A stretch of DNA of 64,000 nucleotides from positions 15,495-79,494 of the forward strand of contig CAZUZO010000002.1 of NCBI GenBank assembly GCA_964624765.1, written 5' to 3'. Source of the DNA: an uncultured Thiotrichales bacterium (GTDB lineage Bacteria > Pseudomonadota > Gammaproteobacteria > HK1). Both the position numbers and the translations under genes were made by a program. How positions within the stretch are numbered: position 1 is the first letter of the stretch; each line of letters starts with the position of its first letter. The notes beneath the pieces were generated by a model. It was given only the letters and a program-made list of their open reading frames with translations. It did no database searches and was not told the origin of the DNA. Of this stretch, positions 1 through 64,000 are shown piece after piece.

Positions 1-1687
1 CTTCTAGAAGAATCCACACCGCAAAGCCAAGGATGCACGCGCCGAGGATGAACAGCAACCACTGGGGATCGTTCGCACCGAGGCCGGACCAATCGAAGAC
101 AACCTGTTGCACCATCGCCCAGATCGTCATACAAAGCAGAAAGATCATCGGCACTAAGGTTGGCAGCGGGTTGCGCCCTTGCCGCCATAGCCATAGCGAC
201 ACGAGGGTCAGCGTGATGCCGGCGAGCAATTGGTTGGAGGTGCCAAATAATGGCCACAGCAGATAACCGCCCGATCCCATGCCGCGGCCACCGTCTGGCA
301 GCAACACCAGTAGAGCCACCAGCGCTACCGCCAGTCCCGAGGCGATGTGGCGGTTTGTCAGCCAGGTCACCCGATACTCCATACCGAGCTCACCGATGAT
401 GTAGCGCAGCAGGCGCAATGCCGTGTCCAGGGTGGTGGCGGCGAAGCTGACGATGATTACCGCTACGATAGTGCGCGCGATATCCGCGGGAATGCCCAAG
501 GCGGTGGCCAGCTGGCCGGCACCTTTGACAAACACGCCCACGCCGCGTGCTCCCGCCTCGGCGAAGCTCGAGTACGTGCCGAGAAACTCGGCCTGGGTGA
601 CGAAGAAGGTGGCTACCGCGCAGACTACGATCAGCGCCAACAAGCCCTCGCCGATGGCCCCCAAATACCCCACCAGGCGTGCGTCGGTTTCCTTGTTCAG
701 CTGTTTAGACGACGTGCCCGAGGCGACGAGCCCGTGGAATCCGGAGATCGCCCCGCAGGCGATGGTGATGAACAGCAGCGGAAACCATGACACCGTCGAC
801 TCGCTGTTATACGCCGGTGCCGATACCTGTGGATTGAGCAGGAACAGCCCTCCGTACAGGATCAGCAGGCCGACGATCAGTTGCTGTGCGTTGATGTAGT
901 CGCGCGGCTGCAGCAGCATCCACACCGGCAGCGTGCTGGCAAAGAATACATAGATCAGCAGGATGCTGATCCACGTTAGGAATGCCATCGACACCGCATC
1001 GAGCCCGAAAGCGGTGATGGCGCCCTCTCCACCAAAGTATCGGACCAGGTCGATCTGCAGAATCTCTACCCGGCTAGCGGCAACGGCGGCTCCGTACATC
1101 ACCGCCAATGCGATCAGCGCCGGCACCAGCATCCTGCCTTTGTTTTTGAGCACCGCGAAACCGATCCAGATCGCTAGCGGAATCTGAATGAATACGGAAA
1201 CCACCGAAGCGGGTTCGTTGATGAACAAATTCGCGATCACCCAGGCAAACACGGCATTCACCATCAACAGCAGGATCAGGATGATGAACAGGAACAGGAT
1301 TTTTGCCTGCTTGCCGATCAAGCGATCGCACAGTGTACCGATAGACTGACCCTTGTTGCGGGTAGAGAGTACCAGCGCGCCAAAGTCATGGACCCCTGCC
1401 GCGAATACTGTACCCAGAACGACCCATAGCAACGCCGGTCCCCAGCCCCAATAGAGTGCGATGGCCGGACCCACGATCGGCGCTGCGCCGGCGACCGAAG
1501 TGAAATGATGCCCCCACAGCACCCATTTGTGGGTGGGGACGAAATCGATGCCATCCTTGAACTGGTGCGCGGGAGTGAGGAAATTGGCATCCAGCCGATA
1601 GATGCGCTGGGCCAGGAACTTGGAATAATAGCGAAAGCCGAGCGCGTAAATGATCACGCCAAACAACGCTAACCAGATCCCGTTCAT
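1..1687 (-). CDS. cstA: carbon starvation protein CstA (C-terminal end runs off the left edge)
   Basis: Absent from the ORF track because it has no stop in the window. Manual translation from ATG at 1687 gives MNGIWLALFGVIIYALGFRYYSKFLAQRIYRLDANFLTPAHQFKDGIDFVPTHKWVLWGHHFTSVAGAAPIVGPAIA..., the conserved CstA N-terminus. The same frame still reads ...ILGACILGFAVWILLE at positions 2-100. Confidence 0.85.
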   Translation of the reverse strand, partial: MNGIWLALFGVIIYALGFRYYSKFLAQRIYRLDANFLTPAHQFKDGIDFVPTHKWVLWGHHFTSVAGAAPIVGPAIALYWGWGPALLWVVLGTVFAAGVHDFGALVLSTRNKGQSIGTLCDRLIGKQAKILFLFIILILLLMVNAVFAWVIANLFINEPASVVSVFIQIPLAIWIGFAVLKNKGRMLVPALIALAVMYGAAVAASRVEILQIDLVRYFGGEGAITAFGLDAVSMAFLTWISILLIYVFFASTLPVWMLLQPRDYINAQQLIVGLLILYGGLFLLNPQVSAPAYNSESTVSWFPLLFITIACGAISGFHGLVASGTSSKQLNKETDARLVGYLGAIGEGLLALIVVCAVATFFVTQAEFLGTYSSFAEAGARGVGVFVKGAGQLATALGIPADIARTIVAVIIVSFAATTLDTALRLLRYIIGELGMEYRVTWLTNRHIASGLAVALVALLVLLPDGGRGMGSGGYLLWPLFGTSNQLLAGITLTLVSLWLWRQGRNPLPTLVPMIFLLCMTIWAMVQQVVFDWSGLGANDPQWLLFILGACILGFAVWILLE

Positions 1688-1735
1688 AGGATCGCCTCTT
1701 GTCCAGGCCGTGGCGCGGTCTGACTCGCTGACACG

Positions 1736-2335
1736 TCATGGGCCCGCGAGCTTGGCGGCGATGCCTGCGACATGCTTGCCTTGATAGCGGGCCAGGGCCA
1801 GTTCCCTGGTGCTCGGTTGCCGCGAGCCGTCGGCACCGGCGATGGTTCCAGCACCGTAAGGCGATCCCCCTTTTAGCTCCGAGATGTCGGCCAACTCCGG
1901 GCAGGCATAGGGTAAGCCGACGATGACCATGCCGTGGTGGGCGAGGGTGTGCCAGAATGAGGTGATGGTCGTCTCGTTCCCGCCTCCGGTACCCGTAGAG
2001 GTAAAGACGCTGCCAACCTTGCCGACCAGTGCACCCTTCAGCCACATTCCTCCTGTCTGATCGAGGAAGTTGCGCATCTGGGAGGCCATATTCCCAAAAC
2101 GCGTTGGCGTGCCGAAAATAATGGCGTTGTAGTCGCCAAGCTCCGCCGGTGAGGCGATGGGCGCCGACTGCTGCAGCTTGAAACCCTGGCGCTTGGCGAT
2201 GTCTTCCGGCACCAGTTCAGGAACGCGCTTGATGTCCGCCTGCGCCCCGGCCTCCCGCGCCCCTGCAGCCACCGCCTGCGCTAATGTTTCGACGTGGCCG
2301 TAGCTCGAATAGTAAAGGATTAGCACCTTGGGCAT
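1736..2335 (-). CDS. wrbA: NAD(P)H:quinone oxidoreductase WrbA (flavodoxin-like)
   Basis: Track ORF is 1736..2548. The conserved sequence starts at the internal ATG 2335 ([22 protein letters not shown]...[28 protein letters not shown]). The 71 upstream codons look like a spurious extension. Confidence 0.9.
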
Positions 2336-2358
2336 CTCAACTGACCTCGCTTGGTGGT

Positions 2359-2607
2359 TTATGTGGCTGCTGCGCGAGCCCAAGTGGGCTTGATGCGCAT
2401 GCTCACTTGATCGGTGGTACGAGTTCTGGCGGCGACCTCGGAGTGCTCGATCGCGTTGTCGAACGGGGATAAACCGCTTATCTGCCGGGTCGGCTGGTAA
2501 TGCCAGCATAGGTCCATGGACACCAGTATCTCGTTCTCGTGCCCCCACTTCGCGCTACCGAACGAATGCACGTAGACAAATCCGTTGCTCGAGATAGGTC
2601 GCTGCAT
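2359..2607 (-). CDS. hypothetical small protein (82 aa), weakly supported
   Basis: ORF between the DUF427 gene and wrbA on the same strand. No family recognised. Confidence 0.3.
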
Positions 2608-2643
2608 CGAATCAGACGCGACGCGCGGGGCGGCGGTTATCGT

Positions 2644-2925
2644 CTAGGTGGTGATTTCAACACCCTTCCAAAATGCGATATATCCGCGAATCTGTTTCGC
2701 GGCGTCTTTCGGCTGCGGGTAGTACCACGCGGCGTCGCGGTTGATCTTGCCGGCCACGTTGAGTGTGTAGTAGCTTGCCTGACCTTTCCAAGGACACACG
2801 CTGGTGTGTTCACTCGTTTGCAGGCACGCCGTTTTCACGCTCGCCGGCGGAAAGTAGTGATTGCCTTCGACCACGATGGTCGCGTCTGACTCGGCGATTA
2901 TCACACCGTTCCAGATTGCCTTCAT
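2644..2925 (-). CDS. DUF427 domain protein
   Basis: MKAIWNGVIIAESDATIVVEGNHYFPP...CPWKGQASYY...AAWYYPQPKDAAKQIRGYIAFWKGV matches the DUF427 family pattern. The ATG overlaps the egtB stop (ATGA at 2922-2925). Confidence 0.85.
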   Translation of the reverse strand: MKAIWNGVIIAESDATIVVEGNHYFPPASVKTACLQTSEHTSVCPWKGQASYYTLNVAGKINRDAAWYYPQPKDAAKQIRGYIAFWKGVEITT

Positions 2926-4241
2926 GATGGCCTCTCAATATCGCGTGCCAGCCGCAAGCCGGAAAACTGCCAGCGCGTTTCGGGTGGGAAGAAGTTGCGG
3001 TAGCTCGCACGGATGTGACTCGCGGGCGTGGCGCACGACCCACCGCGCAATACATATTGTCCGCACATGAACTTGCTGTTGTATTCGCCGACCGCGCCTT
3101 CGGTGGCACGAAAACCGGGATACGGACCGTAATCGCTGCGCGTCCATTCCCAGACGTCGCCGAATGCCTGAGCCAGCTCACCTTCGGGCGGTGCTTGGCG
3201 TAGCGTGAGTGGGTGCAGTGCGCCGCTGTCGAGGAAGTTGCCGCTGCGCGGTGCGCTCCTTACCGCAACTTCCCACTCGGCCTCGGTCGGCAGGCGCGCA
3301 TTGGCCCAGCGCGCGAAAGCGTCGGCCTCATAGAAACTGACGTGGCAGATCGGAGTGTCCGGATTCACCGGCACTTCGCCGTGCAGCGTAAACGTGAACC
3401 ACTGTCCATCACGCTGCGTCCCGCTTTTCTGCCAGTAGAGCGGTGCTTGCCAGCCCTGCGCACACACGGCATCCCAGCCCGCCGACAACCACAGTTCCGG
3501 CCGGCGATAACCGCCGTCACCGATGAATTCGATGAAGTCGCGGTGTGTCACCGGGTGCGATGCGATTTCGAACGCTGCGAGCCAGACGCGGTGGCGCGGC
3601 AGCTCGTTATCGAAGCAAAAGCCCGCGCCATCGTGTCCGATATCGACGAGCCCGCCGTTGAAGCCGACCCAGCGCGGCTCATGGGCGCGGGCTGGTGTCG
3701 ATGGCGGCTGTCGTGGGTATGCTGCGGGCTTCTGCGGATTGCGCGATAGCATGTGTTTCAGGTCGGTGAGGATCAGTTCCTGGTGCTGTTGCTCGTGGTG
3801 CAGCCCGAGCTCGATCAGGCCCACGATCTCGGGCCGCGGCTGGTTGTACGCGAGCATATCGAGCATCGCCTCGTCGACGTGCCGGCGATACGCTAGCACT
3901 TCCTCCAGGCTCGGGCGTGACAGCATGCCGCGCTCGGGCCGCGGATGTTTATCGCCGACACCGTTGTAGTACGAGTTGAAAAGCACGCGGAATGCCCGAT
4001 CAAATGTGCGGTAACCGGGCTGGTACGGTGCGAGTATGAACGTTTCGAAGAACCACGTCGTGTGCGCGAGATGCCACTTCACGGGGCTAGCATCGGGCAT
4101 CGATTGGATCGCGCAGTCCTCCGCCGACAGCGGCGCTACGAGCGCGCGTGTCATCTCGCGCACCACGTGGTAGCGGGCCTCGCGCTGCGAACGAAGTTCC
4201 GGATGCGAGGGCCTTGTTATAAAGTCGGGAGCCGGTTTCAT
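2922..4241 (-). CDS. egtB: EgtB-like sulfoxide synthase (DinB-like N-domain + FGE-sulfatase/SUMF1 C-domain)
   Basis: Track ORF is 2922..4253. GGAGG precedes the internal ATG at 4241 (MKPAPDF...). Motifs SPVKWHLAHTTWFFETF and GDVWEWTRSDY...VLRGGS are typical of ergothioneine biosynthesis EgtB. Confidence 0.8.
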   Translation of the reverse strand: MKPAPDFITRPSHPELRSQREARYHVVREMTRALVAPLSAEDCAIQSMPDASPVKWHLAHTTWFFETFILAPYQPGYRTFDRAFRVLFNSYYNGVGDKHPRPERGMLSRPSLEEVLAYRRHVDEAMLDMLAYNQPRPEIVGLIELGLHHEQQHQELILTDLKHMLSRNPQKPAAYPRQPPSTPARAHEPRWVGFNGGLVDIGHDGAGFCFDNELPRHRVWLAAFEIASHPVTHRDFIEFIGDGGYRRPELWLSAGWDAVCAQGWQAPLYWQKSGTQRDGQWFTFTLHGEVPVNPDTPICHVSFYEADAFARWANARLPTEAEWEVAVRSAPRSGNFLDSGALHPLTLRQAPPEGELAQAFGDVWEWTRSDYGPYPGFRATEGAVGEYNSKFMCGQYVLRGGSCATPASHIRASYRNFFPPETRWQFSGLRLARDIERPS

Positions 4242-4376
4242 CGATACCTCCACGCGTGCGGGTTGTTCGAGCGGGGCATCCTCGCTTCAACACACGGGGC
4301 ACAACGGGCCCACTGCGGCAGCGCGGCACTTTTTTAAAGTACAGGTTTTCATGCGTCGAGCGCGACAACACGGTTG

Positions 4377-4760
4377 TTATTCAGCGCTTATGCCAGCGTC
4401 GGTTGCTGCGCAACGATGGTCTCCCTCATCGCCGTGTACGACACAGGGTAGCTTGCCTGTCATCGCGATCTGCACCGGCGACGTGATCTGGCTGCCTTCG
4501 ATGCCGAACACCGTGCCGCCAAGGATCTGCTGGGCCTTGCGCTCGACGATCACTTCCATGGGTCGGCGCGATGAATCCATGCCCAGTCCACGCGCAAAGC
4601 CTTGTACGCTGCTGCGCGACATGGAATTCGCGCCCGCCCCGGCGGATAGGAGAACGCACGTTTTTCACCGCAGCCGACTGTATCGGACGAGGCGTGAGTG
4701 GTCAACCGTGCCGACAGCGATCTACGGTAAATCTGGCGTTGGTCATCGTTTCGGCAGCTG
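4377..4760 (-). pseudogene. remnant of the C-terminal third of a class-I pyridine nucleotide-disulfide oxidoreductase
   Basis: Minus-strand translation in shifting frames gives ARFTVDRCRHG*, LTTHASSDTVGCGE, VLLSAGAGANSMSRSSVQGFARGLGMD, PMEVIVERKAQQILGGTVFGIEGSQITSPVQIAMTGKLP and YTAMRETIVAQQPTLA*ALNN. This follows the order of FAD-site and dimerisation-domain motifs, but is broken by frameshifts, stops and a deletion. The N-terminal two thirds are missing. Confidence 0.45.
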
Positions 4761-4869
4761 GATGACCTTTGCCCTGGGGCCAGCCGAATCCCTTGGCGCA
4801 AGGGATTCGGCTGCCGAAGGCTTGGGGACCGACGGAGTGCTCCAGGGCAACTCTGACGAAATGATGACC
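4741..4869. repeat. type-3 palindromic element (complete copy)
   Basis: Termini GGTCATCGTTTCGGCAG (4741-4757) and CTGACGAAATGATGACC (4853-4869) are inverted repeats (15/17). Inside, GCCCTGG (4771-4777) pairs with CCAGGGC (4842-4848), and there is a perfect 15-bp hairpin CAGCCGAATCCCTTG-GCG-CAAGGGATTCGGCTG (4781-4813). Confidence 0.7.
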
Positions 4870-5018
4870 ATGGCTCTCGGTCGACGTTGCCGCAAATGTT
4901 TGGCGTGACGAAACGATGAGCTTGACGGCGTCCACGCGGGGTCGGGTGACGGTCCGACTAGAAGGATTTCTGTCTCCAGCCGATAAGAGCAGGAGAGAGC
5001 TTTGGTAGGGAAGTCATC

Positions 5019-5261
5019 ATGGGAAATATGAAGACATACCGATGTTGGGCTGCAAGCTTGGGTATGAGCCTCAAACAGGCCACGACGGTCGCGGCGCAAA
5101 ATTCCACGTGGGCAGCGTATGAATATGCCGGCAAACTTCTCGAAGCGGGCAAGAATTTTGACTCGGTCGAGGTGTTCGTGTTGTCGGAACAGGGTCTCGT
5201 TAGGCGGTTCCACCTCAGCGGTGGGAAAGATGACGAGACCCTGTGTGCGCAGCGAAGGTAG
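5019..5261 (+). CDS. hypothetical small protein (80 aa)
   Basis: ORF with AGGGAAG a few nt upstream of the ATG, in a lower-GC patch. No homolog recognised. Confidence 0.3.
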   Translation: MGNMKTYRCWAASLGMSLKQATTVAAQNSTWAAYEYAGKLLEAGKNFDSVEVFVLSEQGLVRRFHLSGGKDDETLCAQRR

Positions 5262-5269
5262 GGAGTGAT

Positions 5270-5334
5270 GAAAATTTAGTGCGCCACCGTGTGCCTTGCT
5301 CTGCCGGCGCTCGTGACATCTTTAAAACAGCTTC
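5270..5334 (-). repeat. type-1 element fragment (core arm plus terminus only, reverse orientation)
   Basis: CACCGTGTGCCTTGCTCTGCCGGCGCTCGTGACATCTTTAAAACAGCTTC is the reverse complement of the type-1 left end (GAAGCTGTTTTAAA..GTCACGAGCGCCGGCAGAGCAAGGC). Confidence 0.7.
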
Positions 5335-5852
5335 GCAAGGGTACGGCGTTGGGCCTGCCCGCGGGGATATCTTGGGTCATGGACAGCGGATCGGTGGCTG
5401 GCCACGCCCGGATTGCCTACCCCGAACCCCTGCCGCTGCCCATGGCGAGTTTAGGTCTCCCGTCCCAGGGAGCTCAGTCGATGCAGTGACATTAAGGGCC
5501 TCATCTTAGCACTCATGATCGGGGTGGCACTTTGCTCCCTGCTGGTCAGGGTGCCGAACGATCGGCTGCTTCGCTAGCGTAGACTGAAGTCCCCAGCGGG
5601 CTATGACCATTGGCCGCCGCCATCGTTGCTTCGAATTTCCTCTTCGGAACCCCCCAACCCGCGCCCAAGTCTGTGTCGCCGAACCCCTGGCGGCAAGGTT
5701 CCTCTGCGCGAGGTAGAATCGTTACCGAATCGCGTACGCGAATGAAGTGCACGGTAACCCCAAGGCAAAAGACCTCGAGTGCCGAACAGAGGCCTTGGCT
5801 CCATCATCCGGGATTGCCCGCGCTGCCTTCCTTGTAACCCTGGAAATCCACC

Positions 5853-6869
5853 ATGTGCCGATATGCTTGGCTTTTCATCATGCTGCTCTGGCCCCTCATG
5901 CAGCTCCAGGCGACCGCGCCGGTTCCCATCGTTGTCCAATCGCTGGGCGAGGTGGGGATGCCTGGGAACGGCACGGCACCGGCGAGTGTGATGGCCGCTA
6001 ACGACACCCGGATCGCCGCGGAAATCACGGCACCGGTGGCGCGCATCCATGTCGAGGTGGGCGATACGGTGAAGGCCAGGCAGTTGCTATTGGAACTTGA
6101 CGCTGCAGATTTCCGGCTGCTGCTGGCGCAAGCCGAGGCTCAGGTTTCCGCAGCCCAAGCGCGGGTGGCGTTGGCGGAACAGCGATTACGGCGTGGGCAA
6201 AGCCTGAAACAGCGCCAGTTCGCGGCCGCTGATGAAGTGTTGGAGCTGGAAACCGAAGTGCAGGCTGCCCGCGCCGACCTCGAGGTAGCGCGGGCGCAAC
6301 GGGCCGTGGCGGCGCGCAACGTGGAGAAATGTCGTATCGTGGCGCCTTTTGCGGGTGCGGTGCTGGAACGGCAGGCTCAGGTGGGTGCGATGGCGATGCC
6401 GGGGGTGATCCTGCTGCGACTGGTGGACTTGGCGCCGCCGGAGATCGAGGCGCAGGTGCAAGCGATTCAAGCCGATGACCTGCTGCAGGCTCAGGACGTC
6501 ATGTTCGAAAGTCAGGGCCGACGCTACCCGGTGCGATTGTTGCGACTTTCACCTATCGTGGAAACGGTGGCACGCACACGGGTCGCACGATTCAGCTTCA
6601 CTGCGGCTGGGCCCCCGGCAGGTACCAGCGGGACGCTGCGCTGGCGGACGCCCGCCCTGCTGCTGCCGCCGGAGCTACTGGTAAGACGCAACCAGGGCTT
6701 GGGGGCGTTCGTGGTAGAGAATGGGCGCGCCCGCTTCGTATCGGTGCCCGCCGCCCAGGAGGGGCGGCCGTTCGCCTTAGCATTACCGCCGGAAACGCCC
6801 ATCGTCGTGGGTGGCCAACAAGGATTGTACGACGGCCAGCCGGTGACGATTAGCGACGGAGCGTCCTGA
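5853..6869 (+). CDS. efflux RND transporter periplasmic adaptor subunit
   Basis: 338 aa with a signal-like N-terminus. It has the coiled-coil hairpin (LLLAQAEAQVSAAQARVALAEQRL...) and barrel segments typical of HlyD_D23-type adaptors. Its stop lies 1 nt before the pump ATG. Confidence 0.85.
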   Translation: MCRYAWLFIMLLWPLMQLQATAPVPIVVQSLGEVGMPGNGTAPASVMAANDTRIAAEITAPVARIHVEVGDTVKARQLLLELDAADFRLLLAQAEAQVSAAQARVALAEQRLRRGQSLKQRQFAAADEVLELETEVQAARADLEVARAQRAVAARNVEKCRIVAPFAGAVLERQAQVGAMAMPGVILLRLVDLAPPEIEAQVQAIQADDLLQAQDVMFESQGRRYPVRLLRLSPIVETVARTRVARFSFTAAGPPAGTSGTLRWRTPALLLPPELLVRRNQGLGAFVVENGRARFVSVPAAQEGRPFALALPPETPIVVGGQQGLYDGQPVTISDGAS

Positions 6870-6870
6870 C

Positions 6871-9800
6871 ATGCGCCTACTACGGGCGTTTGTCACCAAT
6901 CACCCACTGGCCAATATTGCCTTCTTGGTGGTGATTCTGATGGGCGTGCTGGCCTACACGCGCATGCCCAGGGAGCAGGATCCCGAGATCAACTTTAACT
7001 GGGTGAACATCTCCACCACCTTGCCGGGGGCCTCCGCCGAAGATGTGGAGAGGCGCGTCACCAATCCTTTGGAAGACGCGATCCGCAAGGTGCAGGACGT
7101 CAAATTCGTGGTCAGTTCCTCGCGTGAGAGCGTCTCGAACATCCTAGTACGGTTTCGCGACATCTCGCCTCGGATGCTGGACAAGCGGGTCAACGACCTG
7201 CGTCGTGAGATCCAGAACAAGGCCAACGCCGAATTGCCCGTGGAGGCGTTGGATCCGGAAATCCTCGAGATCACGACCTCCAACGGATTTCCCACTGCGA
7301 TGGTGGTGTTGGCTGGGCAAGCCGACGATGAACCGCTGCGCTTCGCTGCGCGCACGGTGAAGGAAGACCTGGAGCAGATCGCCGGCGTGGATCAGGTGCA
7401 AGCCCTGGGTTTCCGGGAACCGGAGCTCAGGGTGGAATTTGCGCCGGCGGCGCTGGCTGCGCGGGGGCTGACGGCGGTGGATTTGGCTGAAACGCTGGGG
7501 CTGTGGTTTCGCGACGTGTTTGCCGGCAAGGTGAAGACCGCCCACGGTGAATGGCTGGTGCGAGTGAGCGGCACCAGCGCTGATCCGGAGCTGTTGGCGA
7601 GCTTCTATGTGCAGCCGCCGGGTGCAGCGGGCATGCGGGTGCCTTTAGACGCCGTGGCGCGGGTGCGGCGTGGTAGTGAAGAGCCACGCCAGCTAGCCGC
7701 CATGGATGGGCGGCCGGCGGTGCTGTTTTCGGTCACCAAGGTGGGTTACACCAACACCCTCGAACTGGTCGGCCGCATTCGCGACTACATCGACCGTAAG
7801 AACGCGGTGTTAGCAGGCAGTGGCCTCAAGCTGATCCTGGCCGACGACCAGACCGTGGCCACCCGCGAGGCGCTCGACATCATGCAGAATAACGCCGCCA
7901 TCGGCTTGCTCCTGGTGTTGGCTACCTGCTGGCTATTCCTCGGGGCGCGCATCGCCATCCTGGTTGCGCTCGGTGTGGTGTTTTCCGTCACGGGAACCTT
8001 CGTGTTGCTGGAGGCGGTCGGATTTACCCTCAACGTCTCGGTGCTACTGGGCATCGTCATCGTGCTCGGGATGTTGGTGGATGACGCCGTGGTGGTGGTG
8101 GAAGCGACCTATTTTCGCATGCAGCGCGGTATGGCAGCCTTGACCGCCGCCCTGGATGCGCTGCGCGAAGTGGGTCTGCCGGTGTTGGCGGCGGTGACCA
8201 CCACTATGGCGGCCTTTCTGCCGCTGATGCTGCTGCCAGGCATCGTCGGCCAGTTCATGTTCGTCATCCCCTTCGTGGTCACGGTGGGTTTGGCGGTCAG
8301 CTTGATCGAGGCGTTTTGGATCTTGCCGGCGCACATCAACGCTCTCGGAGGCCGCGCCATCGGTCGCTCGCGCACCCAAACGCTGCGTGAGCAATGGACC
8401 CACCGGTTACGGATCGAGTATACGCGCCTGTTGATCCATGTGATGCGTTATCCTCGGGCCTACCTTGGGCTGGCCTTCGCCTTGTTCCTCGGGGCGGTCA
8501 CCGCGGTGGGTTTGGGAGGGGTAAAACTCCAGTTCTTCGCCTTCGACCCGATCCGGTTGTACTACGTGCACGTGGACCTTCCCCCCGACACGCCGCTGGA
8601 GGACACGTTGCGGCAAACACTGGCGGTGGAGGAGCGGGTGCGGGCTGGGTTGCGTGAGGGTGAGGCGCGCTCGGTGGTGTCGCTGGCCGGCGCCAAGTTC
8701 ACTGAGACGGAACCGCTGTACGGCGATCAGTATGGGCAGATCGCGGTCTCGCTCAATCCAGCGGTGGGGGACGCACGAGGGTTGGATGAGATCATCGAGG
8801 GGATGCGGGCGTCCGTTATTCAAACGCCGGGGCAAGCGACCATTTCTTTTCTGAAGCTCTCCGGCGGTCCGCCCACCGCCAAGCCTATCAGCGTCAAGGT
8901 GCGTGCCGACGACCGCGAGGAATTGCGTGCTGCCGCCGATGTGGTGAAGAGCCTGGTGGCGCGCATTCCCGGTGCCCGTGACGTGGTGGATAACGACACC
9001 CCAGGGCGCGCCGAGCTAAGCCTACGGGTGGACGTGACCGCCGCACGCAACGCGGGACTGGATCCCGGCCTGGTCGCCCGCTTGGTGCGGCTGCATGTAG
9101 ACGGCGAGGTGGTGGCCGATCTGCGGGATCGGGGAGAGAAGGTGGAACTGCGGGTTCTCGGCACGCCGCGCAGCGTGACACGAATTCGTGAGGTGCTTGA
9201 CGATCCCCTTGCGTTGCCCGGTGGTGGTGTCACTGCGCTTGGGGCGTTGCTGGTGGCCGAAGATCGCGAGAGTCTCGGTTTGATTCGGCACTGGAATTTG
9301 CGCCGGTCCATCACCGTGGAGGCCGATCTCGACAAGAGTCAGACCGATACGCTGGCGGCGAATGATCAGTTGCGTGCGCAATGGGAGGAGATTCGGGCAC
9401 GCTATCCGGGCACCGATCTGGATTTTTCCGGCGAACTCGATGATATCAATGAATCGCTGGAGGCCATGGGACCGTTGTTCCTGTTGGGCGTGGGACTGAT
9501 TTACCTGATCTTGGCCGGGCAGTTCCGTAGCTATTTTCAACCTCTGCTGATCCTCGTGACCGTGCCGTTGGCCTTCACCGGCGTGACTCTGGGCTTGCTG
9601 GTATCGGGTAACCCGTTGTCGCTCTATACCCTGTACGGGGTGATCGCGCTGACCGGCATTGCGGTCAACGCCGCCATCGTGCTGATCAGCGCCGCCAATG
9701 CGCGTCTCGCCGCCGGCATGAGCACGCTGCATGCCACGCTCTATGCGGCGCGTCGACGCGTGATCGCCATCCTGATGACCACCGGCACCACCATCGCGGG

Positions 9801-9942
9801 TTTGTTCTCGCTGGCGTTCGGGCTGGCGGGGCAGTCGTTGCTGTGGGGACCGGTCGCGGCCAGCATCGTTTGGGGTTTGGCTTTTTCCACCGTGTTGACC
9901 TTGTTTGTGGTGCCGGTCTTGTACCGCATCTTTATGCGCTAG
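6871..9942 (+). CDS. efflux RND transporter permease (AcrB/AcrD/AcrF family)
   Basis: 1023 aa with 12-TM RND architecture. The typical N-terminus is NHPLANIAFLVVILMGVLAY, with a repeated TM bundle (LVALGVVFSVTGTFVLL..., LILVTVPLAFTGVTLGLL...). Confidence 0.95.
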   Translation: MRLLRAFVTNHPLANIAFLVVILMGVLAYTRMPREQDPEINFNWVNISTTLPGASAEDVERRVTNPLEDAIRKVQDVKFVVSSSRESVSNILVRFRDISPRMLDKRVNDLRREIQNKANAELPVEALDPEILEITTSNGFPTAMVVLAGQADDEPLRFAARTVKEDLEQIAGVDQVQALGFREPELRVEFAPAALAARGLTAVDLAETLGLWFRDVFAGKVKTAHGEWLVRVSGTSADPELLASFYVQPPGAAGMRVPLDAVARVRRGSEEPRQLAAMDGRPAVLFSVTKVGYTNTLELVGRIRDYIDRKNAVLAGSGLKLILADDQTVATREALDIMQNNAAIGLLLVLATCWLFLGARIAILVALGVVFSVTGTFVLLEAVGFTLNVSVLLGIVIVLGMLVDDAVVVVEATYFRMQRGMAALTAALDALREVGLPVLAAVTTTMAAFLPLMLLPGIVGQFMFVIPFVVTVGLAVSLIEAFWILPAHINALGGRAIGRSRTQTLREQWTHRLRIEYTRLLIHVMRYPRAYLGLAFALFLGAVTAVGLGGVKLQFFAFDPIRLYYVHVDLPPDTPLEDTLRQTLAVEERVRAGLREGEARSVVSLAGAKFTETEPLYGDQYGQIAVSLNPAVGDARGLDEIIEGMRASVIQTPGQATISFLKLSGGPPTAKPISVKVRADDREELRAAADVVKSLVARIPGARDVVDNDTPGRAELSLRVDVTAARNAGLDPGLVARLVRLHVDGEVVADLRDRGEKVELRVLGTPRSVTRIREVLDDPLALPGGGVTALGALLVAEDRESLGLIRHWNLRRSITVEADLDKSQTDTLAANDQLRAQWEEIRARYPGTDLDFSGELDDINESLEAMGPLFLLGVGLIYLILAGQFRSYFQPLLILVTVPLAFTGVTLGLLVSGNPLSLYTLYGVIALTGIAVNAAIVLISAANARLAAGMSTLHATLYAARRRVIAILMTTGTTIAGLFSLAFGLAGQSLLWGPVAASIVWGLAFSTVLTLFVVPVLYRIFMR

Positions 9943-10114
9943 GGGCGACCTCAACGAGTCGCCCGGTCGCCCAGTTCCTGCTGCAACGGGATGTCCCTGA
10001 GCGCCTTACGGAACGCCGCTACGCGTTCTGTGACCTGCCATCAGAGAGAGGCGCCGTGCGTGGGAGGACGGCGACGTGAGGTGATCGGATCCAGTGTTCG
10101 GGAGGAGACGATAG

Positions 10115-10591
10115 ATGACGGCATGGCCACGACCGAGTCCAGAGAACATGTACTGGGTGGACCACGTGAAGCTTCTGCGTTGGAGCTTACGTGCCTGCAC
10201 CGGTCGCGACCTGATCGAAGAGGCGGTGAGCGACACGGAAGCCGCGCGGCGCGTGTTTCACGCACCGTTCGTGCTGCTTTCCCATAACGCCGATGCGGAC
10301 CCCGTCCTCACGTACGGTAATCTGCAGGCTTTGGAGTTATTTGGAGTGTCGTGGGAGCAATTGACCGCCATGCCATCGCGACTGACCGCAGAGTGGCCTG
10401 AGCGCCAGGAACGCGAACGATTGCTTGCGGAGGTAGCTGCCAAGGGGGCTATCGAAGACTATTCGGGTATTCGGAAGTCATTCGATGGCAAACGCTTTCG
10501 CATCCAGCGTGCTACGGTATGGAACCTCATCGACACTAACGGCGTCTATCGTGGTCAAGCTGCTACGTTTCAAGATTGGGTGCCCTTATAG
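10115..10591 (+). CDS. MEKHLA domain protein
   Basis: GGAGGAG precedes the ATG. FVLLSHNADADPVLTYGNLQALELFGVSWEQLTAMPSRLTAE...RFRIQRATVWNL matches the PAS-like MEKHLA pattern. Confidence 0.75.
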   Translation: MTAWPRPSPENMYWVDHVKLLRWSLRACTGRDLIEEAVSDTEAARRVFHAPFVLLSHNADADPVLTYGNLQALELFGVSWEQLTAMPSRLTAEWPERQERERLLAEVAAKGAIEDYSGIRKSFDGKRFRIQRATVWNLIDTNGVYRGQAATFQDWVPL

Positions 10592-10758
10592 GGGGATGAG
10601 GGCTTTGCTCGCGAGCCGCTCGCGGCGGCTGCTTTGTACTCACCACGGCCCACGACCGATCAAACGCCGATAAGTCGGCCCCTTCAGCCGAATCGGGCAT
10701 GGGCGCCACGCCGAGTTCTAGGAGGAGTCCCTTTGAGCCGTGCGTGTGGGCGGGGGCG

Positions 10759-12858
10759 TCAAAGCTTCAAGCGTGCGATGTAGTCCGCCAGCCGCGCTGT
10801 GGCTTCCTCGAGGTCGCGCTGGCCCTGCTTAAGTTCGGCGTTCAGCTCTTCCAGTTGGTTTTCTTGGGTATCCAGTTTCTGGAGGTACCGCCTATACAGA
10901 TCGCTATCGCTGGAAACACGAGTTAAGTTTTCGCGAAGGCGCTCCTGGTCGTCGAAGATGCCTGCTCGGGTTGCGCTGAGCCGATCGACGCGCTGGCGCT
11001 GGTCATCCACTTCCCGATGTAGCCTGGCCATCTCGACAAAGGCTTGGCGCACGGGTTGGTCGAGCTCGGTCGAGCGTGCATAGCCCAGTATTCGGTCTAA
11101 CGAGAGCGATCGGATCTGGATTTGCTCGGTTTCAGGATGCTCTAAATGCACATCCAGAGTACTCTCGCTGCCGCCTGGCAAACGGACGGGGATGCGATAG
11201 CGGTCGTCGGTGAGTACGACCGGTTTCTCCTCCATGGCGATGAGCTGCCAACCGGGACGGCGCGGGTGCTCGATGAGTAGCTGACGCTCCTCGTGCTCCG
11301 GGGCTTTCATACGGTAGGTCGTCGTCTCGCGTCGCACCACTGTCAAGCGCAGAATGCCGCGGTCAATGGTGGCTTGCGCGATGCTGCGCTCGGATTTGAC
11401 CTCTTTGCTGATGCGGGTTCCTTGATCGACAGCGAAGCTCACCAATCGCTCGTCGCCGGCGGGCCAGGTGCCAAGCTGGGCATCGCCGACAAAAGCGAGC
11501 TTCTCGTTACGCGCCCGTTCATAAAGGGCCAGGATTCCCGCTGGCAGGGCGGCAGGACCGTCATTGACCAGTTGTACTGCGGCAAGCGGATGGGTCTGAT
11601 GTGTTTCATGTTGGTATAGCGACAGCCGGGTAACGGGTATTTCCCGGTTCGCAATCGGTACCACCAAGGATTGTCCGGTTGGCACGCTGACCGCAATGGG
11701 CAGGCGAAACAGGACCTGGGCCGCAAGGTCCTCGCTGTCGGCGACTGCTTGAGGCTGTAGACGGTCAGTCAGGGGGCTCGAAACGTCAGCCTGTTTGGTC
11801 GGCGACGTCGCAACTGATAACTCTTCAGACAACATCCTCAGATGAGTACGTTTGTCTTCGGATCGGAGTGCTGCTCCGGGAGCCTGTGGGTGGGTCTGGG
11901 AGGTGGCGGATAAGGGGGCCAGCCCCAGGGTTCCCGAATCCGGCACCGGCAGCACCCGACCCAACACCTCTACCGGGACCGCCGGCCGGTCGACGTAATA
12001 GCTGGCATAAACCGCCTGGCGAAAGGTGACAGGGTTTCCGGAAACCAAGGACAGCTCCACATCGGCCCAGTCGTGGCCACTCATGTTTTCGAGCACCGCA
12101 AAGCCCCGCAGGGATCCTTTGCTGGCGCCGTCCCTCTTGTCGAGAGTCAGCCGGTAGCTGGTTTTCCACAGCGGGGCTGAGACCACATAGCCAACGCGTA
12201 CCGCCCTCCTGCCATTGCCCGCAAAGGTGATGCGCAGCGTACGTTTGTCGCGCAGCCGATGGTGTGCTATCGCCGTCAGCGCCTGATCCAGCTGGCGCCC
12301 TAGCGCAGGATCGACGAACCTCACGGCATCGGCCTCCTCGAACAGGAAGTGGCGCACTCCGTCCGCTGTCAGCAAGCTGATTCGGTGTTGGGTGATGGTA
12401 CCCTGGTTACCCGCTAGGACAGCGGTTTCCGGAACCACACGCAGGAGACGGCCCTTGAGTTGGCGCTGTCCCTTGGCCTCCACCTCGGCGCCTTGCAAAG
12501 CGTTAAAGAGAGCCAGCGGGGAGCTCAAAGCGTCCTGAGTAAACGGTAGATCGCGAAAGATATGCGTCAACGGCTCGCGACCGGGGAGGCCGATGGTCGC
12601 CATGTCGCCGCTGTCGTCCTGCACGATGAGGCTTTTCAACACATCGTCGACCTGCTCCAGGGGTACCTCAAGATGCAGTTCAGCATTGCCTTCTATCAGC
12701 GCTTCGTGCTCGAAATACCCGACCCCTCCGGTGGAGAGCATGACCCGCTTGAGGGACAGCGGGTCGGCCGCTGCACCGACCGGTAGTAACAGGGCAGCAA
12801 GCCAAAAGCCTATGCATAAGACGCAATGCGATACGCCAGTCATTGACGTGTTTCTCAT
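10759..12858 (-). CDS. DUF4139-type protein (MuiA-like), secreted, C-terminal coiled coil
   Basis: 699 aa with signal peptide (GFWLAALLLPVGAAADP). The long beta-rich body and terminal coiled coil (LQKLDTQENQLEELNAELKQGQRDLEE) resemble DUF4139/DUF4140 proteins. Assignment is by recollection only. Confidence 0.7.
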   Translation of the reverse strand: MRNTSMTGVSHCVLCIGFWLAALLLPVGAAADPLSLKRVMLSTGGVGYFEHEALIEGNAELHLEVPLEQVDDVLKSLIVQDDSGDMATIGLPGREPLTHIFRDLPFTQDALSSPLALFNALQGAEVEAKGQRQLKGRLLRVVPETAVLAGNQGTITQHRISLLTADGVRHFLFEEADAVRFVDPALGRQLDQALTAIAHHRLRDKRTLRITFAGNGRRAVRVGYVVSAPLWKTSYRLTLDKRDGASKGSLRGFAVLENMSGHDWADVELSLVSGNPVTFRQAVYASYYVDRPAVPVEVLGRVLPVPDSGTLGLAPLSATSQTHPQAPGAALRSEDKRTHLRMLSEELSVATSPTKQADVSSPLTDRLQPQAVADSEDLAAQVLFRLPIAVSVPTGQSLVVPIANREIPVTRLSLYQHETHQTHPLAAVQLVNDGPAALPAGILALYERARNEKLAFVGDAQLGTWPAGDERLVSFAVDQGTRISKEVKSERSIAQATIDRGILRLTVVRRETTTYRMKAPEHEERQLLIEHPRRPGWQLIAMEEKPVVLTDDRYRIPVRLPGGSESTLDVHLEHPETEQIQIRSLSLDRILGYARSTELDQPVRQAFVEMARLHREVDDQRQRVDRLSATRAGIFDDQERLRENLTRVSSDSDLYRRYLQKLDTQENQLEELNAELKQGQRDLEEATARLADYIARLKL

Positions 12859-13029
12859 AACCGGTTCCCATGGCGCATGGTAAACTGATTTTAACGCGGA
12901 TGATCCACTCGTTACCTGGGTTGCATAATACTCTTAGCGTGCTGGGCAAAGCACGTGGTTGCCGGGGGTGGGGTGCGATCGGAGGGGAGTGGATAAGCCG
13001 TTGGGGAAACGAAGACCGAGGCTTTCTTA

Positions 13030-13172
13030 GAAGCTGTTTTAAAAACGTCGCGGGCGCCTCCAGAGCAAGGCGCACGGCGGCTCAGAACCGCAGTGTACGA
13101 CCGAGTACATGAGGATTCTGAGCCGCCGTGCAACGCCGCTCAGACAAGCGCAGTCGTTCTTGAACCAGCTTG
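13030..13172 (+). mobile_element. type-1 inverted-repeat element, short form (143 bp)
   Basis: GAAGCTGTTTTAAAAACG...CCAGCTTG. It contains a perfect 16-bp internal stem (13072-13087 / 13116-13131) and is flanked by TTA (13027-13029) and TTA (13173-13175). Confidence 0.85.
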
Positions 13173-13184
13173 TTATAGGCGGAT

Positions 13185-14180
13185 GTGGCAGTGGTGGTGG
13201 AAACATACACGGTGACGGGGCCGACCAATCCCGATCATCAGGTTCAGTGGCGGCCTGCCTATATTGATCTGGTGGAGAGCGGAGTGCTGGCTGAGCGCGC
13301 GCAGGAGGCTTACCAACTGTTGGAAAGGTGCCGGTTGTGCCCGCGCTACTGCGGCATCGACCGCCGGGTCACGGTTAAGGGGGCAGTCTGTCGCACCGGC
13401 GTGCATGCCGTCGTACATAGCTACGGGCCGCATCACGGCGAGGAAAACCCGCTTCGGGGTTGGAACGGGTCGGGCACCATATTCTTTAGTGGGTGTAATT
13501 TGCGCTGTGTTTACTGCCAGAACTGGGAGATCAGTCAAAAGGGAGTCGGGCGCGAGATCGAAACTGGCGAACTGGCTCGAATGATGCTCGAGCTGCAGTC
13601 CGAAGGCTGTCATAACATCAACCTGGTTTCACCCAGTCACGTGGTGGCACAAGTGATCGATGCGGTGTCCATCGCCGCGCGGCAGGGTTTGCACTTACCG
13701 ATCGTCTATAACACCGGTGGCTACGACAGTCCGGAAGCCCTGGCGCTGCTCGACGGCATCATCGATATCTATATGCCTGATATGAAATACGGCAACTCCA
13801 TCATCGCTCGCGAGTACTCCAGGGTGCGTGACTATGTCGAGGTGAGTCAGCAGGCGGTGCGGGAGATGCACCGGCAGGTGGGTGATTTGATCTTAGACCA
13901 CTGGGGGTTAGCGCGCCGAGGCCTACTTGTGAGGCACCTGGTCTTGCCGGGAGACCTGGCGGGGACGAATGAAGTACTGAGTTTTATCGCTCGCGAGATC
14001 TCCGAGAATACCTATCTCAACCTCCTGGACCAATACCGTCCCTGTTATCGTGCCGATACGCACCCGCCGCTGGACCGCTCAGTGTCCCGCAAGCAATATC
14101 AACGCGCCCTCAAGTTGGCGGCCGATTTTGGTTTGAGCCGCCTCGATCAACGCTGCCAGCGCGGCCGGTGGGGGCTCTAG
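13185..14180 (+). CDS. radical SAM protein (PflX / activase-like)
   Basis: CX3CX2C motif FSGCNLRCVYCQNWEIS, plus an upstream Cys cluster CRLCPRYCGIDR. The GTG start is 13 nt after the type-1 element. Confidence 0.85.
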   Translation: MAVVVETYTVTGPTNPDHQVQWRPAYIDLVESGVLAERAQEAYQLLERCRLCPRYCGIDRRVTVKGAVCRTGVHAVVHSYGPHHGEENPLRGWNGSGTIFFSGCNLRCVYCQNWEISQKGVGREIETGELARMMLELQSEGCHNINLVSPSHVVAQVIDAVSIAARQGLHLPIVYNTGGYDSPEALALLDGIIDIYMPDMKYGNSIIAREYSRVRDYVEVSQQAVREMHRQVGDLILDHWGLARRGLLVRHLVLPGDLAGTNEVLSFIAREISENTYLNLLDQYRPCYRADTHPPLDRSVSRKQYQRALKLAADFGLSRLDQRCQRGRWGL

Positions 14181-14229
14181 CAGGGGGCGAAGGACGGTCG
14201 GCGTCTCCGCGCTTGGGGCCTCGACGTTT

Positions 14230-15090
14230 TCAGCAACGCTGATTGTCGTGCCGGCGGTCGTCGAGGCGATCGAGCGCATCGGTCAGAGCAGCAGTGTTGG
14301 CATGGCCGGCGGGCGGGGGTGTGCCTCGGTGTGCAAGGTAGGCGAATACCCGCTCACGAATCTCGTTCGCTTCAGCGGTGGCCGTTTTTCTCGCCTGTTG
14401 GACTTCAGCCAACTCGTCTTGCGACCGCTCAAGCTCGGTGATCAACCGTAGCTGCCGTTCTAACGCAGCGTCGAAAGCATTGGGGTCAAGCCCACCTGCG
14501 GTTAATAAGGCCGCCAGGTGTTGGCTTTGTTCGGTCAGTGGGTCTGCTAGCGAGGCAGCGGCATGCTCCGTAGTCTCGTCTTGGAATGCTTCGTCGAGGG
14601 CTGGCGCGGGAAGCAGGGGACTCGCCATCGCCGCTTCGAGCTCCGCTAACCTCTGACGCACCGAGGGTGCGTTCCACTGGCTCGGTGCCTCGAGTCCCGT
14701 CGCCTTAAACCGAAGTCTTGCCCCTAGGCGCCGCCACTCCGTATCTTGCCCAGGGCGCAGCAAGATGAAGATAGGGCCGAGCGGCAAAAGCAACAAGAGG
14801 AAGGTGGGATGAACGGTGAACGCAGCCAAGATCGCTCCGAGTAGCACGGCTAAGAGCGTCGCCCATAGGGTGCGCCGGGTTCGATACCGCTCCTGAACGT
14901 GGGGGGCTTCGAGCCAGGCGAGCAGGGCCCGCCGACCCTCATCGAGCTCCGATCGGGTATCGGACGGAGGCTTCTGGTCGCTTATCAGGGGGCTCCTCCC
15001 CTGCCATGCGTGCGTGCTCAAGCGCACGGACGTGGTCGAGGTTTTGGATGGTCTCGCTTGCCTGACCGCGCGGCAAATGCGGTTTCGCAC
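14230..15090 (-). CDS. hypothetical membrane / coiled-coil protein (start uncertain, possibly a frameshifted continuation of 14939..15316)
   Basis: The 286-aa ORF has a TM pair (LWATLLAVLLGAILAAFTVHPTFLLLLLPLGPIFILL) and Ala/Leu/Glu-rich coiled-coil segments. There is no internal Met for 150 codons. It overlaps the upstream ORF by 152 nt. Confidence 0.5.
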   Translation of the reverse strand: MRNRICRAVRQARPSKTSTTSVRLSTHAWQGRSPLISDQKPPSDTRSELDEGRRALLAWLEAPHVQERYRTRRTLWATLLAVLLGAILAAFTVHPTFLLLLLPLGPIFILLRPGQDTEWRRLGARLRFKATGLEAPSQWNAPSVRQRLAELEAAMASPLLPAPALDEAFQDETTEHAAASLADPLTEQSQHLAALLTAGGLDPNAFDAALERQLRLITELERSQDELAEVQQARKTATAEANEIRERVFAYLAHRGTPPPAGHANTAALTDALDRLDDRRHDNQRC

Positions 15091-15316
15091 TCCAAGAGGC
15101 TTGGGCCCGTAGCGCCACCTCCGCCGCGATACACTCCACTTCCAGGGTGCGTTTGCGTTGGTAGAGATCCCGGATCTCGGCCTCGCGCGCTTTCAGGGCG
15201 CTGACTTGTTGTCGTTGAACCCGTAGCGCTGCTTCATCATCGGTTGTTTGCTGTTCGCAAGTCAGCGCTGGTATCGGCTCGGTGCTAGCTGAGCTCACCT
15301 GGTTTCTCGATGGCAC
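14939..15316 (-). CDS. hypothetical coiled-coil protein (125 aa) or N-terminal part of a frameshifted gene
   Basis: ORF with a coiled-coil segment (AALRVQRQQVSALKAREAEIRDLYQRKRTLE). It ends inside the next ORF in another frame. Confidence 0.4.
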   Translation of the reverse strand: MPSRNQVSSASTEPIPALTCEQQTTDDEAALRVQRQQVSALKAREAEIRDLYQRKRTLEVECIAAEVALRAQASWSAKPHLPRGQASETIQNLDHVRALEHARMAGEEPPDKRPEASVRYPIGAR

Positions 15317-15369
15317 AGGGGGTGACCAACTGGGCTAAGGAGAATAAGGATACCGGCTCACGCCTTATC

Positions 15370-16227
15370 CTAAGGACTCTCGGGCACCCGCCGCCTCTTC
15401 TCCACATCTAACTTAAGTATAAACCGTTGCAGGCGCGCCGCCATGCGTGAATCGAGGCGCAGAAACCGGCACCCAATCTGGGGTTTTCCAGGCCGCGCGC
15501 TGTGCGCATAGCGATTGCGTACCTCGAAGCCTGTCTCGAGTGAGCCTTGACCCGGTAGCTCGATATGGCACACAGGGATCTGCTGGCCGATCGCCAGCAT
15601 CGGCTCGGGAATGTCCTCGGGGACGATCAAGCCCATACCGCTGAGACTGATATCCACCACGGTCACTTCGCAAGTTGCTCCGTCCGGAGCGCGGAAGCGA
15701 CAGATCAGCGGATTGGCCACCGGTGTGGCGACGCGAAAGAACTGTCGGCGTTGCACTCGGATCAAGGCATCTGGCTCCGGAACCGCGAAAGCCGGATAGT
15801 CTTGCTGTTCCGCCATGGCAAGGTGGGCGATACTAAACCGGATCGGCACTTGATTGTGGGTGGTGACGGCGATCCTCTGTTGGGCGTGCAACAAGCGTTG
15901 ATTGGCGGTTTCATCTGTGCTGCAGTCGAGATAAACGACTGCTGTCTTCGGGTCGTAGCCGATGACAGCGCTCAAGATGAAATCTTGGCCCGCATCGAAA
16001 TAGATCGTGATTTGCCGGTTATGGCGCGCGAGATCCGAAAGAATACGTTGGATCGTGACCTTATCGCGAACCCGGAACCGTTCGAGATCAGATTCCATAT
16101 CGGGTGATGGCTTAGTGGGTAGAGTGGGGGGTGCTGTCATGATGTGAGGGTGTTGCCAGGGGCTCTGCAAAATTCTAACAAACTCAACGCTGTTTTTTGT
16201 CGCAGAATCGCCTAAGGCATACGTCAT
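15370..16227 (-). CDS. YcgR-like flagellar brake / c-di-GMP-binding PilZ protein (start uncertain)
   Basis: PilZ motifs RRQFFR and DISLSGMG, preceded by a PilZN-like domain. Alternative ATGs are at 16140 and 16098. Confidence 0.8.
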   Translation of the reverse strand: MTYALGDSATKNSVEFVRILQSPWQHPHIMTAPPTLPTKPSPDMESDLERFRVRDKVTIQRILSDLARHNRQITIYFDAGQDFILSAVIGYDPKTAVVYLDCSTDETANQRLLHAQQRIAVTTHNQVPIRFSIAHLAMAEQQDYPAFAVPEPDALIRVQRRQFFRVATPVANPLICRFRAPDGATCEVTVVDISLSGMGLIVPEDIPEPMLAIGQQIPVCHIELPGQGSLETGFEVRNRYAHSARPGKPQIGCRFLRLDSRMAARLQRFILKLDVEKRRRVPESP

Positions 16228-16310
16228 GAACGCAATACGCGCTGTTTCGGCTGCGCCCGATAGCGGTAGCCTTAACGGCTCCGGTGAAGGACGTGATAGT
16301 GTTCGGCTGA

Positions 16311-16431
16311 GAGGTTGTCAAAAAACCGGCGCGAGCGGGCCGCGGCGACGGAACCTATCAGATAGATAGGCGAGGAGTGAGCACCGCCCAACGCCGCTAT
16401 CGGGTGGTGTAGCAGGTTTCTTCACAACCTC
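16311..16431 (+). mobile_element. type-2 inverted-repeat element (121 bp; core arm on the left, as in type 1)
   Basis: GAGGTTGTCAAAAAACCGGCGCGAGCGG...CCTATCAGATAGATAGG...GCAGGTTTCTTCACAACCTC. TGA lies at 16308-16310 and, offset by 1 nt, at 16433-16435. Confidence 0.85.
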
Positions 16432-16562
16432 TTGAGTGGAAGTACCGGCGAGGCCTACCCAGTACCTAGGGCGCCCAGTTCGCTGCATCGGTGCGACGGT
16501 TTTCATGGTGTGATTGCGCAGTATGAGTAGGTATGCTGTCTCAATTGTTAGGAGTAGAACGT

Positions 16563-16877
16563 ATGGCTACGATGCAAGCGCGGTTTTCGGTGGGACAGGT
16601 GGTCCATCATCGGTTGTTCGATTACCGAGGCGTCATCATCGACGTGGATGCAGGCTTCCAAGGTACGGATGAGTGGTACGAGCAAGTGGCGCGCACCAGG
16701 CCGCCTAAGGACCAGCCCTGGTATCACGTGCTGGTGCACGAAAGCGACCGTGAGGCCTATGTGGCAGAGCGCAATCTCGAACCCGATGCGTCGGGGAAGC
16801 CGATAGACCATCCCTACCTCAATAGGCTATTCGTGGGCTTCGAAGAGGGTCGATACATCAGAGGGGCAATCAACTAG
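16563..16877 (+). CDS. hspQ: heat shock protein HspQ (hemimethylated-DNA-binding YccV family)
   Basis: AGGAG lies 8 nt upstream of ATG 16563. ARFSVGQVVHHRLFDYRGVIIDVD...PWYHVLV is the HspQ signature. Confidence 0.85.
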   Translation: MATMQARFSVGQVVHHRLFDYRGVIIDVDAGFQGTDEWYEQVARTRPPKDQPWYHVLVHESDREAYVAERNLEPDASGKPIDHPYLNRLFVGFEEGRYIRGAIN

Positions 16878-17009
16878 GGGCAGGGGCGTAAGCCGGCCGG
16901 CTAGCTAGCGGATCACCGTCGCGCTGGCTGTCAGGAGCCGGCGTGTGATGGGACGAGCGTGTCGAACCCGTCAAGGCGGTGCTGGCAGGGCGCTGGCGCT
17001 GCCGTGCGG

Positions 17010-18527
17010 TCACGAGGGTTTGTTCATGGTGCGCCACCCACCGATGCCGGCCACCGCCAGTGCCGCGGCAAGCCCCATCAGCACCGGGATGTTACCCATG
17101 CGCACGTAGGGTGTCGCGCCGGTCATCGGATAGACCTCGGCGCGCAGCACACGGGCCTCGAACTGAGGGAGACGTTCCTCGATGTCCCCTGTTGGGCTGA
17201 TGACGGCCGTGATCCCCGTATTGGTTGCCCGTGCGAGATACCGACCTGTCTCGACTGCCCGCATGCGCGCCATTTCGAGATTTTGGTGTGGGCCTATGGA
17301 ATCGCCGAACCACGCGTCGTTACTGACGTTGACCAGCAACGTGGCTTGGGGTAGCGACTGGATGATTTCCTCGCCGAACGCAAACTCGTAACACACCGAG
17401 ATGCCAACCTTTTCTCCTGCAACCTGTGCGGGTGGCTGCCGAGGTGGGCCCCGGCTGAAGCGCGATACAGGAAGGTCAAGGACATCGACCAAAGGACGCA
17501 GCACTTTCTCGAGGGGCAGATACTCGGCAAAGGGCACCAGATGGCGCTTGTGATAGAAACTGGTCTGGGGGGCCAGGGCCAGCACGCTGTTGAAATACTG
17601 CTGGGTGGTGCCCTCGAGCACGTCGATGCCCAGCAGGATATCGGGGCTGTGGTCCTCGGCCTCGTCGGCGAGCTGGGCTAGAGCGGGGATGAAGTCGTGG
17701 AGAAACCCAGGCAGGGACGATTCTGGCCACACGACGAGATGCGCATCCCAGTGTTCGCGGGTGAGGCCAAAATACCGGTCCACCGTGCGCTGGCGCGCGC
17801 CGGGTTGCCACTTGAGCTCCTGCGGAATATTTCCCTGCACCAAGGCCAATTGGATAGCCTTGTCACGCGCTTCGGTCCACTGTACCCGTTCCAGGCCGTA
17901 GCTGCCCGCTAACACGGCCAGCACGGCGCCGAAGTAGATGAGCAGTGCGCGGCGTCCCTTTCCCACTGCCAGCACCAGCCCGCCGGCAAGAGATGCCACG
18001 CACCAGCTGACACCGTAGACACCCACCAGGGGAGCCAGGCCTCGTAGGGGCGAATCCAGTTGGCTGTAACCGAGCTGAAGCCAAGTAAATCCGGTCAGAA
18101 ACCACCCACGCGTCCATTCGGCTAACACCCAAGCGGCGGGTAGCAGCAACAATAGCCTGACCGGTTGACTGCCGGTGGCGATGCGGGCTGCGAGATATCC
18201 CGCCAGCGCTGGGAACGAGGCTAGAAAACCGACCAGAAGCGCGGTGAGGCCGACGGCAACGGTGGTTCCGACGTGGCTATACTGAAAGCTTTCATGCACC
18301 CACGACACCCCGAGCCCAAACAGACCGAGCCCAAAGAGCCAGCCGCGCAACAACGCCTGAGCTGGCGAAGCCCTTTCCCAGAGGACGAACAATACCGCTG
18401 GGGCCAGTACGGCAAGGGGTAAGAGGCCAAACGGCGCAAAGGCTAAGGGCAGGGCGAGCCCGGCCAGGAGTGCGGTGGCGTTAGCGTGGCTGCCGTGCCA
18501 GGCGCGGGTAATCGCACCGCTTCTCAT
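17010..18527 (-). CDS. lnt: apolipoprotein N-acyltransferase
   Basis: 505 aa with a polytopic N-domain plus a CN-hydrolase domain (VVWPESS...VCYEFAFGEE...LLVNVSNDAWFG). It sits in the conserved position after corC. Confidence 0.95.
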   Translation of the reverse strand: MRSGAITRAWHGSHANATALLAGLALPLAFAPFGLLPLAVLAPAVLFVLWERASPAQALLRGWLFGLGLFGLGVSWVHESFQYSHVGTTVAVGLTALLVGFLASFPALAGYLAARIATGSQPVRLLLLLPAAWVLAEWTRGWFLTGFTWLQLGYSQLDSPLRGLAPLVGVYGVSWCVASLAGGLVLAVGKGRRALLIYFGAVLAVLAGSYGLERVQWTEARDKAIQLALVQGNIPQELKWQPGARQRTVDRYFGLTREHWDAHLVVWPESSLPGFLHDFIPALAQLADEAEDHSPDILLGIDVLEGTTQQYFNSVLALAPQTSFYHKRHLVPFAEYLPLEKVLRPLVDVLDLPVSRFSRGPPRQPPAQVAGEKVGISVCYEFAFGEEIIQSLPQATLLVNVSNDAWFGDSIGPHQNLEMARMRAVETGRYLARATNTGITAVISPTGDIEERLPQFEARVLRAEVYPMTGATPYVRMGNIPVLMGLAAALAVAGIGGWRTMNKPS

Positions 18528-18557
18528 CGAAACCCGGCGTCGTCGTGCGCGGTTGCG

Positions 18558-19457
18558 CTATGCCTGGCGCTGGCCGTAAATGCTGGTCGTCGCGTTGTTT
18601 GCCCGAATGGCCTCTGGACGCGACGCCTGTACCCTAAAGAGGTGCACGCGTCGCTTGTCAGCGCGTACCACGGTGAAATGCAGGCCATCGATGGTGCAGG
18701 TTTCGCCGCGCCGAGGCAGATGACCGAAGGTTTTGATAACTAATCCACCGATGGTATCGAATTCCTGGTCACTGAAAGTGGTGTGGAAGTACTCGTTGAA
18801 ATCCTCGATGGGGGTGAGGGCTTTGACCATGTATTCGTTTCCCCCATGAGGTTTAATGTAATACTCTTCATCGATGTCGTGTTCGTCGTCGATTTCGCCG
18901 ACAATCTGCTCTAGCACGTCTTCTATAGTCACCAGTCCTGCGACACCACCGTACTCGTCCACCACAATCGCCATATGATTACGTCGCGCCCGGAACTCTC
19001 GCAGCAGTATATTCAGACGCTTGCTTTCGGGAATGAATACCGCCGGGCGCATGGCGTCGCGCAAATTGAAGCTGCCAACGTTACCACGCGCGAAGTAATC
19101 TAACAGATCTTTAGCCAGGAGTATCCCGACCACCTCGTCTCGGCTGTCACTGATGATGGGGAAGCGTGAATGGCCAGACTCAATGATGGTATGGATGAAA
19201 TCCTCTGGTGCCGCATCCTGCTGCACGACCACCATCTGCGCCCGGGGAATCATGATATCGCGAACCCGCATTTCCGCCACCTGCAGGGCTCCCTCGATCA
19301 TGCTGAGGGCATCGGCGTCTACGAGCTGCCGTTCTTCGGCGTCTCGTAGTAGCGTGAGCAACTGTTCCCGATCTTGGGGCTCTCCCATGAGGGCTTGGCT
19401 TAGACGTTCCAACCAGGAACGGCGCCCGGAAGGACTGCTCACATAATCTTCGGTCAT
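18558..19457 (-). CDS. corC: CBS-pair / CorC_HlyC domain magnesium-cobalt efflux-associated protein
   Basis: VRDIMIPRAQM..., CBS pair, and C-terminal transporter-associated domain. The ATG overlaps the ybeY stop. Confidence 0.9.
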   Translation of the reverse strand: MTEDYVSSPSGRRSWLERLSQALMGEPQDREQLLTLLRDAEERQLVDADALSMIEGALQVAEMRVRDIMIPRAQMVVVQQDAAPEDFIHTIIESGHSRFPIISDSRDEVVGILLAKDLLDYFARGNVGSFNLRDAMRPAVFIPESKRLNILLREFRARRNHMAIVVDEYGGVAGLVTIEDVLEQIVGEIDDEHDIDEEYYIKPHGGNEYMVKALTPIEDFNEYFHTTFSDQEFDTIGGLVIKTFGHLPRRGETCTIDGLHFTVVRADKRRVHLFRVQASRPEAIRANNATTSIYGQRQA

Positions 19458-19957
19458 GGTGTACTGGCCTCGACGTAGGGATTGGGGAAGCCTAGGACGG
19501 CAAGGATCGTTTGCTCAAGGGATTCCATGTGGTCTGCTTGCGGGGGAGTTTGGTGATCATATCCCAGCAGATGCAACGCTCCATGAACCACCATGTGCGC
19601 CCAGTGTGCCTCGGGATCTTTTCCTTGCTGTTGAGCCTCGCGTCGTACGACCGGGGCACAGATGACAATGTCGCCGAGCAGGGGTAGCGCGAGTCCGATT
19701 GGGGATTCGAAGGGGAAGGCGAGCACGTTGGTGGCGCCACTGCCACCACGGAAGCGCTCGTTTAGCGCCGCACCTTCGGCTTCGTCCACGATACGCACCG
19801 TTACCTCGGCCTTGTCCAAACGCTGGGCCAGGACTGCACCTATCCAGGCGCTGAACTGCTCAGGTCCAGGCAGGGGTTGTTCTTTGGTAGCCACCTGAAG
19901 GTCAACCTCGAGCAGCAAGGAGCGGTCAGTGGGGCTCGATTCTCCCTTTCTCTTCAT
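19454..19957 (-). CDS. ybeY: rRNA maturation RNase YbeY
   Basis: Zinc motif HMVVHGALHLLGYDH. The start overlaps the phoH 3' end by about 32 nt, so the start is somewhat uncertain. Confidence 0.9.
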   Translation of the reverse strand: MKRKGESSPTDRSLLLEVDLQVATKEQPLPGPEQFSAWIGAVLAQRLDKAEVTVRIVDEAEGAALNERFRGGSGATNVLAFPFESPIGLALPLLGDIVICAPVVRREAQQQGKDPEAHWAHMVVHGALHLLGYDHQTPPQADHMESLEQTILAVLGFPNPYVEASTP

Positions 19958-21002
19958 GGGCCTCGTAGGCCTCGAGTATTCGCGCGACTAGCGGATGACG
20001 TACCACATCCTTGGCGTCAAAGAAGGTGAAGCTGATGCCATCGATGGACTTTAGAACATCGATGACATGGCAAAGACCGGGGCGTTGGCCCCGGGGTAGA
20101 TCGACTTGTGTCACATCACCGTTAACGACGGCCGTTGTTCCAAATCCGATGCGGGTCACGAACATCTTCATCTGTTCGATGGTGGTATTTTGCGCCTCAT
20201 CGAGAATGACAAAAGATTCATTGAGTGTTCGGCCACGCATGAAGGCAAGCGGCGCGATCTCGATGATACTTCGCTCAATGAGCTTGCTTACGCGCTCAAA
20301 CCCGAGCATTTCATACAGAGCATCGTAAAGCGGCCGCAAGTAAGGATCGATCTTTTGCGCCAAATCGCCAGGGAGGAAACCCAACCGCTCTCCCGCTTCC
20401 ACAGCCGGTCGCGCGAGGACTAACCGCCTGACTTTTTCTGTCTCTAAAGCCTCGACCGCGCAGGCGACCGCCAGGTAGGTCTTACCGGTGCCTGCGGGAC
20501 CGATACCAAAATTTAGACCATTGGTTCGGATGTTCTGAACGTAGTGGCATTGGTTGGGCCCCCGGCCTCGAATGAGGCCGCTACGAGTGCGCACCACGAT
20601 TTCCCTTTCTTTGCTCTCATCGAGGCTTGCATCCACGCCCGAACCTTGCAAAAACACATGCACCCGCGCGGCGGTAAGGGCCTCCACACGGGTCACCTCG
20701 TAGAGTTCCTCAATGATCGCTGTGGCGGCCCGCACCGGAGTGGGTGGCCCGGACACGCGAAAGTCGTTGCCACGGTTACTGATCTCTACCCCCAAACGCA
20801 GTTCTAACTGACGCAGGTGTTGGTCAAGCGGGCCACAAAGATTGGCTAGGCGGTCGTTGTCAGCGGGCTCCAGTCGAATGTGGCTAACATCCCGAGGTTC
20901 GGAACTCGCTTGGCGAAGGAAGATCTGTTCAGGCACAGATGGCGATTCAGTCAGCGTAGTGAGCTCTTGTTGCATCGGCAGGCGTGTTGGCATAGTCGGC
21001 AA
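19926..21002 (-). CDS. phoH: PhoH-like ATPase (YbeZ)
   Basis: Walker [13 protein letters not shown] and the PhoH signature. The start could be a later Met (for example 20975). It overlaps the miaB 3' end. Confidence 0.9.
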
Positions 21003-22317
21003 TCTCGCCGCGCAATGAATTGGGGAGGGCTTCGGTGATGAGAACCTCGACGAAATCTCCGATTAACCACTGCCGGCCGCGAAAATTCACCATGCGATTG
21101 TTCTCGGTGCGGCCTGCAAGCTCGGTCGGATCTCTCTTGGCTCGGCCTTCCACGAGCACCCTCTGGATTGTTCCCACCATCCGTTGGCTGATGGCCGCAC
21201 CCTGGCCGCTCAGGCGCGCCTGGAGGGTGGCGAGGCGGTCTTTGGCGACCCACGGGGGAACGTGATCCGGAAGGGCTGCTGCGGGTGTCCCAGGGCGAGG
21301 GCTGAAGATAAAGCTAAATGACTGATCAAACTGGATGTCTTCAACGAGTTGAAGGGTCGCTTCAAAATCTTCGTGGGTTTCCCCTGGGAAGCCAACGATG
21401 AAATCCGATGAGAGTGTCAAATCGGAACGCGCAGCGCGCAGCGCGCTGACTTTGTGTCGATAGTCCTGGGCGCTGTAGCCACGCTTCATGAGTTGGAGGA
21501 TTCGGTCGCTGCCACTTTGCACAGGTAGGTGCAAATGACCCACGAGTTGCGGTACCTCGCGGAAAGCCTCGATGAGATCCGCGGACAGATCAGATGGATG
21601 AGAGGTGGTGAACCGTATTCGATCCACACCATCGATGGTCGCCGCATACTGGATCAGCAAGGCCAAGCTGGCTGGCTCACCGTCGTGCATGAGGCCGCGG
21701 TAGGCGTTAACGTTTTGCCCAAGAAACACGATTTCCCGCACGCCTTGTTCCGCCAGGCTCGCGACTTCTGCAAACACATCATCGAAAGGCCGGCTGAATT
21801 CCTCGCCCCGCGTATAGGGGACGATACAAAAGGAACAGTACTTACTGCACCCCTCCATGACGGAGACGAAGGCCGTCGGGCCATCCGCGCGGGGTTCAGG
21901 TAGGCCGTCAAATTTCTCGATTTCCGGAAAAGAGATGTCAACGACAGGCCGACGAAGACGCTTGGCCTGAGCGAGCATCGAGGGTACGCGGTGTAAGGTT
22001 TGCGGGCCATAGACGAGGTCAACGTAAGGTGCACGCCGCCGTATCGATTCTCCCTCCTGGCTGGCCACACAGCCACCGACACCGATCACGAGATCCGGGC
22101 GTCGCTGTTTCCATTCGCGCCATTGACCGAGCTGGGAGAAGACCTTTTCTTGGGCTTTTTCGCGCACAGAGCAGGTGTTGATCAACAACACATCGGCTTG
22201 CTCGGGGATGTCAGTGAGGGTAAGGCCATGCGAATTGCCTAACAGCTGCGCCGTCTTCGCGGAGTCATACACGTTCATCTGACAACCGAAGGTCTTAATG
22301 TAGAGCTTCTTGGGCAT
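20947..22317 (-). CDS. miaB: tRNA (N6-isopentenyladenosine-37) methylthiotransferase MiaB
   Basis: [19 protein letters not shown]..., radical [11 protein letters not shown], and a TRAM domain. The track ORF begins at a TTG 15 nt upstream, but ATG 22317 is preferred. Confidence 0.95.
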
Positions 22318-22472
22318 ACCACTGCAAGTCAAATGATTCCATGCGATTACGCTACACTTTTCTAGGCCAATTTTCTAGGGAGATCAAACTCCTCTAGGGG
22401 CAAGGGGCGTGTTACGGCGGTGGTTCGCCTCATGCCTGCAGTTTGGTCCTGCTGCGTTGGGGACGAAGGAAC

Positions 22473-22495
22473 CTGCCGAAACGATGACCATGGCC
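22473..22495 (+). repeat. type-3 motif, solo copy
   Basis: CTGCCGAAACGATGACCATGGCC. Confidence 0.6.
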
Positions 22496-22775
22496 ACAAA
22501 ACCTATCGTGTCCTCCGCGGGCCGCGTGGAGCAGTGTTCCCTGGGCTTGCTTTGCAAAACCGTACAGAGTGAGTCCTGCGCGGGTGTGCAGCGGCTCTTT
22601 TCGGAGCAATGGTGGACAAGCGATGACTATGGTGGGATAAAGTTTCCATCTGCCGGTAACACGTAATGGTGGTATAGTGTGCCCGGGCGAGGTAGGCCGA
22701 GCACTCGACTTCTGGTGTACCGCCATCTCATCTGCGGACGGCGCCGATGCGGCGCGGCTGAAGTGTGGCCGCTGA

Positions 22776-22925
22776 GAGTTGAGTCTCTCAGAGAACCGTC
22801 GCAAGCGGGCCGAGAGAGCTAGGCGGATGGCGTGAAGCTGGGAGACATAATCAGGTAGATAGGCGAGCCGCCGAGCACCGCACAACACCGCTGCCGCGTT
22901 ACGTAGCGCGTTTTTTCAAAAGCTC
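22776..22925 (+). mobile_element. type-2 inverted-repeat element, left terminus degenerate (150 bp)
   Basis: GAGTTGAGTCTCTCAGAGAACCGTCGCAAGCGGGCCGAGAG...GGTAGATAGGCGAG...GCGTTTTTTCAAAAGCTC aligns along its whole length with the reverse complement of 42074-42214. TGA lies at 22773-22775. Confidence 0.7.
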
Positions 22926-22962
22926 AGAGGCTGGCAGGTAGTGATCGAAGGAAACTAGCTTT

Positions 22963-23841
22963 ATGTCGCGTAAACATCCCATCATCGCAGTGACTGGTTC
23001 CTCGGGAGCGAGGAGCTCCGCCGTTATCGATGCCTTTGCTCACATTCTGGGTCGCGAGGGTGCGACTTTCGCCATCATCGATGGCAACGGCTTTCATCGT
23101 TACGATCGGGTGGCGTTCCCAGCCGCCCTCCAGGATGCCGCTAGCCGAGGTAAGACCCTCAGTCATTTTGCGCCGGAAGCTAATCTTCTTGAAGAGCTAG
23201 AAGCGCTGATGGCGGAGTATTCCATGCAAGGCACCGGTCGACACCGCCGCTATCTGCACAGTGCCGAGCAGGCCGCTGAGTTTGGGCAGCGTCCCGGCAC
23301 CTTCACCGATTGGGAGCCGATCCCGGAGAACACGGATATTTTGTATTACCGGGGCTTGCACGGGTGTTTTGTCAACGGCAGCGTTGATATTGCGAAATAT
23401 ATGGACTTGAAGATCGGCGTGGTGCCCATCGTTAACCTCGAGTGGATTCAGAAGATCCATCGCGATATGGGTGAGCGGGGTTACAGCGTAGAGGCGGTGA
23501 CGGACACGATCTTGCGCCGTATGCCGGACTATGTGCGTTACATTACTCCGCAGTTCTCGCGCACGGATATCAACTTTCAACCGGTTCCCATGGTGGATAC
23601 CTCTAATCCTTTCATTGCGCGCGATGTGCCTACGCTCAATGAGAGCATGGTGGTGATCCGTGTTGCGAACACGAGCAGGTGCCCAGTGGACTTCCCGTAC
23701 TTACTACGAAACATCCACAAGTCCTTCATGTCGAGGCGTAATACCATTGTGGTTCCTGGCGGAGAGATCGGGGTTGCGATGGAACTGATGTTGGCGCCTT
23801 TGGTGCACGAGCTACTGGCGCGCCGCAACGGCACCGGCTGA
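22963..23841 (+). CDS. prk: phosphoribulokinase
   Basis: MSRKHPIIAVTGSSGA...KIGVVPIVNLEWIQKIHRD...TDINFQPVPMVDTSNPFIA closely follows bacterial PrkA/PrkB. GAAGGA precedes the ATG. Confidence 0.9.
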   Translation: MSRKHPIIAVTGSSGARSSAVIDAFAHILGREGATFAIIDGNGFHRYDRVAFPAALQDAASRGKTLSHFAPEANLLEELEALMAEYSMQGTGRHRRYLHSAEQAAEFGQRPGTFTDWEPIPENTDILYYRGLHGCFVNGSVDIAKYMDLKIGVVPIVNLEWIQKIHRDMGERGYSVEAVTDTILRRMPDYVRYITPQFSRTDINFQPVPMVDTSNPFIARDVPTLNESMVVIRVANTSRCPVDFPYLLRNIHKSFMSRRNTIVVPGGEIGVAMELMLAPLVHELLARRNGTG

Positions 23842-23951
23842 TTGACCTCTGAGCATCCCAACCCCGCGCGCGGGTCAGGTGTTCTCTTAAGAAACGCGCA
23901 TGAGGTACAAGGTGACATGAAAACGGCTGCTTTCAGTTTTGTTTCTTGAGA

Positions 23952-24168
23952 GAAGCTGTTCTAAAAATGTCACGAGCGCCGCCAGAGCAAGGCGCACGGC
24001 AGCGAGACAAAATCGTCCGGAACGATTTTGAACAGCCGCAGGCTGGCTCCGAGGGAGCGAGCCTCAGGGATGGGGCGAGTAACGCGGAGTGTACAAAGGA
24101 GTACATGAGCATTTCGAGCTGCCGCGCAACGCAGCTCAGGCAAGCGCAGTAATTTTTAAAACAGCTTC
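23952..24168 (+). mobile_element. type-1 inverted-repeat element, long form (217 bp)
   Basis: GAAGCTGTTCTAAAAATGTCACGAGCGCC...GCAAGCGCAGTAATTTTTAAAACAGCTTC. TGA lies at 23947-23949 (2 nt offset) and at 24169-24171. Confidence 0.9.
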
Positions 24169-24321
24169 TGAGCGCTCTGGTTGCCGTACCTGCCCATTGG
24201 ATACAATGCGGCAGATGGATGGCGCCCTCGGCGAGGTTGGGCGGATGCTAAACCCGGTCGGCTGTCGGGGCTGCTGGCCCGAGCCGATCTTCGAAGTGGC
24301 TCCAGAGGCGGGGCCTAGGCG

Positions 24322-25329
24322 ATGGAGATGTTGCTGCCCTCGAATTCAGATACCGACGTTGGTCGTTCAAGTGTCCCGGATATCAGGATTTCTGTGCGCC
24401 AGACGTTCAGTATCGACAGCGATTTTCAAGTTCCGGCGTTCAGCCAACCGACCGAGCATGTGCCCGAGGTCGATGAAGCGTACCGTTTCGACCCTGCCAC
24501 CACTCTAGCGATCCTCGCGGGTTTTGCCTTCGGTCGTCGGGTGCTCATTCAGGGCTACCACGGAACCGGCAAATCGACCCACATCGAGCAGGTAGCTGCC
24601 CGGCTCAATTGGCCCTGTGTACGGGTCAACCTCGATAGCCACATCAGCCGGTTGGATCTGGTGGGCAAGGATGCCATCGTCCTGCGCGATGGACATCAGG
24701 TGACCGAGTTCAGGGAAGGCATCCTCCCCTGGGCATTTCAGAACCCCACTGCGCTGGTGTTCGATGAGTACGATGCCGGTCGTGCGGATGTCATGTTCGT
24801 GATTCAGCGGGTCTTGGAGGCCGAGGGGCGGCTCACCCTCCTCGACCAATCTCGGGTACTCCGGCCCCATCCGGCGTTTCGGTTGTTTGCCACCACCAAT
24901 ACCATCGGCCTGGGGGATAGCACCGGACTCTATCACGGTACCCAACAGATTAACCAGGGGCAAATGGACCGCTGGAATATCGTTGCGACACTGAATTACC
25001 TGGAACACGATGCAGAGGTGGACATCGTCTTGGCAAAAGTGCCCGCCTATGCTGACGAAGACGGGCGAGCCACGGTGGGCGCAATGGTCAATCTCGCGGA
25101 GATGACCCGCTCGGGGCTTGTGAATGGTGATATTTCCACCGTCATGAGTCCGCGCACCGTGATCACTTGGGCAGAGAATGCCTTGCTGTTCAGGAACCTG
25201 GCGTTTGCTTTTCGATTGACGTTCCTCAACAAGTGCGACGAAACGGAAAAACCTATCGTGGCTGAGTATTACCAGCGGTGTTTCGGAAGCGAGCTCGGAG
25301 AAGCCCCCTCCGAACTGACCCTCGGATAG
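24322..25329 (+). CDS. cobS: CobS-type AAA+ ATPase (cobaltochelatase subunit CobS family)
   Basis: [48 protein letters not shown]...[35 protein letters not shown] is the CobS signature. Confidence 0.85.
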
Positions 25330-25517
25330 ACTTTGCGGGTACACGGCCATCGTCAAACCACCAGGTGCTCTCCGGGACGTCCGATCGGCACCGAGATAGG
25401 GGTTGGCTATGCAAGGGAAGCGCGAGAAATCTGTCCAGATGAGGGCTATTGGCCGCTTTCGCTCCTCCGCAAATGTCGTTCGCCATCCCCAACAAGCGAG
25501 CTGGCGTGGGGGTCAGT

Positions 25518-27413
25518 ATGACTTTTAGCCGAGTGGCTAAGACTGAAGTGAAGGACCGCGATCGCCGGCAACGTTTCGAATGGGTTACGCGGGCGGCGAC
25601 GCGGGCGCTTGCCCAGCGCAAAGATCTCAGCGTTGAGTTCCGGCATGCCCGTGCCACCATCGAGAACAATACGGTGTATTTGCACGCACCCTCCGTACAG
25701 GTGACTCCATCGGACGTCATTCGTCTGCGCGGAGAAGCGGATTCCTTGGCGCTGCAGGTGCGATACCATGATCGCGCTTTGCATGAGGCATTGGCACCGG
25801 GTGAGTCGAGTGCTCGGGAGGTGTTCGATAGCTTGGAGCAAGCTCGCTGTGAGGCCCTGGGGGCGCGGCGAATGGTGGGGGTCGCGGCCAACCTCGAGGC
25901 GTGGCTCGCCGCTCGCTATCGAGACGCGGCCGAGCGCGAGCCCCTGAAGCCAAATGCCTTGCGTTTGCCTGACTCGGTGCAACTCATGGCGCGGGAGGCC
26001 ATGACAGGCAGTCCTCCCCCGGCGCCGGCTGCACGCCTGCTCGATACCCAGCGACGGGAGCTCACACCCAAGATCGGTGGCGCTTTGGTGCGCCTCAGCC
26101 GAAACCTCTCAGACCAACGGCGTTTTGCCGAGATCGTGATGGAAATCTTGGTGGCCCTTGGCTTGGATGTGACGGCGGCATCGGATTCCGTCGAGCGGGA
26201 AGCTCCGGACGAGCCAGAACAGGGAGGAGAGGAATCCGACCCCCAAAGCGCCGAATCCATGGCAAGTGAGGCACAAGGTGGCCCGCCTAAGGCGCTGGAA
26301 GATCAGCATCGGCTTGACTCAACAACGGCTCATGGTATGAGCTCGCACCAGGAGCCTGATGGAATCTCTTCACCGGGGGCGGCGGAGCAGCGTTGGATGC
26401 CGAAGGATACGCCTGCCGGTGTCTGGAGATCGGTGAACTGCAGTGCATCGTCCAGCTACCGTGCCTACATGACGGATTTTGACGAGGTGGTCCATGCACA
26501 ACAGCTTTGCACCCAGGAGGAGCTGGCCCGCTTTCGTTCGCATCTGGATCGGCAGGTCCGCGATTTTGATGCCATGATAGGACGATTGGCCAACCGCCTG
26601 CAGAGGCGGCTGCTGGCCAAACAGCTGCGCGGCTGGCAGTTTGATAGGGAGGACGGTTTCCTCGATACGACCCGCTTGGCGCGTCTGGTGGCGAATCCCC
26701 TAAATCCCGTTGCCTACAGGTGGGAACAAGAAACAGCGTTTCAAGATACCGTTGTGAGCTTGCTCATCGATAACTCCGGCTCGATGCGTGGACGGCCGAT
26801 CACCGTTGCCGCCATCAGCGCCGATGTGCTCGCGCGAACCTTGGAGCGATGCGGGGTCAAGACCGAAATCCTGGGTTTTACCACGCGGGCTTGGAAGGGA
26901 GGGCAAGTGCGTGAGCGCTGGATCGAGGGCGGCAAGCCAGCGAATCCAGGTCGATTAAACGATCTACGACATATCATCTATAAGTCGGCTGATATGCCTT
27001 GGCGGCAAGCCCGAAGCAATCTCGGGCTGATGCTGCGGGAGGGGCTCCTGAAGGAGAACATCGATGGTGAGGCACTGACATGGGCCTATCAGCGGTTGCT
27101 CAGGCGTCCTGAAGAGCGACGTATCCTGATGGTTATCAGCGATGGAACGCCAGTGGACGATTCCACTCTGTCAGCAAACGGTGCCGGGTACCTGGAGCGG
27201 CATCTGCGGGAGGTCATCGCGCACATCGAGAATACCCGCTCGGTCGAATTGCTGGCCATTGGGATAGGTCATGATGTGACCCGCTACTACCGTCGTGCCG
27301 TGATGCTGGCGGATGCCGAGCAGTTGGGGGGCGTCATGCTGCAAGAGCTTGCCGGCTTGTTTGATAGTGAGTTAACTCACCCGCGACACCGGTGGCGTCA
27401 CCCTCTCCGTTGA
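25518..27413 (+). CDS. cobT: CobT-type protein with C-terminal vWA domain (cobaltochelatase subunit CobT family)
   Basis: Track ORF starts at TTG 25449, but ATG 25518 preceded by GGGGG is preferred. CobT N-domain ([16 protein letters not shown]...[18 protein letters not shown]), acidic linker, and vWA ([14 protein letters not shown]). Confidence 0.8.
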
Positions 27414-27420
27414 CCCCTGA

Positions 27421-27637
27421 GAAGCTGTTTTAAAAATGTTACGAGCGCCGGCAGAGCAAGGCGCACGGTGGCGACAAAATCGTCGGGAACGATTTTGAAC
27501 AGCTGGAAGCTGGCCCCGAAGGGGCGCGCCCCAAGGATGGGGCGAGTAACAACCGGAGTGTACAAGGGCGTACATGAGGATTGCGGGCCGCCGTGCAACG
27601 CAGCTCAGGCAAGCGCAGTAATTTTTAAAACAGCTGC
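27421..27637 (+). mobile_element. type-1 inverted-repeat element, long form (217 bp)
   Basis: Starts 8 nt after the cobT stop. Flanked by TGA (27418-27420) and TGA (27638-27640). Confidence 0.9.
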
Positions 27638-27831
27638 TGAAAGGTCTTGAAAACCGGCTATGATCGCCGTCTCGGCACCCTGAATCGACCTGTCTCTCGG
27701 ACATGGTAGCCAACCCGGCGGCGCACGGGATGTCTGGTGGGCACGGGCCGTCGGCTTGAGCCCGGTATTCCTGCCGGACACACCCCGCGGCTCCCATGGC
27801 TTGGCGCCGCTTCGCCGTTTGGCGGGAACCC

Positions 27832-27854
27832 CTGACGAAACGATGACCTTGGCC
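27832..27854 (+). repeat. type-3 motif, solo copy
   Basis: CTGACGAAACGATGACCTTGGCC, about 20 nt upstream of the type-2 element. Confidence 0.6.
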
Positions 27855-27876
27855 GGAAATGATCGGCGTAAACTCA

Positions 27877-28017
27877 GAGGTTGTGAAAAAACCTGCTACA
27901 CGACCCGATAGCGGCGTTGGGAGGTGCTCGCTCCTCGCCTATGCATCTGATAGGTCTCTCGGCTTCGCGCCGTCCGCCTGGCTCTCGGGCCGTTCGCGAC
28001 GGTCTTTCTACAACCTG
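27877..28017 (-). mobile_element. type-2 inverted-repeat element (141 bp; orientation opposite to the type-1 core arm)
   Basis: GAGGTTGTGAAAAAACCTGCTACACGACCCGATAGCGGCGTTGGG...CGTTCGCGACGGTCTTTCTACAACCTG. Flanked by TCA (27874-27876) and TCA (28018-28020). It ends 5 nt before the ABC ATPase ATG. Confidence 0.9.
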
Positions 28018-28022
28018 TCAGC

Positions 28023-28976
28023 ATGAGCACTCCCGCACTGTCGATCCGTGCGCTGCGCAAGACCTACCGCAACGGTGTTCAAGCCCTCAAGGGTATTGAT
28101 CTGGATGTCCCCGCAGGAGATTTCTTTGCGTTGCTGGGTCCAAATGGTGCGGGCAAGTCCACCGCCATCGGTGCCATCACGTCTCTGATAACCAAGACTT
28201 CCGGCAAGGTTATCATTGGCGGACATGATCTGGATACGCAACCCGAGGCCGCCAAACGTCTCATTGGCCTGGTGCCCCAAGAATTCAACTTCAACGTATT
28301 CGAGCCGGTTCGGGAAATCGTCATCAATCAAGCCGGCTACTACGGGATCAGCCGCAAGAGGGCTCACCAACGTGCCGAGGAGAGTCTGACCCAACTCGGG
28401 CTTTGGAACAAACGCCACACGATTGCCAGGGAACTTTCCGGAGGAATGAAACGGCGTCTCATGATCGCCAGGGCTCTGGTACACGAGCCGAGAGTGTTGA
28501 TCCTCGATGAGCCCACTGCGGGAGTCGACATCGAAATCCGACGCTCTCTGTGGGAGCTTCTGCGGATCATCAATGCTAACGGCACCACCATCATACTCAC
28601 CACTCACTATCTGGAGGAGGCAGAGAGCCTCTGCCGAAACGTCGCCATCATCGCTGATGGCCGGATCATTGAAAACAGTGCCTTGCACGCTCTGCTGGGC
28701 AAATTGCAAACGGAGCTTTTCATTCTTTATTTCAAACAGCGAGTCCAGCAGCTACCAGTGGTGCCTGGCTATCGTTGTAAACTATTGGATGCCTATACTT
28801 GCGAAGTCGAAGTGACCAAAGACAAGGGCCTCAACGGCCTGTTTGAGGCCCTGTCACGCTTCGGTCTCGAGGTGATCAGTCTGCGCAACAAGCAGAATCG
28901 CCTGGAGCAGTTGTTTGTCGATCTGGTTGAGGGCAAAGGACAGAACGAGCAGGTGGCAGGGATGGGTGAGCGATGA
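28023..28976 (+). CDS. ABC transporter ATP-binding protein (ABC-2 / YadG-like)
   Basis: Walker A GPNGAGKST, signature LSGGMKRR, Walker B LILDEPT. Confidence 0.9.
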   Translation: MSTPALSIRALRKTYRNGVQALKGIDLDVPAGDFFALLGPNGAGKSTAIGAITSLITKTSGKVIIGGHDLDTQPEAAKRLIGLVPQEFNFNVFEPVREIVINQAGYYGISRKRAHQRAEESLTQLGLWNKRHTIARELSGGMKRRLMIARALVHEPRVLILDEPTAGVDIEIRRSLWELLRIINANGTTIILTTHYLEEAESLCRNVAIIADGRIIENSALHALLGKLQTELFILYFKQRVQQLPVVPGYRCKLLDAYTCEVEVTKDKGLNGLFEALSRFGLEVISLRNKQNRLEQLFVDLVEGKGQNEQVAGMGER

Positions 28977-29746
28977 GGTGTCGGGGCTGTGGGGTTGCCT
29001 ATCGGACGATTGTCACCAAGGAGGCGCTCCGCTTTCTGCGGATCTGGAAACAGACGGTATTGCCGGCAGCGGTGACGACCGTTTTGTATTTTGTTATCTT
29101 CGGAAAATTGATGGGCCAGCAGATAGGATCGATGTCAGGATATCGGTACATCGATTATATTGTTCCTGGGCTCATCCTCATGTCGGTCATCAGTAATGCC
29201 TATTCTAATGTTGTGTCGTCTTTCTACAGCACTAAGTTTCAGAGGCATATCGAGGAGTTGTTAATAGCACCGGTACCCAATTGGGTGATTTTGGCGGGAT
29301 ATGTCAGTGGCGGAGTTGCGCGTGGCATGCTGGTAGGCGGGGTGGTGGCGGCGATTTCCAGATGCTTCACGGACATTCCCATTAGCCACTTTCCCGCCAC
29401 CGTGATGGTCTTTGGTCTGACCGCCCTGGTGTTTTCCCTAGCCGGATTTATTAACGGTATATTCGCTAAATCTTTTGACGATATCTCCATTGTCCCGACC
29501 TTCGTGTTGACACCACTGACATACCTGGGCGGCGTATTCTATTCGATTGAACTCCTTCCTGAGTTTTGGAGGCAGCTATCGTTGGCAAACCCTATCCTCT
29601 ATATGGTGAATGCCTTTCGGTACGGGTTGCTCGGCGTTTCGGATATACCGATTGCTGTGGCCTTTGGTATCATCCTAGGGTTTGTCTTAGTGTTGACGGC
29701 ATTTAGTTTGTACTTGCTAGACCGAGGCGTTGGTATTAAGAGTTGA
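28973..29746 (+). CDS. ABC-2 type transporter permease (YadH-like)
   Basis: 257 aa with 6 TM segments. The N-terminus IVTKEALRFLRIWKQTVLPAAVTTVLYFVIFG resembles YadH. Its ATGA overlaps the ATPase stop. Confidence 0.9.
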   Translation: MRCRGCGVAYRTIVTKEALRFLRIWKQTVLPAAVTTVLYFVIFGKLMGQQIGSMSGYRYIDYIVPGLILMSVISNAYSNVVSSFYSTKFQRHIEELLIAPVPNWVILAGYVSGGVARGMLVGGVVAAISRCFTDIPISHFPATVMVFGLTALVFSLAGFINGIFAKSFDDISIVPTFVLTPLTYLGGVFYSIELLPEFWRQLSLANPILYMVNAFRYGLLGVSDIPIAVAFGIILGFVLVLTAFSLYLLDRGVGIKS

Positions 29747-29807
29747 CATTCCTACGGCGTCCCTTGCGGCCTCGGGTCGGCGGCCCCCAGGGGCAAAGAT
29801 CATCAAA

Positions 29808-29857
29808 CTGCCGAAACGATGGCCCCTGCCCGACGTAGCCTAACGATGACCATAGCC
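29808..29857 (+). repeat. type-3 motif, two tandem partial copies
   Basis: CTGCCGAAACGATGGCCCCTGCC followed by CCTAACGATGACCATAGCC. Confidence 0.5.
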
Positions 29858-29895
29858 AGGTTTCTCCAACTTGCGAGGAGTCGTGTCGGTAAGCC

Positions 29896-30582
29896 ATGAG
29901 CATCAAGTGTGTTACGTTCGATTTGGACGATACGTTGTGGGATTGTGAACCGGTGCTCGCGCGTGCCGAGGCGGTACTGTACGACTGGTTGGCTTGTAAT
30001 TATCCGCGAGTGGTCGATCGCTATTCCGCGGGCGAGTTGACTGCCCATCGTAAGGACTACGTCTCGCGTTATCCGCAGCTGCAGCATGATATCACGTTGC
30101 TGCGAAAGCAGTGGCTGACCTTTATTCTTACCGAATCCGATTATGATCCGGAGTCTGTCGAGACCGGATTCAAGCTATTTTGGCTCGCGCGTAACGAGGT
30201 GGCTCTATTTGAAGGTGTCCGGCAGGTGCTGAACGCGCTGCAGGGTGTGTATCTTTTGGGTGCCATTACCAACGGCAACGCCGATGTTTATCACATCGGA
30301 ATCGGCCACTACTTTGATTTCGTGGTGACAGCGGCGGAGGCAGGCGTCCCCAAGCCCAATGCGCGGATCTTTCAGCTGGCGCTGGCGAAGGGCCGCGTGC
30401 GAGCAGAGGAAACGGTGCATGTGGGCGACGATCCGCAGCGCGACGTCATGGGTGCTGGGGCGGTGGGTATGCGCACAGTCTGGATCAATCCGCACCGACG
30501 AGCCTGGGACGGTACGGAAACCCCCGATGCGGTGATCTCGTCTGTCACGCAATTGGGTGCAGTGCTGGAATCTTGGACATAA
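29896..30582 (+). CDS. HAD-IA family hydrolase
   Basis: Motif I VTFDLDDTLW, a late motif VGDDPQRDVMGA, and a cap domain between them. Confidence 0.85.
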   Translation: MSIKCVTFDLDDTLWDCEPVLARAEAVLYDWLACNYPRVVDRYSAGELTAHRKDYVSRYPQLQHDITLLRKQWLTFILTESDYDPESVETGFKLFWLARNEVALFEGVRQVLNALQGVYLLGAITNGNADVYHIGIGHYFDFVVTAAEAGVPKPNARIFQLALAKGRVRAEETVHVGDDPQRDVMGAGAVGMRTVWINPHRRAWDGTETPDAVISSVTQLGAVLESWT

Positions 30583-30602
30583 TCTTGGGAGTTCAAAGCA
30601 TT

Positions 30603-30836
30603 ATGGCTATTCGGGTCCGTTACTTTGCTAGCTTGAGGGAGCGCATGGGGCGAGCCGAGGATCGCCTGGACGTGGGACGGATCACCACGGTGGAGGACGT
30701 CTGGCGCAAAGTTTCGGGTGAAAGGGCTTTGCCGGCGAACACGCTCATGGCGATCAATATGCAATATGCAGACAGCACTCAGCGGGTCTGCGACGGAGAC
30801 GAAGTGGCCTTTTTTCCGCCGGTGACGGGGGGCTGA
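30603..30836 (+). CDS. moaD: MoaD/ThiS-family sulfur carrier (molybdopterin synthase small subunit-like)
   Basis: MAIRVRYFASLRERMG...DGDEVAFFPPVTGG ends in the diagnostic GG. The track ORF start at 30573 overlaps the HAD gene, so ATG 30603 is preferred. No moaE is adjacent. Confidence 0.8.
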   Translation: MAIRVRYFASLRERMGRAEDRLDVGRITTVEDVWRKVSGERALPANTLMAINMQYADSTQRVCDGDEVAFFPPVTGG

Positions 30837-30966
30837 GAGGTTGTGAAAAAACCGTAGCGAGCGGCCCGAGAGCAAGGCGGAACGCTGTTCAAAATCGTGC
30901 CAGACGATTTTGTCGCCGCCGTGCGCCTTGCTCTGCCGGCGCGCGCGACAGTTTTACAACAGCTTG
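30837..30966. mobile_element. hybrid type-2/type-1 element, near-perfect 130-bp palindrome
   Basis: Left half has the type-2 terminus and core arm (GAGGTTGTGAAAAAACCGTAGCGAGCGGCCCGAGAGCAAGGCGG). The centre is a CAAAATCGT-GCCAG-ACGATTTTG hairpin. The right half is the reverse complement of the type-1 left end (GCGCCTTGCTCTGCCGGCGCGCGCGACAGTTTTACAACAGCTTG). It fills exactly the gap between the moaD stop (30834-30836) and the kinase stop (30967-30969). Confidence 0.85.
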
Positions 30967-32262
30967 TTAGGGGTGATTGGTGACGAGCCGGCCGGTTGTT
31001 GAGCCTAGACGATCGATTAGGATGGCCACAAAGGCTTGATAGAAGCGGTGCTGACAATGCGCTGAGGTGGCATTGAGGAGCCCTGTGTTGACCCGCAGCG
31101 CTGAGACGCGGGTTTGCGCGATCACGTTAGCACTGCGCTTTCGTTTACCTAACGCGCCCATTTCGCCGAAGCAATCCCCAACACTCAGGGTCGCGATGGT
31201 AGCCTCGCCTCGTCGCACGAGGACGCTTCCGGAGGCAATGATAAAGAAGTCTGCGGCAGTCTCCCCTTCTAGGAGGATGTTCACCCCCGCCGCGAATTCC
31301 TGCCAGGTGCTGGCATGGATTACCTCGGCTATCTCAGAGCGCGAGAAATCCGTAAAGAAACGAAGTTTCGCGATGCGCTCGAAGGAGGTCTGGTCGGTTA
31401 GCTTTTTGCTCCGGCGCCGAGAGCTGTCTAACACGAGGCTGAGATCTCCGGCCAAATCCATACCAGTCTTGTAGCGGTCTTGTGGATGCTTTTGCAGTGC
31501 TCGATGCAGGATTCGTCCTACCAGGGGCGAGACATCGGGCCTTAGAGCTTTGACCGATTGGGGGTGCTCGTGAAGGATGCGATGCGCGATGGAGGCCAGG
31601 GTATGGCTGGCGAAAGGATGCTGGCCCGTGAGTAGCTCGTACATGACGACGCCGAGGGAGAAGAGGTCGGTTTGCGGGTTGACGATCTCCTCGCGTACCT
31701 GTTCTGGTGACATATATAGTGGAGAGCCGACATAGCCCAAGAACTGGGTGTTGGTGACATCGAGCTGAGAGGCGATGGCGATGCCAAAATCCCCGATTTT
31801 GACGTCTTGGGATTCGGTCAGCAGAATATTTCTCGGCTTGATGTCGCGGTGAACGACTCCATTTCGGTGGGCGTAGTCCAGTGCCACGGCGCAGTTTCGG
31901 ACGGCGTTGATGACGTCTCTAATGGGCAGCAGGCTAGCGGGTTGACAGTGCGCTTGCAGCGTACGCCCCCCTGGAATGTATTCCATGACAAGGTAGTAGA
32001 GGTCGTCGACGATGCCTGCGTCATAGACGGAAACGATGTTGGGGTGTTGCAGTATCTTGGCGATCTTGGCCTCATTGAAGAAAAGCTTACGGTAGCGTTC
32101 GCCCTCCTCAGCGTGATGCAGGACTTCCGGATGGGCCACCTTGATCGCGACCTCCTGATGGGTTAAGGGATCGTGGCCGAGGTATACGCTACCCATATTC
32201 CCGCGCCCGATTGGTTTGACGATAAAGTACTGCCCAAGGGTGCGGTTTTCTAAGCCTTCCAT
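30967..32262 (-). CDS. Ser/Thr protein kinase with C-terminal cyclic-nucleotide-binding domain
   Basis: Kinase motifs GRGNMGSVY, AIKV, HRDIKPRNIL, DFG and SPEQ. The C-terminal CAP_ED-like domain contains GDCFGEMGAL. The track ORF starts at TTG 32406, but ATG 32262 (MEGLENRTLGQY) is preferred. Confidence 0.85.
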   Translation of the reverse strand: MEGLENRTLGQYFIVKPIGRGNMGSVYLGHDPLTHQEVAIKVAHPEVLHHAEEGERYRKLFFNEAKIAKILQHPNIVSVYDAGIVDDLYYLVMEYIPGGRTLQAHCQPASLLPIRDVINAVRNCAVALDYAHRNGVVHRDIKPRNILLTESQDVKIGDFGIAIASQLDVTNTQFLGYVGSPLYMSPEQVREEIVNPQTDLFSLGVVMYELLTGQHPFASHTLASIAHRILHEHPQSVKALRPDVSPLVGRILHRALQKHPQDRYKTGMDLAGDLSLVLDSSRRRSKKLTDQTSFERIAKLRFFTDFSRSEIAEVIHASTWQEFAAGVNILLEGETAADFFIIASGSVLVRRGEATIATLSVGDCFGEMGALGKRKRSANVIAQTRVSALRVNTGLLNATSAHCQHRFYQAFVAILIDRLGSTTGRLVTNHP

Positions 32263-32597
32263 GGTCTTTGGTGGATATCCGAGAGAGGGTGAGGAGGGGC
32301 TGATTTGTGACAGCGCAGCGGGTCGAACGCCATGGCGCGTGGTCGATAACGTGATTGAGAAGGGTACGGGATGGCCCTCGTTAGCCGATTGACCTGGATC
32401 GGCCAAAGAGGGGGGCTGCCGAGCGTCGCGACCGCCCCTCGGCTAGATGCCGCCAGGGCGAGTACAGCGTGTTGGCCCATAATGGCTAAGTGGGGAATAG
32501 GCTGCGGGGAAGCCATGCTAGCGACGTTGAGGATTTCTGGGTGACGTCCTATAGGTTTTGAATCGTCGCGCCATCGAATCACAGAAGAGGATTTTAT

Positions 32598-33959
32598 ATG
32601 ACTGCGTATGGCACCTCATCGGCCAACGGGCCTATTTCCTTAGAAACAGTGGGGCGCGACCTAAGTAGTCTGCGATCCCATCACTATTTTGTCGGCGACG
32701 GCGCAAAGGCCGCGGCTTGCCCCGGCTGCCGGCGCGGTTCTGGAGCTGCGCTGCTGGTACTGCCGAGGCTGATTAAGCGAGCGATCCTTGGCATGGCTAT
32801 CGTCACAGTGCTTTTTCTGCTGGGACGCAGTATTGTTGACAGCCTCATGGCCCGGCTGGACTACCAGCGGGCAGTGCATGCAGACCGGACGGCTGTCAGC
32901 GCTGGCGTGCAAGCGCAGGTCAAGCCTGAGGTTCTGTTGGTCTATCGCAACAAGGATGGAAGGCGCACTCGGGTGTTGGCAGATGAGGAGCGGTTCTCCT
33001 CCTTTGTGCGTCAGCAGGTTGCCGAGCTCGAGAACGCCAGGACGGCGTTGCGGGCTCGTGCCGCGCCCAGACTGCACTCCAACGCAGCCCCTGTTTTTGC
33101 CGCGATGCAACGCAGGGTCGATACGTTCGGTGATTGGTACTTCGCTTGGGGTACCTCCTACGACTTGGTTGCAAAGGCTCTCATGTCCACTGCTTCGAAC
33201 GCCGTTCGCCCCGGCGTCATGGGCGTAGCGGAAGCGGTCGAGTACGACCTTGAGCGTTATATCGAAAGACAGTATCGAGACATCGTCTTGCAGCCAGAGC
33301 ACTCCGACGTGGCACTGGAACAAAGTTATAAAGACACGTTGTCCGGGTTGTATGAAGGTTTTGTCTCGTCCATGGAGGCTTTCGATCAGGCGTTTCAGAA
33401 TTTTGTTCTGCGCAACACCGACTATTCGACAGACCCTTTGGACACCCAGCGGGTGCGATTGGCCTTCGACTGGGACAATCAGGCGAAAAAGCTCTCGGTC
33501 GCCGGCTATGAACAGGGGTTTGCCAGACCGGTCATAGGCGTAACGTTAATCAGCGGGACGGCGCTGGCGGGTCGGGCCGGTGGGGCGGCTGCCGGCAAGG
33601 TGATTGAACAGGCTACTATGGGACGCAGCAGCGCAGCGGCGGTAGGTGGCATGGGTGCGAGGCTCGCGACACCGTACCTGGGGCGGTTGGCGGCGGCTGC
33701 CACCGGCGCCACGATTGGTGCCGTTTCGGGGCCGGCCGGGGCCATACTGGGTGCCGTAGCGGGGTTAGGATGTGACTACGCGCTGAACGAGGCGGTGGAA
33801 TTTGTGCAGCGTGCGGGCTTCGAGGCGGAAGTGTTATCGACGTTAAAAGCCCACGAGCATCATTGGCAAGTGACCATGCTGTCCTCCCTGGAGGGTGCTG
33901 TGGATATCTGGTTCGGTGACGTGACTCAATTGCTGGTACGTTACCAGGATGGCAGGTGA
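32598..33959 (+). CDS. hypothetical membrane protein (453 aa) with C-terminal Gly/Ala-rich (glycine-zipper-like) region
   Basis: AAGAGGA lies 7 nt upstream of the ATG. One N-terminal TM (ILGMAIVTVLFLLG). Late segment GTALAGRAGGAAAGK...AAAATGATIGAVSGPAGAILGAVAGLG. No family recognised. Confidence 0.65.
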   Translation: MTAYGTSSANGPISLETVGRDLSSLRSHHYFVGDGAKAAACPGCRRGSGAALLVLPRLIKRAILGMAIVTVLFLLGRSIVDSLMARLDYQRAVHADRTAVSAGVQAQVKPEVLLVYRNKDGRRTRVLADEERFSSFVRQQVAELENARTALRARAAPRLHSNAAPVFAAMQRRVDTFGDWYFAWGTSYDLVAKALMSTASNAVRPGVMGVAEAVEYDLERYIERQYRDIVLQPEHSDVALEQSYKDTLSGLYEGFVSSMEAFDQAFQNFVLRNTDYSTDPLDTQRVRLAFDWDNQAKKLSVAGYEQGFARPVIGVTLISGTALAGRAGGAAAGKVIEQATMGRSSAAAVGGMGARLATPYLGRLAAAATGATIGAVSGPAGAILGAVAGLGCDYALNEAVEFVQRAGFEAEVLSTLKAHEHHWQVTMLSSLEGAVDIWFGDVTQLLVRYQDGR

Positions 33960-34014
33960 GCGGGCTATGCGGCGAGAAAACCTCGCGGCTCGGTTCATAC
34001 GGGAGTAGTTCAAG

Positions 34015-34836
34015 ATGCAGATCCGCCTCGGATACGAGTTAACCTACGAATGTCCGCAGCCGACACCCATGATTTTGATGCTGAACATCCATTTTACCCG
34101 CGTGTCCGATCTGGTCGTTGCCGACCACATCATCACCAGCCCCACGACCCCCATCACTGCCTATCGCGACGGTTTCGGAAATTGGTGCAGCCGTATCGTC
34201 GCCCCGCCCGGTGATCTGCGTATTGTCACGGACGCGATCGTCAACGACAGCGGGTTACCGGACAGGGTCGACCCGTCGGCCCAGCAGCACGCCGTGGAGA
34301 ATCTTCCGGCGGAGACGCTGGTGTTTCTGCTCGGTAGCCGCTATTGCGAAACCGACCGGCTCTCGGAAACAGCGTGGTCTCTGTTCGGTCAGACAGAGAC
34401 GGGATGGCCGCGCGTACAAGCGATCTGCGATTTCGTCCACGGGCACCTGGCCTTCGGTTACCCCTATGCCCGGGCGACCAAGACTGCACTGGAAGCGTTT
34501 AATGAACGTACGGGTGTGTGTCGCGACTATACCCACCTGGCCGTCACCTTTTGCCGTTGCATGAATATTCCAGCGCGGTACTGCACCGGCTACTTGGGTG
34601 ACATAGGGGTCCCGGCTTCGCCGGATCCCATGGACTTCTCGGCCTGGTTCGAGGCGTACTTAGGTGGCCGCTGGCATACCTTCGATCCGCGCAATAACAT
34701 GCCGCGTATCGGGCGCGTGCTCATTGCCCAGGGCCGAGATGCGGCGGACGTGCCGATCAGTAATACCTTCGGCCCTAATGTGCTTAAAGGCTTCAAGGTG
34801 TGGACAGACGAAGTGAAGGCTCCACCGGAATGTTAA
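34015..34836 (+). CDS. transglutaminase-like family protein (Bact_transglu_N + transglutaminase core)
   Basis: Catalytic Cys context TGVCRDYTHLAVTFCRCMNIPARYCTGY, with later H/D (WHTFDP). Confidence 0.85.
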   Translation: MQIRLGYELTYECPQPTPMILMLNIHFTRVSDLVVADHIITSPTTPITAYRDGFGNWCSRIVAPPGDLRIVTDAIVNDSGLPDRVDPSAQQHAVENLPAETLVFLLGSRYCETDRLSETAWSLFGQTETGWPRVQAICDFVHGHLAFGYPYARATKTALEAFNERTGVCRDYTHLAVTFCRCMNIPARYCTGYLGDIGVPASPDPMDFSAWFEAYLGGRWHTFDPRNNMPRIGRVLIAQGRDAADVPISNTFGPNVLKGFKVWTDEVKAPPEC

Positions 34837-34924
34837 GAGCGGCCTTGAAACGACCGCACTTACGCCTGGTGTTGAGGCTGCGACAAGGGATCGGCTGCGG
34901 TCCTAGAGACAGTTAGGTATCGAA

Positions 34925-35764
34925 ATGATGACCCTTAACGATAGGAACGTCGCGCCATCGTCCTGGTTGGGGTCCGATGAGGCACCCGCCGTCGAGATAG
35001 TCAATGCCGATGGGGCCAGTAGCGCGGTGCTGGTTTGCGATCACGCTTCCAATCGGGTGCCTCGACGGCTCGGTACGTTGGGCCTTGAGGCGTCGCAATT
35101 GGTCGATCACATCGCGTGGGATCCGGGGGCGGCTGACGTGGCGCGCCGTCTTGCGACGTACCTCGATGCGCCCCTCGTGTTGAGCGGCTACTCGCGTCTC
35201 GTCATCGACTGCAATCGACCGCTCGATAGAGCGGAATCCATTGCCGAGCAAAGTGCCGGCATCCCCATTCCAGGTAACCGTGGGCTGTCGCCTGGAGAGA
35301 GAGACACCCGCATCGATGCGCTGTTTTGGCCTTACCACAACGCCATCAGATGGCTGCTGGATGCCCGTTCCCGGCGCTCTAGTCTGCTGCTTAGCATTCA
35401 CAGTTTCACCCCAGTGCTAAACGGCCGGTCGCGACCGTGGCACATCGGCATCTCCTATGGGCGCGAGCGTCGTCTCGCCACGCTGCTGCTTGGAACGCTT
35501 ACCCGCGGCGGGAATTTTACCGTCGGCGATAACGAGCCTTACCCCATCGAACGAGAGGTCGACTACACCATCCCCGTGCACGGTGAGGGTCGTGGATTAC
35601 CGAGCGCCATGATCGAGATCCGCCAAGACGGCATTCGGACCGCGGTGGACGCCGCCGCTTGGGCAGCGCGGTTGGCGGAGGCCTATCGGCAGGTAGAAGC
35701 TAAAGCACTCGGTGGCCTCGGGGCTTTATCCAGTGCCTTTTCGCATCCTGGCAACGGTGACTAA
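34925..35764 (+). CDS. N-formylglutamate amidohydrolase family protein
   Basis: VLVCDHASNRVP...SGYSRLVIDCNR...SIHSFTP...NEPY follow the FGase family motifs. Confidence 0.8.
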   Translation: MMTLNDRNVAPSSWLGSDEAPAVEIVNADGASSAVLVCDHASNRVPRRLGTLGLEASQLVDHIAWDPGAADVARRLATYLDAPLVLSGYSRLVIDCNRPLDRAESIAEQSAGIPIPGNRGLSPGERDTRIDALFWPYHNAIRWLLDARSRRSSLLLSIHSFTPVLNGRSRPWHIGISYGRERRLATLLLGTLTRGGNFTVGDNEPYPIEREVDYTIPVHGEGRGLPSAMIEIRQDGIRTAVDAAAWAARLAEAYRQVEAKALGGLGALSSAFSHPGNGD

Positions 35765-35772
35765 ATTCGGCG

Positions 35773-36429
35773 ATGGCTGCGCGCCCTGACGCTTTACTGC
35801 TCGTCGCCCCCGGCTGCGTATATTGCCCGATTGTGCTTCAGTCTCTCGCCGATGCCATCAAGGCCGGTCGCCTCGCTCGGTTAGAGGTGGTCAACACGGT
35901 GGAATATCCGGAGGTGGCGAAGGCGGTCGGGACCCGCACTGTCCCCTGGTTACGGATTGGCCCCTTTGAGCTCGATGGCAACTACACGCCGGGCGAACTG
36001 GCAGAGTGGATCGAACACGCTGCTCAGGGTACCGGCTGGGAGCAGTATTTCAGCTCGCTACTGGCCCAGGGTAGACTGCTGCAGGCGCTGAAGCGGGTGC
36101 AAGAGGATCCCGCGCGCCTGGCGCAGGTCATCGCTCTGGCGGGCTCACTGGACACTCCGATGGCGGTGCGTGTCGGGGTCAGTGCCGTACTGGAAGAGTT
36201 GGCAGGCAGTACCGCGCTGCGTCGCCACATACCGGAGCTGGTGGCACTCACCCGATCGCCAGAGCCGCAGGTTCGCGCCGATGCCTGTCATTACTTGGCG
36301 CTGACGAACACTTGCAAGGCGGCCGAGCACGTGCGGCCGCTACTGGATGACGGGGACGCTTCCGTGCGCGAGATTGCTCAGGAGACACTCGACTGGTTGG
36401 CCGCGAAGCCTCACCAGGAGCTGTCTTGA
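35773..36429 (+). CDS. thioredoxin-fold protein with C-terminal HEAT-like repeats
   Basis: N-terminal CxxC (APGCVYCPIV) in a glutaredoxin/thioredoxin-like fold. The helical repeat C-half includes PQVRADACHYLA and ASVREIAQETL. Starts 8 nt after the previous gene. Confidence 0.7.
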   Translation: MAARPDALLLVAPGCVYCPIVLQSLADAIKAGRLARLEVVNTVEYPEVAKAVGTRTVPWLRIGPFELDGNYTPGELAEWIEHAAQGTGWEQYFSSLLAQGRLLQALKRVQEDPARLAQVIALAGSLDTPMAVRVGVSAVLEELAGSTALRRHIPELVALTRSPEPQVRADACHYLALTNTCKAAEHVRPLLDDGDASVREIAQETLDWLAAKPHQELS

Positions 36430-36496
36430 GAACCACGGCCCTTGCCTGAGCTGCGATTGCAAGGCGGTATGCCATCCCTCGCCTTGCTGAGTCTAC
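36430..36496 (-). repeat. mini / heavily deleted type-1-like element between convergent stop codons
   Basis: CCCTTGCCTGAGCTGCGATTGCAAGGCGG...CGCCTTGCTGAG contains the reverse complement of the type-1 right arm (CTTGCCTGAGCTGCG.TTGC) and of the core arm (CGCCTTGCT). It is bounded by TGA 36427-36429 and CTA 36497-36499. Confidence 0.5.
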
Positions 36497-37483
36497 CTAC
36501 GACGGTTCGATGGCGGCGAGATGGCGTCCGACGGCAAGCCACGAGCCGATGACCCCGAGGAAGGCTCCGGCCATCCAGATGCTGAGCAGGGTGTCGGCAC
36601 TCATGATAGACAGGGAGAAATCGCTGCGATAGAGTGCAGCAAGCCGCTGCACCGGCGCCTGTAGGAGCCCCAAGGAGATGGCAACGAGTAGGCAAGCGAC
36701 GATGCCACCCAGGAGTCCGTACCACAGGCCGGTATAGAGAAACGGACGACGGATAAAAGCATCGGTGGCACCGAGGAGCTTGGCCACCTCGATTTCCTCG
36801 CGGCGCTTTTCGACACTGGCCCGGATAGTGCTGCCCACGATGAGCAGCACACCGACACCGAGCAGCACGCCGATCACGGTGACCCCGCGTTGTATGAGCT
36901 CCAGGATGGCTTGGAGGCGCCGTAACCAGTCGAGGTCGAATTGGGCGACCTCGATCTGCGGTTCCTGGCGCAGGGCTTTGAGGAGGCGTTCGATGCCGGC
37001 GGGGGTGGCGTGCTGCTCAGTCAGTTGCAGCACGAGCACGGCCGGCAGAGGATTTTCATCACCCATTAACTCCAAGGCGTCCTTGAAGCCGGAAAGCTGA
37101 CGGTACTCTTGGAAAGCTTGCTCACGGGTGATGACATGAATGGCTATGAGCTCGGGTCGGGCGTTCAGGGTTTTTGCAAGCGCGGCTGCTTCGGTGTCAC
37201 TGACCTCGGGTTTTAGGAACACGGAGATCTGCGCCGCATCTTCCCATGCGCGGCTCAGGCCTTGTGCATTGTCGAGGAGCACCAAGAGGCCCGCTGGGAG
37301 TGCCAGCGCGATGCCGATGACCGAGGTGATGAGCAACGTATTGAGAGGGGTATTGGCAAGCTGGCCGAGAGTGTAGATCAGGCATTGGGAATGCCAAAGC
37401 GCCCAGCCGGTGAGCCGCTTTTCGATCCAGCTCGGGGGCCGACTGCGGGGCGAACCCGCTCGTGCCGAGGCCGTTCTCCTCAT
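36497..37483 (-). CDS. ftsX: cell division ABC transporter permease FtsX
   Basis: 328 aa with 4 TM segments and a periplasmic domain. The ATGA overlaps the ftsE stop. Confidence 0.9.
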   Translation of the reverse strand: MRRTASARAGSPRSRPPSWIEKRLTGWALWHSQCLIYTLGQLANTPLNTLLITSVIGIALALPAGLLVLLDNAQGLSRAWEDAAQISVFLKPEVSDTEAAALAKTLNARPELIAIHVITREQAFQEYRQLSGFKDALELMGDENPLPAVLVLQLTEQHATPAGIERLLKALRQEPQIEVAQFDLDWLRRLQAILELIQRGVTVIGVLLGVGVLLIVGSTIRASVEKRREEIEVAKLLGATDAFIRRPFLYTGLWYGLLGGIVACLLVAISLGLLQAPVQRLAALYRSDFSLSIMSADTLLSIWMAGAFLGVIGSWLAVGRHLAAIEPS

Positions 37484-38154
37484 CGGTTTCCCCGCAGGTC
37501 GGGTTCTACCAGTATGCCATGCTTGAGAGTCATGAGACGATGCCCCATACCGCCGATGAGGTTGAGATCGTGGCTGGCAATGAGCACTGTGACGCCAAAG
37601 TGATTAAAGCGCTCGAATAGGCTCATGATCTCGCGGGACAATTCCGGATCGAGGTTGCCTGTCGGCTCGTCGGCGAGCAAGATTGCGGGTTTATTGACGA
37701 CTCCCCGCGCGATGCCGACGCGCTGCTGCTCACCGCTCGAAAGGGTAATGGGGTTCAGCCTTTCCTTACCGAGTAGCCCGACTTTGTCCAACGCCGCCCG
37801 CACGCGCCGACCAACGTCCTGTGGCGGATAGCCGGCAATGACCAGTGGCAGTGCCACGTTATCAAACACCGTGCGATCCATGAGCAGCCGGTGGTTCTGA
37901 AATACCACGCCGATGTGGCGCCGGAAATAAGGGATGCGCCGTGGGCTCATACGGTTCAGGTTTTCGCCGCCGACGATGATGTGGCCGCGTGTGACCCGCT
38001 CGATGAGAGCGATGAGGCGCAGTACCGTGGTTTTGCCTGCACCCGAATGGCCGGTCAGGAAGGCCATCTCGCCGCGGGCTAGCTCAAAGCTCACTCCCCG
38101 TAGCGCCTCATAGCCGTTCGGGTAGCGTTTGCTGACCTCGTGGAAGCGGATCAT
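37480..38154 (-). CDS. ftsE: cell division ATP-binding protein FtsE
   Basis: MIRFHEVSKRYPNG..., Walker A GHSGAGKTT, LSSGEQQR, LLADEPT. The track ORF extends 100 codons upstream into ftsY, and that extension is spurious. Confidence 0.95.
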   Translation of the reverse strand: MIRFHEVSKRYPNGYEALRGVSFELARGEMAFLTGHSGAGKTTVLRLIALIERVTRGHIIVGGENLNRMSPRRIPYFRRHIGVVFQNHRLLMDRTVFDNVALPLVIAGYPPQDVGRRVRAALDKVGLLGKERLNPITLSSGEQQRVGIARGVVNKPAILLADEPTGNLDPELSREIMSLFERFNHFGVTVLIASHDLNLIGGMGHRLMTLKHGILVEPDLRGNR

Positions 38155-38224
38155 GGGGTTTGTAGCGGCGCGTGCGGCCAATTGGTTCAGCCCGGCGTCG
38201 CGCAGGCGAAAGAAATTCGGATCG

Positions 38225-39199
38225 TTATCGGTCGAACAAGGCGTCCACGAACTCCGGGGCATTGAAGGCACGAAGATCCTCCACCGATTCTCCCACCCCG
38301 ATGAAGCGGATCGGCAGCGCCAGTTCGCGGGCAATCGCCAGCACGATGCCTCCTTTAGCGGTGCCGTCGAGCTTAGTGAGCGCGATGCCGGAGACTTGGA
38401 CGGCTTGGTGGAATTGTCGCGCCTGCGCGAGGGCGTTTTGCCCGGTGCCGGCATCGAGCACCAGCAGCGTCTCGTGGGGAGCGCTGGGATCGAGCTTGGT
38501 TATCACACGCCGCACTTTCTTGAGCTCCTCCATAAGATTGACCTGGGTATGGAGCCGGCCTGCCGTATCGGCGATCAGAACGTCAAATCCACGCGCCTTG
38601 GCAGAATGCACCGCGTCATAGACCACCGAGGCGGAATCGGCGCCGATCTGCTGCGCGACGACCGGTGTGCCTACGCGCTGACCCCACGCTTGTAGTTGTT
38701 CGATGGCAGCGGCGCGAAAAGTATCACCGGCGGCGAGCAGGACACTATGCCCTTCGGCCCGTAGGCGGCCGGCTAGTTTGCCGATGGTGGTCGTCTTGCC
38801 CGTACCGTTGACTCCTACCATCAGAATCACGAAGGGTTTCGGCCCATCGTCCGGTAAGGTAAGCGGTTGCGTGACGGGTTCCAGGATAGCCAGCATGTTC
38901 TCCCGCAGCGCGTTGAATACCGCATCTGGATCGGCGAGCTGTTTGCGGGCCAGCCGCCGAGAAAGGTCGGCGACGATTTGAGTGGTTGCCGCGATCCCCA
39001 CGTCGGCGGAGAGCAGGAGATCCTCGATGTCCTCGACGATCTCCCCGCTGACGGCGCGCTGGCGCGTGAAAAGCTCGCTGAGGCGAGCCGTCAGGCCAGT
39101 TCGGGTGCGTTTTAAGGCATCCCGCAAACGCCCGAATCGGCGCCTACCGGAGCCGCTTTGGTCATCGAGTTGCTGAGTGCGGTCTTTACGCCGAAACAT
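38225..39199 (-). CDS. ftsY: signal recognition particle receptor FtsY
   Basis: NG domain: GVNGTGKTTTIGKLA, DTAGRL, TKLDGTAKGG. ATG 39199 (MFRRKDRTQQ) is preferred over the track start 39424. Confidence 0.9.
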   Translation of the reverse strand: MFRRKDRTQQLDDQSGSGRRRFGRLRDALKRTRTGLTARLSELFTRQRAVSGEIVEDIEDLLLSADVGIAATTQIVADLSRRLARKQLADPDAVFNALRENMLAILEPVTQPLTLPDDGPKPFVILMVGVNGTGKTTTIGKLAGRLRAEGHSVLLAAGDTFRAAAIEQLQAWGQRVGTPVVAQQIGADSASVVYDAVHSAKARGFDVLIADTAGRLHTQVNLMEELKKVRRVITKLDPSAPHETLLVLDAGTGQNALAQARQFHQAVQVSGIALTKLDGTAKGGIVLAIARELALPIRFIGVGESVEDLRAFNAPEFVDALFDR

Positions 39200-39266
39200 G
39201 AGTGGGAAACGAATCTTGGCTATGGTGGTCCGATAGTGGGGTTGTTGACGACAAGGTGATCGTAAC

Positions 39267-40667
39267 ATGTTTAAGTGTTGGGTTGGGGTCTGCAAGCAAC
39301 CCCTGGCTTTCCTCCTGGCAACGACGATGGCATGGGCAGCCCCGCTGGTATTTGCCGAAGAGGCCGAAGAGGCCGGAGCGGTACAGGAGTTCGTGCTGAA
39401 GAACGGTCTCAAGGTCATCGTCAAAAAAGATCATCGCGCTCCGGTTGTGGTCACGCAAGTTTGGTATAAGGTCGGGTCAGGCCATGAGCATGGGGGTATT
39501 ACCGGAATTTCGCACATGTTGGAACATATGATGTTCAAGGGCACCCACAAGTTTGGGCCAGGAGAATTTTCACGCATCATCGCCGAGGAAGGGGGTCGCG
39601 AGAACGCTTTTACGAGCTACGATTACACGGCCTACTTCCAGAGTCTGGAGAAAAGTCGACTAGAGGTGAGCTTCGAGCTAGAAGCGGATCGGATGCAAAA
39701 TCTCAAGCTATCGTCGGAAGCGCTGGCCTTGGAAAAGCAGGTGGTGATGGAGGAACGGCGATTGCGTACCGATGATGATCCACAAAGCCTCAGCATGGAG
39801 CACTTTCGGGCGGTGGCGTTCAAGAATAGCCCCTATCGGAACCCCATCATCGGGTGGATGACAGACATCGAAAGCTATCGGATCGAGGATCTGGAAAGCT
39901 GGTACCGTCAGTGGTATGCCCCCAATAATGCCGTGGTGGTAGTGGTAGGGGATGTGGACCCAATGCAGGTCAAGGTGCTGGCCGACAAGCACTTTGGCCC
40001 GTTACCTGCGGCAGACCTGCAGGCGATCAAGCCTCGCCGGGAAGTCTCTCAACTGGGTCCCCAGCGTATCAAGATCTACCGTCCAGCGCAGGTGTCTTAC
40101 CTGTTGCTGGGCTACCAGGTGCCCTCTGTGGCCACTGCCGAGATCGATTGGGAACCCTATGCCCTCATGGTACTGGCGGCCGTCTTCGACGGAAACGATG
40201 GGGCGCGGTTCAGCAAGAACCTGGTGCGCGGTCGGCACCTGGCGGCCGAACTGACGGTGGATTACGGCCTCTATGACCGCGAGTCTACTTTATTTGTCAT
40301 CGCCGGACGCCCGACTCCGGGAACGGAGGTCGATGCCCTCGAGGCCGCTATCCGGGAGGAGATTGCCGGCGTGCAACGGGAGGTGGTGAGCGACGAGGAA
40401 CTGGAACGGATCAAGATCCGGGTGGTTGCCGAGGACGTTTACGCGAGGGATTCACTGTTTTATGAGGCGCTGCAGCTGGGGCAATTGGAGGCAGTCGGTT
40501 TGGGTTGGCAACGCCGTGAGGAGTTTGTCGATCGAATCAAATCAGTGACCGTCGAACAGGTGCAAGCCGTGGCCAACAAATACCTCCTGGAGCAAGGCTC
40601 GACGGTGGCGGTACTGAAACCGCAGGCCCTACAGGAACCAACGGAATCAAAGAACGGTAACCGATAG
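39267..40667 (+). CDS. M16 family zinc peptidase (active subunit, HxxEH)
   Basis: Signal peptide, then GISHMLEHMMFKGT (inverted zinc motif). Confidence 0.9.
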   Translation: MFKCWVGVCKQPLAFLLATTMAWAAPLVFAEEAEEAGAVQEFVLKNGLKVIVKKDHRAPVVVTQVWYKVGSGHEHGGITGISHMLEHMMFKGTHKFGPGEFSRIIAEEGGRENAFTSYDYTAYFQSLEKSRLEVSFELEADRMQNLKLSSEALALEKQVVMEERRLRTDDDPQSLSMEHFRAVAFKNSPYRNPIIGWMTDIESYRIEDLESWYRQWYAPNNAVVVVVGDVDPMQVKVLADKHFGPLPAADLQAIKPRREVSQLGPQRIKIYRPAQVSYLLLGYQVPSVATAEIDWEPYALMVLAAVFDGNDGARFSKNLVRGRHLAAELTVDYGLYDRESTLFVIAGRPTPGTEVDALEAAIREEIAGVQREVVSDEELERIKIRVVAEDVYARDSLFYEALQLGQLEAVGLGWQRREEFVDRIKSVTVEQVQAVANKYLLEQGSTVAVLKPQALQEPTESKNGNR

Positions 40668-40678
40668 GACGAAGCCTC

Positions 40679-42073
40679 ATGTACATCCAATTCCTTTGGC
40701 CGGTGCTGTTGGCTTTGGCTCTCCTGAGCGGCCCCACTTTCGCTACACCGACCATTCAGCATTGGACCACAGCCAATGGCGCCCGAGTGTACTTCGTGGC
40801 TGCCCACGAGCTGCCTCTGGTGGACATGAGGCTGGTATTCGATGCCGGTAGCGCTCGCGACCAGGACCTTCCGGGGCTAGCACGGTTCACGAATTTGATG
40901 CTGCAAGAGGGTGCCGGCCCCCATGATGCGGATACCGTTGCGGAGCGTCTAGCGGCGTTAGGTGCCGAGCTGACTACCGACTCGGGACGGGACATGGCCT
41001 GGGTCAGCCTGCGGGTTTTGAGTGATCCGGTGGTTCGGGATCCAGCCGTTGAGCTGCTGGGGCTGATCGCCGCCCAACCCGCTTTGACAGCGGAAGCGCT
41101 GAGGCGGGTGCGCGGACAGCTGCTCGTAAAGTTGCGAGCCGAGCAACAATCCCCGGCCGATGTGGCCAGTCGTGCCTTCTACACCCATGTTTTTGGCGAT
41201 CACCCCTACGCATTGCCACCGAGCGGGACGGAGGCGAGCATTTCGGCCATCGAGGTGTCTGATCTAAAGCGATTTCACCAGCGCTACTATGTGAGCCAAA
41301 ACACGGTGGTGGTGATCGTCGGTGATCTGGATCGGGCACAGGCAGAGTTGCTGGCTACCAGGGCCGTTGCCAAGCTTTCTTCAGGTGAGCCTGCCTCGGC
41401 ACTGCCCGCAGCGCCTTCCGTCGAGGCGTCGAGCGAGCGTTCTATCGACTTCCCCTCGGCGCAAACACATATTCTCGTGGGCCAACCCGCCATATCGCGG
41501 CTGCATGACGATTACTATGCGCTTTATGTGGGCAATCACGTCCTTGGAGGCGGGGGCCTCGTATCGTTGCTATTCGAAGAGATACGGGCACGTCGAGGGT
41601 TAGCCTACAGCGTGGGGAGCTACGTCATCCCGATGCGCGCCGAAGGACCTTACATTATGGGTTTGCAGACGCAAGGAGAGCAGGCGGCCAAGGCCGTGGA
41701 GTTGATGCGGGGGTTGCTGAAGGATTTTGTGAAAAAGGGTCCGACAGCGGAACAGCTGCAAGCGGCGAAGAAAAACATCACCGGCGGTTTTCCCCTTCGC
41801 CTCGACAGCAATCACAAGATACTGGGCCATGTGGCCACTATCGGTTTCTACGGATTGCCACTTGATCACCTTGACACGTTTTCTGCGCGTATCGACGCGG
41901 TCACGGTGGAGGACGTGCGCAGCGTTTTTGCCCGCCATATCGATCCGCAGCGGTTGGTCACCGTCATGGTCGGACCGAGCGGAGGCGCAAGTGTCCCATC
42001 GTCCAAGGCTAGGGAAGTCGGTATTCCGGCTAACCACGGACATTCGATCCCGAGGGATTTCATCGAGCAGTGA
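40679..42073 (+). CDS. M16 family peptidase-like protein (no HxxEH; likely non-catalytic partner)
   Basis: 464 aa with signal peptide and M16/M16_C fold-like sequence. It is paired with the upstream gene. Confidence 0.9.
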   Translation: MYIQFLWPVLLALALLSGPTFATPTIQHWTTANGARVYFVAAHELPLVDMRLVFDAGSARDQDLPGLARFTNLMLQEGAGPHDADTVAERLAALGAELTTDSGRDMAWVSLRVLSDPVVRDPAVELLGLIAAQPALTAEALRRVRGQLLVKLRAEQQSPADVASRAFYTHVFGDHPYALPPSGTEASISAIEVSDLKRFHQRYYVSQNTVVVIVGDLDRAQAELLATRAVAKLSSGEPASALPAAPSVEASSERSIDFPSAQTHILVGQPAISRLHDDYYALYVGNHVLGGGGLVSLLFEEIRARRGLAYSVGSYVIPMRAEGPYIMGLQTQGEQAAKAVELMRGLLKDFVKKGPTAEQLQAAKKNITGGFPLRLDSNHKILGHVATIGFYGLPLDHLDTFSARIDAVTVEDVRSVFARHIDPQRLVTVMVGPSGGASVPSSKAREVGIPANHGHSIPRDFIEQ

Positions 42074-42214
42074 GAGCTTGTGAAAAAACCTGCTACACAG
42101 CCCGATAGCGGCGTTGGGCGGTGCTCGCTCCTCGCCTATCTATTTGATATGTCTCGTCGCTGCGCGCCGTCCGCCTTGCTTTCGTGCCGCTCGCGACGGT
42201 TTTTTCACAAGCTC
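42074..42214 (-). mobile_element. type-2 inverted-repeat element (141 bp, perfect 17-bp termini)
   Basis: GAGCTTGTGAAAAAACC...GGTTTTTTCACAAGCTC. Flanked by TGA 42071-42073 (the stop codon of the M16 gene) and TGA 42215-42217. Confidence 0.9.
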
Positions 42215-42270
42215 TGAGTGCTGAGCCAAACCGGTGTCGCCGTGCGAAAAGTGTGTCGCCCGCAGGGGAA

Positions 42271-42873
42271 ATGTCGGTGAAACGGCAGGCCTCGGGCCGA
42301 GTCCGCATTATTGCGGGTCAATGGAAAAGAAGACATCTCGTATTTCCGGCGCGCCCGGCGCTACGCCCGACACCCGATCGCGTCCGAGAAACGCTGTTCA
42401 ACTGGCTCGGGCCGCAGGTGCAAGGCGCACGCTGTTTGGATCTCTTTGCCGGGAGCGGTGCGCTTGGCTTTGAGGCAGCCTCGCGAGGGGCGAGCCATGT
42501 GGTGATGGTGGAGCGAGATGAGGCTCTGATCCACTACCTCAGCGCGCAAGCCCTGGCCCTGGATGCGAACAATGTGGCAGTGATGGGCGAGGACGTTTTG
42601 CGTTGGTTGCAACGCAAGCGCCCGGTAGCACTGGCACCATTCGACCTGGTATTCATCGATCCGCCGTTTAGGAGCGAGCTTTGGACGCTGCTGTGTGGCT
42701 ATTTGGAGCAGGGCAGCTGGCTCCAAGATGGGGCGCTGGTATACCTAGAGAGGCCTTGGAGTAGGGCGCAGCCAGTATTACCCGCCAACTGGGGCTTGAC
42801 ACGGTCCGGACGCGCTGGCCAAGTCGGTTATTATCTGTGCAGGCGATGCCCAGGGCCTCGCGTTTCCGATTGA
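42271..42873 (+). CDS. rsmD: 16S rRNA (guanine966-N2)-methyltransferase RsmD
   Basis: GRVRIIAGQWKRRHLVFPARPALRPTPDRVRETLFNWL, DLFAGSGALGFEAASRGA, FIDPPF. AGGGGAA precedes ATG 42271. The track ORF start lies inside the repeat. Confidence 0.85.
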   Translation: MSVKRQASGRVRIIAGQWKRRHLVFPARPALRPTPDRVRETLFNWLGPQVQGARCLDLFAGSGALGFEAASRGASHVVMVERDEALIHYLSAQALALDANNVAVMGEDVLRWLQRKRPVALAPFDLVFIDPPFRSELWTLLCGYLEQGSWLQDGALVYLERPWSRAQPVLPANWGLTRSGRAGQVGYYLCRRCPGPRVSD

Positions 42874-42901
42874 TGTTGCGTACTCTACCCTACCGCCTTA
42901 A

Positions 42902-43762
<861 letters not shown>

Positions 43763-43829
43763 TTTTGGCGGTCGGTGAAGGGCGTCTCTGGGCAGGCAGT
43801 ATGCTCTCTTCAGTGGGGCGATGACGTGC

Positions 43830-44645
43830 TTAGCGCTGGCAGTGAGGGCAATAGAAGCTAGAACGTTGCCCGATGCGGGCATGCAGGAGGGTTCGTCCGC
43901 AGCCTTCGCAGGCTTGCCCGCTGCGGCCGTACACCCGTAGACTTTGGCTAAAGTAACCAGGTTGGCCGATGCTGTTGACAAAGTCACGCAAGCTGGTGCC
44001 GCCAGCCGCGATGGCATCTTCTAAGACCTGCTTGATGGCGATGCTCAGGCGCTCATAGCGCGGCTTGGAGATCCGATGCACAGGACGGGCAGGATGAATC
44101 CCTGCTAGGTAGAGCGCTTCATTGGCGTATATATTACCGATCCCCGCGACCACTTGACTGTCCATGATGAACGACTTGATGGCCATTCGTCGGCCTCGCG
44201 ATCGATGGTGCAGGTACTGACCATGGAACGGGTCGCTGAATGGCTCCGGGCCCAGTTTGGCGATGAGGGGATGGGTGCGGACATCCCTCCTCGTCCATAG
44301 GATCGCGCCGAATCGGCGCGGATCCCGTAGCCGTACACAGTGACCGTTTTTTAGCACCAGATCGACATGGTCGTGTTGGTTGGGTGATGAGCCCAACTCC
44401 GCCATGCGCAGGCTTCCGGACATTCCCAGATGAATGATGACGGTGCCGTCGGGGGTTCTGAGCAGAAGGTATTTGGCGCGGCGGTCGACTTGCTCAATGG
44501 TCAGGCCAGGTAGTTCCAGCGCCAGCTCCGTGGGTACCGGCCAGCGCAATCTTGGCTGCCTAACGTTTACCGCAACGATTTGCTGCTGGGTCAGGAAAGG
44601 GGAGAGTCCGCGACGGGTTATTTCAACTTCTGGAAGCTCAGGCAT
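43830..44645 (-). CDS. mutM: formamidopyrimidine-DNA glycosylase
   Basis: MPELPEVE..., H2TH, and C-terminal zinc finger CEGCGRTLL...YCPHCQ. Confidence 0.95.
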   Translation of the reverse strand: MPELPEVEITRRGLSPFLTQQQIVAVNVRQPRLRWPVPTELALELPGLTIEQVDRRAKYLLLRTPDGTVIIHLGMSGSLRMAELGSSPNQHDHVDLVLKNGHCVRLRDPRRFGAILWTRRDVRTHPLIAKLGPEPFSDPFHGQYLHHRSRGRRMAIKSFIMDSQVVAGIGNIYANEALYLAGIHPARPVHRISKPRYERLSIAIKQVLEDAIAAGGTSLRDFVNSIGQPGYFSQSLRVYGRSGQACEGCGRTLLHARIGQRSSFYCPHCQR

Positions 44646-44853
44646 CGGGTGTGATCTGCCTGCGGCATCTGGGCCGCTTGCTCTTTATGAGGTGGACTGT
44701 ACTCACGGGCTGATGTCAAAGACCAGGGCATAATGGGTAGGCTCGCTTGGTCTAGGTTAGCTGGTTTATCGCCGTGGGTCATCTCGGCCATTTGCTTACC
44801 TTTGCCGTTGGTTCCGACATCTGCCGCATACACCCTTGCACCGCGATGGGTTT

Positions 44854-44918
44854 GGCTGCCGAAGGCTTGGGGGTGAGGCGCTGCAAAAAGATGGCTTAGG
44901 GAAATGATGAAGATCGCC
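44854..44918 (+). repeat. type-3-related segment
   Basis: GGCTGCCGAAGGCTTGGGG (44854-44872) is identical to 4809-4827. GAAATGATGAAGATCGCC (44901-44918) resembles the type-3 terminus. Confidence 0.5.
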
Positions 44919-45403
44919 GATTTAGCACCTCGGCATAAACTGGGGCGAGGAGGATTCGGAAGCGGTCAAAACGATATCGCAGACCTCTAGCACATGAGAG
45001 CTGCGCAGATTGTCGCTTGTGCTTTGGTGGCAGTGTTGGATACTCTTAGAGGGCACCCCGTGGCCAGCTGAAGGATTCTTTCGGGTGTGGTCTTGGTGGC
45101 TGTGGCTCTCGTCCATCCATTTAACCTAAGAGGGGAGAGTGCAGAATAGTGAGTGCTTGGAGTTGCCCCCACGAGATTCGATGTGGATGTATGAGGGTTA
45201 AGGGGAGGGCCTGTGATCCGGGGATGAAAGGCTGTGTGCTTTATGGACGGTTCTTTTTCAGCAACGAAGCAAAGAACCGTCGTCAGAGGACGGGGCCGCA
45301 GGATCAAGGGGAGGGGAGTAAACAGCAGCGCAAGCTGTTGTAGCATCGATCGATCAGAGGGATCCCTGGACATCGCCTGCTGCAGGTGTGCTTATCGAAA
45401 AAC

Positions 45404-45970
45404 ATGACGCTGGTGCGCACATCTTTCCACACTCAAACGTTCTGGCTAGGAGCGTTGGTGGCCGTGTCCCTTTTTCTCGGGGGATGCGCAACTCGAGTTC
45501 CTGCTCCACTGCGTGATATCCCCTCCCCGGAAGTGAGTGTAGCCCAGGTAAGGCAAGATACTGAGAAATTTATCGGCACACGCGTTCGATGGGGGGGCAG
45601 TATAGCAGTCGTCGAAAACCGTTCCTCGGAAACGCTAATAGAGATCGTTTCTCAGCCGCTGGATCGCGATGGCCGGCCACAGCTTACTCGCGCGACGGGT
45701 GGTCGGTTCCTTGCCGAGTTCCCGGACTTCCTCGATCCCTTGATCTATGGGGAGAGGCGTCAGCTCACTGTCGTGGGCACTCTTCGGGGGGAAGTGACGC
45801 GAAGGATCGGTGACTATGAGTACGCCTTTCCGGTCGTGGCAGTCGAATCCCATTACCTTTGGGAACGGGTGACTTACCCCTCCCCAGCCCCCATTGACTG
45901 GTGGCGATACGATTGCTGGCCGTATCCCTACTCTCGATATGCTTGGCCCTTTGGCCCCTATTGCTGGTAG
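45404..45970 (+). CDS. slp: Slp family outer-membrane lipoprotein
   Basis: Lipobox LGGC. VRWGGSI...ETLIEIVSQPLDRDGRP...GRFLA...YEYAFPVV follows the Slp pattern. Confidence 0.8.
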   Translation: MTLVRTSFHTQTFWLGALVAVSLFLGGCATRVPAPLRDIPSPEVSVAQVRQDTEKFIGTRVRWGGSIAVVENRSSETLIEIVSQPLDRDGRPQLTRATGGRFLAEFPDFLDPLIYGERRQLTVVGTLRGEVTRRIGDYEYAFPVVAVESHYLWERVTYPSPAPIDWWRYDCWPYPYSRYAWPFGPYCW

Positions 45971-46094
45971 CTGTACAAGGCCAGAGCGACCGTTTTAGAC
46001 CCTTCCCTCCACTCAATCTCGCACCCTGGGGTTGCATGCCGTGATGGTAGGACTCTAATCACCCGCCGCACAAGCTCCAACACAAAAGGCGTAC

Positions 46095-46310
46095 GAAGCT
46101 GTTTTAAAAATGTCACGAGCGCCGGCAGAGCAAGGCGCACAGCGGCGACAAAATCGTCTGGAACGATTTTGAACAGCTGCAAGCTGGCCCCGAAGGGGCG
46201 AGCCCCAAGGATGGGGCGAGTCACCACCGGAGTGTACAAGGGAGTACAGAGGATGGCGAGCCGCTGCGCAACGCAGCTGAGGCAAGCGCAGTAGTTTTTA
46301 AAACAGCTTC
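46095..46310 (+). mobile_element. type-1 inverted-repeat element, long form (216 bp)
   Basis: Full architecture. Flanks are TAC (46092-46094) and TAA (46311-46313). It ends 24 nt before the transporter ATG. Confidence 0.9.
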
Positions 46311-46334
46311 TAAGGTACGGCCAGCGGAGGCGGT

Positions 46335-47582
46335 ATGCTGTTACAGGGGCTTCTCGGATTGATTGTCATCATCGGTACCGCTTGGCTGATGAGCGAGGAT
46401 CGTCGTGCGATACCGTGGAGACCCGTTCTCGGGGGGCTCGTGCTGCAGTTCGCTCTAGCGACGCTGCTCCTTAAAGCGCCGTTATTCTACGCGGTTTTTT
46501 CCCAGCTTCATGACATCCTGTTGTCTTTGATTGAGGCCACTCGTGCCGGAACGAGCTTTGTTTTCGGATTTCTGGGGGGTGGACCGTTCCCTTTCGAGGC
46601 GACCCATCCCAGCGCAAGCTTTGTGCTGGCCTTTCAGGCCTTGCCGCTTATTCTAGTCATGAGCGCGCTTTCGGCATTGCTTTTCTATTGGCGCATATTG
46701 CCGTTGGTCGTCAGGGGGTTTGCATTACTGCTGCAGAAGACCCTTGGTATCAGCGGTGCAACCGGCCTCAGTGCGGCAGCCAATGTGTTGCTCGGTATGG
46801 TGGAAGCTCCGCTGCTAGTGCGTCCTTATCTCGAGCGACTGACGCGCGGGGAGCTATTCATGTTGATGAGCTGCGGTATGGCGACCATCGCTGGCACGGT
46901 CATGGTGCTTTATGCCAGTATCCTGGTGGAGGTCATCCCTGGGGCTATGGGGCACCTGCTCAGCGCATCAGTGATCAGTGCGCCCGGCGCGATCGTTATC
47001 GCTGCGTTGATGGTCCCGCCGGGTACCGAGGATCCGAACGGCAACCCCGTCACCATCGAACTGCCGGCCAGCAGCAGCATGGATGCCATCACGCTTGGCA
47101 CCCTGCAAGGGATCAATCTGGTTCTCAATGTTGCCGCCATGCTGATCGTCTTGATAGCCTTGGTGAGTCTTGCGAATCAATCCTTGGCGTTGCTTCCGCC
47201 CATCGGTGATGCACCGATTACCCTGCAGCGCATTCTAGGTTGGGCGATGGCACCTTTGGCTTGGCTGTTGGGTATTCCATGGCTGGAGGCGGCGACAGCA
47301 GGCTCTCTGATGGGAACCAAGCTGGTCCTCAACGAACTGATCGCCTATATCGAGCTCGCGCAACTCTCGCAGGAAGCACTGAGTGATCGAAGCCGCCTCA
47401 TCATGGTCTATGCGATGTGTGGGTTCGCTAATCTCGGTAGCCTGGGGATTCTTATCGGTGGCCTTGGCTCGATGATTCCAGCTAGGCGAAAGGAGATCGT
47501 GAGTTTAGGCCTAAAGGCTGTCCTCGCAGGGACCCTGGCCACTGGCTTGACAGCGCTGATAGTTGGCCTCTATCACCTTTGA
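46335..47582 (+). CDS. NupC/NupG-family (CNT) nucleoside transporter
   Basis: 415 aa, polytopic. GGAGG precedes the ATG. The N- and C-terminal CNT domain pattern includes SFVFGFLGG and LNELIAYIEL. Confidence 0.85.
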   Translation: MLLQGLLGLIVIIGTAWLMSEDRRAIPWRPVLGGLVLQFALATLLLKAPLFYAVFSQLHDILLSLIEATRAGTSFVFGFLGGGPFPFEATHPSASFVLAFQALPLILVMSALSALLFYWRILPLVVRGFALLLQKTLGISGATGLSAAANVLLGMVEAPLLVRPYLERLTRGELFMLMSCGMATIAGTVMVLYASILVEVIPGAMGHLLSASVISAPGAIVIAALMVPPGTEDPNGNPVTIELPASSSMDAITLGTLQGINLVLNVAAMLIVLIALVSLANQSLALLPPIGDAPITLQRILGWAMAPLAWLLGIPWLEAATAGSLMGTKLVLNELIAYIELAQLSQEALSDRSRLIMVYAMCGFANLGSLGILIGGLGSMIPARRKEIVSLGLKAVLAGTLATGLTALIVGLYHL

Positions 47583-47725
47583 GAAGCTGTTTTAAAAATG
47601 TCACGAGCGCCGCCAGAGCAAGGCGCACGGCAGCGAGAAAGCGGAGTGTACAAAGGAGTACATGAGCATTTCGAGCTGCCGCGCAACGCAGCTCAGGCAA
47701 GCGCAGTCATTTTTAAAACAGCTTC
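47583..47725 (+). mobile_element. type-1 inverted-repeat element, short form (143 bp, perfect 18-bp termini)
   Basis: Begins immediately after the stop codon TGA 47580-47582. TGA is repeated at 47726-47728. Outside the 74-nt length difference it differs from 23952-24168 by only 2 substitutions. Confidence 0.9.
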
Positions 47726-47822
47726 TGAGGGCTCTATCAGGAACGGCTGGACGGAGGTAATGAGGTCGCAAGGCGAAACGGCGTTGATTTGGGCAGGCAT
47801 GTTGACCGAAGATTCGGAGTAA

Positions 47823-48284
47823 ATGGCCACTATGTTGATGCAAGGAGCGCTAAGAGTGCCCCTCTTAGGGATTGGCTGGGGGTTAGTCGTACTCGCCTCT
47901 ATTCTAAGCTGCAGCGGCCTGACGCAGAAAGAGCGTTATGTCAAACTCCAGCGCAGTGTCGAGAGTTATGCGAGTGACATCCGTTGGAACCGCCTTGATG
48001 CGGCACTGAATTACATCGCAAGAAAGGATCCGGGGGCTTCCCCGGTGGACCCGGCGCGTCTTGAAGGATTTCGTATCACGGGGTATGAGCTGGGGGCGGG
48101 TCGGCTGGCGGAGGATAGCAAGGAAGCGTCAGTCGTCGTCACCTTTACTTATTACGATACGGACTCGGGGCGATTGCGGAACCTATCCGACCTCCAACAC
48201 TGGTGGTTCAACGATTCGCTGGGACGTTGGTTCCTGGACGGCGATCTCCCGAATTTTGTTCGAGAGGGGCATGAATCGAACTAG
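47823..48284 (+). CDS. hypothetical lipoprotein
   Basis: Signal peptide with lipobox (LASILSC). No family recognised. Several possible starts lie between 47823 and 47856. Confidence 0.6.
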   Translation: MATMLMQGALRVPLLGIGWGLVVLASILSCSGLTQKERYVKLQRSVESYASDIRWNRLDAALNYIARKDPGASPVDPARLEGFRITGYELGAGRLAEDSKEASVVVTFTYYDTDSGRLRNLSDLQHWWFNDSLGRWFLDGDLPNFVREGHESN

Positions 48285-48372
48285 ATCCCCCGGCCGTCGT
48301 CATTATGAGGAGTCATGATTCGGTTTTCCTCGCCTTCATTCTCGGAGCGGGCGAGGATCGGCCCCTTACATT

Positions 48373-48399
48373 AAGCGCAGTCGTTTTTAGAACAGCTCC
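48373..48399 (+). repeat. type-1 right-end fragment
   Basis: AAGCGCAGTCGTTTTTAGAACAGCTCC followed by TGA. Confidence 0.45.
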
Positions 48400-48489
48400 T
48401 GAGCGCCGCCCGCGCGCTCCGAAAGAGCATCCCTGTCGCCACGATGCCCATGGCTGCTGAGATCATAGCGTTGAGGCCTTTTGGTAAGT

Positions 48490-50076
48490 ATGCAGTCCAA
48501 TTCGATTTCTGATGAACTCGCCCGGCGGCGCACGTTCGCGATCATTTCTCATCCAGACGCTGGCAAAACGACTCTGACGGAGAAGCTGCTCCTGTTAGGC
48601 GGAGCCATTCAGCTTGCTGGTACCGTGAAAGGCCGCAAGGCAGCACGGTATGCCACCTCGGACTGGATGGCCTTGGAGAAGCAGCGGGGCATCTCGGTCA
48701 CCTCTTCGGTGATGCAGTTCGAGTATCAAGGTCGGATCATCAATCTTCTCGACACCCCCGGCCACGAGGATTTTTCTGAAGATACCTATCGGACACTCAC
48801 CGCCGTCGATGGCGCACTCATGGTGATCGATAGCGCGAAAGGGGTTGAGGAAAGAACCATCAAACTCATGGAAGTGTGTCGGCTTCGAACGACGCCGATC
48901 ATGACCTTCGTTAACAAGCTCGATCGGGAGGGTCGCGAACCGATTGAGATCATGGATGAGGTCGAACGAATTCTCGCTATTCATTGTGCCCCGGTGACTT
49001 GGCCGATCGGTCGCGGTACACATTTTCGTGGAGTGTATCATCTGTTAGACGATCGGGTGCGCCTGTTTCTGCCCGAGAAGGGTCAACGTCGCCGTGAGAG
49101 TCGAGTGATTGTTGGGCTGCACAATCGATTGCTCGATGAGGTACTGGGCGATCAGGTAGCCGAAATTCGAGATGAAATTGAGTTGGTTCGAGGGGCTGGG
49201 CGCGCCTTCGATCCCAAGGAATACCTGGCCGGCCTGCAGACGCCTGTTTTCTTCGGCTCTGCCTTAAGTCATTTCGGCGTCCAAGAACTCCTTGAAAGCT
49301 TCGTGAAATACGCGCCGTCCCCCCAGCCGCGAGAAGCGAGAGAGCGTCAGGTACTGGCCAGTGAGGAGAGTTTTACGGGTTTCGTATTTAAGATTCAGGC
49401 CAATATGGATCCGCAGCACCGCGACCGGGTAGCCTTCGTGCGTGTGACGTCCGGCTGCTATCGGCAAGGAATGCGACTGCATCATGTCCGCGTTGGACGG
49501 GATATCCAAGTGGGGGCTGCGCTCACCTTTATGGCGAGTGAGCGGGAACGGGTGGGAGAAGCCTACCCGGGTGATATCATTGGGTTGCACAATCACGGGA
49601 CCATAAAGATCGGGGATACCTTTACCCAGGGCGAACAGCTGAACTTTATCGGTATCCCGAATTTTGCGCCTGAGCTTTTCGTTCGTGTCGTGCTGCGGGA
49701 TCCCCTACGAATGAAGGCGTTGCAAAAGGGCGTGAGTCAGCTCAGTGAGGAGGGAGCGACGCAGGTTTTCCGTCCGCTTATGAGCAATGACATCATTTTG
49801 GGTGCGGTCGGAACGCTGCAGTTTGATGTGGTGGCTTTTCGACTCAAGCACGAATACGGTGTCGAATGCACGTATGCGCCAGTCAATCTCTACTCTGTTC
49901 GCTGGATTGAGGCCAAGGACCTGAAGAAGTTGGAGGATTTTCGTGACCGCAATGCGGCGAGACTGGCCTTGGATGGAGGCGGCAACCTGGCCTACTTAGC
50001 GCCTAATCGGGTTAACCTGGATCTCGCTATTGAGCGCTGGCCCGACATCGCCTTTCTGGCAAGCAGAGAACACTGA
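48490..50076 (+). CDS. prfC: peptide chain release factor 3
   Basis: [39 protein letters not shown] 48490 is preferred over the track TTG 48481. Confidence 0.95.
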
Positions 50077-50094
50077 GCGGCGCGCAGCCGTCCG

Positions 50095-50850
50095 TGGCGC
50101 ATGAGCTTGTTGTTAGCACTGGCCCTCCTGCACGTCGCTCTTGCGGCCCGGTACATACCTCACCTGCCGCGCATCCACAACCTAGACTTCCAGGCCCCGT
50201 GGCTCCAGCACTTCATAGACCGGGATCCCATACACCGCCGGTGGATTCCAGCGCCACCCCTCGACCCCGCAGGCCAACCGCCGGTCGGCCATTGCACTGC
50301 GATCGTTGGTCATCGTCCCGAACCCCCGCCCCGGATCGTCCGTGACGTGCCGTCCGACCGCTACCCAGTGGCCCGATGCCCCTACATCTTGGCGCGTTTC
50401 GCCTGGGCGAACAGCAGCTTGTCCAAGGGTTGGGCCAGCACCTCCTTGAACAGGAACACCAGCGCGTTCAACGCCAGGTTCTGGGTGCTGGCCCGCGACC
50501 TTGCTCTCCACGGCGAGATGGTCCAAGAACCGCTCGATAGCGGCCGGTGACACGTCCTGCACCTGCTGCTCGTGACAGAACCGCAGAAAGCGCCGGCACC
50601 AGTCCCCATACGAGCGTTCCGTGCGAATCGAGTACTGCCGGGCGCGGAGCGTGCGCACCAGGGTCGCAAGGAGTACATCGGTGTCCGCGGAAGCCGGGAC
50701 CGCGCGGCCCGAGGTCCTGCCGCCTCACCCGCCAACGGAAGGTCCCGGGCAAGCGTCGGATGCTCGGGTGGCCGCCCGCGGCTCCCTTCCTTCCACCAAG
50801 CCCAATCGACCCGCGCGGCTGCCGGCACGTCCGCAAGCTCCTTTTTCATA
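50095..50850 (-). pseudogene. decayed, 3'-truncated tyrosine recombinase (integron-integrase / XerD-like N-terminal half)
   Basis: Two minus-strand frames carry, in order: RARQYSIRTERSYGDWCRRFLRFCHEQQVQDVSPAAIERFLDHLAVE, then (frameshift) ASTQNLALNALVFLFKEVLAQPL..AKRAK, then EVLEPRGLEV*VVDARQVRYVPGRKSDV (compare LRV.D.D....I.VR.GKG.KDR). There is an in-frame stop, and the catalytic C-terminal half is absent. Confidence 0.6.
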
Positions 50851-51056
50851 TCCGATATCTATCTATCTATGTTGGAAGAAGTCGCTTCAGCGGACGGCTA
50901 ACCGCCGCCGCTGAGCTTTGGCGTTATCGCGCCGGGACAAGCTCGGCGTATCTTACGGGGTGAGAGTCCCCGTTGGGAAAGGGTTAGCGGCTCCCCATAT
51001 CGAGTGTTGGACCTGTGGCGGAGCACCCAAGTGGTAAGGAGGACTGCGAGAGGAGC

Positions 51057-51265
51057 GAACAAAACAGGTTAAGCGTACACAGAGAATCCTGTAGCGCGTA
51101 GCGGCGACAAAAGCGTCAACGACTTTGAACAGCGTTAAGCTGGCCCCGAAGGGGCGAGCCCCAGGGATGGGGCGAGTAACCCCCGGAGTGTACAAGGCAG
51201 TACAAGTATGGCGAGCCGCTGCGCAACGCAGCTCAGGCAAGCGCAGTCGTTATTAAAACAGCTTC
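51057..51265 (+). mobile_element. type-1 inverted-repeat element, long form with scrambled left end
   Basis: From GCGGCGACAAAAGCGTCAACGACTTTGAACAGC onward it aligns with the other long copies. The right end is ...GCAAGCGCAGTCGTTATTAAAACAGCTTC followed by TGA. Confidence 0.8.
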
Positions 51266-51345
51266 TGAGTCAAGCCGAAACAGATGTCGTCACAGCGTGC
51301 CTTGCGTCAAAGGGCAGGCTGCAGTCCCATAAGAAAAGCTGAGAA

Positions 51346-51368
51346 GTGCCGAAACGGTGACCATCGTC
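51346..51368 (+). repeat. type-3 motif, solo copy
   Basis: GTGCCGAAACGGTGACCATCGTC. Confidence 0.5.
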
Positions 51369-51391
51369 TATGACTTTTGGGGAGATTTGCC

Positions 51392-52012
51392 GTGTCGAGT
51401 TTCAAACAGAAGGCGCGAATACTCACGAATGGACTCGTGGCAAGTTGTCTATTCGGCGCGACTATGGTGACTGGGGATATGGGCTTCCAAGAGGTTTATG
51501 CTGCGCCACCGCCTTGGGCTCCCGCCCACGGTTATCGACACAAGCACGGTGCTGGGCATCATTACGTTGCACATCCGCAGCCCGTTTACCATCATGCCGA
51601 TGTCGGCATCCCGTATGGCACCTGTCATCGCCATGCGGTGGGGGCTATCCTCGGCGGCGTTGTCGGCGGTGTGGCGGGTGCCCAGGTGGGAAGGGGAGAC
51701 GGCAAGACTGCTGCGACCATTGCGGGAACACTGCTTGGCGTACTGATCGGCAGTCATGTTGGCCGCACCATGGATCAAGCCGATCGCTACTGCACGGCGC
51801 AGGTGCTGGAGCAAGCCGCCGATCGTCAATCCATCGTGTGGCACAATCCAGAAGCGCAGGCGGAGTACCGCGTTACGCCGGTGACAAGCTATACCCAGCA
51901 GGGGCAATACTGTCGGGAGTATCTAACGGAAGCTGAGGTTGGGGGTGTTCCCCAGCAGGTGTATGGGACGGCTTGCCGTAGCCCCGATGGCGCCTGGCAG
52001 ATCGTGAATTAG
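51392..52012 (+). CDS. glycine-zipper surface-antigen-like protein (17-kDa antigen / COG4520-like)
   Basis: GGGGAG lies 7 nt before GTG 51392. Signal peptide, His-rich segment, glycine zipper AVGAILGGVVGGVAGAQVG...IAGTLLGVLIG, and C-terminal YCREY...G.ACR.PDG.W motif. Confidence 0.75.
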   Translation: MSSFKQKARILTNGLVASCLFGATMVTGDMGFQEVYAAPPPWAPAHGYRHKHGAGHHYVAHPQPVYHHADVGIPYGTCHRHAVGAILGGVVGGVAGAQVGRGDGKTAATIAGTLLGVLIGSHVGRTMDQADRYCTAQVLEQAADRQSIVWHNPEAQAEYRVTPVTSYTQQGQYCREYLTEAEVGGVPQQVYGTACRSPDGAWQIVN

Positions 52013-52343
52013 GGCGGCTACTCGACTCACCGCTCGGTGTTGCAGCACGTATCGTGGGCCTGCCGAGACGATGCCCGGGCGCCAACACTCCATAGGAACC
52101 CACCTTAAATCTATCCTACGACACAGTCCTTTGCTTCACCCAAGTCGCTGCAGGAGTTCGCGAGAACTCCCCGGCGGCTTCCCCGGCATACCTCCTTTTG
52201 CACTGCGGAAAGTCAGCAAATTGTGAACACGTTCGGGTCGGGGAGACCTTCGATCTGGCAACCCCTCCTACGCGCGGGGGTGAGGTGACATTTTATGCTT
52301 GATTCCGCGCCGAAGCCGTTCTCCGCGAAGCGGTTCCGTCCAA

Positions 52344-52557
52344 CAAGCTGTTTTAAGAGTGTCGCGAGTACTGGCAGAGCAAGGCGCACGACGGCGACAA
52401 AATCGTCTAGAAGGATATTGAACCGCTGGAAGCTGGCCCCGAATGGGCGAGCTCCAAGGATGGGGCGAGCAACTACCGCAGTGCACAAACGGGTACAGGA
52501 TTATGAGCCGCGGCGCACCGCCGCTCAGGCAAGCGCAGCAATTTTTAAGACAGCTGC
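52344..52557 (+). mobile_element. type-1 inverted-repeat element, long form, most divergent copy (214 bp)
   Basis: CAAGCTGTTTTAAGAGTGTCGCGAGTACTGGCAGAGCAAGGCGCAC...GCAAGCGCAGCAATTTTTAAGACAGCTGC, followed by TAA. Confidence 0.85.
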
Positions 52558-52578
52558 TAAACGATGGCCATGGCCGCC
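52557..52578 (+). repeat. type-3 motif directly abutting the type-1 right end
   Basis: CTAAACGATGGCCATGGCCGCC. Confidence 0.5.
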
Positions 52579-52635
52579 TGCGTTAGTTAGGCCTATTATC
52601 TGCCTCGGAGTGAACCCAAGCCGCTGTTTACCGTC

Positions 52636-55600
52636 TTGAAAATAGGGATCTCTGTAGCGGGAAGCAAAACACTCGGACCCATACCGTCTCATTGGCCTAG
52701 ACTGAGCGAGCCCATGCCAGCTGGACCTCTAGCACAGAGTCGCTTGCAAATCAGCGAATCGGCCTGCCGGTGGACGGTGCGGGCCATGTCTATCCTGCGC
52801 CGGCATCTCGGTGTAAATGTGCGGTTGCACCACCGGGAAGGCCAGCTGGAAACGGGCCAAATCTTCCTTTTCAATCATTTTGCTCGCTTCGAAACGTTCA
52901 TTCCTCAGTACCTGATCTACCAGCAGACCGGTGCCTACTCGCGCTCTATTGCCGCTGCTGAGCTGTTCGCAGCCGATGCCGCGTTCGCCAATTACCTCAT
53001 GAAGGTCGGAGCGGTGCCCAACAACCATCCTCGGTTGTTGCCTTTCTTAGCCGAGGAGATCTTGCGCGGCCGTAAGGTGATCGTGTTTCCGGAAGGTGGA
53101 CTGGTCAAGGATCGCCGGGTATTGGATCGCCGCGGACGCTATAGCATCTACTCCAATTCGGCGGCGAAACGGCGCAAGCATCACGCCGGTGCCGCGGTTC
53201 TGGCCCTGGTGCTGGATGCCTTGAAGAGCGCATTGCAGGCCTTCTACGTCGCCGGTGATACCCGCACGCTGCAGCATTGGATGCAACAGCTCGGGTTCGG
53301 AAGCGTCGAGACCCTGCTGGCAGCCGTGCAGCGCCCCACGCTGATCGTTCCGGCCAATATCACCTTCTATCCACTGCGGGCCGGCGATAATGCCTTGCGC
53401 AGGGGGTTTGAGCTGCTGAAGAAGGGCCTCAGTGAATCCTTCTCGGAAGAGCTACGCATCGAGGGGAACATTCTGCTCGAGCGCACCGACATGGATGTGC
53501 GGATCGGTGATCCGGTCTCACCAAAGGTATTGTGGCATGATTGGGAGCGCAGGCTTGCAGCGCGTGTGGTGCGCCACAGTGATTCCCTGGATGCCCTGTT
53601 TGTCTCGCACACCCAACGGAATCGGTGGGACGATGGCCTATTTGCCCGCCAAGTCCGGCGATACTCGCGTGAGCTGAGGGATCAATGCATGCGCCAGATG
53701 TATACCGGTGTCACCGTGAATTTGAGCCACCTCGCGTCGCGGCTCATTCTCGCTTTGCTTGAGCAAGGCACGACAGAAGTACCCAAGGCTTTGTTTCACA
53801 AGAGCCTTTATCTTGCGATCAAGAACGTCCAGCCGGAGCCCTCGCTCCATCTTCACGATAGTCTTATGCAGGCTGAGACGGCTGGGCAGGTGATGGCCGG
53901 TACCTGCACCGATTGGGTCGAGTTCTTGAGCTGGGCCGTGGCAGCGGAGCTGGTGCAGGTGGATCCCGAGCACTATCGTTTCCTACCCAAGTTAACGCAA
54001 GAGCAGGCATTTCATCGCGTACGGCTGGAAAACCCGATCGCCGTCTACGCCAACGAGTTGGCGCCGGCCTCGGCCGCCGTGAGCGCGGTCGACCGAGCGC
54101 TACGCGCGGCGAGCAAACTGGATGAGCGGTCATTCGCAAAGTTGATGTTCGCAGACGAGTGCGCGACCTACGCCGATGATAAGCAGACTTTTTCCCAGCC
54201 GCACCACCAAGAGATCAACCAACAGCAGACGGCGACAGAATCCGGCGCCCCCTACCTGCTCCTTCCGAAGCGGCGCGGTGTGGTGGGTGTGGTTCTCATC
54301 CACGGCTTGCTGGCTTCCCCGGCGGAGTTACGTGCACTGGCAGAGAAGCTCCATGCGGCGGGTTATCCTATCATGGGGGTGCGCCTCAGGGGACACGGCA
54401 CTTCGCCCTGGGACCTCAACACCCGTCGTTGGCAGGATTGGTTGGATTCGGTGCACCGTGGCTACCAGATCGTTTCCGCTCTGGCAGACAGGGTCTGCCT
54501 GCTTGGGTTTTCGGTCGGCGCCGATCTGGCTCTCCGCTACGCGGCGCAACAACCGCCGAGGCTGGCCGGTGTGGCCGCGGTCTGTCCACCCCTGAAGTTC
54601 CGCAACCGCAACATGATGCTCGTGCCGCTGGTACATGGGGCCAATCAACTGATTCGCTGGAGTTCGGTGGGTGACGGACCGATGCCTTTTAGCGTGAATG
54701 TCTCGGAGCATCCGCACATCAATTATCGCCACATCCCCATTCGCGCGCTGCGCCAAGTGTCGCGCTTGGTGGGCGAGATCAAGCGCCACCTGCCGCAGGT
54801 GCACTGTCCGGTGCTGATTCTGCAGGCGAGTGACGATCCCGTGGTGGAGCCGAGCGGTGCGTTGCTGATCCATGAGCAGCTCGGTTCGTCGCTGAAGATG
54901 CTATACAGCGTGCCTGCAGACCGGCACGGTATTCTCCATGAGGTGACGCAGGGTACTTATGAGCGCCTTCAGGGATTTCTCGATTCGCTCACCAACCCCA
55001 GCATACGGCACAAGATCGGGCGTTCCCCCTGGTGGGGAAGTAAGCATCGGTGGCTTCGCGGTTATCCCCACGGCATCGACTGGGATGCAGCTATTCCTGC
55101 GAAACCGCTGGGTTTGATCTTTGAAGAGGCGGTTGCGCGGTTCGCCTCCCGTCCCTGCATCGATTTCCTCGGGAAGCGCTTTACCTACGCGCAGATCCAA
55201 ACCCTCGTCGACCGGGCGGCTAACGGTTTGCTGGCGTTGGGGGTTTGCCGCGGCACCAAAGTCGGGCTCTGTCTCCCCAACACCCCTTATTTCGTCATCT
55301 GCTATTACGCCGTGCTCAAGGTTGGCGGCACCGTGGTTAACTATGACCCCTTGTCTGTGGCGCGTGAACTGGCGTATCAGGTAGAGGATTCTCACACCGA
55401 CATCATCGTGACGGTCGATCTGCGCCAGGTGTATCCTAAGATCGCCGCGCTCATTGGCCGCACCCGGCTTCGGGCTGTGATCGTCTGTCGAGTCGGTGAT
55501 GTCTTGCCAGCGGTGCAGGGGGTACTGTTCGCTGCGCTTAAGCGCAGCGAACTGGCCTCGATTCCCACCGATCCGGAGCACATCCCCTTTTCCGACCTGG

Positions 55601-56733
55601 TAGACAACGACGGCCGAGGGCAGCCGGTGACTGTCGATCCGCAAACGGACATAGCGGTACTGCAGTATACGGGGGGAACGACGGGTCGACCGAAAGCGGC
55701 CATGCTCAGCCACGCCAATCTGGCGGCTAATCTGGTCCAACTACGCCGCTGGTTTCCGTGTCTAGCGGATGGGCAGGAAAGGATGCTGGCGGTGCTGCCG
55801 CTGTTTCATGTCTTCGGCATGACCCTGGCGATGAACTTGGGCCTTGCCATCGGGGCGGAACTGCTGCTGCAGCCTCGGTTTGAGCTGAGACGTCTGTTGA
55901 AGACTATCCACAGCAAACGCGCGACCCTTTTCCCCGGCATTCCGGCTTTTTACAGCGCTATCGTCGCTAGCCCCGATGCAGCCAAGTACGATCTCACGTC
56001 ACTGAAGCTTTGCTTGTCTGGCGGCGCCCGGTTGGCGCTTGCGACCAAGCGCCGCTTCGAGGAACTGGTGCGGTGCCCCCTGATCGAGGGCTACGGGCTC
56101 AGCGAAACCTCACCGGTGGCGACCTGCAACCTTGTCGGTGATGGCAATAAACCGGGGTCCATCGGCCTCCCACTTCCTGGCACCGTGATCGAGATCCGCT
56201 CATTAGATGAGCGTCGCAAGGTGCTGGCCGTGGGGCAGCGGGGCGAAATCTGCATCCGTGGCCCGCAGGTCATGGATGGCTACTGGCAACGTCCCGTGGA
56301 TACCGCGGCCACGCTGATCGACGGTTGTCTTCACACCGGTGACGTCGGTTACATGGATGACGAAGGCTATGTCTTTTTGATCGACAGGCTAAAAGATCTC
56401 ATCCTCTGCGATGGATATCACGTCTATCCACGAATGATCGAAGAAGCGATCCAGTTACATCCTGCCGTGGAAGGGGTGGCGGTGATCGGCGTGCCCGATC
56501 ACCACCGAGGTCAGGCACCGAAGGCGATGGTGAAAGTCAAGAAGGGCTATGCGCTGAGCGAAGAGACGCTACATGCTTTTCTGCAAGATAAGCTATCGCG
56601 GGTCGAGCGGCCACGGGTCATCGAATTTTGCGCTGAGCTGCCAACACTACCGATCGCCAAGCTGTCCAATACAGCGCTAATGACAGCCGAACAGCCCCGC
56701 GCCGGCGGCGATAGTACAGACATCGCGGCATGA
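52636..56733 (+). CDS. tri-domain fusion: PlsC-like acyltransferase / alpha-beta hydrolase / long-chain acyl-CoA (or acyl-ACP) synthetase
   Basis: 1365-aa ORF. The start could be ATG 52714 rather than TTG 52636. Residues about 50-300 carry acyltransferase motifs FNHFARFE and VFPEGG. Residues about 540-785 carry VVLIHGLLASP, the nucleophile elbow GFSVG, SDDPVV and DRHG. Residues about 800-1365 are AMP-binding (LQYTGGTTGRPKAAMLSH, GYGLSETS, TGDVGYMDDEGY). Confidence 0.85.
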   Translation: MKIGISVAGSKTLGPIPSHWPRLSEPMPAGPLAQSRLQISESACRWTVRAMSILRRHLGVNVRLHHREGQLETGQIFLFNHFARFETFIPQYLIYQQTGAYSRSIAAAELFAADAAFANYLMKVGAVPNNHPRLLPFLAEEILRGRKVIVFPEGGLVKDRRVLDRRGRYSIYSNSAAKRRKHHAGAAVLALVLDALKSALQAFYVAGDTRTLQHWMQQLGFGSVETLLAAVQRPTLIVPANITFYPLRAGDNALRRGFELLKKGLSESFSEELRIEGNILLERTDMDVRIGDPVSPKVLWHDWERRLAARVVRHSDSLDALFVSHTQRNRWDDGLFARQVRRYSRELRDQCMRQMYTGVTVNLSHLASRLILALLEQGTTEVPKALFHKSLYLAIKNVQPEPSLHLHDSLMQAETAGQVMAGTCTDWVEFLSWAVAAELVQVDPEHYRFLPKLTQEQAFHRVRLENPIAVYANELAPASAAVSAVDRALRAASKLDERSFAKLMFADECATYADDKQTFSQPHHQEINQQQTATESGAPYLLLPKRRGVVGVVLIHGLLASPAELRALAEKLHAAGYPIMGVRLRGHGTSPWDLNTRRWQDWLDSVHRGYQIVSALADRVCLLGFSVGADLALRYAAQQPPRLAGVAAVCPPLKFRNRNMMLVPLVHGANQLIRWSSVGDGPMPFSVNVSEHPHINYRHIPIRALRQVSRLVGEIKRHLPQVHCPVLILQASDDPVVEPSGALLIHEQLGSSLKMLYSVPADRHGILHEVTQGTYERLQGFLDSLTNPSIRHKIGRSPWWGSKHRWLRGYPHGIDWDAAIPAKPLGLIFEEAVARFASRPCIDFLGKRFTYAQIQTLVDRAANGLLALGVCRGTKVGLCLPNTPYFVICYYAVLKVGGTVVNYDPLSVARELAYQVEDSHTDIIVTVDLRQVYPKIAALIGRTRLRAVIVCRVGDVLPAVQGVLFAALKRSELASIPTDPEHIPFSDLVDNDGRGQPVTVDPQTDIAVLQYTGGTTGRPKAAMLSHANLAANLVQLRRWFPCLADGQERMLAVLPLFHVFGMTLAMNLGLAIGAELLLQPRFELRRLLKTIHSKRATLFPGIPAFYSAIVASPDAAKYDLTSLKLCLSGGARLALATKRRFEELVRCPLIEGYGLSETSPVATCNLVGDGNKPGSIGLPLPGTVIEIRSLDERRKVLAVGQRGEICIRGPQVMDGYWQRPVDTAATLIDGCLHTGDVGYMDDEGYVFLIDRLKDLILCDGYHVYPRMIEEAIQLHPAVEGVAVIGVPDHHRGQAPKAMVKVKKGYALSEETLHAFLQDKLSRVERPRVIEFCAELPTLPIAKLSNTALMTAEQPRAGGDSTDIAA

Positions 56734-56759
56734 CCAGAACTCGTAAGGAGCCTACTTTG

Positions 56760-57899
56760 ATGAAGAGTATCCTGATCGCCGACTATGTGCGCTCTCCGTT
56801 TACACAGGCCCACAAAGGGGCGCTGCATAAAGTTCGCCCCGACGAGCTCGCGGCTCAGGTGATCCGGAGCCTCTTGGCTCGGACCGGGGTCGATACCGAA
56901 ACCGTCGAGGATCTCATCGTGGGCTGCGCGTTCCCGGAGGCGGAGCAGGGGCTGAACGTCGCCCGCCTGATCGGGTTCATAGCCGATCTGCCGGTTTCGG
57001 TAGCGGCGGTGACCGTGAACCGCTTCTGCGGATCGTCCATGCAAGCGGTACACATGGCGGCCGGCGCCATCCAGATGAACGCCGGCGAGGCGTTCATCTG
57101 TGCCGGCGTGGAATCCATGAGCAGGGTACCGGTTATGGGCTTTAACCCCTTGCCGCACCCTGGTCTCTATCAGCGCTATCCGCAGGCCTATGTGAGCATG
57201 GGCGAAACCGCCGAGAACGTTGCTCGGCAATGCCAGGTGACGCGCCGCGAGCAGGAGGCCTTCGCACTCACCAGCCAGCACAAGGCAGCGGCAGCCGAAT
57301 GCAGCGGGCGTTTTGCCCAGGAAATCGTTCCTATTACCACCAGCGCCGGGCCGCGCGTCGAGCGAGATGGTTGTATTCGCGCGGACACGACACTGGAGGC
57401 TCTGGAAAAATTGAAGCCTGCCTTTGATGCCACCGGCACGGTGACCGCGGGGACCTCCTCGCCGCTCACTGACGGTGCCGCGGCGGTTCTCGTTTGCACC
57501 GAGGCATGGGCGGAGAAGAACGGTTGCCAGCCTCTGGGGCGGGTGCGGAGTATCGCCACCGCCGGTTGCCCACCGGAGCTCATGGGGCTTGGGCCGGTGG
57601 CGGCTACCCGCAAGGCGCTTGCCCGAGCCAACCTGTCGGTTGCCGATCTCGATGTGGTTGAGCTCAATGAGGCGTTTGCTTCCCAGAGTATCGCCTGCCT
57701 GCGCGAGCTCGGGATAGAGGCGTCCCGGGTCAATCTCGATGGCGGCGCCATTGCCCTCGGACACCCGCTCGGCGCCAGCGGCGCTCGGATAACCGGCAAG
57801 GCGGCGGCGTTGTTGCGGCGCGAGGGTGCCCGCTACGCTCTGGCCACCCAGTGCATCGGTGGCGGCCAAGGCATCGCCACGATTCTGGAGGCGCTTTAG
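56760..57899 (+). CDS. acetyl-CoA C-acyltransferase (3-ketoacyl-CoA thiolase)
   Basis: AAGGAG precedes ATG 56760. VNRFCGSSMQAV (active Cys), NLDGGAIALGHPLGASG, and CIGGGQG. Confidence 0.95.
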   Translation: MKSILIADYVRSPFTQAHKGALHKVRPDELAAQVIRSLLARTGVDTETVEDLIVGCAFPEAEQGLNVARLIGFIADLPVSVAAVTVNRFCGSSMQAVHMAAGAIQMNAGEAFICAGVESMSRVPVMGFNPLPHPGLYQRYPQAYVSMGETAENVARQCQVTRREQEAFALTSQHKAAAAECSGRFAQEIVPITTSAGPRVERDGCIRADTTLEALEKLKPAFDATGTVTAGTSSPLTDGAAAVLVCTEAWAEKNGCQPLGRVRSIATAGCPPELMGLGPVAATRKALARANLSVADLDVVELNEAFASQSIACLRELGIEASRVNLDGGAIALGHPLGASGARITGKAAALLRREGARYALATQCIGGGQGIATILEAL

Positions 57900-57900
57900 G

Positions 57901-60240
57901 ATGACGGCGATTCGGAAAGTGGGCGTGGTCGGCGCGGGGGTGATGGGCGCCGGCATCGCGGCTCATATCACCAACGCCGGGGTACCGGTGCTCCTGCTGG
58001 ACATCGTTGCCGAGGGTGCCGGCGACCGCAGCGCCCTGGCGGCCGAGGCGCTGGCGAGGCTTCGCAGGGCCGATCCGCCGGCCTTTATGACCCCAAGCAA
58101 TGCCGAGCTGATCACCGCCGGCAACACCGAGGACCACTTGGAACGGTTGGCCGAGTGCGACTGGATCATCGAAGCCGTGGTGGAACGCTTGGAGGTAAAA
58201 CGCGTCCTCTACGGGAAGATCCACGCGGTGCGTAAACCGGGCTCCATCGTTTCCTCCAACACCTCCACGTTGCCGCTTGCGCTGCTGACCGGTGGCTTGC
58301 CACAGGCATTTAGCCGCGATTTCCTCATCACCCATTTTTTCAACCCACCCCGCTACCTGCGCCTGCTGGAGCTCGTCACCGGTCCGCAAACGGGGGCGAA
58401 ACCTGCCGCCATGATCCGCGAGTTTGCCGATGTGGCGCTCGGCAAGGCAGTGATCGACTGCCACGACACGCCCGGCTTCATCGCCAATCGGATCGGTATC
58501 TTTTGGTTGCAATGCGCGGTCACCGAGGCTATCGACGGCGGATTGACCGTCGAGGAAGCCGATGCAGTGCTCAGCCGCCCGGTAGGGATCCCGAAAACCG
58601 GCGTATTCGGTCTGCTCGACCTGGTGGGCCTGGATCTGATGCCCGAGACGCTCGCCAGCATGGCCAAGGCGCTGCCCCAGAGTGACCATTTCCACTCCAT
58701 TCTGCGCGAGCCCGAGCTGGTGCGAAGGATGATCGCCGAAGGCTATACTGGTCGCAAAGGCAAGGGGGGCTTCTATCGTCTCAACACTTCCTCCGGCAAA
58801 CGGGTCAAAGAAGCCATCGACCTGCATGCCGGCAGTTACCGCCCCACCGCCGAGCCCCGTCTCGAGAGCCTCAGCGCCGCCCGGGCCGGTGGGCTTCGGG
58901 CGCTGCTAGAGCACACCGACAAAGGCGGGCGCTACGCCTGGCGGGTGCTGTCCCGAACACTGAGTTACGCCGCCTCTTTGGTGCCGGAGATTGCCGACGA
59001 TGTGGTGGCCATCGATAGCGCCATGCGGCTCGGCTACCATTGGAAGCACGGTCCCTTCGAACTCATCGACCAGTTAGGACCCTCCTGGTTGGCGCAGCGC
59101 TTGGCAGCCGAAGGCCAAGCAGTACCGGTGCTCCTGCAAGCAGCGGCTAAGGCCGATGGCCAGGGTTTCTACCGCGTCCGCGACGGCCATCTGCAGTACC
59201 TCGGCACGGATCATAGCTATCATCGCGTCAAGCGCCCGACGGGCGTGGCGCTGCTCGCTGACCTCAAACGATGCTCGCAACCGTTGCTCAGCAATGCGTC
59301 CGCGAGCCTCTGGGATGTCGGCGACGGGATCGCTTGTTTCGAGTTTCACACCAAGATGAATGCCATCGACCCTGGTGTTCTGGAGTTGTTGGAACAAACG
59401 CTGCGGGTCGTGCCCGAGCGGGGTGACCGTGCTCTGATCATCTATAACGAAGGGAGGCACTTTTCCGTGGGGGCGAACTTGGGACTCGCCCTGTTTGCCG
59501 CCAACATCGCCGCCTGGTCGGATATCGATGCCATCGTCCGTCGCGGCCAGGCAGTCTATCAAGCGCTCAAGTACGCGCCCTTTCCGGTGGTCGGTGCGCC
59601 CGCCGGTATAGCCCTCGGCGGAGGTTGCGAGATCTTGTTGCACTGCGATGCGATCCAAGCCCATGCGGAGAGCTACCTGGGTCTGGTCGAGGTAGGGGTT
59701 GGATTGGTGCCGGCATGGGGGGGGTGCACGGAACTGTTGCGGCGCTGGATGGCAGATGAGCACCGCCCGCGGGGACCGATGCCGCCGGTGGCGAAGGCTT
59801 TCGAGATCATCAGCCTGGCGAGCGTCGCCAAATCGGCAGCGGAAGCCAAGGCACTGTTGTTTTTGCGCAACGGGGATGGCATCACCATGAACCGAGATCG
59901 GCTGCTGGCGGATGCGAAGGCCAAAGCACTGGAGCTGGCGCGAGGCTACAGGCCGCCGCCAAGGCCTGAATTCACGCTCCCCGGCGAATCCGGCCGTATC
60001 GCGCTTGACCTCGCCCTGGATAATTTTCATCGCCTCGGTAAGGCGACACCCCACGATGTCGTGGTGTGCAGGCAGCTGGCACAGGTGCTCACCGGTGGGG
60101 AGACCGACATGACGGAAACCGTCTCCGAGGAGGCGCTGCGGGCCCTCGAGCGCGAGAGCTTTAGCCAGCTGGTGCGGCATCCGGCGACGCTGGCGCGCAT
60201 CGAGCACATGCTGGCAACCGGTAAGCCTTTGAGGAACTGA
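57901..60240 (+). CDS. bifunctional 3-hydroxyacyl-CoA dehydrogenase / enoyl-CoA hydratase family protein (dehydrogenase domain N-terminal)
   Basis: VGVVGAGVMGAGIA Rossmann motif and 3HCDH domain, followed by a crotonase-like domain (ALIIYNEGRHFSVGANLG...GGGCEILLHCD). The ATG directly follows the thiolase TAG. Confidence 0.9.
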   Translation: MTAIRKVGVVGAGVMGAGIAAHITNAGVPVLLLDIVAEGAGDRSALAAEALARLRRADPPAFMTPSNAELITAGNTEDHLERLAECDWIIEAVVERLEVKRVLYGKIHAVRKPGSIVSSNTSTLPLALLTGGLPQAFSRDFLITHFFNPPRYLRLLELVTGPQTGAKPAAMIREFADVALGKAVIDCHDTPGFIANRIGIFWLQCAVTEAIDGGLTVEEADAVLSRPVGIPKTGVFGLLDLVGLDLMPETLASMAKALPQSDHFHSILREPELVRRMIAEGYTGRKGKGGFYRLNTSSGKRVKEAIDLHAGSYRPTAEPRLESLSAARAGGLRALLEHTDKGGRYAWRVLSRTLSYAASLVPEIADDVVAIDSAMRLGYHWKHGPFELIDQLGPSWLAQRLAAEGQAVPVLLQAAAKADGQGFYRVRDGHLQYLGTDHSYHRVKRPTGVALLADLKRCSQPLLSNASASLWDVGDGIACFEFHTKMNAIDPGVLELLEQTLRVVPERGDRALIIYNEGRHFSVGANLGLALFAANIAAWSDIDAIVRRGQAVYQALKYAPFPVVGAPAGIALGGGCEILLHCDAIQAHAESYLGLVEVGVGLVPAWGGCTELLRRWMADEHRPRGPMPPVAKAFEIISLASVAKSAAEAKALLFLRNGDGITMNRDRLLADAKAKALELARGYRPPPRPEFTLPGESGRIALDLALDNFHRLGKATPHDVVVCRQLAQVLTGGETDMTETVSEEALRALERESFSQLVRHPATLARIEHMLATGKPLRN

Positions 60241-60242
60241 GG

Positions 60243-62027
60243 ATGGTGGAATACCGAGCGCCGCTACGGGACATGCGATTCGTCTGGGGGGAGTTGTTCA
60301 GCCTCGGGCCATTGCAGCAGCTACCCGGTTACGAGGAGGTGACTCCGGATCTGGTGGAGGCGATCTTACAAGAAGCGGCGAGATTCTGTGAAAAGGAGCT
60401 CGCACCCCTCAACCGCAGCGGTGAACGAGAGGGGTGCCGTTTAGAAAACGGCGTGGTACGCACCCCTAAAGGGTTTCGGGAAGCCTACCGGGCGTTTGTC
60501 GAGGGAGGCTGGGGCGCCTTGAATTGCGCGCCAGAATACGGTGGCCAAGGCCTTCCCCACACCGTGCACGTCCTGGTCGAGGAGATGATGTGCTCCAGCA
60601 ATCTTGCCTTCAGTCTCTATCCCGGCTTAACCCACGGGGCTTATGTGGCTCTGGAGCGTTTCGGCAGTCGCGAACTTCAGGCCATCTATTTGCCGAAGCT
60701 GGCCTCTGGAGCCTGGAGCGGCACCATGTGTTTGACCGAACCGCAAGCGGGGACCGACCTCGGTCTCTGCCGGACCCGGGCGGTGCCGCAAGAAGACGGT
60801 CGCTATCGGGTCACGGGAACGAAGATCTTCATCTCTGCCGGGGAACACGATCTGACGGAAAACATCATCCATCTGGTGTTGGCTCGGACGCCGGGAGCGC
60901 CGCCGGGTACCCAAGGCATCAGCGTATTCCTGGTGCCGAAATTCTTGCCCACCGCAACCGAGCCTGTCGGTGCGCGAAACTCTGTGCTTTGTGGCGCCCT
61001 CGAGGACAAGATGGGCCTGCACGGGGCCGCTACCTGTGTGCTGCATTTTGAGGACGCCCAAGGGTTCCTGGTGGGCGAGGTCAACAAGGGCATGCGGGCC
61101 ATGTTTTCCATGATGAACAAGGAGCGCCTGGCGGTCGGGATCCAGGGGCTCGGGCTTGCAGAGATCGCTTACCAAGGGGCTGCCCGCTATGCCCGAGAAC
61201 GGCTCCAGGGGCGTAGCCCGGCCGGTGCTCAGCACCCGCACAAGCCGGCCGATCCCATCATCGTGCATCCTGATGTGCGGCGCATGCTGCTCACCATGCG
61301 AGCCTATATCGAAGCCTCGCGGGCACTGGCCGTGTGGGTGGCGATGGCCCTGGATCGGGCCAGCCGGCACGCTGATCCCAGCCAACGCCAGGAGGCAAGC
61401 GATTTGGTTGCTCTGCTGACGCCGGTGGTGAAAGCCTTGTTCACCGACCTCGGCTTTGAAGTCACCAACCTCGGTCTTCAGGTGTTTGGCGGCCACGGTT
61501 ACATTCGCGATTATGGCATGGAGCAATTCGTGCGCGATGCCCGCGTCAGCCAGCTGTATGAAGGCACCAATGGGATTCAAGGGCTGGATCTGGTGGGGCG
61601 CAAACTTCCCGCTCACACCGGCCGTTATCTGCGGCGGTTCTTTCACCCGGTTTTTCACTTCATCGAGACCCATCGCGCCGACGACCGCCTGAAAGAGTTC
61701 ATCGGGCCGTTGGAGAAGGCGTTCGTTCGGCTCCAGCGGGCCACCGGATTCATTGCCGAACAGGGCCTTCGAGACCCCGAGGAGGCCGCTGCCGCCGCCA
61801 CCGACTACCTGCGGCTGTTTGGTTTAGTGGCGTTGGCCTATCTTTGGGCGCGCATGGCGCAGGTGGCGCTGGAAAAACAAGCCGAGGACGAAGCCGGTTT
61901 CTACGCCGCTAAACTCGCCACCGCACGCTTTTTCATGGTTCGCCTCCTGCCCCAGAGCGGAAGTCTGCTGGCCGCCATCCTGGCCGGCAAGGAGTCGGTG
62001 ATGGCGTTGGAGGAATCGGCCTTCTGA
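60243..62027 (+). CDS. acyl-CoA dehydrogenase (long, about 590-aa type with extra C-terminal domain)
   Basis: GTMCLTEPQAGTDL, FISAGEHD, GGHGYIRDYGMEQFVRDARVSQLYEGTNGIQ. Confidence 0.9.
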   Translation: MVEYRAPLRDMRFVWGELFSLGPLQQLPGYEEVTPDLVEAILQEAARFCEKELAPLNRSGEREGCRLENGVVRTPKGFREAYRAFVEGGWGALNCAPEYGGQGLPHTVHVLVEEMMCSSNLAFSLYPGLTHGAYVALERFGSRELQAIYLPKLASGAWSGTMCLTEPQAGTDLGLCRTRAVPQEDGRYRVTGTKIFISAGEHDLTENIIHLVLARTPGAPPGTQGISVFLVPKFLPTATEPVGARNSVLCGALEDKMGLHGAATCVLHFEDAQGFLVGEVNKGMRAMFSMMNKERLAVGIQGLGLAEIAYQGAARYARERLQGRSPAGAQHPHKPADPIIVHPDVRRMLLTMRAYIEASRALAVWVAMALDRASRHADPSQRQEASDLVALLTPVVKALFTDLGFEVTNLGLQVFGGHGYIRDYGMEQFVRDARVSQLYEGTNGIQGLDLVGRKLPAHTGRYLRRFFHPVFHFIETHRADDRLKEFIGPLEKAFVRLQRATGFIAEQGLRDPEEAAAAATDYLRLFGLVALAYLWARMAQVALEKQAEDEAGFYAAKLATARFFMVRLLPQSGSLLAAILAGKESVMALEESAF

Positions 62028-62299
62028 GGGATTGAACCTCCTGACCAGGTGGCCCGTTAGCGGCGGGGGTCGGAAAGTCGCGAAGAGTGTGAAAGACATC
62101 GGTTACGCTTGGGACATCGCACGATGCGAGCGCTGGCCGGCTTGCAGCCCGCATGCGCCGTCGGTGAGTGGACAGTCAAGACCCACGCCTTTTTGAGGGA
62201 TCGGATGGTGACCGAGAGGGTCGATCCGCTTGTCAGCTGCCGGCACCAGGAGGCCTTTCGGCCCCTGGTTTACCCCCTACTATCGGATACTTCGAGTCG

Positions 62300-62533
62300 T
62301 TATGAACCATAAACCCGGTTGTCCGTCCCCGCATCACCCCCTTGCGCGCTGGCGGAAGCGTCCTGGTCGGGGTTGGACTGGCTCGCTTCATTCCCGCCGG
62401 TGTCGAAGGGAAAGCCGGGGGGCATCGGAGCCAACCCGGCCCCTGCATTAAATGCCGGGTTGCCGTAGCCTGGCGGGGTGGAGCCTGCTGATTGGGTGGA
62501 CATCGCATCACCACCACTTTTTCTGTCAGTCAT
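62300..62533 (-). CDS. hypothetical small Gly/Pro/Asp-rich protein (77 aa)
   Basis: GAGAGG lies 8 nt upstream of the ATG, and third positions are GC-rich. No family recognised. Confidence 0.4.
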   Translation of the reverse strand: MTDRKSGGDAMSTQSAGSTPPGYGNPAFNAGAGLAPMPPGFPFDTGGNEASQSNPDQDASASAQGGDAGTDNRVYGS

Positions 62534-62865
62534 GAGCTTGCCTCTCTGTTGCTTCAGGGTGAGAAGATATTATCCCGACGCCGAACGAGTCGCACGGAAA
62601 TATTGCCGGTCGGGGTGCGACACATTAACGGCGGTACAGACCGGCTTCGGTTATCCCACAAGCGAAGTTCATGGCTGCCGGGAGGACGTACTCTTATCTC
62701 AAATTGCCTACTACATGAAACACTGTGGTAGGAGTTCGGAAACCTGGGGGGAGTGATATCCAGGCGGCCCAGGGCACGTCAGTTTTCGTGCACAGGATCA
62801 ATGCATTGCAGACGGGTTGCGCTATAGGCCGCCAGGACAAATTGGACTTTGGGCCATCGATTGCG

Positions 62866-63816
62866 ATGGTTCTGGCGGTGCTGCTGTTCGGCTGCGGGAA
62901 CGAAGACAATGTGGCCGTGGGCACGCTGGAGTGGGATCGTGTGGAGCTTATCGCGGAAGCTTCCGAGCCCATTGTGGAGATTACGGTCAAGGAGGGTTCA
63001 TCTGTCGGTCAAGGCGATGTCTTACTCAGCCTCGATGATCGCCGGCTGCAGGCCCAGTTCGACGAGGCCCAAGCCGTTTCTGCAGAAGCCCGTGCAAAGC
63101 TAGCAGAGCTGGAGAGAGGGCCCCGGCATGAGCACATCGCGGAAGCGCAGGCGCGTCTGCAAGGCGCGCAAGATGCACTGGCGGTGCGCAGCCGCGAGCT
63201 GCAGCGTATCCAGCGGCTCGAGCAGAGCTTGCTGGCGAGCCCGGAACAGCTGGATACGGCTCGCAGGCACCGGAATGCGGCGCTTGCACAACGGGATCAA
63301 GCCCGCGCCGTGCTGGAAGAGCTGCAAACAGGCACCACCGAGGAGGAGCTGGATCAGGCGCGCCACCGTTTAGCACAGGCTGAAGCAGCGGTACGTGCCC
63401 TGCGGATCTCCCTTGAGCGTCTCACGGTACGGGCACCGGTTAATGGACGGGTGGATGATCTACCCTACGACCTCGGTGCGCAGCCCCAAAGCGGCGACGT
63501 TGTCGCCGTGATGCTGGCGGGCGATCGGCCGTATGCGCGCGTCTACATACCAGAGCACCTACGGGTACACATCAGGCCCGGCATGCCGGCCCGAGTCGCC
63601 GTCGACGGCATGGTGCAGCCATTCGAAGGAATCGTGCGCAAGGTGGCGAGCGATCCCACCTTTACCCCCTACTTTGCCCTCACCGAGCACGATCGCGGTC
63701 GGCTCAGTTATCTTGCTGAAATCGATCTCGAGAGCCCCGACCCGGATCTGCCAGCGGGTATTCCCGTTGAGGCCAGCTTTCCCAGCGCGCCCATCACTGT
63801 GCCGGAGCCACCTTGA
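62866..63816 (+). CDS. HlyD-family periplasmic adaptor (ABC-type efflux, YbhG-like), probable lipoprotein
   Basis: LLFGC lipobox. Lipoyl-like segment ([20 protein letters not shown]) and a long coiled coil. The start is uncertain (track 62725, TTG 62842, ATG 62866). Confidence 0.8.
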
Positions 63817-64000
63817 GCGCTGACTACGCCATCGAAGCTCACCAGCTGACTCGCCGCTTTGGTGGAGTGACGGCGGTCGACCATATCGATCTCAAAGTCC
63901 CCCGGGCACAGATCTACGGTTTCCTGGGGCCGAACGGATCAGGCAAATCCACGACCATCCGTATGCTCTGCGGACTGCTGATGCCGTCGGAGGGCGAGGC
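63813..64000 (+). CDS. ABC transporter ATP-binding protein (N-terminal part, runs off the right edge)
   Basis: Not in the track. Manual translation from TTG 63813, which overlaps the HlyD stop (TTGA), gives [56 protein letters not shown], containing Walker A. Confidence 0.85.

Follow-up and report, generated by a model that had tools for sequence, protein, structure and literature searches.

The stem at positions 13072-13131 of the window (the whole 64,000-nucleotide stretch of DNA analysed here) is the inner stem of a non-coding, palindromic MITE in which intrastrand base pairing is selected. These two conclusions, the identity of the element and selection on pairing, are held jointly with high confidence. 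A wider statement, that this is a structured MITE with selected pairing and that the structure works mainly as RNA, is judged somewhat probable when taken as a whole. An earlier note on this DNA had described the stem and had proposed, from differences between copies, that a folded single strand is under selection, with RNA as a tentative reading.

The element in the window

A repeat search of the window finds seven type-1 copies, all on the + strand. The copies, with the parts of two of them that are needed below, are as follows.

13030-13172, + strand: short-form type-1 MITE copy, 143 nt, which holds the reported stem (alignment, fold)
13072-13087, + strand: 5′ arm of the reported stem, family positions 43-58 (sequence, fold)
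13093-13110, + strand: apical hairpin GTGTAC-N6-GTACAT (fold, pair tables)
13116-13131, + strand: 3′ arm of the reported stem, exact reverse complement of 13072-13087 (sequence, fold)
23952-24168, + strand: long-form copy, 217 nt, flanked by two + strand genes (alignment, fold)
24007-24083, + strand: nested four-hairpin module of the long form, in the 23952 copy (alignment, sub-cut-off match to Rfam RF02902)
27421-27637, + strand: long-form copy with its module at 27474-27550 (alignment, fold)
46095-46310, + strand: long-form copy, haplotype CAGCGGC/GCCGCTG, with its module at 46148-46224 (alignment, fold)
47583-47725, + strand: short-form copy (alignment, fold)
51099-51265, + strand: long-form copy, left end replaced (alignment, fold)
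52344-52557, + strand: divergent long-form copy with most of the window's A·C mismatches (alignment, RNAalifold)

The 5′ arm, GCACGGCGGCTCAGAA at 13072-13087, and its exact reverse complement, TTCTGAGCCGCCGTGC at 13116-13131, can be read directly off the sequence, and both sites bear out the perfect 16-bp pairing described before. In the 13030 copy the consensus helices 43-52 and 55-58 are joined as one perfect helix. The copy is bounded by the TIRs GAAGCTGTTTTAAAAA / TTCTTGAACCAGCTTG and by TTA target duplications at 13027-13029 and 13173-13175. The closing G·T of the apical hairpin is almost invariant in the family: GT is found at pair 64:81 in 56 of 59 short copies and in 92 of 105 long ones.

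Alignment of the seven window copies upholds each of the 7-mer pairs that had been quoted by copy. These are CGGCGGC/GCCGCCG in the 13030 copy, CGGCAGC/GCTGCCG in the 23952 and 47583 copies, CAGCGGC/GCCGCTG in the 46095 copy and CGGTGGC/GCCGCCG, with one T:G, in the 27421 copy. The stem haplotype CGGCAGC/GCTGCCG is identical in a long copy (23952) and a short one (47583). The module at 24007-24083 has the layout ACAAAA-H1-TTTTGAAC-H2-H3-GA-H4-GAGTAAC, where H3 is GCTCC/GGAGC and H4 is GCCTC/GGGGC with a T·G. Repeat search and alignment also confirm two further points reported previously: the 23952 copy has GCTCC-GAG-GGAGC in place of GCCCC-GAA-GGGGC, and T:G pairs occur at approximately 24061-24076 and 52451-52466.

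When the four intact long copies of the window are folded with RNAalifold, 69 pairs are predicted, of which 6 have changed on both sides with pairing kept. One-sided changes in the same set comprise 8 G·U and 4 A·C. The earlier count of a single A:C is therefore too low; three of the four are in the 52344 copy and the other is a C·A in a TIR of the 23952 copy.

All seven copies had also been said to point the same way as the + strand genes around them. This holds for six; the exception is the 13030 copy, which sits in a divergent spacer between a − strand gene at 10759-12858 and a + strand gene starting at 13185. Several copies lie close to coding sequence. The 27421 copy, with TGA duplications at 27418-27420 and 27638-27640, starts a few bases past the stop of a + strand gene ending at 27413, and the left TGA flank of the 47583 copy (47580-47582) is itself the stop codon of a + strand gene at 46335-47582. 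The 51099 copy is adjoined by a sequence that resembles a group II intron domain fragment (50963-51098).

Copy number, termini and candidate partners

The host genome is a 3.39-Mb gammaproteobacterial MAG of 218 contigs with 59% GC. Profile searches of this genome detect about 428 element loci on both strands, which amount to roughly 2% of the genome or about one per 8 kb. High-scoring full-length copies number 164 and comprise 59 of the short form (143 nt) and 105 of the long form (217 nt).

The TIR is the 17-bp GAAGCTGTTTTAAAAAT and its reverse complement, and pairs 1-17 are Watson-Crick in more than 85% of copies. Flanking trinucleotides match on the two sides in 100/156 copies (41/57 short, 59/99 long), and 0-1 matches are found when the register at the flanks is shifted. 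The duplicated flanks are TAA, TTA, TGA and TCA, i.e., TNA with all four middle bases. Because the flanks are identical and not complementary, TNA represents a target-site duplication rather than part of the inverted repeat. The 17-bp TIRs together with the TNA target-site duplication identify the element as a MITE, and a check of open reading frames in the window reveals none that consistently spans it. TIRs and TNA duplication also rule out a REP/REPIN (RAYT) or IS200/IS605-type identity for the whole MITE, as palindromic elements of those kinds lack this combination and instead have a hairpin with a conserved tetranucleotide tag and an associated Y1 transposase. Y1_Tnp genes are present in the host genome.

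TNA duplications are assigned to subgroups of IS5. MITEs of the IS5 superfamily (IS5/IS1031-type; Tourist/PIF-Harbinger) resemble the present element in the TNA duplication, the short TIRs and the lack of coding capacity. An IS5-family insertion sequence (NCBIfam NF033580) on contig C138 ends TAA|GAAGCTGTTTGG; it has a TAA flank and, of the TIR, only the first 10 nt, GAAGCTGTTT, in common with the element. An IS982-type remnant on contig C4 ends TTAAAACAGCTTC|TTA and has 13 nt in common with the element's other end. The full element TIR is absent from both of these candidate partners in this fragmented assembly.

An exact scan of GTDB representatives for the 3′-end motif finds it elsewhere only in two ‘Gammaproteobacteria bacterium’ MAGs, which are congeners; the congeneric genomes G001 and G002 carry the element family.

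Fold of the element

The element is an imperfect palindrome over its whole length. Intact copies all fold into a single long bulged rod with energies from −75 to −107 kcal/mol (−75 in the short form, about −100 in the long form), and in the long form a 75-nt module of four small hairpins is situated on the 5′ side of the rod apex. The MFE fold of the consensus, which was used because default RNAalifold gave fragmentary structures on large MAFFT alignments, is the same rod as that of individual copies. Fold energies of the two strands differ by only a few kcal/mol.

Compensatory changes and relatedness

The earlier proposal required covariation above phylogenetic expectation. In the 164 full-length copies, covariation does exceed a tree-aware null as well as controls with slid and with random partners. 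Covarying family pairs in the reported stem are 47:98, 49:96, 50:95, 55:90, 56:89 and 57:88, and tabulation reveals two or three Watson-Crick types at several stem pairs. Counts for five pairs, in short-form numbering, are given here.

Pair 47:98: GC 32, AT 17, GT 7
Pair 50:95: GC 43, AT 12
Pair 56:89: CG 34, AT 13, GC 11
Pair 57:88: AT 41, CG 17
Pair 59:85: CG 46, GC 12

Short and long forms have in common at least five haplotypes of this stem, each fully complementary: GGCGG/CCGCC, GGCAG/CTGCC, AGCGG/CCGCT, GGTGG/CCACC and AACGG/CCGTT.

Mutual information (APC) ranks mostly linked subfamily markers among its top column pairs; stem pairs account for 3/10 of the top ten in the short form and 2/10 in the long form. 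Among the top 50, stem pairs number 7 and 5 against 0.27 and 0.17 expected, an enrichment of about 25-30-fold. As subfamily linkage dominates mutual information, slid, random and tree-aware controls were adopted. The slid and random controls score a pair as compensated if at least 6 copies show another Watson-Crick type that differs from the first at both positions, and sliding moves the 3′ partner by 1-7 columns. The short form has 6 such compensated pairs and the long form 10, compared with 0-1 for slid partners in each case, and random partners reached the observed values in 0/1000 trials. The tree-aware null uses a FastTree tree on which the parsimony changes of each column are re-placed at random, weighted by branch length, and counts Watson-Crick types present in at least 4 copies. 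Under it, 8 pairs are observed in the short form (null mean 1.3, maximum 5) and 13 in the long form (mean 3.7, maximum 9); for short and long alike, 0/400 simulations matched the observed number.

These figures bear on the possibility that apparent compensation is a subfamily artefact, whereby linked substitutions are co-inherited and pairing is unconstrained. The highest mutual information pairs are indeed mostly subfamily markers and not structural partners, as such an artefact would predict. Yet the controls that keep relatedness never reach the observed number of compensated pairs, the stem pairs are strongly enriched in the top 50, and independent genomes show a like pattern, which makes the artefact very improbable. 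It is rejected here, with slid, random and tree-aware controls all below the observed values. Compensated pairs lie far above the expectation from relatedness, and intrastrand pairing is therefore selected.

Paired columns are no less variable than unpaired ones (5.4% vs 4.9%), and constraint on individual copies is therefore weak. Private mutations strike stems and loops equally often, and it is the subfamily-defining variants that are compensated.

Sister families and relatives in other genera

The window also contains copies of a sister family, termed type 2.

42074-42214, − strand: type-2 sister family copy (repeat search, core comparison)
27877-28017, − strand: further type-2 copy
16311-16431, + strand: further type-2 copy
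22776-22925, + strand: further type-2 copy

Read on the − strand, the 42074 copy has a core homologous to that of type 1. Type 2 differs from type 1 in its termini (GAGGTTGTGAAAAAACC type) and in its apical hairpin, CCTATC/GATAGG. A third family with a homologous core and a 4-bp duplication is found in G009, a 7-Mb genome from another genus of the same taxonomic family. Core identity among type 1, type 2 and the G009 family is about 77%, and the termini differ.

Apical hairpins differ between the families yet are compensated (GTGTAC/GTACAT, GTGTAT/ATACAT and CCTATC/GATAGG). Sister families also show compensated transversions in the region of the reported stem, and an example of a compensated difference is GCGCACGG..CCGCGC vs GCGGACGG..CCGCCC. 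The claim that folding of a single strand is under selection is thus backed by the controls above, and also by recurrence between sister families and across genera.

The four-hairpin module in other genomes

At Rfam gathering thresholds there is no match in the whole window. A permissive Rfam search brings up full-length matches (model positions 1-101) to RF02902 (AaHKsRNA22) in 59 long-form modules, all on the + strand, with scores of 27-37 bits (best 37.3) that lie below the 39.8-bit gathering cut-off. RF02902 (Aggregatibacter sRNA 22) stems from an RNA-seq screen for sRNAs (PMC5909427). It and the module both have four hairpins and the linkers ACAAAA, UUUUGAAC, GA and GAGUA. A difference is that the module is nested here in a MITE, whereas RF02902 is free-standing.

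The module also shows 80% identity with an insert in an E. coli ERIC-like repeat adjacent to pgi, and relatives of that insert are present in 683/5426 E. coli genomes. When a whole long copy was compared by blastn with the 5426 E. coli genomes, only its positions 57-132, the module, were matched, and the core thus showed no similarity to ERIC.

In a scan of 400 gammaproteobacterial genomes the module was found in 8. MAFFT misaligns H2-H4 in an alignment of the cross-genome modules, and single-sequence folds were compared instead. Folded alone, 17/18 module sequences from 8 genomes each form the identical four-hairpin set. Across these genomes the linkers ACAAAA, TTTTGRAC, GA and GARTM are constant, and stems H1, H2 and H4 have very different sequences that are still complementary. 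Constant linkers combined with divergent yet paired stems show selection for pairing across independent lineages.

Elsewhere in Gammaproteobacteria the module adjoins tRNA genes, at a fixed point of T or D loops. Short and long forms have stem haplotypes in common, which suggests repeated gain or loss of the module; its borders are without duplication. Y1_Tnp homologues occur in 10/10 module-bearing genomes and in 6/14 controls, several of the matches being barely above the cut-off.

Orientation and transcription

Copies are retained with a bias toward sense orientation. With genes called by our own crude codon-usage caller, tandem spacers hold 61 sense and 30 antisense copies (p=0.0015; 25:10 for the short form and 36:20 for the long form), and 52 further copies are in convergent or divergent spacers. 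Orientation relative to transcription is thus non-random, as the earlier note would have it, yet far from uniform. The sense bias is present for genes on either replication strand, and no orientation bias is detected relative to the replication strand as given by GC skew (64:53 and 57:50). Where the 3′ end of a gene faces an element, the two adjoin in about 27% of cases and the stop codon forms the TNA flank; many copies must therefore be co-transcribed. Promoter-like and terminator-like signals in the elements do not exceed shuffled expectation.

Folding energies point in the same direction. Folded as RNA, the + strand of the element has an advantage in stability over the − strand of 2.95 kcal/mol (short form) or 1.74 kcal/mol (long form). 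The transcript-sense strand folds better by 2.5 kcal/mol on average and is the more stable one in 57/91 copies (p=0.002). The comparison of strands suggested earlier therefore favours the sense strand, but the two strands are nearly equal.

Wobble pairs were counted only at pairs with a Watson-Crick consensus of at least 80%. Sense copies have GT 85 / AC 48 and antisense copies GT 33 / AC 52, an odds ratio of 2.8 (bootstrap CI 1.6-4.8, label-permutation p=0.0014) that becomes about 2 after adjustment. Whichever way the element is oriented, the favoured mismatch is the one that would be G·U in the mRNA. Two congeneric genomes, searched over 860 kb, yielded only 12 classifiable copies; these copies are oriented 5:7, and their wobble table, [[6,4],[7,16]], has the same sign as in the host genome and is not significant. 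The earlier reading of the fold as a sense-strand RNA is supported only in part. Orientation bias, sense stability and the flip of the wobble speak for it; the antisense third of the copies, the 52 copies in convergent or divergent spacers, the near-equal folding of both strands and the stronger tie to replication speak against it.

Replication and mutation bias

The replication strand was assigned from local GC skew on the short contigs of a fragmented MAG. When the + strand of the element is on the G-rich strand (corrected for gene orientation), the counts are GT 87 / AC 43, and otherwise 49/84, with an odds ratio of about 3.5 (p=1e-6). The effect is also detected in non-tandem spacers (p=0.019). 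In a joint logistic model the coefficients are 0.68 (CI 0.39-1.13) for replication and 0.35 (CI 0.04-0.66) for transcription. As the asymmetry by replication strand is about twice that by transcription, folding of ssDNA or biased mutation explains at least part of the signal.

Mutation bias was expressed as a product of transition-rate ratios for each class of site.

Four-fold degenerate sites: replication 1.475; transcription 1.10
Tandem spacers: transcription TG/CA 1.03
Paired columns of the elements: replication 2.21 (CI 1.6-3.1); transcription 2.08
Unpaired columns of the same copies: replication 1.10; transcription 1.15

The bootstrap P that paired columns do not exceed unpaired ones is 0.047 for replication and 0.12 for transcription, which is borderline. 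Mutation bias probably accounts for part of the wobble signal and not for all of it.

RNA, single-stranded DNA or mutation

The wider statement favoured here can be put as follows. Selection would act mainly on proliferating lineages, in which the subfamily-defining variants are compensated, and weakly also on copies in place, where wobble G·T would be favoured over A·C on one strand. Most copies would be co-transcribed with the upstream gene, and in such 3′ or intercistronic positions the rod and the module would act as structured RNA. By analogy with other repeats, a bulged duplex of ~60 bp in transcripts might be cleaved by RNase III or RNase E, or might block 3′-exonucleases. Well-folded copies in sense orientation would be those that are tolerated and propagated. 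Folding of the lagging-strand template as ssDNA may contribute to the wobble signal and might even dominate it.

That last element can be taken further, such that the selected fold is that of ssDNA extruding on the lagging-strand template during replication and not that of RNA; candidate roles are transposition of the MITE, movement of the module by an HUH/Y1-type enzyme and avoidance of palindrome processing. The excess of G·T relative to A·C tracks the G-rich strand (the lagging-strand template) at an odds ratio of 3.5, it persists where no direction of transcription is defined, and in the joint model it is about twice the effect of transcription. The asymmetry in stems (2.2) is also larger than that in loops (1.1, P=0.047) or at four-fold sites (1.475). 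The apparently repeated gain or loss of the module, its borders without duplication, its fixed point in tRNA T or D loops and the distribution of Y1_Tnp homologues (10/10 vs 6/14) are in keeping with such a role. On the other hand, orientation is unbiased with respect to replication (57:50) and biased with respect to transcription (61:30), and the TIRs and TNA duplication indicate a DDE transposase acting on double-stranded ends; to our knowledge no DDE transposase needs an internal hairpin. The replication strand is known only from GC skew on short contigs, and Y1_Tnp genes are common, with several matches barely above cut-off. Selection on ssDNA in place of RNA is accordingly possible, though on the unlikely side. 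A more specific form, in which the fold is chiefly selected as ssDNA and the module is an independent mobile unit that enters exposed loops of other folds, is unlikely. Under it, the module would insert in one orientation and without target duplication, its targets would include the MITE, ERIC repeats and the T/D loops of tRNA gene copies, and the mover might be an HUH/Y1-type enzyme on the lagging-strand template. The core of the MITE would then be structured cargo whose termini have been swapped several times (type 1, type 2 and G009).

Pairing might also be kept without functional selection. Quasi-palindrome correction is an established mutational mechanism, and template switching from arm to arm, together with strand-biased mutation, could maintain complementarity; the G·T/A·C asymmetry would then reflect C-to-T and A-to-G changes on the exposed strand. 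Consistent with this are the stems of individual copies, which are no more conserved than loops, the sign of the wobble, which fits the mutation pressure behind GC skew, and the replication-linked TG/CA of 1.475 at four-fold sites. Against it, arm-to-arm copying would erase asymmetries that most copies and subfamilies in fact retain, namely the A·C at 45:100, the bulges and the unequal internal loops. The 5-bp hairpins of the module stay paired in eight distant genomes while the linkers are constant. The stem asymmetry of 2.2 (CI 1.6-3.1) exceeds that of loops (1.1) and of four-fold sites (1.475), and tandem spacers are almost without sense-strand skew (TG/CA 1.03). Template switching as the full explanation is thus quite unlikely.

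Relation to known repeats and significance

ERIC/IRU of Enterobacteriaceae, Vibrionaceae and Pasteurellaceae are likewise intergenic imperfect palindromes with TIRs, ERIC being about 127 nt, and the long forms of ERIC have an internal insert of roughly 70 nt, as does this MITE with its module. They are mostly located in transcribed regions and have orientation-dependent effects on mRNA via RNase E (PMC3184786, PMC10969869). The element differs from ERIC in its TIRs, in its TNA flanks as opposed to TA and in its far higher density; its core is without detectable similarity to E. coli DNA, where only the module was matched.

The closest precedent for the compensation finding comes from the Bacillus cereus group, whose bcr1 repeats are MITE-like, about 155 nt long, flanked by target duplications and transcribed; compensatory changes among copies of bcr1 keep a predicted RNA structure, as summarized in PMC3184786, citing Klevan et al. 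2007. This repeat differs in its host phylum (Firmicutes), in a 5-bp duplication and in a cruciform of two stem-loops rather than one rod, and it has no sequence relationship to the element. The Correia/NEMIS/CREE repeats of Neisseria are, as here, abundant palindromic MITEs (104-157 nt), and they are co-transcribed, as would be most copies of the present element. They differ in a TA duplication, in an IHF site and promoter elements in some copies, and in having an unrelated sequence. The TIR duplex of Correia is cut by RNase III (PMC10969869), and transcripts of Correia and ERIC are targets of RNase III and RNase E (PMC10969869, PMC3184786). Cleavage of Correia by RNase III may serve as a mechanistic model for the 60-bp bulged RNA rod.

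MITEs that fold, are co-transcribed and show compensatory change are already known, and the present element is a new family in an uncultured lineage that is unusually abundant. As far as we can tell, the tree-aware covariation test, the analysis of wobble by strand, in which transcription is separated from replication, and the relationship to RF02902 are new.

The module ties together an uncultured soil/sediment gammaproteobacterium, the long ERICs of E. coli, an sRNA family of Aggregatibacter and insertions adjacent to tRNA genes. It may be a widespread structured unit of which databases hold only one species-specific sRNA family. Bacterial MITEs are commonly drawn as RNA hairpins, and evidence that the fold is selected is rare and mostly anecdotal (bcr1, some ERIC). 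The 164 full-length copies in one genome, together with the sister families, are enough for tree-aware and strand tests. That wobble depends on replication as well as on transcription suggests a role of folded ssDNA that can be put to the test.

Stem pairing and the two forms of the element

The palindromic type-1 MITE displays a consensus A·C mismatch at family pair 45:100 (column numbers of the short form), which corresponds to 13074:13129 in the copy at 13030-13172 (+). This is the sole high-frequency mismatch that would read G·U on the minus strand. A minority of copies carry A-T or G-C at this pair; the 13030 copy belongs to those with A-T, and its stem is perfect for this reason.

Compensated stem haplotypes are common to the short (143 nt) and long (217 nt) forms, both within the window, as in the copies at 23952-24168 and 47583-47725, and genome-wide. 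Across the genome, for instance, 12 short copies and 6 long ones carry the GGCAG/CTGCC haplotype, and 7 of each form carry AGCGG/CCGCT. Because the two forms share these haplotypes, there must have been either several gains or losses of the 75-nt module that distinguishes the long form, or recombination between MITE copies.

The module outside the source genus

Outside the source genus, the four-hairpin module adjoins tRNA-Ser, tRNA-Arg or tRNA-Leu genes (loci L064-L076; genomes G174, G023, G182, G307 and G371).

Approximately 1500-1600 of each locus, L064-L076, orientation that of the adjoining tRNA gene: four-hairpin module

The module is often housed in a partial or duplicated tRNA copy, where it lies at the exact TTCGA / AATCC junction of the T loop or, alternatively, in the D loop (L068, L076). 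No duplication was found at the borders of the tRNA-linked modules in L064-L076.

In another gammaproteobacterial genome, G362, module copies exceed the cut-off of RF02902. Directly 5′ of the module is AAGTGCGGT (L063, L071, L074, L080-L082), which is the Pasteurellaceae DNA uptake signal sequence.

Presence of Y1_Tnp (PF01797) was scored per genome. At least one match over the cut-off, several with marginal scores, was detected in 10 of 10 module-bearing genomes (G000, G001, G002, G009, G174, G307, G362, G023, G182 and G371) versus 6 of 14 controls.

A possible intron fragment and an IS982-type remnant

Window 50963-51098 (+): match to group II intron domains D1-D4 (RF02005), 40.5 bits, below the cut-off of 49, E=4e-8
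Source-genome contig C4:4000-5700 (L039): IS982-type transposase gene, truncated on its 5′ side

The sub-cut-off intron match directly abuts a 5′-truncated MITE copy at 51099-51265. Another IS, seen as an IS4/IS5-like ORF running in the opposite direction, truncates the IS982-type gene. The right end of the IS982-type element, TTAAAACAGCTTC followed by TTA, is similar to the MITE terminus.

A sister element with different termini

A sister MITE is present in G009, a 7-Mb genome from another genus of the same family (L043-L062). Its core is ∼77% identical to that of the type-1 MITE, but the TIRs are GGGGACCTCTAAAAA and the target duplication is 4 bp and variable in sequence. A shared core with differing TIRs and duplication means that the structured MITE core has swapped its termini.

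Follow-up and report, generated by a model that had tools for sequence, protein, structure and literature searches.

A family of structured intergenic repeats in an uncultured gammaproteobacterium, very probably MITEs of the IS5-type group

The window, i.e., the whole stretch of 64,000 nucleotides analysed here, is chromosomal, has a G+C content of about 60% and encodes phosphoribulokinase, CobS/CobT, a NupC-type transporter, RF3 and enzymes of fatty-acid oxidation. Acidiferrobacterales MAGs contain the closest named relatives of this transporter (65-67% identity). The focal element is localized at positions 27421-27637, on the + strand, just after cobT: its left target-site duplication, TGA (27418-27420), lies 4 nt past the cobT stop codon (27411-27413), and the right one, also TGA, follows the element directly (27638-27640). 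Between these duplications come, in order, the left terminal inverted repeat GAAGCTGTTTTAAAAAT (27421-27437), identical to the termini of two IS5-family insertion sequences (loci L083 and L137); a left arm (27438-27473), which pairs with the right arm in the fold; an internal module of ~75 nt restricted to the long form (27474-27550); a conserved central hairpin TGTAC-N6-GTACA with flanking GAGGAT (27551-27580); a right arm including GCAACGCAGCTCAGGCAAGCGCAG (27581-27620); and the right terminal inverted repeat ATTTTTAAAACAGCTGC (27621-27637). The limits of the hairpin and of the right arm are taken from the alignment and the consensus fold. The module itself consists of three or four small hairpins, i.e., ACAAAATCGTC..GACGATTTTG, CAGCT..AGCTG and GCCCC..GGGGC (two times).

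This is the general order of the type-1 elements, read from the outside in: a 17-bp terminus, an arm of ~35 nt, the central hairpin, the arm complementary to the first and the other terminus; in the long form, the module of ~75 nt is added between left arm and central hairpin. The sequence-only reading, from which this work started, had described the termini as perfect inverted repeats of 17-18 bp. Inverted repeats of 17 bp are indeed present in every complete copy and perfect in some copies, but other copies have 1-3 mismatches.

Type-1 elements measure 143 or 214-217 bp, and the 64 kb contain seven copies plus fragments. The seven near-full copies that had been announced, all on the + strand, were recovered by full-length alignment and by nhmmer (E from 1e-73 to 1e-11). 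Besides the focal element, flanked by TGA/TGA, the long copies are found at 23952-24168 (+), between the phosphoribulokinase gene and cobS; at 46095-46310 (+), between slp and the nucleoside transporter gene; and at 52344-52557 (+), this last one being the most diverged of the long copies. A further long copy (51099-51265, +) lacks the left terminus and most of the left arm. The two short copies, both of 143 bp, are at 13030-13172 (+), between divergently oriented genes, and at 47583-47725 (+), whose left TGA duplication doubles as the stop of the nucleoside transporter gene. A profile built from the seven copies also recovered the two fragments already noted, i.e., 5271-5334 (-), reduced to the left end and left arm, and the right-end fragment 48373-48399 (+) upstream of prfC, matched over 48373-48397. 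The same profile added two partial copies, at 30861-30966 (-) and at 36417-36477 (-), the latter being a right-arm fragment between convergent genes.

It must be noticed that three ORFs of 90-140 codons, at 27372-27797 (-), 52295-52639 (+) and 45958-46239 (-), cross repeats and are almost certainly spurious. They create a false « protein » similarity between repeat copies.

The truncated long copy had been described as a copy with a scrambled left end, starting at 51057. The copy is present, but its homology to the others begins only at about 51099. The 136 nt on its left (50963-51098) match the 5' part of RF02005 (group II intron D1-D4, class 6) with 40.5 bits and E = 4e-9, the gathering score being 49. 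Only one type-1 copy has such a neighbour. Neither a D5/D6 match nor a reverse transcriptase was found near 50963-51098, and the two upstream ORFs gave no Pfam hit. A group II intron origin of the whole element was considered and rejected: the fragment accompanies a single copy and is not part of the sequence that the copies share.

Expressed as gaps between genes, repeats of some kind had been counted in about 15 of the 22 gaps longer than 65 bp. The 15 repeat-holding gaps are found again, but gaps longer than 65 bp number about 34, not 22, on a crude gene map. One more GC-rich palindromic repeat (…CAGCCGAATCCCTTGGCGCAAGGGATTCGGCTG…), found at 4741-4813 and at 29760-29824, has no relation to the type-1 model and probably corresponds to what had been called « type 3 ».

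On either strand, the whole element folds as one long imperfect hairpin, with z values of -8 to -10 relative to dinucleotide shuffles. In the alignment of the short forms, 95.7% of the cells are paired and 11 of the 43 pairs are changed on both sides; the observed covariation values were reached by none of 500 shuffles, and pairing drops to 34-48% in slid controls. Compensatory variants of the central hairpin are found in other metagenomic lineages which contain diverged type-1 homologues: TGGAC..GTCCA at L086, a diverged homologue with a compensated central hairpin, and TTTAC..GTAAA at L140, a locus of 44% G+C in which the arms are almost fully replaced while their complementarity is retained. 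A third homologue, L095, is a long form in a locus of 41% G+C. The interior hairpin is thus kept through sequence change by compensatory substitutions, and this covariation suggests that the interior is not neutral. A 26-nt motif of the right arm matches only one of 185,579 species representatives, a Gammaproteobacteria MAG, in which it occurs 22 times.

The relation between both forms can be seen from two copies of the window. Compared with the long copy at 23952, the short copy at 47583 shows 97-98% identity in each arm; one form has therefore been converted to the other recently. The 143-bp form is the 216-bp form minus the ~75-nt module. On both sides of the module there are short GGCGA repeats, and most likely the module was lost by slippage between them.

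A covariance model of 14 short forms extends the family to the type-2 elements. They are localized at 42074-42214 (-; terminus GAGCTTGTGAAAAAACC, flanks TGA/TGA, 50 bits), 27877-28017 (-; flanks TCA/TCA, 42 bits) and 16311-16431 (+; 31 bits), with a degenerate relative at 22781-22925 (+; 15 bits, E = 0.11). Because the model detects them at 31-50 bits, type-2 elements are regarded as diverged type-1 relatives with a variant terminus. An intermediate terminus, GAGCGTGTTTTAAAACC, is found at L170, a locus of a relative with 75% identity. A hybrid palindromic element, to which no strand is assigned, combines a type-2 left end with an inverted type-1 left arm (30837-30966). It fills the gap 30834-30969, from the TGA stop of an ORF to the TTA (complement of TAA) of a convergent Ser/Thr kinase gene; this intergenic space is entirely transposon-derived.

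Among 17 complete type-1 copies (window and one related genome), 12 are bounded by identical TNA flanks, and the pairs observed are TCA/TCA, TTA/TTA, TAA/TAA and TGA/TGA. The duplication is not perfect everywhere: 3 of the 5 complete window copies scored for flanks have no perfect one. When all elements bounded by a type-1 terminus are considered (n = 55; window, related MAG and metagenomes), TNA stands on both sides of 41, and in 34 the two flanks are identical, i.e., much more than the ~10 expected by chance among the 41. Moreover, C precedes TNA directly (position -4) in 54% of the flanks, which leads to C-TNA-G as the target.

Metagenomes were then scanned with TNA plus terminus. Full insertion sequences of about 0.9 kb share the type-1 termini. 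The one at L083 (~0.9 kb) has the same 17-bp termini and a 267-aa ORF with DUF4096 and DDE_Tnp_1 domains, scoring 223 bits on NF033580, the NCBIfam model of IS5-family transposases. The same termini accompany an IS5-family transposase at L083, L115, L137 and others, all from other metagenomes, and nine more loci contain complete or partial related transposases (41-60% identity) adjoining the same terminus. A further motif, TCACG, is common to several transposase loci and to the left end of the MITE. Three of the complete or near-complete insertion sequences have no matching flanks, possibly because their short contigs are chimeric. In the same scan, these termini and TNA flanks also turned up around dozens of unrelated cores of MITE size; one IS5-type terminus is thus common to many unrelated MITE cores in environmental bacteria. 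Three metagenomic elements (L054, 1653-1814; L067, 795-955; L127, 5684-5846) have the same termini plus an additional internal terminus, and appear to be nested or tandem MITEs from another family of the same terminus group.

The absence of a transposase gene from the window, already reported by the sequence-only reading, holds: tblastn with the transposase of the cognate insertion sequence finds none there. No parent insertion sequence was found in the window or in the loci of the MAG, either by tblastn or as terminus pairs at the spacing of an insertion sequence. A literature search with the terminus sequence returned no papers.

The type-1 repeats have terminal inverted repeats and a fixed 3-bp duplication, they are small, non-coding and multicopy, and insertion sequences with matching termini exist. 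Because of the TNA duplications and of the full insertion sequences with the same ends, they are placed among the MITEs of the IS5-type group, and very probably an IS5-family DDE transposase acting in trans has spread them. These data support an IS5-type transposase as the agent of their movement. The idea of a MITE-like family of structured inverted repeats is accordingly supported by termini, TNA duplication and insertion sequence partners, and its uncatalogued status by Rfam, where nothing reaches the gathering threshold for the window and 20 loci of the related MAG.

The repeats could be explained in other terms, i.e., as REP/REPIN palindromes moved by a RAYT tyrosine transposase, as a small-RNA gene family or as group II intron debris. 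They are hairpin-forming and intergenic, one copy adjoins the group-II-intron-like fragment, and there is a sub-threshold match to an sRNA family. Against this, 17-bp inverted termini, a 3-bp direct duplication and matching insertion sequences with a DDE transposase are not features of REP/REPIN, which are palindromes of 20-40 bp without target duplication and linked to RAYT, whereas type-1 elements measure 143-217 bp and have a TNA duplication. The intron-like stretch concerns a single copy, outside the shared sequence, and no Rfam family is reached at gathering score. This group of explanations is thus so improbable that it can practically be set aside.

With the repeats taken as IS5-type MITEs, the transposase would recognise the 17-bp termini GAAGCTGTTTTAAAAAT and insertion would take place at C-TNA-G sites, the central TNA being duplicated. 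Several copies lie exactly on stop codons because TGA and TAA fit this target; the duplication regenerates the stop. The hairpin may be important for the success of the element, or may act as an RNA hairpin on mRNA 3' ends once co-transcribed. Copies decay by truncation and by deletion of the palindrome, as is seen by comparison with relatives.

At the site of the 47583 copy, an ortholog of 96% identity (L169) has a 20-nt palindrome made of two termini, directly after the stop codon, and 78 nt of flank are also missing there. The copy at 46095 is shared with L169, at least for its right arm, the contig of L169 beginning inside the element; at the same site the 75% relative (L170) has retained a degenerate right end. 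In the region upstream of prfC a complete copy of 143 bp is found in L170, and the window and L169 have a right end of 27 nt in the corresponding region. No clean empty site was found in the comparisons with L169 and L170, nor any synteny between the window and the related MAG loci. From the comparisons with L169 and L170 it follows that copies persist for a long time at shared sites and decay by deletion.

Contigs from MAG GCA_050330075.1 and from a stromatolite metagenome are almost identical to the window, and the short-read contigs of both stop inside repeats: type-1 repeats break the short-read assemblies of these organisms. The stromatolite contig, for instance, ends inside the 23952 element. 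One contig of GCA_050330075.1 (L022, 2985-3110) follows the window at 99.9% identity until the first bases of the 23952 copy; where the window then has the element and cobS, this contig has unrelated sequence and a gene for malate/lactate dehydrogenase. This divergence is either a rearrangement between strains at the MITE or an assembly join.

The orientation of the copies had been said to be the same throughout. This is correct for type 1 in the window, but type-2 copies are present on both strands and the copies of the related MAG and of the metagenomes have mixed orientations relative to genes. A general orientation bias was rejected once these MAG and metagenome copies were included.

The resemblance of the right end to an intrinsic terminator did not survive. 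With a terminator defined as a short GC-rich stem with a loop of 3-8 nt and a T-run directly after, four right ends of elements lie within 45900-52700, and none of them is called by a scan of that stretch. The motif concerned, CTGCGC-N16-GCGCAG, has a loop of 16 nt, is not conserved across copies, and its bases pair with the left arm in the consensus fold.

These results bear on a quite different explanation, in which the elements are kept mainly as RNA-level devices, i.e., hairpins stabilising 3'-UTRs, targets of RNase III or RNase E, or bidirectional terminators, the transposon features being historical. Every type-1 copy of the window is co-oriented with its upstream gene, the hairpin is kept via compensatory changes, and the arms are flanked by an A-tract, a GC-rich stem and a U-tract; moreover, RNase E reportedly mediates the action of ERIC (PMC3184786, citing De Gregorio 2005). 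There are 39 G-U cells vs. 10 A-C cells on the + strand of the element; this is a weak hint at RNA-level constraint, and the excess is largely inherited from the consensus. On the other side, gene orientation is mixed in the related MAG and metagenomes and type 2 occurs on both strands, shared-site copies decay to fragments, the terminator scan calls none of the element ends and one copy lies between divergent genes. The elements are therefore rather unlikely to be kept mainly as RNA-level devices, and the preferred reading is still that of IS5-type MITEs. By analogy with ERIC (PMC3184786), the elements may plausibly have a secondary RNA-level role, which would fit the co-orientation in the window. 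RNA hairpin effects on mRNA 3' ends are reported for ERIC and Correia elements.

The module of the long form leads to ERIC in another way. In E. coli and Klebsiella, the long copies of ERIC contain an insertion of ~70 bp, and the module is homologous to it, with a BLAST E value of 1e-4 against 7.3 Gb and nhmmer E values of 2e-9 to 4e-8. The ERIC insert is at the same position, i.e., at the junction of left arm and central hairpin, and in the same orientation as the type-1 module. Long ERIC copies with the ~70-nt insertion are found in E. coli O157:H7 downstream of panC (L171, 560-760) and in Klebsiella between rlmN and ndk (L025, 2990-3165); these two loci are bona fide ERIC copies carrying the known insertion. 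At one locus, the ~70-nt insertion is present in 616 of 5426 E. coli genomes.

It could thus be asked if the ERIC (IRU) family simply includes the type-1 elements. The two share a layout of left arm, optional module of ~70-75 nt, central hairpin and right arm, and genuine ERIC copies have the homologous module at the same place and in the same orientation. When the arms are aligned globally to the published ERIC consensus (PMC2759123), z is 3.2, in the matching orientation alone, and 10 of 1000 shuffles score as well. Nevertheless, the ERIC arms in L025 are detected neither by the type-1 covariance model nor by the HMM, ERIC has a TA duplication (PMC3184786) vs. TNA in type 1, the ERIC termini are unlike those of type 1 and the host is not an enterobacterium. 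Membership is rejected because the arms are undetected and the duplication is TA rather than TNA, and is regarded as improbable. The sequence-only reading, in which the consensus was not recognised as ERIC, was thus right as to membership, but a partial relationship is real: the insert of the long form is homologous to the insertion of long ERIC copies.

Rfam contains a further relative of the module. The module and the start of the central hairpin align with the full 101-position model of RF02902 (AaHKsRNA22), with the same layout of four hairpins and scores of 29, 34 and 30.5 bits, below the gathering score of 39.8. Rfam lists this family (Aggregatibacter sRNA 22) as an sRNA rather than as a component of a repeat.

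A Mu-like prophage (L026, 3001-3080; L150-L168) also has a copy of the module, placed between its genes for the small (DUF3486) and the large terminase. The prophage stretch is found in 515 of 5426 complete E. coli genomes, and a scan of viral contigs for the module gave 19 loci with essentially the same flanks, corresponding to the E. coli Mu-like prophage junction of L026. In the prophage, the module begins at a TGA stop and ends in GGAGGA just before a TTG, the annotated ATG of the large terminase being inside; the module may supply the ribosome-binding site of the large terminase gene.

A tentative proposal, possible rather than probable, is that the four-hairpin module of ~75 nt, perhaps even the whole layout, might be an ancient structured unit shared across Gammaproteobacteria and re-fitted with different termini. 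Its presence in ERIC (Enterobacterales), in AaHKsRNA22 (Pasteurellaceae), in the Mu-like prophage and in the present MITE would then have one origin, and different termini would have let unrelated transposases (TA vs. TNA duplication) move the same core. If so, the core would not be mere filler but would be functional in itself, for instance as RNA domain or protein-binding site. The link between module and ERIC offers in any case a way to ask for the role of the long-known, unexplained ERIC insertion.

Type 1 adds to the poorly known uncultured Gammaproteobacteria a well-documented MITE family, with its termini, its target, the type of its autonomous partner and its decay products. PIF/Tourist elements and IS5 subgroups typically have a 3-bp TNA duplication within a longer palindromic target, and the likeness to the eukaryotic Tourist/PIF-Harbinger MITEs is by analogy. 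Correia elements have a TA duplication and 26-bp termini of different sequence, as compared with type 1 by inspection only. Correia/NEMIS elements of Neisseria are similar to type 1 in size range, long inverted ends, hairpin fold and localization near gene ends (PMC3184786). ERIC/IRU (127-bp consensus) is also an imperfect palindromic intergenic MITE, often found by stop codons and occurring in a short and a long form. Bacterial MITEs derived from IS5 elements form a recognised class (PMC3184786), e.g., BrickBuilt of Porphyromonas gingivalis and ATR/ISNme1 of Neisseria, which are likewise short and non-coding and have termini matching those of IS5-family insertion sequences (PMC4596501). Even the flavour of the termini is alike: GAGACCTTTGCAAAA for ISNme1 vs. 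GAAGCTGTTTTAAAAAT and GAGGTTGTGAAAAAACC in the window elements (PMC4596501). Type 1 differs from BrickBuilt and ATR by its host clade, i.e., uncultured Gammaproteobacteria with Acidiferrobacterales MAGs as nearest named relatives, by its core sequence, and by an interior that is, as a whole, a covarying hairpin with an optional structured module.

Follow-up and report, generated by a model that had tools for sequence, protein, structure and literature searches.

A stop-to-stop imperfect palindrome between convergent moaD-like and kinase genes is a probable chimeric remnant of two IS5-type MITEs

Two convergent genes, one for a MoaD-like protein and one for a protein kinase, are separated in the window (the whole 64,000-nt stretch of DNA analysed here) by a spacer of 130 nt, and all of that spacer, 30837-30966, is taken up by a palindromic element. 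This arrangement raises the question of what the element is, how it came to reach exactly from one stop codon to the other, and whether it acts on the 3' ends of the two transcripts. The sequence-only reading had given the element these borders, equated it with the entire convergent intergenic region, and described it as a hybrid of two repeat types, type 2 (T2) and type 1 (T1), with a perfect 11-bp pairing between its arms and the hairpin of the long T1 module in the middle. On each of these points it proved right, as the ORF list, the profile and BLAST searches and the following features reveal.

30573..30836, + strand: moaD-like gene of the ThiS family with a C-terminal Gly-Gly (ORF list; Pfam PF02597, E 3.7e-14)
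30837..30881, + strand: stump of a T2 MITE, model positions 1-45 (nhmmer, 35.9 bits; 2 mismatches to the 176-copy consensus)
30846..30851, - strand: A6 on the + strand, which is U6 right after the long stem in the kinase transcript (sequence and folds)
30869..30934, unstranded: 11-bp perfect core pairing, AGAGCAAGGCG at 30869-30879 with CGCCTTGCTCT at 30924-30934 (pattern match)
30882..30966, - strand: stump of a long type-1 MITE (T1L), inverted, model positions about 1-86 (nhmmer positions 2-86, 79.5 bits; 88-94% identity to other T1L copies)
30890-30898 / 30904-30912, unstranded: inner hairpin from T1L, 9-bp perfect stem and 5-nt loop, CAAAATCGT-GCCAG-ACGATTTTG (repeat finder)
30967..32406, - strand: Ser/Thr protein kinase gene with a C-terminal cNMP-binding domain (Pfam PF00069, E 7.6e-53; PF00027, E 9.8e-14; ORF list)

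The left part of the element consists of the T2 terminal repeat GAGGTTGTGAAAAAACC followed by the AGAGCAAGGCG core, and the right part carries the terminal repeat and core of T1L, together with the first of the hairpins in the 76-nt long-form module; BLAST and profile searches agree that element positions 48-129 represent the inverted first 82-86 nt of T1L. The core motif is common to the left arms of T1 and T2 and has 13 matches in the window as compared to 1.6 expected, while hairpins of the inner type number 5 in the window with none expected. Searches against Rfam 15 returned no match for the element, nor any in the window at gathering score. On the moaD side, the encoded protein ends in FFPPVTGG and is closed by the TGA stop at 30834-30836, which sits in a CTGAG context, the preferred T2 target. 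On the other side, the TAA stop of the kinase gene (TTA on the + strand, 30967-30969) lies in a CTAA context typical of T1 flanks. Each half of the hybrid is thus bordered by the typical flank of its own family, CTGA before T2 and TTAG after T1. The two families meet at T2 position 45 and T1L position 86, the latter lying inside the 76-nt module past its first hairpin, and neither breakpoint coincides with a module boundary, a TNA or a CTNAG site. Comparison of the junction with the consensus sequences showed no internal duplication, and microhomology amounts to 1-3 nt at most.

To place the element, the T1 and T2 families were surveyed in the genome from which the window derives (G000, a draft of 3.39 Mb in 218 contigs with 59% GC). 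The families comprise a short type-1 form (T1S, 143 nt), the long form T1L (217 nt) and T2 (141 nt), all with terminal inverted repeats. A non-overlapping census counted 858 segments, making up 3.1% of the genome; full-length profile matches numbered 260 for T2, 97 for T1L and 60 for T1S, and about 290 further segments were internal partial copies. Being small, bounded by terminal inverted repeats, devoid of coding capacity and present in many copies, both families have the properties of MITEs. Identical 3-nt flanks surround 224 of 311 intact copies (72%), which corresponds to a target-site duplication of fixed length: T1 is flanked by TNA and T2 by TGA or TCA, in a CTNAG target context. An IS5_3-type transposase gene on contig C138, cut by the contig end, has the terminus GAAGCTGTTTGGAAAGTC / GAAGCTGTTT followed by TNA, and all 10 of its 10 terminal nucleotides are the same as in the T1 terminus. 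In another genome of the same taxonomic family (G009), an IS5_3 element of about 890 bp occurs in some 40 copies with ends GAACCTGTTCAAGATC, TNA duplications and CTNAG targets. Judged by these IS5_3 ends, the TNA duplications and the CTNAG targets, T1 and T2, with their 3-bp TNA target duplications, are most likely IS5-type MITEs. The end match concerns T1; our searches found no autonomous partner IS for T2.

Two other candidate parents were discarded. A transposase fragment at C4:5100-5690 of G000 ends beside ...TAAAACAGCTTC followed directly by TTA, and the intact copy in G001 gives the IS982 end ...CGAACTCACGT; IS982 was rejected as the T1 parent, as the IS sits inside a T1 copy. This IS982-family transposase copy (C4:4200-5690) lies within a T1 element, 12 nt short of the right terminus of T1, and a further transposase gene, on the opposite strand, interrupts the copy in turn. 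Autonomous elements were also sought among paired T1 or T2 ends spaced 0.4-3 kb apart, and all of these pairs enclose ordinary genes.

The survey yielded several observations on how these repeats are built. A T1 element itself bears the preferred target of T2, and T2 is nested in T1 at CTCAG near T1L position 188 in five places in G000 (C56:16092-16406, C40:18806-19128, C119:6528-6855, C9:20527-20849 and C76:15711-15970). The 76-nt module with three hairpins (window 46140-46234) sets T1L apart from T1S. It aligns to the full Rfam model RF02902 (AaHKsRNA22, Aggregatibacter sRNA 22) with a score of 34 bits (E 7.4e-5), the gathering score being 39.8. In E. coli, 86 of 5426 genomes have a stretch of 77% identity to it between genes, next to a DUF3486 gene (L117:1501-1570), and there the first stem has a G-C to A-T change. 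The module thus seems to travel across Gammaproteobacteria. A MITE of G009 (L124:990-1113, L118:1035-1160) shares a T1/T2-like core, AGCGAGCGGCC...GCAAGGCGCACGGCG...GTGTA...TACATGAG..., and has different termini, GAGGACCTCTAAAAACC; the core is kept while the ends vary, which suggests that transposon ends of different kinds make use of one core. A likeness of the T1 core to the Correia element of Neisseria was also considered and is not claimed, nor is membership in that family.

With lengths of 141-217 nt, hundreds of copies, no coding content, terminal inverted repeats and TNA duplications at CTNAG, T1 and T2 resemble IS5-derived bacterial MITEs. The 130-nt element is not itself a working MITE: it combines a T2 left end with a T1 left end, its flanks are discordant (TGA vs TTA), and it is present as a single copy. 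No other match covering positions 1-130 was found in G000 or in the two related genomes G001 and G002. We take the element to be what is left of two MITEs, probably of IS5 type, as a chimera that no longer moves; in kind it is ordinary.

We next turn to the exact fit between the two stop codons. Because the duplicated target is TNA, an insertion into TGA or TAA copies the stop, which is regenerated at the border of the element. In G000, the flanking triplet is the stop of a predicted gene in 58 of 388 intact copies (15%), whereas neighbouring offsets give about 2-3 each; the gene calls behind these and all further genome-wide counts of stops, spacers and orientation were made with a crude caller of our own. 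Stop codons account for 229 (9.5%) of the 2400 non-coding CTNAG sites that no element occupies, so the observed 15% is only about 1.6 times what target choice and avoidance of coding sequence predict. At about 7.5% per end, two to three double-ended cases would be expected among several hundred elements, and a single one is not surprising. The stop-to-stop fit therefore follows from TNA target choice and not from design. A MITE that duplicates TNA can sit in a stop codon and leave the protein as it was, and the essential Gly-Gly C-terminus of MoaD is untouched here.

The description of the element as a near-perfect palindrome turned out to be too strong. Its ungapped 47-nt arms (30833-30879 / 30924-30970, repeat finder) are 70% complementary, and a gapped self-alignment reached 73% over 112 nt. 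The left arms of T1 and T2 are about 69% identical over their first 54 nt and share the core, as judged by hand comparison of the consensus sequences, and cross-family profile matches agree with their homology. The imperfect palindrome, with its complementarity of about 70%, arises because these homologous left arms stand head to head. Fold-back copying was excluded as its origin, the arms coming from different families. Structure prediction for both transcripts gave -67.5 kcal/mol for the + strand (z -3.5) and -61 kcal/mol for the - strand (z -4.3), and 0 of 200 shuffles folded as well. As modelled, the structure is real and beyond chance. Per nucleotide, the hybrid reaches -0.46 to -0.475 kcal/mol, and the T1S, T1L and T2 consensus sequences, which fold end to end when intact, reach -0.41 to -0.50 kcal/mol. 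The hybrid is not special in this respect: its predicted fold is shared across the family and does not surpass that of any intact copy. In addition, a hand comparison with the consensus found no sign of co-adaptation of the two arms, changes that reduce pairing being about as many as those that improve it. A second head-to-head derivative with the architecture of the hybrid lies 1.8 kb upstream of the window (G000 C2:13567-13696); it consists of a T1 left arm, a hairpin region and an inverted T1 left arm (31-1), so that both arms are T1, and is flanked by TGA and TCA.

The moaD/kinase junction was then compared in G001 and G002, which belong to the same genus as G000. G002 has kept the order of HAD hydrolase gene, moaD and convergent kinase gene, with a repeat-free spacer of 325 bp that contains a 5' remnant of a DUF255/Thioredox_DsbH gene; in G001, this gene stands intact beside the kinase gene. 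Where G000 has the element, the relatives have 0.3-1 kb of other DNA with the DUF255/thioredoxin-like gene or its remnant, and the only DUF255 gene of G000 is a 35%-identical paralog elsewhere in the genome. Neither the G001 nor the G002 junction contains a T1 or T2 profile match. The sequence-only reading had proposed related genomes as a source of the pre-insertion sequence. In G002, the moaD ortholog ends in GGC-TGA-G, an empty CTGAG target with no repeat after it, and a longer, unrelated spacer follows. Since the junctions of the relatives lack the element, it is restricted to the G000 lineage. Both relatives carry a T1 mini-derivative of about 75 nt (1-30 plus 92-141; L010:2503-2577 and L011:3003-3077) at the same place upstream of their kinase genes; no counterpart was found on that side of the G000 kinase gene.

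The reading that we favour, with a probability of roughly 70%, is that the spacer consists of the fused stumps of two separately inserted MITEs, joined by a deletion. A T2 copy would have landed in the CTGAG around the moaD TGA stop, and a T1L copy, facing the other way, in the TAA that closes the kinase gene. As each insertion would duplicate its TNA target, both genes would keep a stop exactly at the element boundary. A later deletion would then have removed T2 positions 46-141, T1L positions 87-217 and all DNA between them, leaving two left-end stumps head to head, an imperfect inverted repeat around the T1L hairpin. We infer the deletion and, because the relatives are distant (kinase 68% identical), also the order of events; the intermediate, with intact T2 and T1L at the two stops and DNA between them, was not seen among the compared genomes. 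Each stump lies in sense orientation to the gene that it abuts, which is the favoured orientation genome-wide. Other T1/T2 chimeras occur in G000:

C9:19579-19716: T1S positions 1-97, then inverted T2 positions 43-3, the closest analogue of the hybrid; flanks discordant
C27:25026-25083: T2 positions 1-45, then the last 14 nt of T1; flanks ambiguous
C183:112-269: T1/T2 chimera; flanks discordant
C77:153-248: T1/T2 chimera; flanks discordant

All clear chimeras have discordant flanks, whereas 72% of intact copies are concordant, which fits the deletion fusion of independent insertions and not transposition as a unit. The idea that modules recombine between the subfamilies, put forward by the sequence-only reading, therefore holds in one respect: subfamilies do get joined, here and in other chimeras. 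As an exchange of modules it is not supported, since the breakpoint cuts the 76-nt module and the clear chimeras with discordant triplets fit deletion fusions. The chimera on C9 (19579-19721) lies between yebC and ruvC, with its T2 end abutting the TAA stop of yebC.

The same sequence could in principle have been formed by other routes. If one MITE had inserted into or beside the other, the compound could have been trimmed by internal deletions within a single site, with no loss of host DNA at that step and an independent loss of the DUF255 remnant. Nested and abutting T1/T2 pairs are indeed common, with 24 mixed-family adjacencies that include T2 at CTCAG near T1L position 188. However, the breakpoints at T2 45 and T1L 86 are not TNA or CTNAG sites, the junction lacks an internal duplication, and the outer flanks are the stops of two different genes, requiring two targets at least 130 nt apart, so we consider a one-site compound unlikely. 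A related candidate, in which T1L positions 1-86 form a self-contained mini-element beside the T2 stump, is not supported, as there are no matching TNA flanks at the junction; the inner T1L end GATTTTGAACAGC resembles an IS5-type end, and three other loci stop at 85-88, none of them with matching TNA flanks. It is very improbable that the hybrid belongs to a mobile chimeric subfamily and was transposed here as one unit. A terminal repeat is present at both ends, and these ends are related (GAGGTTGTG... / CAAGCTGTTG...), but they come from families with different target preferences, the TGA/TTA flanks are discordant, the hybrid is single in G000 and absent from G001 and G002, and the pattern of the T2/T1L junction had no match in the metagenome contigs scanned. 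Finally, in a draft of 218 contigs, many of which end in T1/T2 repeats, two repeat-ended contigs might have been wrongly joined. Such an artefact is scarcely credible: the HAD-moaD-kinase order shared with G002 argues against misassembly, and the T2/T1L junction has no long shared word that an assembler could have used.

Regardless of how it was formed, the element may act at the ends of the two mRNAs. After the long stem, the kinase transcript continues with GG-UUUUUU and the moaD transcript with AG-UUUU, and an A-tract lies on the other side of the stem in both; the tract on the + strand is only T4 (30952-30955). The stem comprises about 50 bp, is mismatched and encloses a 44-nt interior. 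As modelled, a long hairpin of -60 to -67 kcal/mol would form the end of each of the two convergent mRNAs. It would probably act as a barrier to 3' exonucleases and may serve as a terminator, the kinase strand being the likelier case. By the crude gene calls introduced above, elements occupy 27% of convergent, 24% of divergent and 17% of tandem spacers, and T2 copies are oriented in sense 79 times vs 35 times in antisense upstream of genes (p 5e-5) and 25 vs 8 times at exact stops. For T1L, 30 copies are in sense and 9 in antisense relative to neighbouring genes (p 0.001). The T2 and T1L counts alike may include a bias relative to replication direction. Spacer occupancy and orientation bias hint that expression matters for which copies survive.

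It is against this background that the main functional alternative has to be weighed, namely that selection has kept the element because it works as a bidirectional intrinsic terminator or stabilises the 3' ends of the moaD and kinase mRNAs, with the transposon origin being only its history. The strong predicted fold on both strands speaks for it, as do the A-tract before and the U-tract after the stem, an arrangement known from bidirectional terminators and with a U6 on the - strand, the preference for convergent (27%) over tandem (17%) spacers, and the orientation bias of T2 and T1L relative to their neighbours. MITE hairpins are also known to affect transcripts in other bacteria, with RNase III cleavage at Correia repeats and RNase E effects at 3' ERIC copies (review, PMC10969869). 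In contrast, a consensus terminator scan found 0 sites on the element, whose loop exceeds the limit of the scan, the tail on the + strand is only U4, and a heavily mismatched stem of about 50 bp with a 44-nt interior is unlike typical terminators. Moreover, intact copies fold just as well, the arms show no sign of mutual adaptation, and the relatives manage without the element. We thus regard selection for such a role as possible, though doubtful. A broader proposal combines both lines: the hybrid would mark the place where a deletion between two MITEs took out a decaying DUF255 gene, and T1/T2, which occupy 3% of the genome, are biased in orientation and have 15% of their intact copies exactly on stops, would have been recruited throughout the genome as two-way 3' hairpins next to stop codons, where they end convergent transcripts or protect them. 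We offer it as a speculation that is rather unlikely to hold in full.

The element can be set beside several known systems. Its symmetric order of A-tract, stem and U-tract, which can be read on both strands, resembles that of bidirectional Rho-independent terminators between convergent genes. It differs from them in the much greater length of the stem, the many mismatches, the 44 nt enclosed and the U4 tail on one strand. Correia and ERIC elements are co-transcribed with flanking genes, often near gene ends, and they duplicate TA, compared to TNA for T1 and T2. The Correia (NEMIS) elements of Neisseria and the ERIC elements of enterobacteria share with the hybrid the inverted-repeat build, forming long hairpins that change the fate of transcripts via RNase III or RNase E (PMC10969869). 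In Streptococcus pneumoniae, BOX, RUP and SPRITE elements insert into or beside one another and form composite intergenic blocks, as T1 and T2 do here, and the SPRITE elements look like terminators (PMC10969869). BOX, RUP and SPRITE are, however, unrelated to T1 and T2 in sequence. In the hybrid, moreover, both partners have lost their inner parts, as a fusion by deletion would explain better than nesting alone.

Taken alone, the element matters little, being debris of an ordinary kind of mobile DNA and a by-product of a very abundant repeat family. It illustrates that two homologous arms facing each other head to head are enough to give a palindrome of designed appearance. More generally, dense MITE populations leave chimeric stumps with discordant flanks, and these mark deletions between neighbouring copies. 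If the hairpin terminates transcription or stabilises mRNA, the locus would be a further case of MITE-derived 3'-end elements. With a genome of 3.4 Mb in G000 vs 3.8-4.7 Mb in its relatives, deletion from MITE to MITE may be a route of gene loss in this lineage.

What the first reader, a model, noticed from the sequence alone, without database searches (positions are those of the whole stretch)
42074..42214. Second, homologous subfamily (type 2) with different termini and centre
Copies are at 16311-16431, 22776-22925, 27877-28017 and 42074-42214, with a small fragment near 16245-16275 (GCGCCCGATAGCGG). The termini are GAGCTTGTGAAAAAACC / GGTTTTTTCACAAGCTC, perfect over 17 bp in the 42074 copy. 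The centre is a CCTATC-N5-GATAGG palindrome. One arm (CCGTCGCGAGCGGCACGAAAGCAAGGCGGACGG, read on the reverse strand of the 42074 copy) is clearly homologous to the type-1 core arm. The other arm (CCCGATAGCGGCGTTGGGCGGTGCTC) aligns with the reverse complement of the type-1 right arm (GAGCTGCGTTGCGCAGCGGCTC). So types 1 and 2 are diverged versions of one ancestral element that swapped termini and central modules. Unlike type 1, the four type-2 copies occur in both orientations relative to the core arm. This weakens any simple orientation-dependent model.
Basis: seen in the sequence. Interest (0 to 1): 0.6.

Follow-up and report, generated by a model that had tools for sequence, protein, structure and literature searches.

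The report
IS5-type MITE with conserved hairpin core
The "type 2" repeat is a 141-bp gene-less miniature transposon (MITE) with insertion-sequence-like ends, an ordinary kind of element; the unusual part is that its folded ~105-nt core is shared by similar elements with quite different ends in many other bacteria.

Summary
The four type-2 copies are real. They belong to a family of about 490 loci (about 215 full length) in this 3.4-Mb draft genome.

**What it is.** The element is 141 bp, with 17-bp terminal inverted repeats GAGGTTGTGAAAAAACC. It inserts at C-T(C/G)A-G and duplicates the central three bases. At 42074 the duplicated TGA is the stop codon of the upstream peptidase gene. Two congeneric genomes have the empty site, with one TGA and 144 bp less. 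The ends and target match those of real IS5-family insertion sequences found in related genomes. No autonomous partner with matching ends was found in this assembly.

**Relation to type 1.** Type 2 is collinear over its full length with the reverse complement of type 1 (z = 8.8 against shuffles).

**Wider family.** Both types belong to a large superfamily:
- It was found in about a quarter of sampled genera of the class, in other Pseudomonadota classes, and in Nitrospirota MAGs.
- Members share a core of about 105 nt that folds into a hairpin maintained by compensatory changes.
- The core is flanked by at least seven different terminal repeats, including the IS1246 end, and by 3- or 4-bp (possibly also 2-bp) duplications.

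**Verdict.** This is a new variant of a known kind (MITE). Its orientation argument is not: genome-wide there is a 2:1 orientation bias. Why the core is conserved is unknown.

The parts
42071..42073 (+). Left target-site duplication TGA. It is also the stop codon of the M16-peptidase gene 40679-42073.
   Evidence: The empty sites in G001 and G002 carry a single TGA here.
42074..42090 (+). Left terminal inverted repeat GAGCTTGTGAAAAAACC.
   Evidence: The family consensus is GAGGTTGTGAAAAAACC. There are 729 hits with at most 3 mismatches in the genome.
42091..42197 (+). Conserved core of about 107 nt. With the termini it folds into a long imperfect hairpin.
   Evidence: Fold energy -67.4 kcal/mol, z = -6.6. 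In the 19-sequence superfamily alignment, 94.9% of cells are paired against 78.6% in shuffles, and 20 of 34 pairs have compensatory changes.
42135..42151 (+). Central small hairpin CCTATC-TATTT-GATATG (the 'type-2 centre').
   Evidence: 127 of 214 copies have this exact pattern.
42198..42214 (+). Right terminal inverted repeat GGTTTTTTCACAAGCTC.
42215..42217 (+). Right target-site duplication TGA.
   Evidence: Genome-wide, the flanks are identical in 136 of 192 copies and the middle base agrees in 155 of 186.
27874..28020 (+). Second full copy (27877-28017) with TCA/TCA duplication.
   Evidence: 132/141 to the consensus.
16308..16435 (-). Third copy (16311-16431), with a 20-nt internal deletion. 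One flank is TGA, the other T+TGA.
22776..22925 (-). Fourth, degenerate copy (76% identical to the consensus).
30834..30970 (+). Hybrid element. It has a type-2 terminus and arm on the left and the reverse complement of a type-1 arm and terminus on the right. The flanks differ (TGA and TTA).
   Evidence: (D11, I14, I20).

Best explanation

Proposed mechanism:
- The transposase would bind the 17-bp terminal inverted repeats (GAGGTTGTGAAAAAACC).
- It would cut the target C-T(C/G)A-G with a 3-nt stagger, so that T(C/G)A is duplicated on both sides.
- Every target contains TGA on one strand. An insertion exactly at a TGA stop codon therefore regenerates the stop and is tolerated. This is why copies such as 42074 abut genes.

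The 107 nt between the termini is not IS-end DNA. It is a conserved hairpin-forming core that type 2 shares with type 1 and with a very widespread superfamily of elements. The termini of those elements have been exchanged among IS5-family types.

Shown: repeat family, TIRs, TSD, target, empty sites, homology to type 1, superfamily, covariation, and IS5-family ISs with the same end pattern and target. Inferred: which transposase moves it, whether it is still active, and what the core does.
For: - **Copy number and location.** There are 218 full-length copies and about 489 loci. 213 of 214 full copies are intergenic.
- **Target-site duplication.** Flanks read C-T[C/G]A | GAGG...CCTC | T[C/G]A-G. 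The middle base agrees in 155 of 186 copies. A 5-bp duplication model is rejected: when the outer C or G deviates, the inner base does not follow, in 26/27 and 46/46 cases.
- **Empty sites.** The orthologous peptidase-rsmD spacers in two congeneric genomes are 144-145 bp shorter and hold a single TGA.
- **Real IS5-family ISs share the end pattern and target.** All three transposases below match NCBIfam NF033580 above its cut-off.
  - About 40 full-length copies (66 matches in all) of an 888-bp IS in G009: C-TWA-|GAGCCTGTTCAAGATC...|-TWA-G.
  - An IS in G164: C-TAA-|GAGCGTGTTTGAAAAATCG...|-TAA-G.
  - An IS in this genome (C138): end GAAGCTGTTTGGAAAG, followed by TTA.
- **Type-2 termini elsewhere.** Elements with type-2 termini and TGA/TCA/TTA duplications occur in six other GTDB families.
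- **Stop-codon use.** 30 of 192 copies use a duplication as the stop of an open frame of at least 100 codons, against 7% of all CTGAG sites.
- **Possible recent activity.** Up to five full copies are identical in sequence.
Against: - No autonomous IS with GAGGTTGTGAAAAAACC ends was found in this fragmented assembly. The 49 termini not followed by the core are deleted or solo copies.
- The one resident IS5-family IS (C138) matches the type-2 terminus at only about 9 of 16 positions. It matches type 1 at 13 of 16.
- Ordinary MITE models do not predict a core that is conserved across phyla with compensatory changes while the termini are replaced.
- Mobility is inferred from comparative data only. 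No transposition event was observed.
Confidence: 0.85

Rival explanations
1. The core is the functional unit and the transposon ends are only its vehicle. The A-tract / GC-rich hairpin / T-tract architecture would act at the RNA level. It could be a bidirectional intrinsic terminator, or an mRNA 3'-end stabilising or processing hairpin. Host or element selection for that activity would explain core conservation and the orientation bias.
For: - Across 19 elements from distant taxa, mean column identity is 77% and 20 of 34 pairs have compensatory changes. 94.9% of cells are paired, against 78.6% in shuffles and 36-50% with slid partners.
- Most terminus types keep AAAAA(CC)...(GG)TTTTT next to the hairpin.
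- There is a 2:1 orientation bias relative to transcription, shared by types 1 and 2.
- A terminator-like site sits at 42182-42196 followed by TTTTTT.
- The subterminal DNA of IS1246 is unrelated to the core.
Against: - Copies are not enriched at gene 3' ends relative to the mix of intergenic contexts: 20% are divergent and 20% convergent, against 17% and 16% in the background.
- The two invariant G.U pairs favour the strand that is in the mRNA in only one third of tandem contexts.
- Two terminus types (G498, G660) lack the A/T tracts.
- The terminator scan found 1 site against 0.5 expected.
Confidence: 0.3
2. The core hairpin is required in cis for transposition. Folding of the palindrome in single-stranded DNA could bring the two ends together. 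Alternatively the core could hold a host-factor or transposase accessory site. Under this view it is conserved for the element's own benefit.
For: - Pairing is conserved by compensatory change in internal helices 3 and 5.
- The same core is kept while termini are exchanged among IS5-family subgroups.
- Conserved asymmetric motifs are present: CTGCGCG on one side and GCCGCTCGCKACGG on the other.
Against: - A 45-bp mini-derivative made of termini only exists (G000:C81:11116-11160).
- Many internally deleted copies exist, such as 16311-16431, so the core may not be needed for at least some insertions. These may, however, be post-insertion deletions.
- As far as I know, IS5-family transposition is not known to need internal hairpins (background knowledge, not tested).
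Confidence: 0.25
3. The repeats are REP/REPIN-like palindromes spread by a RAYT (Y1) transposase, not by a DDE transposase.
For: The genome has four Y1_Tnp (PF01797) matches, and the elements are long palindromes.
Against: - True target duplications of fixed length are present, which Y1 transposases do not make.
- The Y1 genes are not flanked by the elements. There is one weak model match in 5.3 kb around three of them, which is about the genome-wide density.
- Termini match IS5-family IS ends.
Confidence: 0.02
4. The similarity of type 2 to type 1 is only what GC-rich, low-complexity sequence gives by chance.
For: None beyond the GC-richness of the arms.
Against: - The global alignment gives z = 8.8, and 6.8 without the termini. 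The signal is orientation-specific.
- Both types align in one 19-member superfamily alignment.
- A covariance model built from that alignment finds full-length matches in 94 of 400 genomes at E <= 1e-5.
Confidence: 0.01

Closest known systems
IS5-family-derived bacterial MITEs (for example BrickBuilt of Porphyromonas gingivalis, PMC4596501) and, in eukaryotes, Tourist MITEs of the related PIF/Harbinger superfamily
   Same: Short, non-coding, multi-copy and intergenic. Terminal inverted repeats resemble IS5-family ends. A 3-bp TNA duplication lies inside a short palindromic target (C-TNA-G). Mobilisation in trans is presumed.
   Different: The interior is not a random remnant of the IS. It is a core of about 105 nt conserved across phyla with compensatory base-pair changes. 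The same core is combined with at least seven terminus types. No matching autonomous element was found in the same genome.
IS1246 (IS5 family) of Pseudomonas putida plasmid pWW0
   Same: Its left end, GGGCACCTCGAAAAACC, is identical to the terminus of the commonest superfamily members (Massilia, Paraherbaspirillum, Troglogloeales and others). These members carry 4-bp duplications. The inner GAAAAACC is also shared with the type-2 terminus.
   Different: The outer 8-9 nt of type 2 (GAGGTTGT) differ, and type 2 makes 3-bp rather than 4-bp duplications. The subterminal DNA of IS1246 has no similarity to the core.
Correia repeat-enclosed elements (CREE/NEMIS) of Neisseria
   Same: A hairpin-forming MITE of 100-157 bp, in hundreds of copies, intergenic and often abutting genes. 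It has an A/T-rich inner terminus followed by CC/GG, and no known autonomous parent. The interior shows orientation-specific marginal sequence similarity: GGCGTTGC..CTCGC..GTAC-N-ATTTGTACTGTCT..GGCTTC..CGCCTTG (z = 4.4 to type 2, 5.5 to L098; model E = 0.001-0.06).
   Different: Correia termini (TATAGTGGATTAA...) are unrelated (PMC5039591 for the terminal repeats) and, from background knowledge, flanked by a TA duplication. Similarity to two other superfamily members is nil. Unrelated Neisseria hairpins score as high with the model. Membership is therefore not established.
ERIC (enterobacterial repetitive intergenic consensus)
   Same: A structured intergenic MITE-like repeat of about 127 bp.
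   Different: No sequence similarity. The local alignment z is at most 1.1 in either orientation against type 2, type 1 and a Troglogloeales member.

Membership tests
MITE (miniature inverted-repeat transposable element) | Short (under about 300 bp) with no coding capacity | tested here: met
   The modal length is 141 bp (115 of 192 copies). That is too short for a transposase.
MITE (miniature inverted-repeat transposable element) | Terminal inverted repeats | tested here: met
   17 of 17 positions match in the 42074 copy. The consensus terminus is conserved at 80% or more at most positions.
MITE (miniature inverted-repeat transposable element) | Target-site duplication of fixed length | tested here: met
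   The duplication is the 3-bp T(C/G)A. Flanks are identical in 136 of 192 copies against about 68 expected (my calculation from the counts). The 5-bp model is rejected.
MITE (miniature inverted-repeat transposable element) | High copy number, dispersed | tested here: met
   There are about 489 loci on most contigs. Types 1 and 2 together make up 2.9% of the assembly.
MITE (miniature inverted-repeat transposable element) | Presence/absence polymorphism (empty site = one copy of the target) | tested here: met
   G001 and G002 lack exactly element + 3 bp at the 42074 site.
MITE (miniature inverted-repeat transposable element) | Autonomous element with the same termini | tested here: inconclusive
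   None with GAGGTTGTGAAAAAACC ends was found in this assembly. Related IS5-family ISs with the same end pattern exist here and in relatives. The assembly is broken at the repeats: 154 of 436 contig ends fall in an element.
IS5-family-type ends and target | Ends beginning GA/GG with an inner A-rich block, and a 3-bp TNA duplication in C-TNA-G, as in bona fide IS5-family ISs | tested here: met
   The ISs of G009 and G164 show both features and the C138 IS shows the end pattern followed by TTA. All three have transposases matching NF033580. Type 2 has the same pattern.
IS5-family-type ends and target | Mobilisation by an IS5-family transposase | not testable with these tools
   This needs a transposition assay.
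Correia element (CREE/NEMIS) | 26-bp Correia terminal repeat TATAGTGGATTAA... and a TA duplication | tested here: not met
   Type-2 termini and duplication differ. Correia termini are taken from PMC5039591 and loci L180-L185.
Correia element (CREE/NEMIS) | Homologous interior | tested here: inconclusive
   z = 4.4-5.5 against two members and about 0 against two others. Model E = 0.001-0.06, no better than unrelated hairpins.
ERIC | Sequence similarity to the ERIC consensus | tested here: not met
   z is at most 1.1. blastn against E. coli genomes found no match.
REP/REPIN | Association with a RAYT gene, and no target duplication | tested here: not met
   Duplications are present. The Y1 genes are not bracketed by the elements.
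Any curated RNA family (Rfam 15) | Match at the gathering score | tested here: not met
   There is no match in the window, in the element at a permissive threshold, or in ten loci of other superfamily members.

The most novel reading that the evidence does not exclude
The ~105-nt hairpin core is a functional module in its own right. It could be a bidirectional terminator, an RNA-processing hairpin, or a cis-acting transposition enhancer. It has repeatedly been re-fitted with the terminal repeats of different IS5-family subgroups: at least seven terminus types, with 3- and 4-bp duplications and possibly 2-bp ones. In this way it has spread through about a quarter of the genera of the GTDB class Gammaproteobacteria, other Pseudomonadota classes and Nitrospirota. 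The Neisseria Correia elements may be a distant branch. As a named superfamily this appears to be undescribed.
Probability: 0.3. Interest if true: 0.7.

Novelty: new variant of a known kind. Interest (0 to 1): 0.45.

Why it matters
On its own, another MITE family is routine annotation. It explains the dense intergenic repeats here, why the assembly breaks into 218 contigs, and why several genes end exactly at a repeat.

The less routine point is the conserved, covarying core carried between interchangeable IS5-type ends in hundreds of bacterial lineages. If the core has a function, at the RNA level or in transposition, it would be a widely distributed regulatory or cis-acting module that current annotation (Rfam and the papers searched) does not name. 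It might also give the orphan Correia elements a family and a candidate transposase class.

A covariance model of the superfamily would be immediately useful for masking and annotating these repeats in proteobacterial genomes and MAGs.

Tried and rejected
- **Rfam.** Searched at gathering and permissive thresholds on the window, on the element, and on ten loci of other members. Nothing was found.
There is no similarity for type 2, the short form of type 1, or a Troglogloeales member.
- **5-bp CTSAG duplication model.** Rejected.
- **TIR pairs 600-4000 bp apart as candidate parents.** All were separate MITE ends flanking ordinary genes.
- **Termini not followed by the core.** These were deleted or solo copies, and no IS was found.
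- **A 1.1-kb TIR pair in G009.** It turned out to be two MITEs around a RadC gene.
- **Plasmid collection.** It gave one Nitrosomonas plasmid hit and no IS ends.
- **Literature searches.** Searches for sequence strings of the core and for the target motif found nothing relevant.
- **RAYT association.** Not supported.
- **Fragment at 16245-16275.** Not significant.
- **Organism identity.** It was not established. The window protein is on Logan contigs of two metagenome runs. The family-level relative G009 is WLWT01, 'Gammaproteobacteria bacterium MH-Pat-all_autometa_1-5'.

Full report
**Observation.** The four reported copies are present. A MAFFT alignment shows them to be one family, and also picks up a hybrid element at about 30831-30983.

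The window lies in a 3.39-Mb, 218-contig, 59% G+C assembly. Key numbers for the family:
- blastn with the 42074 copy gives 503 HSPs and 218 full-length matches.
- After merging there are about 489 type-2 loci (52 kb) and about 336 type-1 loci (47 kb). Together they make up 2.9% of the assembly.
- 154 of 436 contig ends fall inside an element, so the counts are minima.
- The consensus is C-TCA-GAGGTTGTGAAAAAACC-[107 nt]-GGTTTTTTCACAACCTC-TCA-G.
- Median identity of full copies to the consensus is 91.5%. Up to five copies are identical.

- The 'fragment' at 16245-16275 is an 11-nt match that is not above shuffled controls.
- The central palindrome is perfect in only 7 of 214 copies. The consensus is CCTATC-N5-GATATG.
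- The 16311 copy has a 20-nt deletion, and the 22776 copy is degenerate.

**Mobility signature.** In 186-192 full copies the flanks read C-T[C/G]A before the element and T[C/G]A-G after it.
- The three flanking bases are identical on both sides in 136 of 192 copies. By my calculation from the counts, about 68 would be expected if the sides were independent. TCA occurs 83 times and TGA 41 times.
- The ambiguity between a 3-bp and a 5-bp duplication was resolved. When the outer C or G deviates, the adjacent inner base of the element does not change (26/27 and 46/46 cases). The duplication is therefore 3 bp and the target preference is CTSAG.
- At the 42074 site, the orthologous spacers in two congeneric genomes (G001:C6, G002:C185) are 144-145 bp shorter. 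They contain one TGA, the stop codon of the M16-peptidase gene, where the window has TGA-element-TGA. This is a classical filled-versus-empty site comparison.

**Context.** With it:
- 213 of 214 full copies are intergenic.
- Tandem, divergent and convergent contexts occur roughly in proportion to the background.
- 30 of 192 copies use one duplication as the stop codon of an open frame of at least 100 codons, against 7% of all CTGAG sites.
- In tandem contexts there is a 2:1 orientation bias: 77:39, p = 5e-4. Type 1 shows the same bias when oriented homologously (55:30). Combined, p = 1e-5.
- The 2:1 excess of TCA over TGA holds in both orientation classes. It is therefore a property of the element and its target, not of gene direction.

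**Relation to type 1.** The type-2 consensus aligns over its full length with the reverse complement of the type-1 short consensus. There are 97 identities, z = 8.8 against dinucleotide shuffles, and z = 6.8 without the termini. The opposite relative orientation gives no signal (z = -1.7).

**Which transposase family.** Pfam DDE_Tnp_1 matches in the genome led to an IS at the start of contig C138. Its end reads GAAGCTGTTTGGAAAG and is followed by TTA. They also led to an IS982-like fragment on C4 ending GAAGCTGTTTTAACGT. Both resemble the type-1 terminus more than the type-2 terminus.

Searching relatives with the C138 transposase gave two further ISs:
- G009 has about 40 full-length copies (66 matches in all) of an 888-bp IS that reads C-TWA-|GAGCCTGTTCAAGATC...GATCTTGAACAGGTTC|-TWA-G.
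- G164 has an IS that reads C-TAA-|GAGCGTGTTTGAAAAATCG...|-TAA-G.

All three transposases match NCBIfam NF033580 (IS5 family) above its cut-off. Bona fide IS5-family ISs in this bacterial family and class therefore share three features with type 2: the end pattern (GA[GA]NNTGT...GAAAAA), the C-TNA-G target (not testable for C138, where one end runs off the contig), and the 3-bp duplication. No IS with the exact type-2 ends was found here.

**The superfamily.**
The organisms include Massilia, Janthinobacterium, Duganella, Paraherbaspirillum, Herbaspirillum, Ferrigenium, Gallionella, Nitrosomonadales, Rhodocyclales, Azonexus, Tepidiphilus, Marinobacterium, G009 (WLWT01), and Candidatus Troglogloeales MAGs. 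The last belong to phylum Nitrospirota, but MAG binning errors cannot be excluded.
- *Termini of those elements.* Most of them have termini GGGCACCTC[G/T]AAAAACC and 4-bp duplications of arbitrary sequence: 27 of 66 are perfect. The subterminal DNA of IS1246 is unrelated to the core.
- *Alignment and structure.* A 19-member alignment (A2) has 77% mean column identity. RNAalifold and pair counting give 34 pairs with 94.9% of cells paired, against 78.6% in shuffles (0 of 500 reach the observed value) and 36-50% with slid partners. Twenty pairs show changes on both sides, including pairs in internal helices 3 and 5.
- *Distribution.* A covariance model built from A2 finds full-length matches in 94 of 400 sampled genomes of the class, or 80 of 321 genera, at E <= 1e-5. 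It also finds matches in 27 genomes of other classes of the phylum at E <= 1e-8.
- *Terminus types.* Fetching 25 hits showed these terminus types:
  - Type-2 termini with TGA/TCA/TTA duplications in six other GTDB families (G137, G117, G418, G263, G201, G062, G164, G331).
  - Type-1-like termini (G266, G136).
  - GCAGGCTGTTGAAAAAC with C-TA-G flanks (G151, G289, G105).
  - GGAAACCCTGAACAAATGG (G218, G297).
  - Two more types in complete genomes (G498, G660).
- *Module combinations.* The two centre types occur in different combinations with these termini. The type-2 centre goes with IS1246-type ends in L071, L068 and L120. The type-1-like centre goes with type-2 ends in G201, G062, G164 and G331.

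**What is known.**
- Rfam 15 has no family for any of these elements.
- Sequence strings of the core occur in no paper of the library.
- ERIC is unrelated.
- Full-length Correia elements were taken from Neisseria prophage contigs. They show an orientation-specific but marginal similarity of the interior: z = 4.4 to type 2, 5.5 to L098, and nil to two other members. Model E-values are 0.001-0.06, no better than Neisseria uptake-sequence hairpins. I record this as a lead, not a finding.
- The RAYT/REPIN alternative is disfavoured.

**Mechanism and uncertainty.** The best-supported reading (0.85) is an IS5-family-type MITE.
- *Shown:* the family, its ends, its target and duplication, an empty site, the homology with type 1, the superfamily and its covariation, and the existence of IS5-family ISs with the same end and target grammar.
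- *Inferred:* trans-mobilisation by such a transposase, and current activity.
- *Unexplained:*
  - Why the core is conserved while the termini are exchanged.
  - Why two invariant G.U pairs favour the strand that is less often transcribed.
  - The TCA:TGA asymmetry.
- Two non-exclusive explanations of the core are given as rivals: an RNA-level terminator or stability hairpin, and a cis-acting DNA hairpin for transposition.

**Verdict.** The element is a new variant of a known kind. Interest is moderate (0.45). A MITE is ordinary, but the widely distributed, covarying core with interchangeable IS5-type ends seems undescribed and deserves a proper survey.

Noticed in passing
window 30834-30970: Hybrid element. 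A type-2 terminus and arm is joined to the reverse complement of a type-1 arm and terminus, around a piece of the type-1 long-form insert. The flanks differ (TGA and TTA), so it is probably a recombinant or two abutting half-elements rather than one insertion.
   Followed up: partly
G000:C81:11116-11160 (outside the window): A 45-bp mini-derivative, GAGGTTGTGAAAAAACCTGCTACGCGACGGTTTTTTCACAACCTC. It consists of the type-2 termini with almost no core and is flanked by TCA.
   Followed up: no
G000:C138:1-868 and G000:C4:~5100-5689: An IS5-family IS with a frameshifted transposase (end GAAGCTGTTTGGAAAG, followed by TTA) and an IS982-like fragment ending GAAGCTGTTTTAACGT. Both resemble the type-1 terminus and are candidate partners for type 1.
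   Followed up: partly
whole assembly (G000): 154 of 436 contig ends fall inside a type-1 or type-2 element. These repeats are the main reason the assembly is fragmented, and copy numbers are underestimates.
   Followed up: yes
L028:7108-7390 (JALYUM010000059.1, Pseudomonadota MAG): Three head-to-tail copies of a superfamily member at 131-133-bp spacing, forming a short tandem array rather than dispersed copies.
   Followed up: no
L134-L142 (G009 = WLWT01, 'Gammaproteobacteria bacterium MH-Pat-all_autometa_1-5'): About 40 near-identical copies of an 888-bp IS5-family IS with TWA duplications in CTWAG. This indicates a recent IS expansion in a 7-Mb genome.
   Followed up: partly
G000:C20:604-927, C196:2394-2720, C77:10452-10775, C132:3077-3247: Four Y1 (IS200/RAYT-like) transposase matches, two of them with in-frame stops. 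They are not associated with the type-1 or type-2 elements.
   Followed up: partly
window 42184-42873: The longest ORF of the rsmD-like methyltransferase gene starts at a GTG inside the element's right arm (42184). The true start is probably downstream, since the congeneric genomes lack the element.
   Followed up: no

Follow-up and report, generated by a model that had tools for sequence, protein, structure and literature searches.

Short inverted-repeat elements of probable IS5/IS1031 type duplicate a TNA trinucleotide and often abut stop codons in an uncultured stromatolite gammaproteobacterium

The results support that the short repeated elements of this genome form an ordinary superfamily of IS5/IS1031-type MITEs, which make a true 3-bp duplication of TNA at the preferred target C-TNA-G. 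The window, that is the whole stretch of 64,000 nucleotides that was analysed (C2:15495-79494), belongs to a gammaproteobacterial MAG from a stromatolite metagenome, assembled into 3.39 Mb in 218 contigs with 59% G+C, and it was compared with two sister species of the same genus, G001 and G002. An NqrF search yielded hits at 67-74% only, spread over many orders. The whole explanation, to which we give a probability of about 85%, is that an IS5-family transposase of the IS1031 type acts on the elements in trans, that the insertion duplicates the 3-bp TNA and rebuilds stop codons, and that such insertions are frequent and tolerated. No new mechanism is needed for any of the observations. The superfamily has not been described previously and is very dense, taking up about 3% of the 3.4-Mb genome of this uncultured bacterium and occurring in its sister species as well, and its insertion chemistry can now be pinned down to a 3-bp duplication at C-TNA-G with an IS5/IS1031-type partner.

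Two families can be told apart by their ends. Family A has the ends GAAGCTGTTTTAAAA and is found in lengths of 143 and 217 bp; family B has the ends GAGGTTGTGAAAAAACC, a length of 141 bp and terminal inverted repeats (TIRs) of 17 bp. A sequence-only reading of the window had treated all copies as one set, and the TNA flanks that it described are real, but two families with different termini had been pooled. When up to two mismatches are allowed there are 479 A-type ends genome-wide, 88% of them preceded by TNA, and with up to three mismatches there are 589 A ends and 729 B ends, which gives about 600 elements for the two families together, spread through the intergenic DNA at about one per 5 kb. 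At 141, 143 and 217 bp the elements are too short for a transposase gene, and they are multicopy and bounded by TIRs, as is expected of MITEs. Their target-site duplication could be verified against empty sites, and an IS with common termini is present in the genome (contig C138), its match to family B being weaker than that to family A. Three of the 143-bp copies of family A, including the focal copy of the window, are 100% identical to one another, which argues for recent movement, and several others are 98-99% identical. An exact-pattern scan of a genome-contig collection for the A terminus plus core gave no match outside the source genome, and a genome similarity search found diverged copies of the elements in the sister species. 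Throughout the assembly about 90 A-type ends lie no more than 300 bp from a contig edge. Elements like these disrupt short-read assemblies, and they are a main cause of the fragmentation here.

Relatives of the family-A core (positions 22-110) were also seen in elements of another genus (G009; L004:1480-1640 and L024) and of another family (G039; L005), with 72-79% identity. The G009 elements with the A-like core have different termini (GGGGACCTCTAACAACC) and their flanks are not TNA, so the core module seems to pass between MITEs whose ends differ. A third repeat family, with ends of approximately GGCCATGGTCATCGTTTCG...CGAAACGATGGCC, was observed at C104:4120-4330, C4:40153-40509 and C7:34600-35470 of the source genome, lying inside a B copy as well as in other intergenic places. 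The B copies that lie inside this third family have atypical TCT/AGA duplications.

The focal element of the window is a 143-bp copy of family A at 47583-47725 with perfect 18-bp TIRs (GAAGCTGTTTTAAAAATG). The stretch 47580-47728 reads TGA, then GAAGCTGTTTTAAAAATG ... CATTTTTAAAACAGCTTC, then TGA, and the left copy of the duplication (47580-47582, plus strand) also serves as the stop of gene 46335-47582, which encodes a NupC-type transporter, the right copy being placed at 47726-47728 on the same strand. The product of this gene is 415 aa long and has nucleoside-transporter Pfam domains, including Nucleos_tra2. A family-B element at 42074-42214 (ends GAGCTTGTGAAAAAACC; 42071-42217 with its TGA/TGA flanks) is situated in the same way, its left TGA being the stop of the M16 peptidase gene 40679-42073. 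Identical flanks are also found around a 143-bp copy of family A (TTA/TTA, 13027-13175), a 217-bp copy of family A (TGA/TGA, 27418-27640) and a copy of family B (TCA/TCA, 27874-28020). At 23947-24171 a 217-bp copy of family A has TGA and two extra bases (GA) to the left and TGA to the right, and a short family-B copy at 16308-16435 is flanked by two TGA, the right one displaced by 1 nt. Another 217-bp copy of family A, with the imperfect flanks TAC/TAA, is located upstream of the transporter gene (46092-46313). Finally, a hybrid element, of type B at its left end and of type A at its right (30834-30969 with its non-identical flanks TGA and TTA) exactly fills, with positions 30837-30966, the gap between the stops of ORF 30573-30836 on the plus strand and ORF 30967-32406 on the minus strand. 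All the flanking trinucleotides that the sequence-only reading had listed, whether perfect, near-perfect or imperfect, were found at the positions it gave, and the stop codons that it recognised among them could be confirmed for ORFs 46335-47582, 40679-42073, 30573-30836 and 30967-32406 (minus). Its mini copy, said to use the stop codon 36427-36429 as a flank, turned out to be a decayed type-A fragment in which this TGA aligns within the remnant of the terminal repeat and is not a duplicated flank.

The NupC-type transporter gene sits between a 217-bp and a 143-bp copy of family A (46092-47728). The syntenic locus in G001 lacks this block of about 1.6 kb, with 315 bp in place of 1957 bp, and in G002 a MITE is found at the position of the block; a DNA-level match to the transporter gene was not found anywhere in either of the two genomes. 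We considered the possibility that 46095-47725 is a composite transposon carrying the transporter and rejected it, since the block is bounded on the outside by TAC and TGA and a perfect TGA/TGA already encloses the right copy.

To see how often the two flanks agree, the flanks of all paired elements were compared genome-wide with 10,000 shuffles of the right flanks, a comparison that the sequence-only reading had proposed and that came out clearly on the side of a duplication. The flanks are identical in 109 of 161 family-A pairs, the shuffled sets giving a mean of 31.8 (sd 4.9, max 51), and in 153 of 218 family-B pairs, where the shuffled mean is 71.3 (sd 6.2, max 95). It is conceivable that TNA instead constitutes the outermost bases of the inverted repeat, in which case it would be a part of the element and nothing would be duplicated on insertion; TNA is indeed a palindrome of its own kind (T..A), and it precedes nearly every end. 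The middle bases should then be complementary, for instance a left TGA with a right TCA. When only the pairs with TNA on both sides are counted, such reverse-complementary flanks are rare, 5 of 127 in family A and 10 of 164 in family B, and directly identical ones make up 108 and 146 pairs, respectively, which implies that the TNA is a duplication and not the tip of an inverted repeat. The empty sites described below, which have a single TNA, also speak against it, and we see practically no chance that the TNA belongs to the element. The middle base can be any of the four in family A, and in family B the trinucleotide is almost only TGA or TCA.

When the TNA is thus taken as duplicated host sequence, the original targets can be reconstructed. 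In 104 such targets of family A there is a C at position -1 in 77 and a G at position +1 in 69, from which the preferred site can be written as C-TNA-G. The element itself begins with G and ends with C, so that a 5-bp duplication of CTNAG needed to be considered as well. There are 54 cases (28 in family A and 26 in family B) with a host base other than C in front of the TNA, and in every one of them the element still ends in C; the mirror test had the same outcome with two exceptions. The duplication length is 3 bp and not 5.

Empty sites were found both between species and within the genome. The family-B element at 42074-42214 and one TGA were removed from the source genome and the reconstructed site was aligned to the orthologous regions of the sister species. 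It aligns to G001 and G002 across the insertion point with no gap, and each of them has one TGA (CCATGATGG and CCCTGATGG); in G001 this single TGA is the stop codon of the orthologous M16 peptidase. Comparing the MITE loci of the sister species back to the source genome is less rewarding, even genes being only about 75% identical, and the intergenic DNA is mostly too diverged or filled by other repeats. For the focal copy no empty site was found, the transporter gene being absent from the syntenic locus in G001 and G002, and of three other public contigs with a gene for the identical protein, from a stromatolite metagenome and a MAG, each is either occupied at the focal site or breaks inside the element.

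Within the genome, the flanks of every element with perfect flanks were joined and searched against the genome, and 24 candidates for a nested event came out. For at least 10 of them there are between 2 and 76 uninterrupted paralogues in which the trinucleotide occurs once (CTCAG/CTGAG), without a gap where the flanks meet; the most frequent junctions are GCAGCTCAGGCAA and TTGCCTGAGCGCG. In two places, C40:18806-19161 and C56:9191-9551, a 217-bp copy of family A is split by a B copy and reads ...CAGC TCA, then B, then TCA GGCAAG.... The CTCAG/CTGAG inside family A (GCAGCTCAGGCAAG) is a recurrent target for nested insertions of both families, examples from the genome as a whole being C40:18995-19128, C56:9224-9364 and C64:3677-3818. 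The single TNA that the sequence-only reading had predicted for unoccupied loci is therefore seen at the M16 site of the sister species as well as in uninterrupted paralogues.

In the mechanism that we propose, an IS5-family DDE transposase of the IS1031 type would move the MITEs in trans. It would bind the GA(A/G)(G/C)(C/T)TGT termini and make cuts staggered by 3 nt at the preferred C-TNA-G target, and repair of the gaps would leave the TNA duplicated on both sides. The sequence-only reading had suggested a search for IS5-family transposases whose ends match GAAGCTGTTT, and such an IS, with a TAA flank, was found in the source genome and in a sister species. At C138:1-868 lies an IS of about 873 bp within which the contig starts; on one side it reads TAA followed by GAAGCTGTTTGGAAAGTCGC, its end being GAAGCTGTTTGGAAA next to the TAA flank, and on the contig-edge side it reads ...TTTCCAAACA, the first part of the matching inverted repeat. 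Within its reading frames there are matches to DUF4096, DDE_Tnp_1 and DDE_Tnp_1_2 as well as to the NCBIfam model NF033580, 'IS5 family transposase', the latter with 130 bits at a cut-off of 110. The end matches that of family A at 13 of 15 positions, the first 10 bases being common, and the match to family B is poor. The interior does not match the MITE interiors, which implies that the MITEs are not simple deletion derivatives of this IS.

The C138 copy is the only assembled IS5-family copy of the source genome, and it has an out-of-frame start, an internal frameshift and a truncation by the contig edge. The 3-bp TNA repeat and an IS5-family DDE transposase with matching ends, as expected of an IS1031-type system, are both present, and an intact transposase was not seen in the assembly. 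Paired A-type ends 600-3500 bp apart enclose only host genes between neighbouring MITEs, and no transposase. In G001 there are at least 3 copies of an IS like that of C138, placed at contig edges, with 95-97% identity, the same ends and TAA on both sides. At C138:800-815 and in the G001 copies (L030, L033) an ATG followed by six or seven A is out of frame with the transposase in every copy, which could be due to sequencing error, to decay or to an expression that depends on slippage. A genome of a related genus, G009, holds about 45 copies of an 890-bp IS with the ends GA(A/G)CCTGTTCAAGATCT and a 280-aa IS5-family transposase that is 37% identical to the C138 product, and all 5 copies inspected have identical TNA flanks in a C-TNA-G context. 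From the 3-bp TNA repeat, the size and the termini, the resident IS is tentatively placed in the IS1031 subgroup and not in IS427. We infer that the MITEs are mobilised by this transposase or by an intact copy that the assembly lacks. Family B is nearly restricted to TGA/TCA and its ends match poorly, which suggests that a second, unseen transposase may serve this family.

The elements could also be moved by a transposase of another family, for instance by the product of an IS982-like gene, of which a remnant is present on contig C4, or by an enzyme of the IS630/Tc1 type. The assembly is without an intact IS5-type transposase, and the IS982-like remnant ends about 30 bp from a terminus that reads ...CGTTAAAACAGCTTC followed by TTA. 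This remnant is, however, surrounded by nested fragments, and the terminus has the appearance of a solo MITE end; elements of the IS630/Tc1 type duplicate TA, not TNA. The IS5-family copy on C138 agrees with the MITEs in its TNA flank and in the first 10 bases of its terminus, and the IS1031 group is the one documented for 3-bp TNA repeats (PMC12016507). A different transposase family is for these reasons very improbable. The IS982-like gene itself (C4:5060-5690; L016:1391-2019) is fragmented and split by another transposase fragment, near the solo A-type terminus, and the TTA at this terminus serves as the stop of a minus-strand gene for an ABC transporter of 424 aa.

The genes used to study the stop codons were called with a home-made procedure, a codon log-odds score followed by greedy removal of overlaps, which gave 2,913 genes and 81% coding sequence. 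For 384 paired elements the distance was measured from the element to the stop of the facing gene of at least 100 aa. In 56 cases the offset is 0 and the stop is the duplicated trinucleotide, 42 times TGA, 13 times TAA and once TAG at an imperfect flank. In another 13 the offset is +1 and the stop is always TAG, made up of the TA of a TTA duplication and the first G of the element. Any single offset between -40 and -5 has 0-4 cases (about 2), which is the background level. Any of the three stop codons can thus be restored where gene and element meet. Another 12 ORFs extend 10 or 13 nt into the element and stop at a TGA or TAA within the terminal repeat. In total, 18-22% of the elements, about one in five, use a stop codon, and about 80% are found elsewhere. 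Under the proposed mechanism, an insertion on a stop codon would rebuild the stop at the gene-side junction and leave the protein unchanged, since both TGA and TAA fit TNA, and TTA together with the first base of the element, G, includes TAG. Such insertions would be frequent, a target always being available at a stop, and well tolerated, which could account for the one copy in five that abuts a stop codon.

How large the excess is depends on the null model. If every TNA in MITE-masked intergenic space, stop codons included, is equally likely to be hit, 23.6 stop insertions are expected and 39 of 226 were observed, and when the sites are weighted by a target model for which all insertions served as training data, the expectation for the same 39 becomes 31.2. 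When the TAG register is included, 48 of 220 were observed as compared to 21.4 under the uniform model or 19.6 under a model trained on non-stop insertions only, and none of 5,000 simulations reached 48. The excess is accordingly 1.25-2.3 fold, and the expected numbers of stop hits (19.6 to 31) are approximate, as they depend on home-made gene calls and on how intergenic space was delimited.

The association with stop codons is genuine, but for the most part it is a side effect of the target rule combined with tolerance. The sequence-only reading had put it down to the neutrality of insertions at stops, an idea that is supported only in part: stops are used frequently, but most of this use is to be expected because TGA and TAA are by definition cases of TNA. 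The 1.25-2.3 fold excess that is left over may reflect selection rather than targeting, and it is compatible with the removal by selection of insertions elsewhere, in promoters and leaders. The regeneration of stops provides a simple rule for how elements can be packed so close to genes, where annotators should be prepared to meet them.

An adaptive explanation would be that the elements actively seek out stop codons or the 3' ends of genes, or that they are kept there as hairpins which stabilise the 3' end of the mRNA or terminate transcription. The focal 143-bp copy folds into one long hairpin of -74 kcal/mol with z = -10 on either strand, and on both strands the values are -74 to -75 kcal/mol (z = -10) for this form of family A in general and -63 to -66 kcal/mol (z = -6) for family B. 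Hairpins of -63 to -75 kcal/mol on both strands speak for this explanation, as does the hybrid copy that exactly bridges two convergent stop codons, and the excess of about 2.3 fold over the target-weighted null with non-stop training, 48 against 19.6 with 0 of 5,000 simulations, points in the same direction. Against this, the excess is only 39 to 31 with the target model trained on all insertions, about 80% of the copies are away from stop codons, and the same excess is expected from selection against promoter insertions. The U-run is paired within the stem, so that the fold is not that of a classical intrinsic terminator, and when positions 40000-53000 of the window were scanned for simple terminators there was no enrichment, so no terminator function is claimed. 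Taken together, we find an adaptive stop association unlikely. That the enrichment goes beyond availability and tolerance, with a machinery that favours gene 3' ends or with retention of a hairpin of about -70 kcal/mol that shapes mRNA 3' ends, is in our view quite doubtful; if true, the family would be a genome-wide, self-spreading 3'-UTR module.

Among the closest known systems is the IS1031 subgroup of the IS5 family, which prefers TNA and has an exclusive 3-bp repeat, and a member of which, ISLrh of Lacticaseibacillus rhamnosus, has the terminal repeat GAACCTGTCTAGTATCT (PMC12016507). The likeness includes the 3-bp direct repeat at TNA, an IS size of about 860-890 bp, an IS5-family DDE transposase (NF033580, DUF4096 plus DDE_Tnp_1) and termini that begin with GAAC/GAAG-CTGT (GAACCTGTCTAGTATCT in ISLrh, GAAGCTGTTTTAAAA in the elements described here and GAAGCTGTTTGGAAA in the resident IS). 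The C-TNA-G preference and the TGA/TCA restriction of family B are seen here and are not stated for the IS1031 subgroup in PMC12016507. Unlike IS1031 elements, the abundant copies here are 141-217 bp long and non-coding, with an interior unrelated to the IS. They resemble other IS5-derived bacterial MITEs such as BrickBuilt of Porphyromonas gingivalis, which are reportedly small, TIR-bounded, non-autonomous, multicopy and mostly intergenic; as compared to these, the density of about one per 5 kb is very high.

Abundant hairpin-forming MITEs of 100-150 bp that are co-transcribed with their neighbours also occur in Neisseria, as Correia/NEMIS elements (PMC2229807 for Correia), and in enterobacteria, as ERIC elements. 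Both kinds duplicate TA, not TNA, and are not known to have an IS5-type partner. The copy density of these systems is comparable to that found here and their termini are unrelated, and membership in the Correia/ERIC type was rejected, the duplication here being 3 bp of TNA and not TA.

Among eukaryotes, the PIF/Harbinger-Tourist MITEs and NuwaII of the PHIS superfamily have IS5-related transposases and 3-bp duplications, TWA in the case of PIF/Harbinger (PMC4482050). These belong to phylogenetically separate clades, and PIF/Harbinger also needs a second, Myb-like protein, which sets them apart from the elements described here. The target of NuwaII is nevertheless C-TNA-G, identical to the logo found in this genome, and where its authors left the choice between a 3-bp and a 5-bp duplication undecided (PMC4482050), the duplication made by the present elements is 3 bp.
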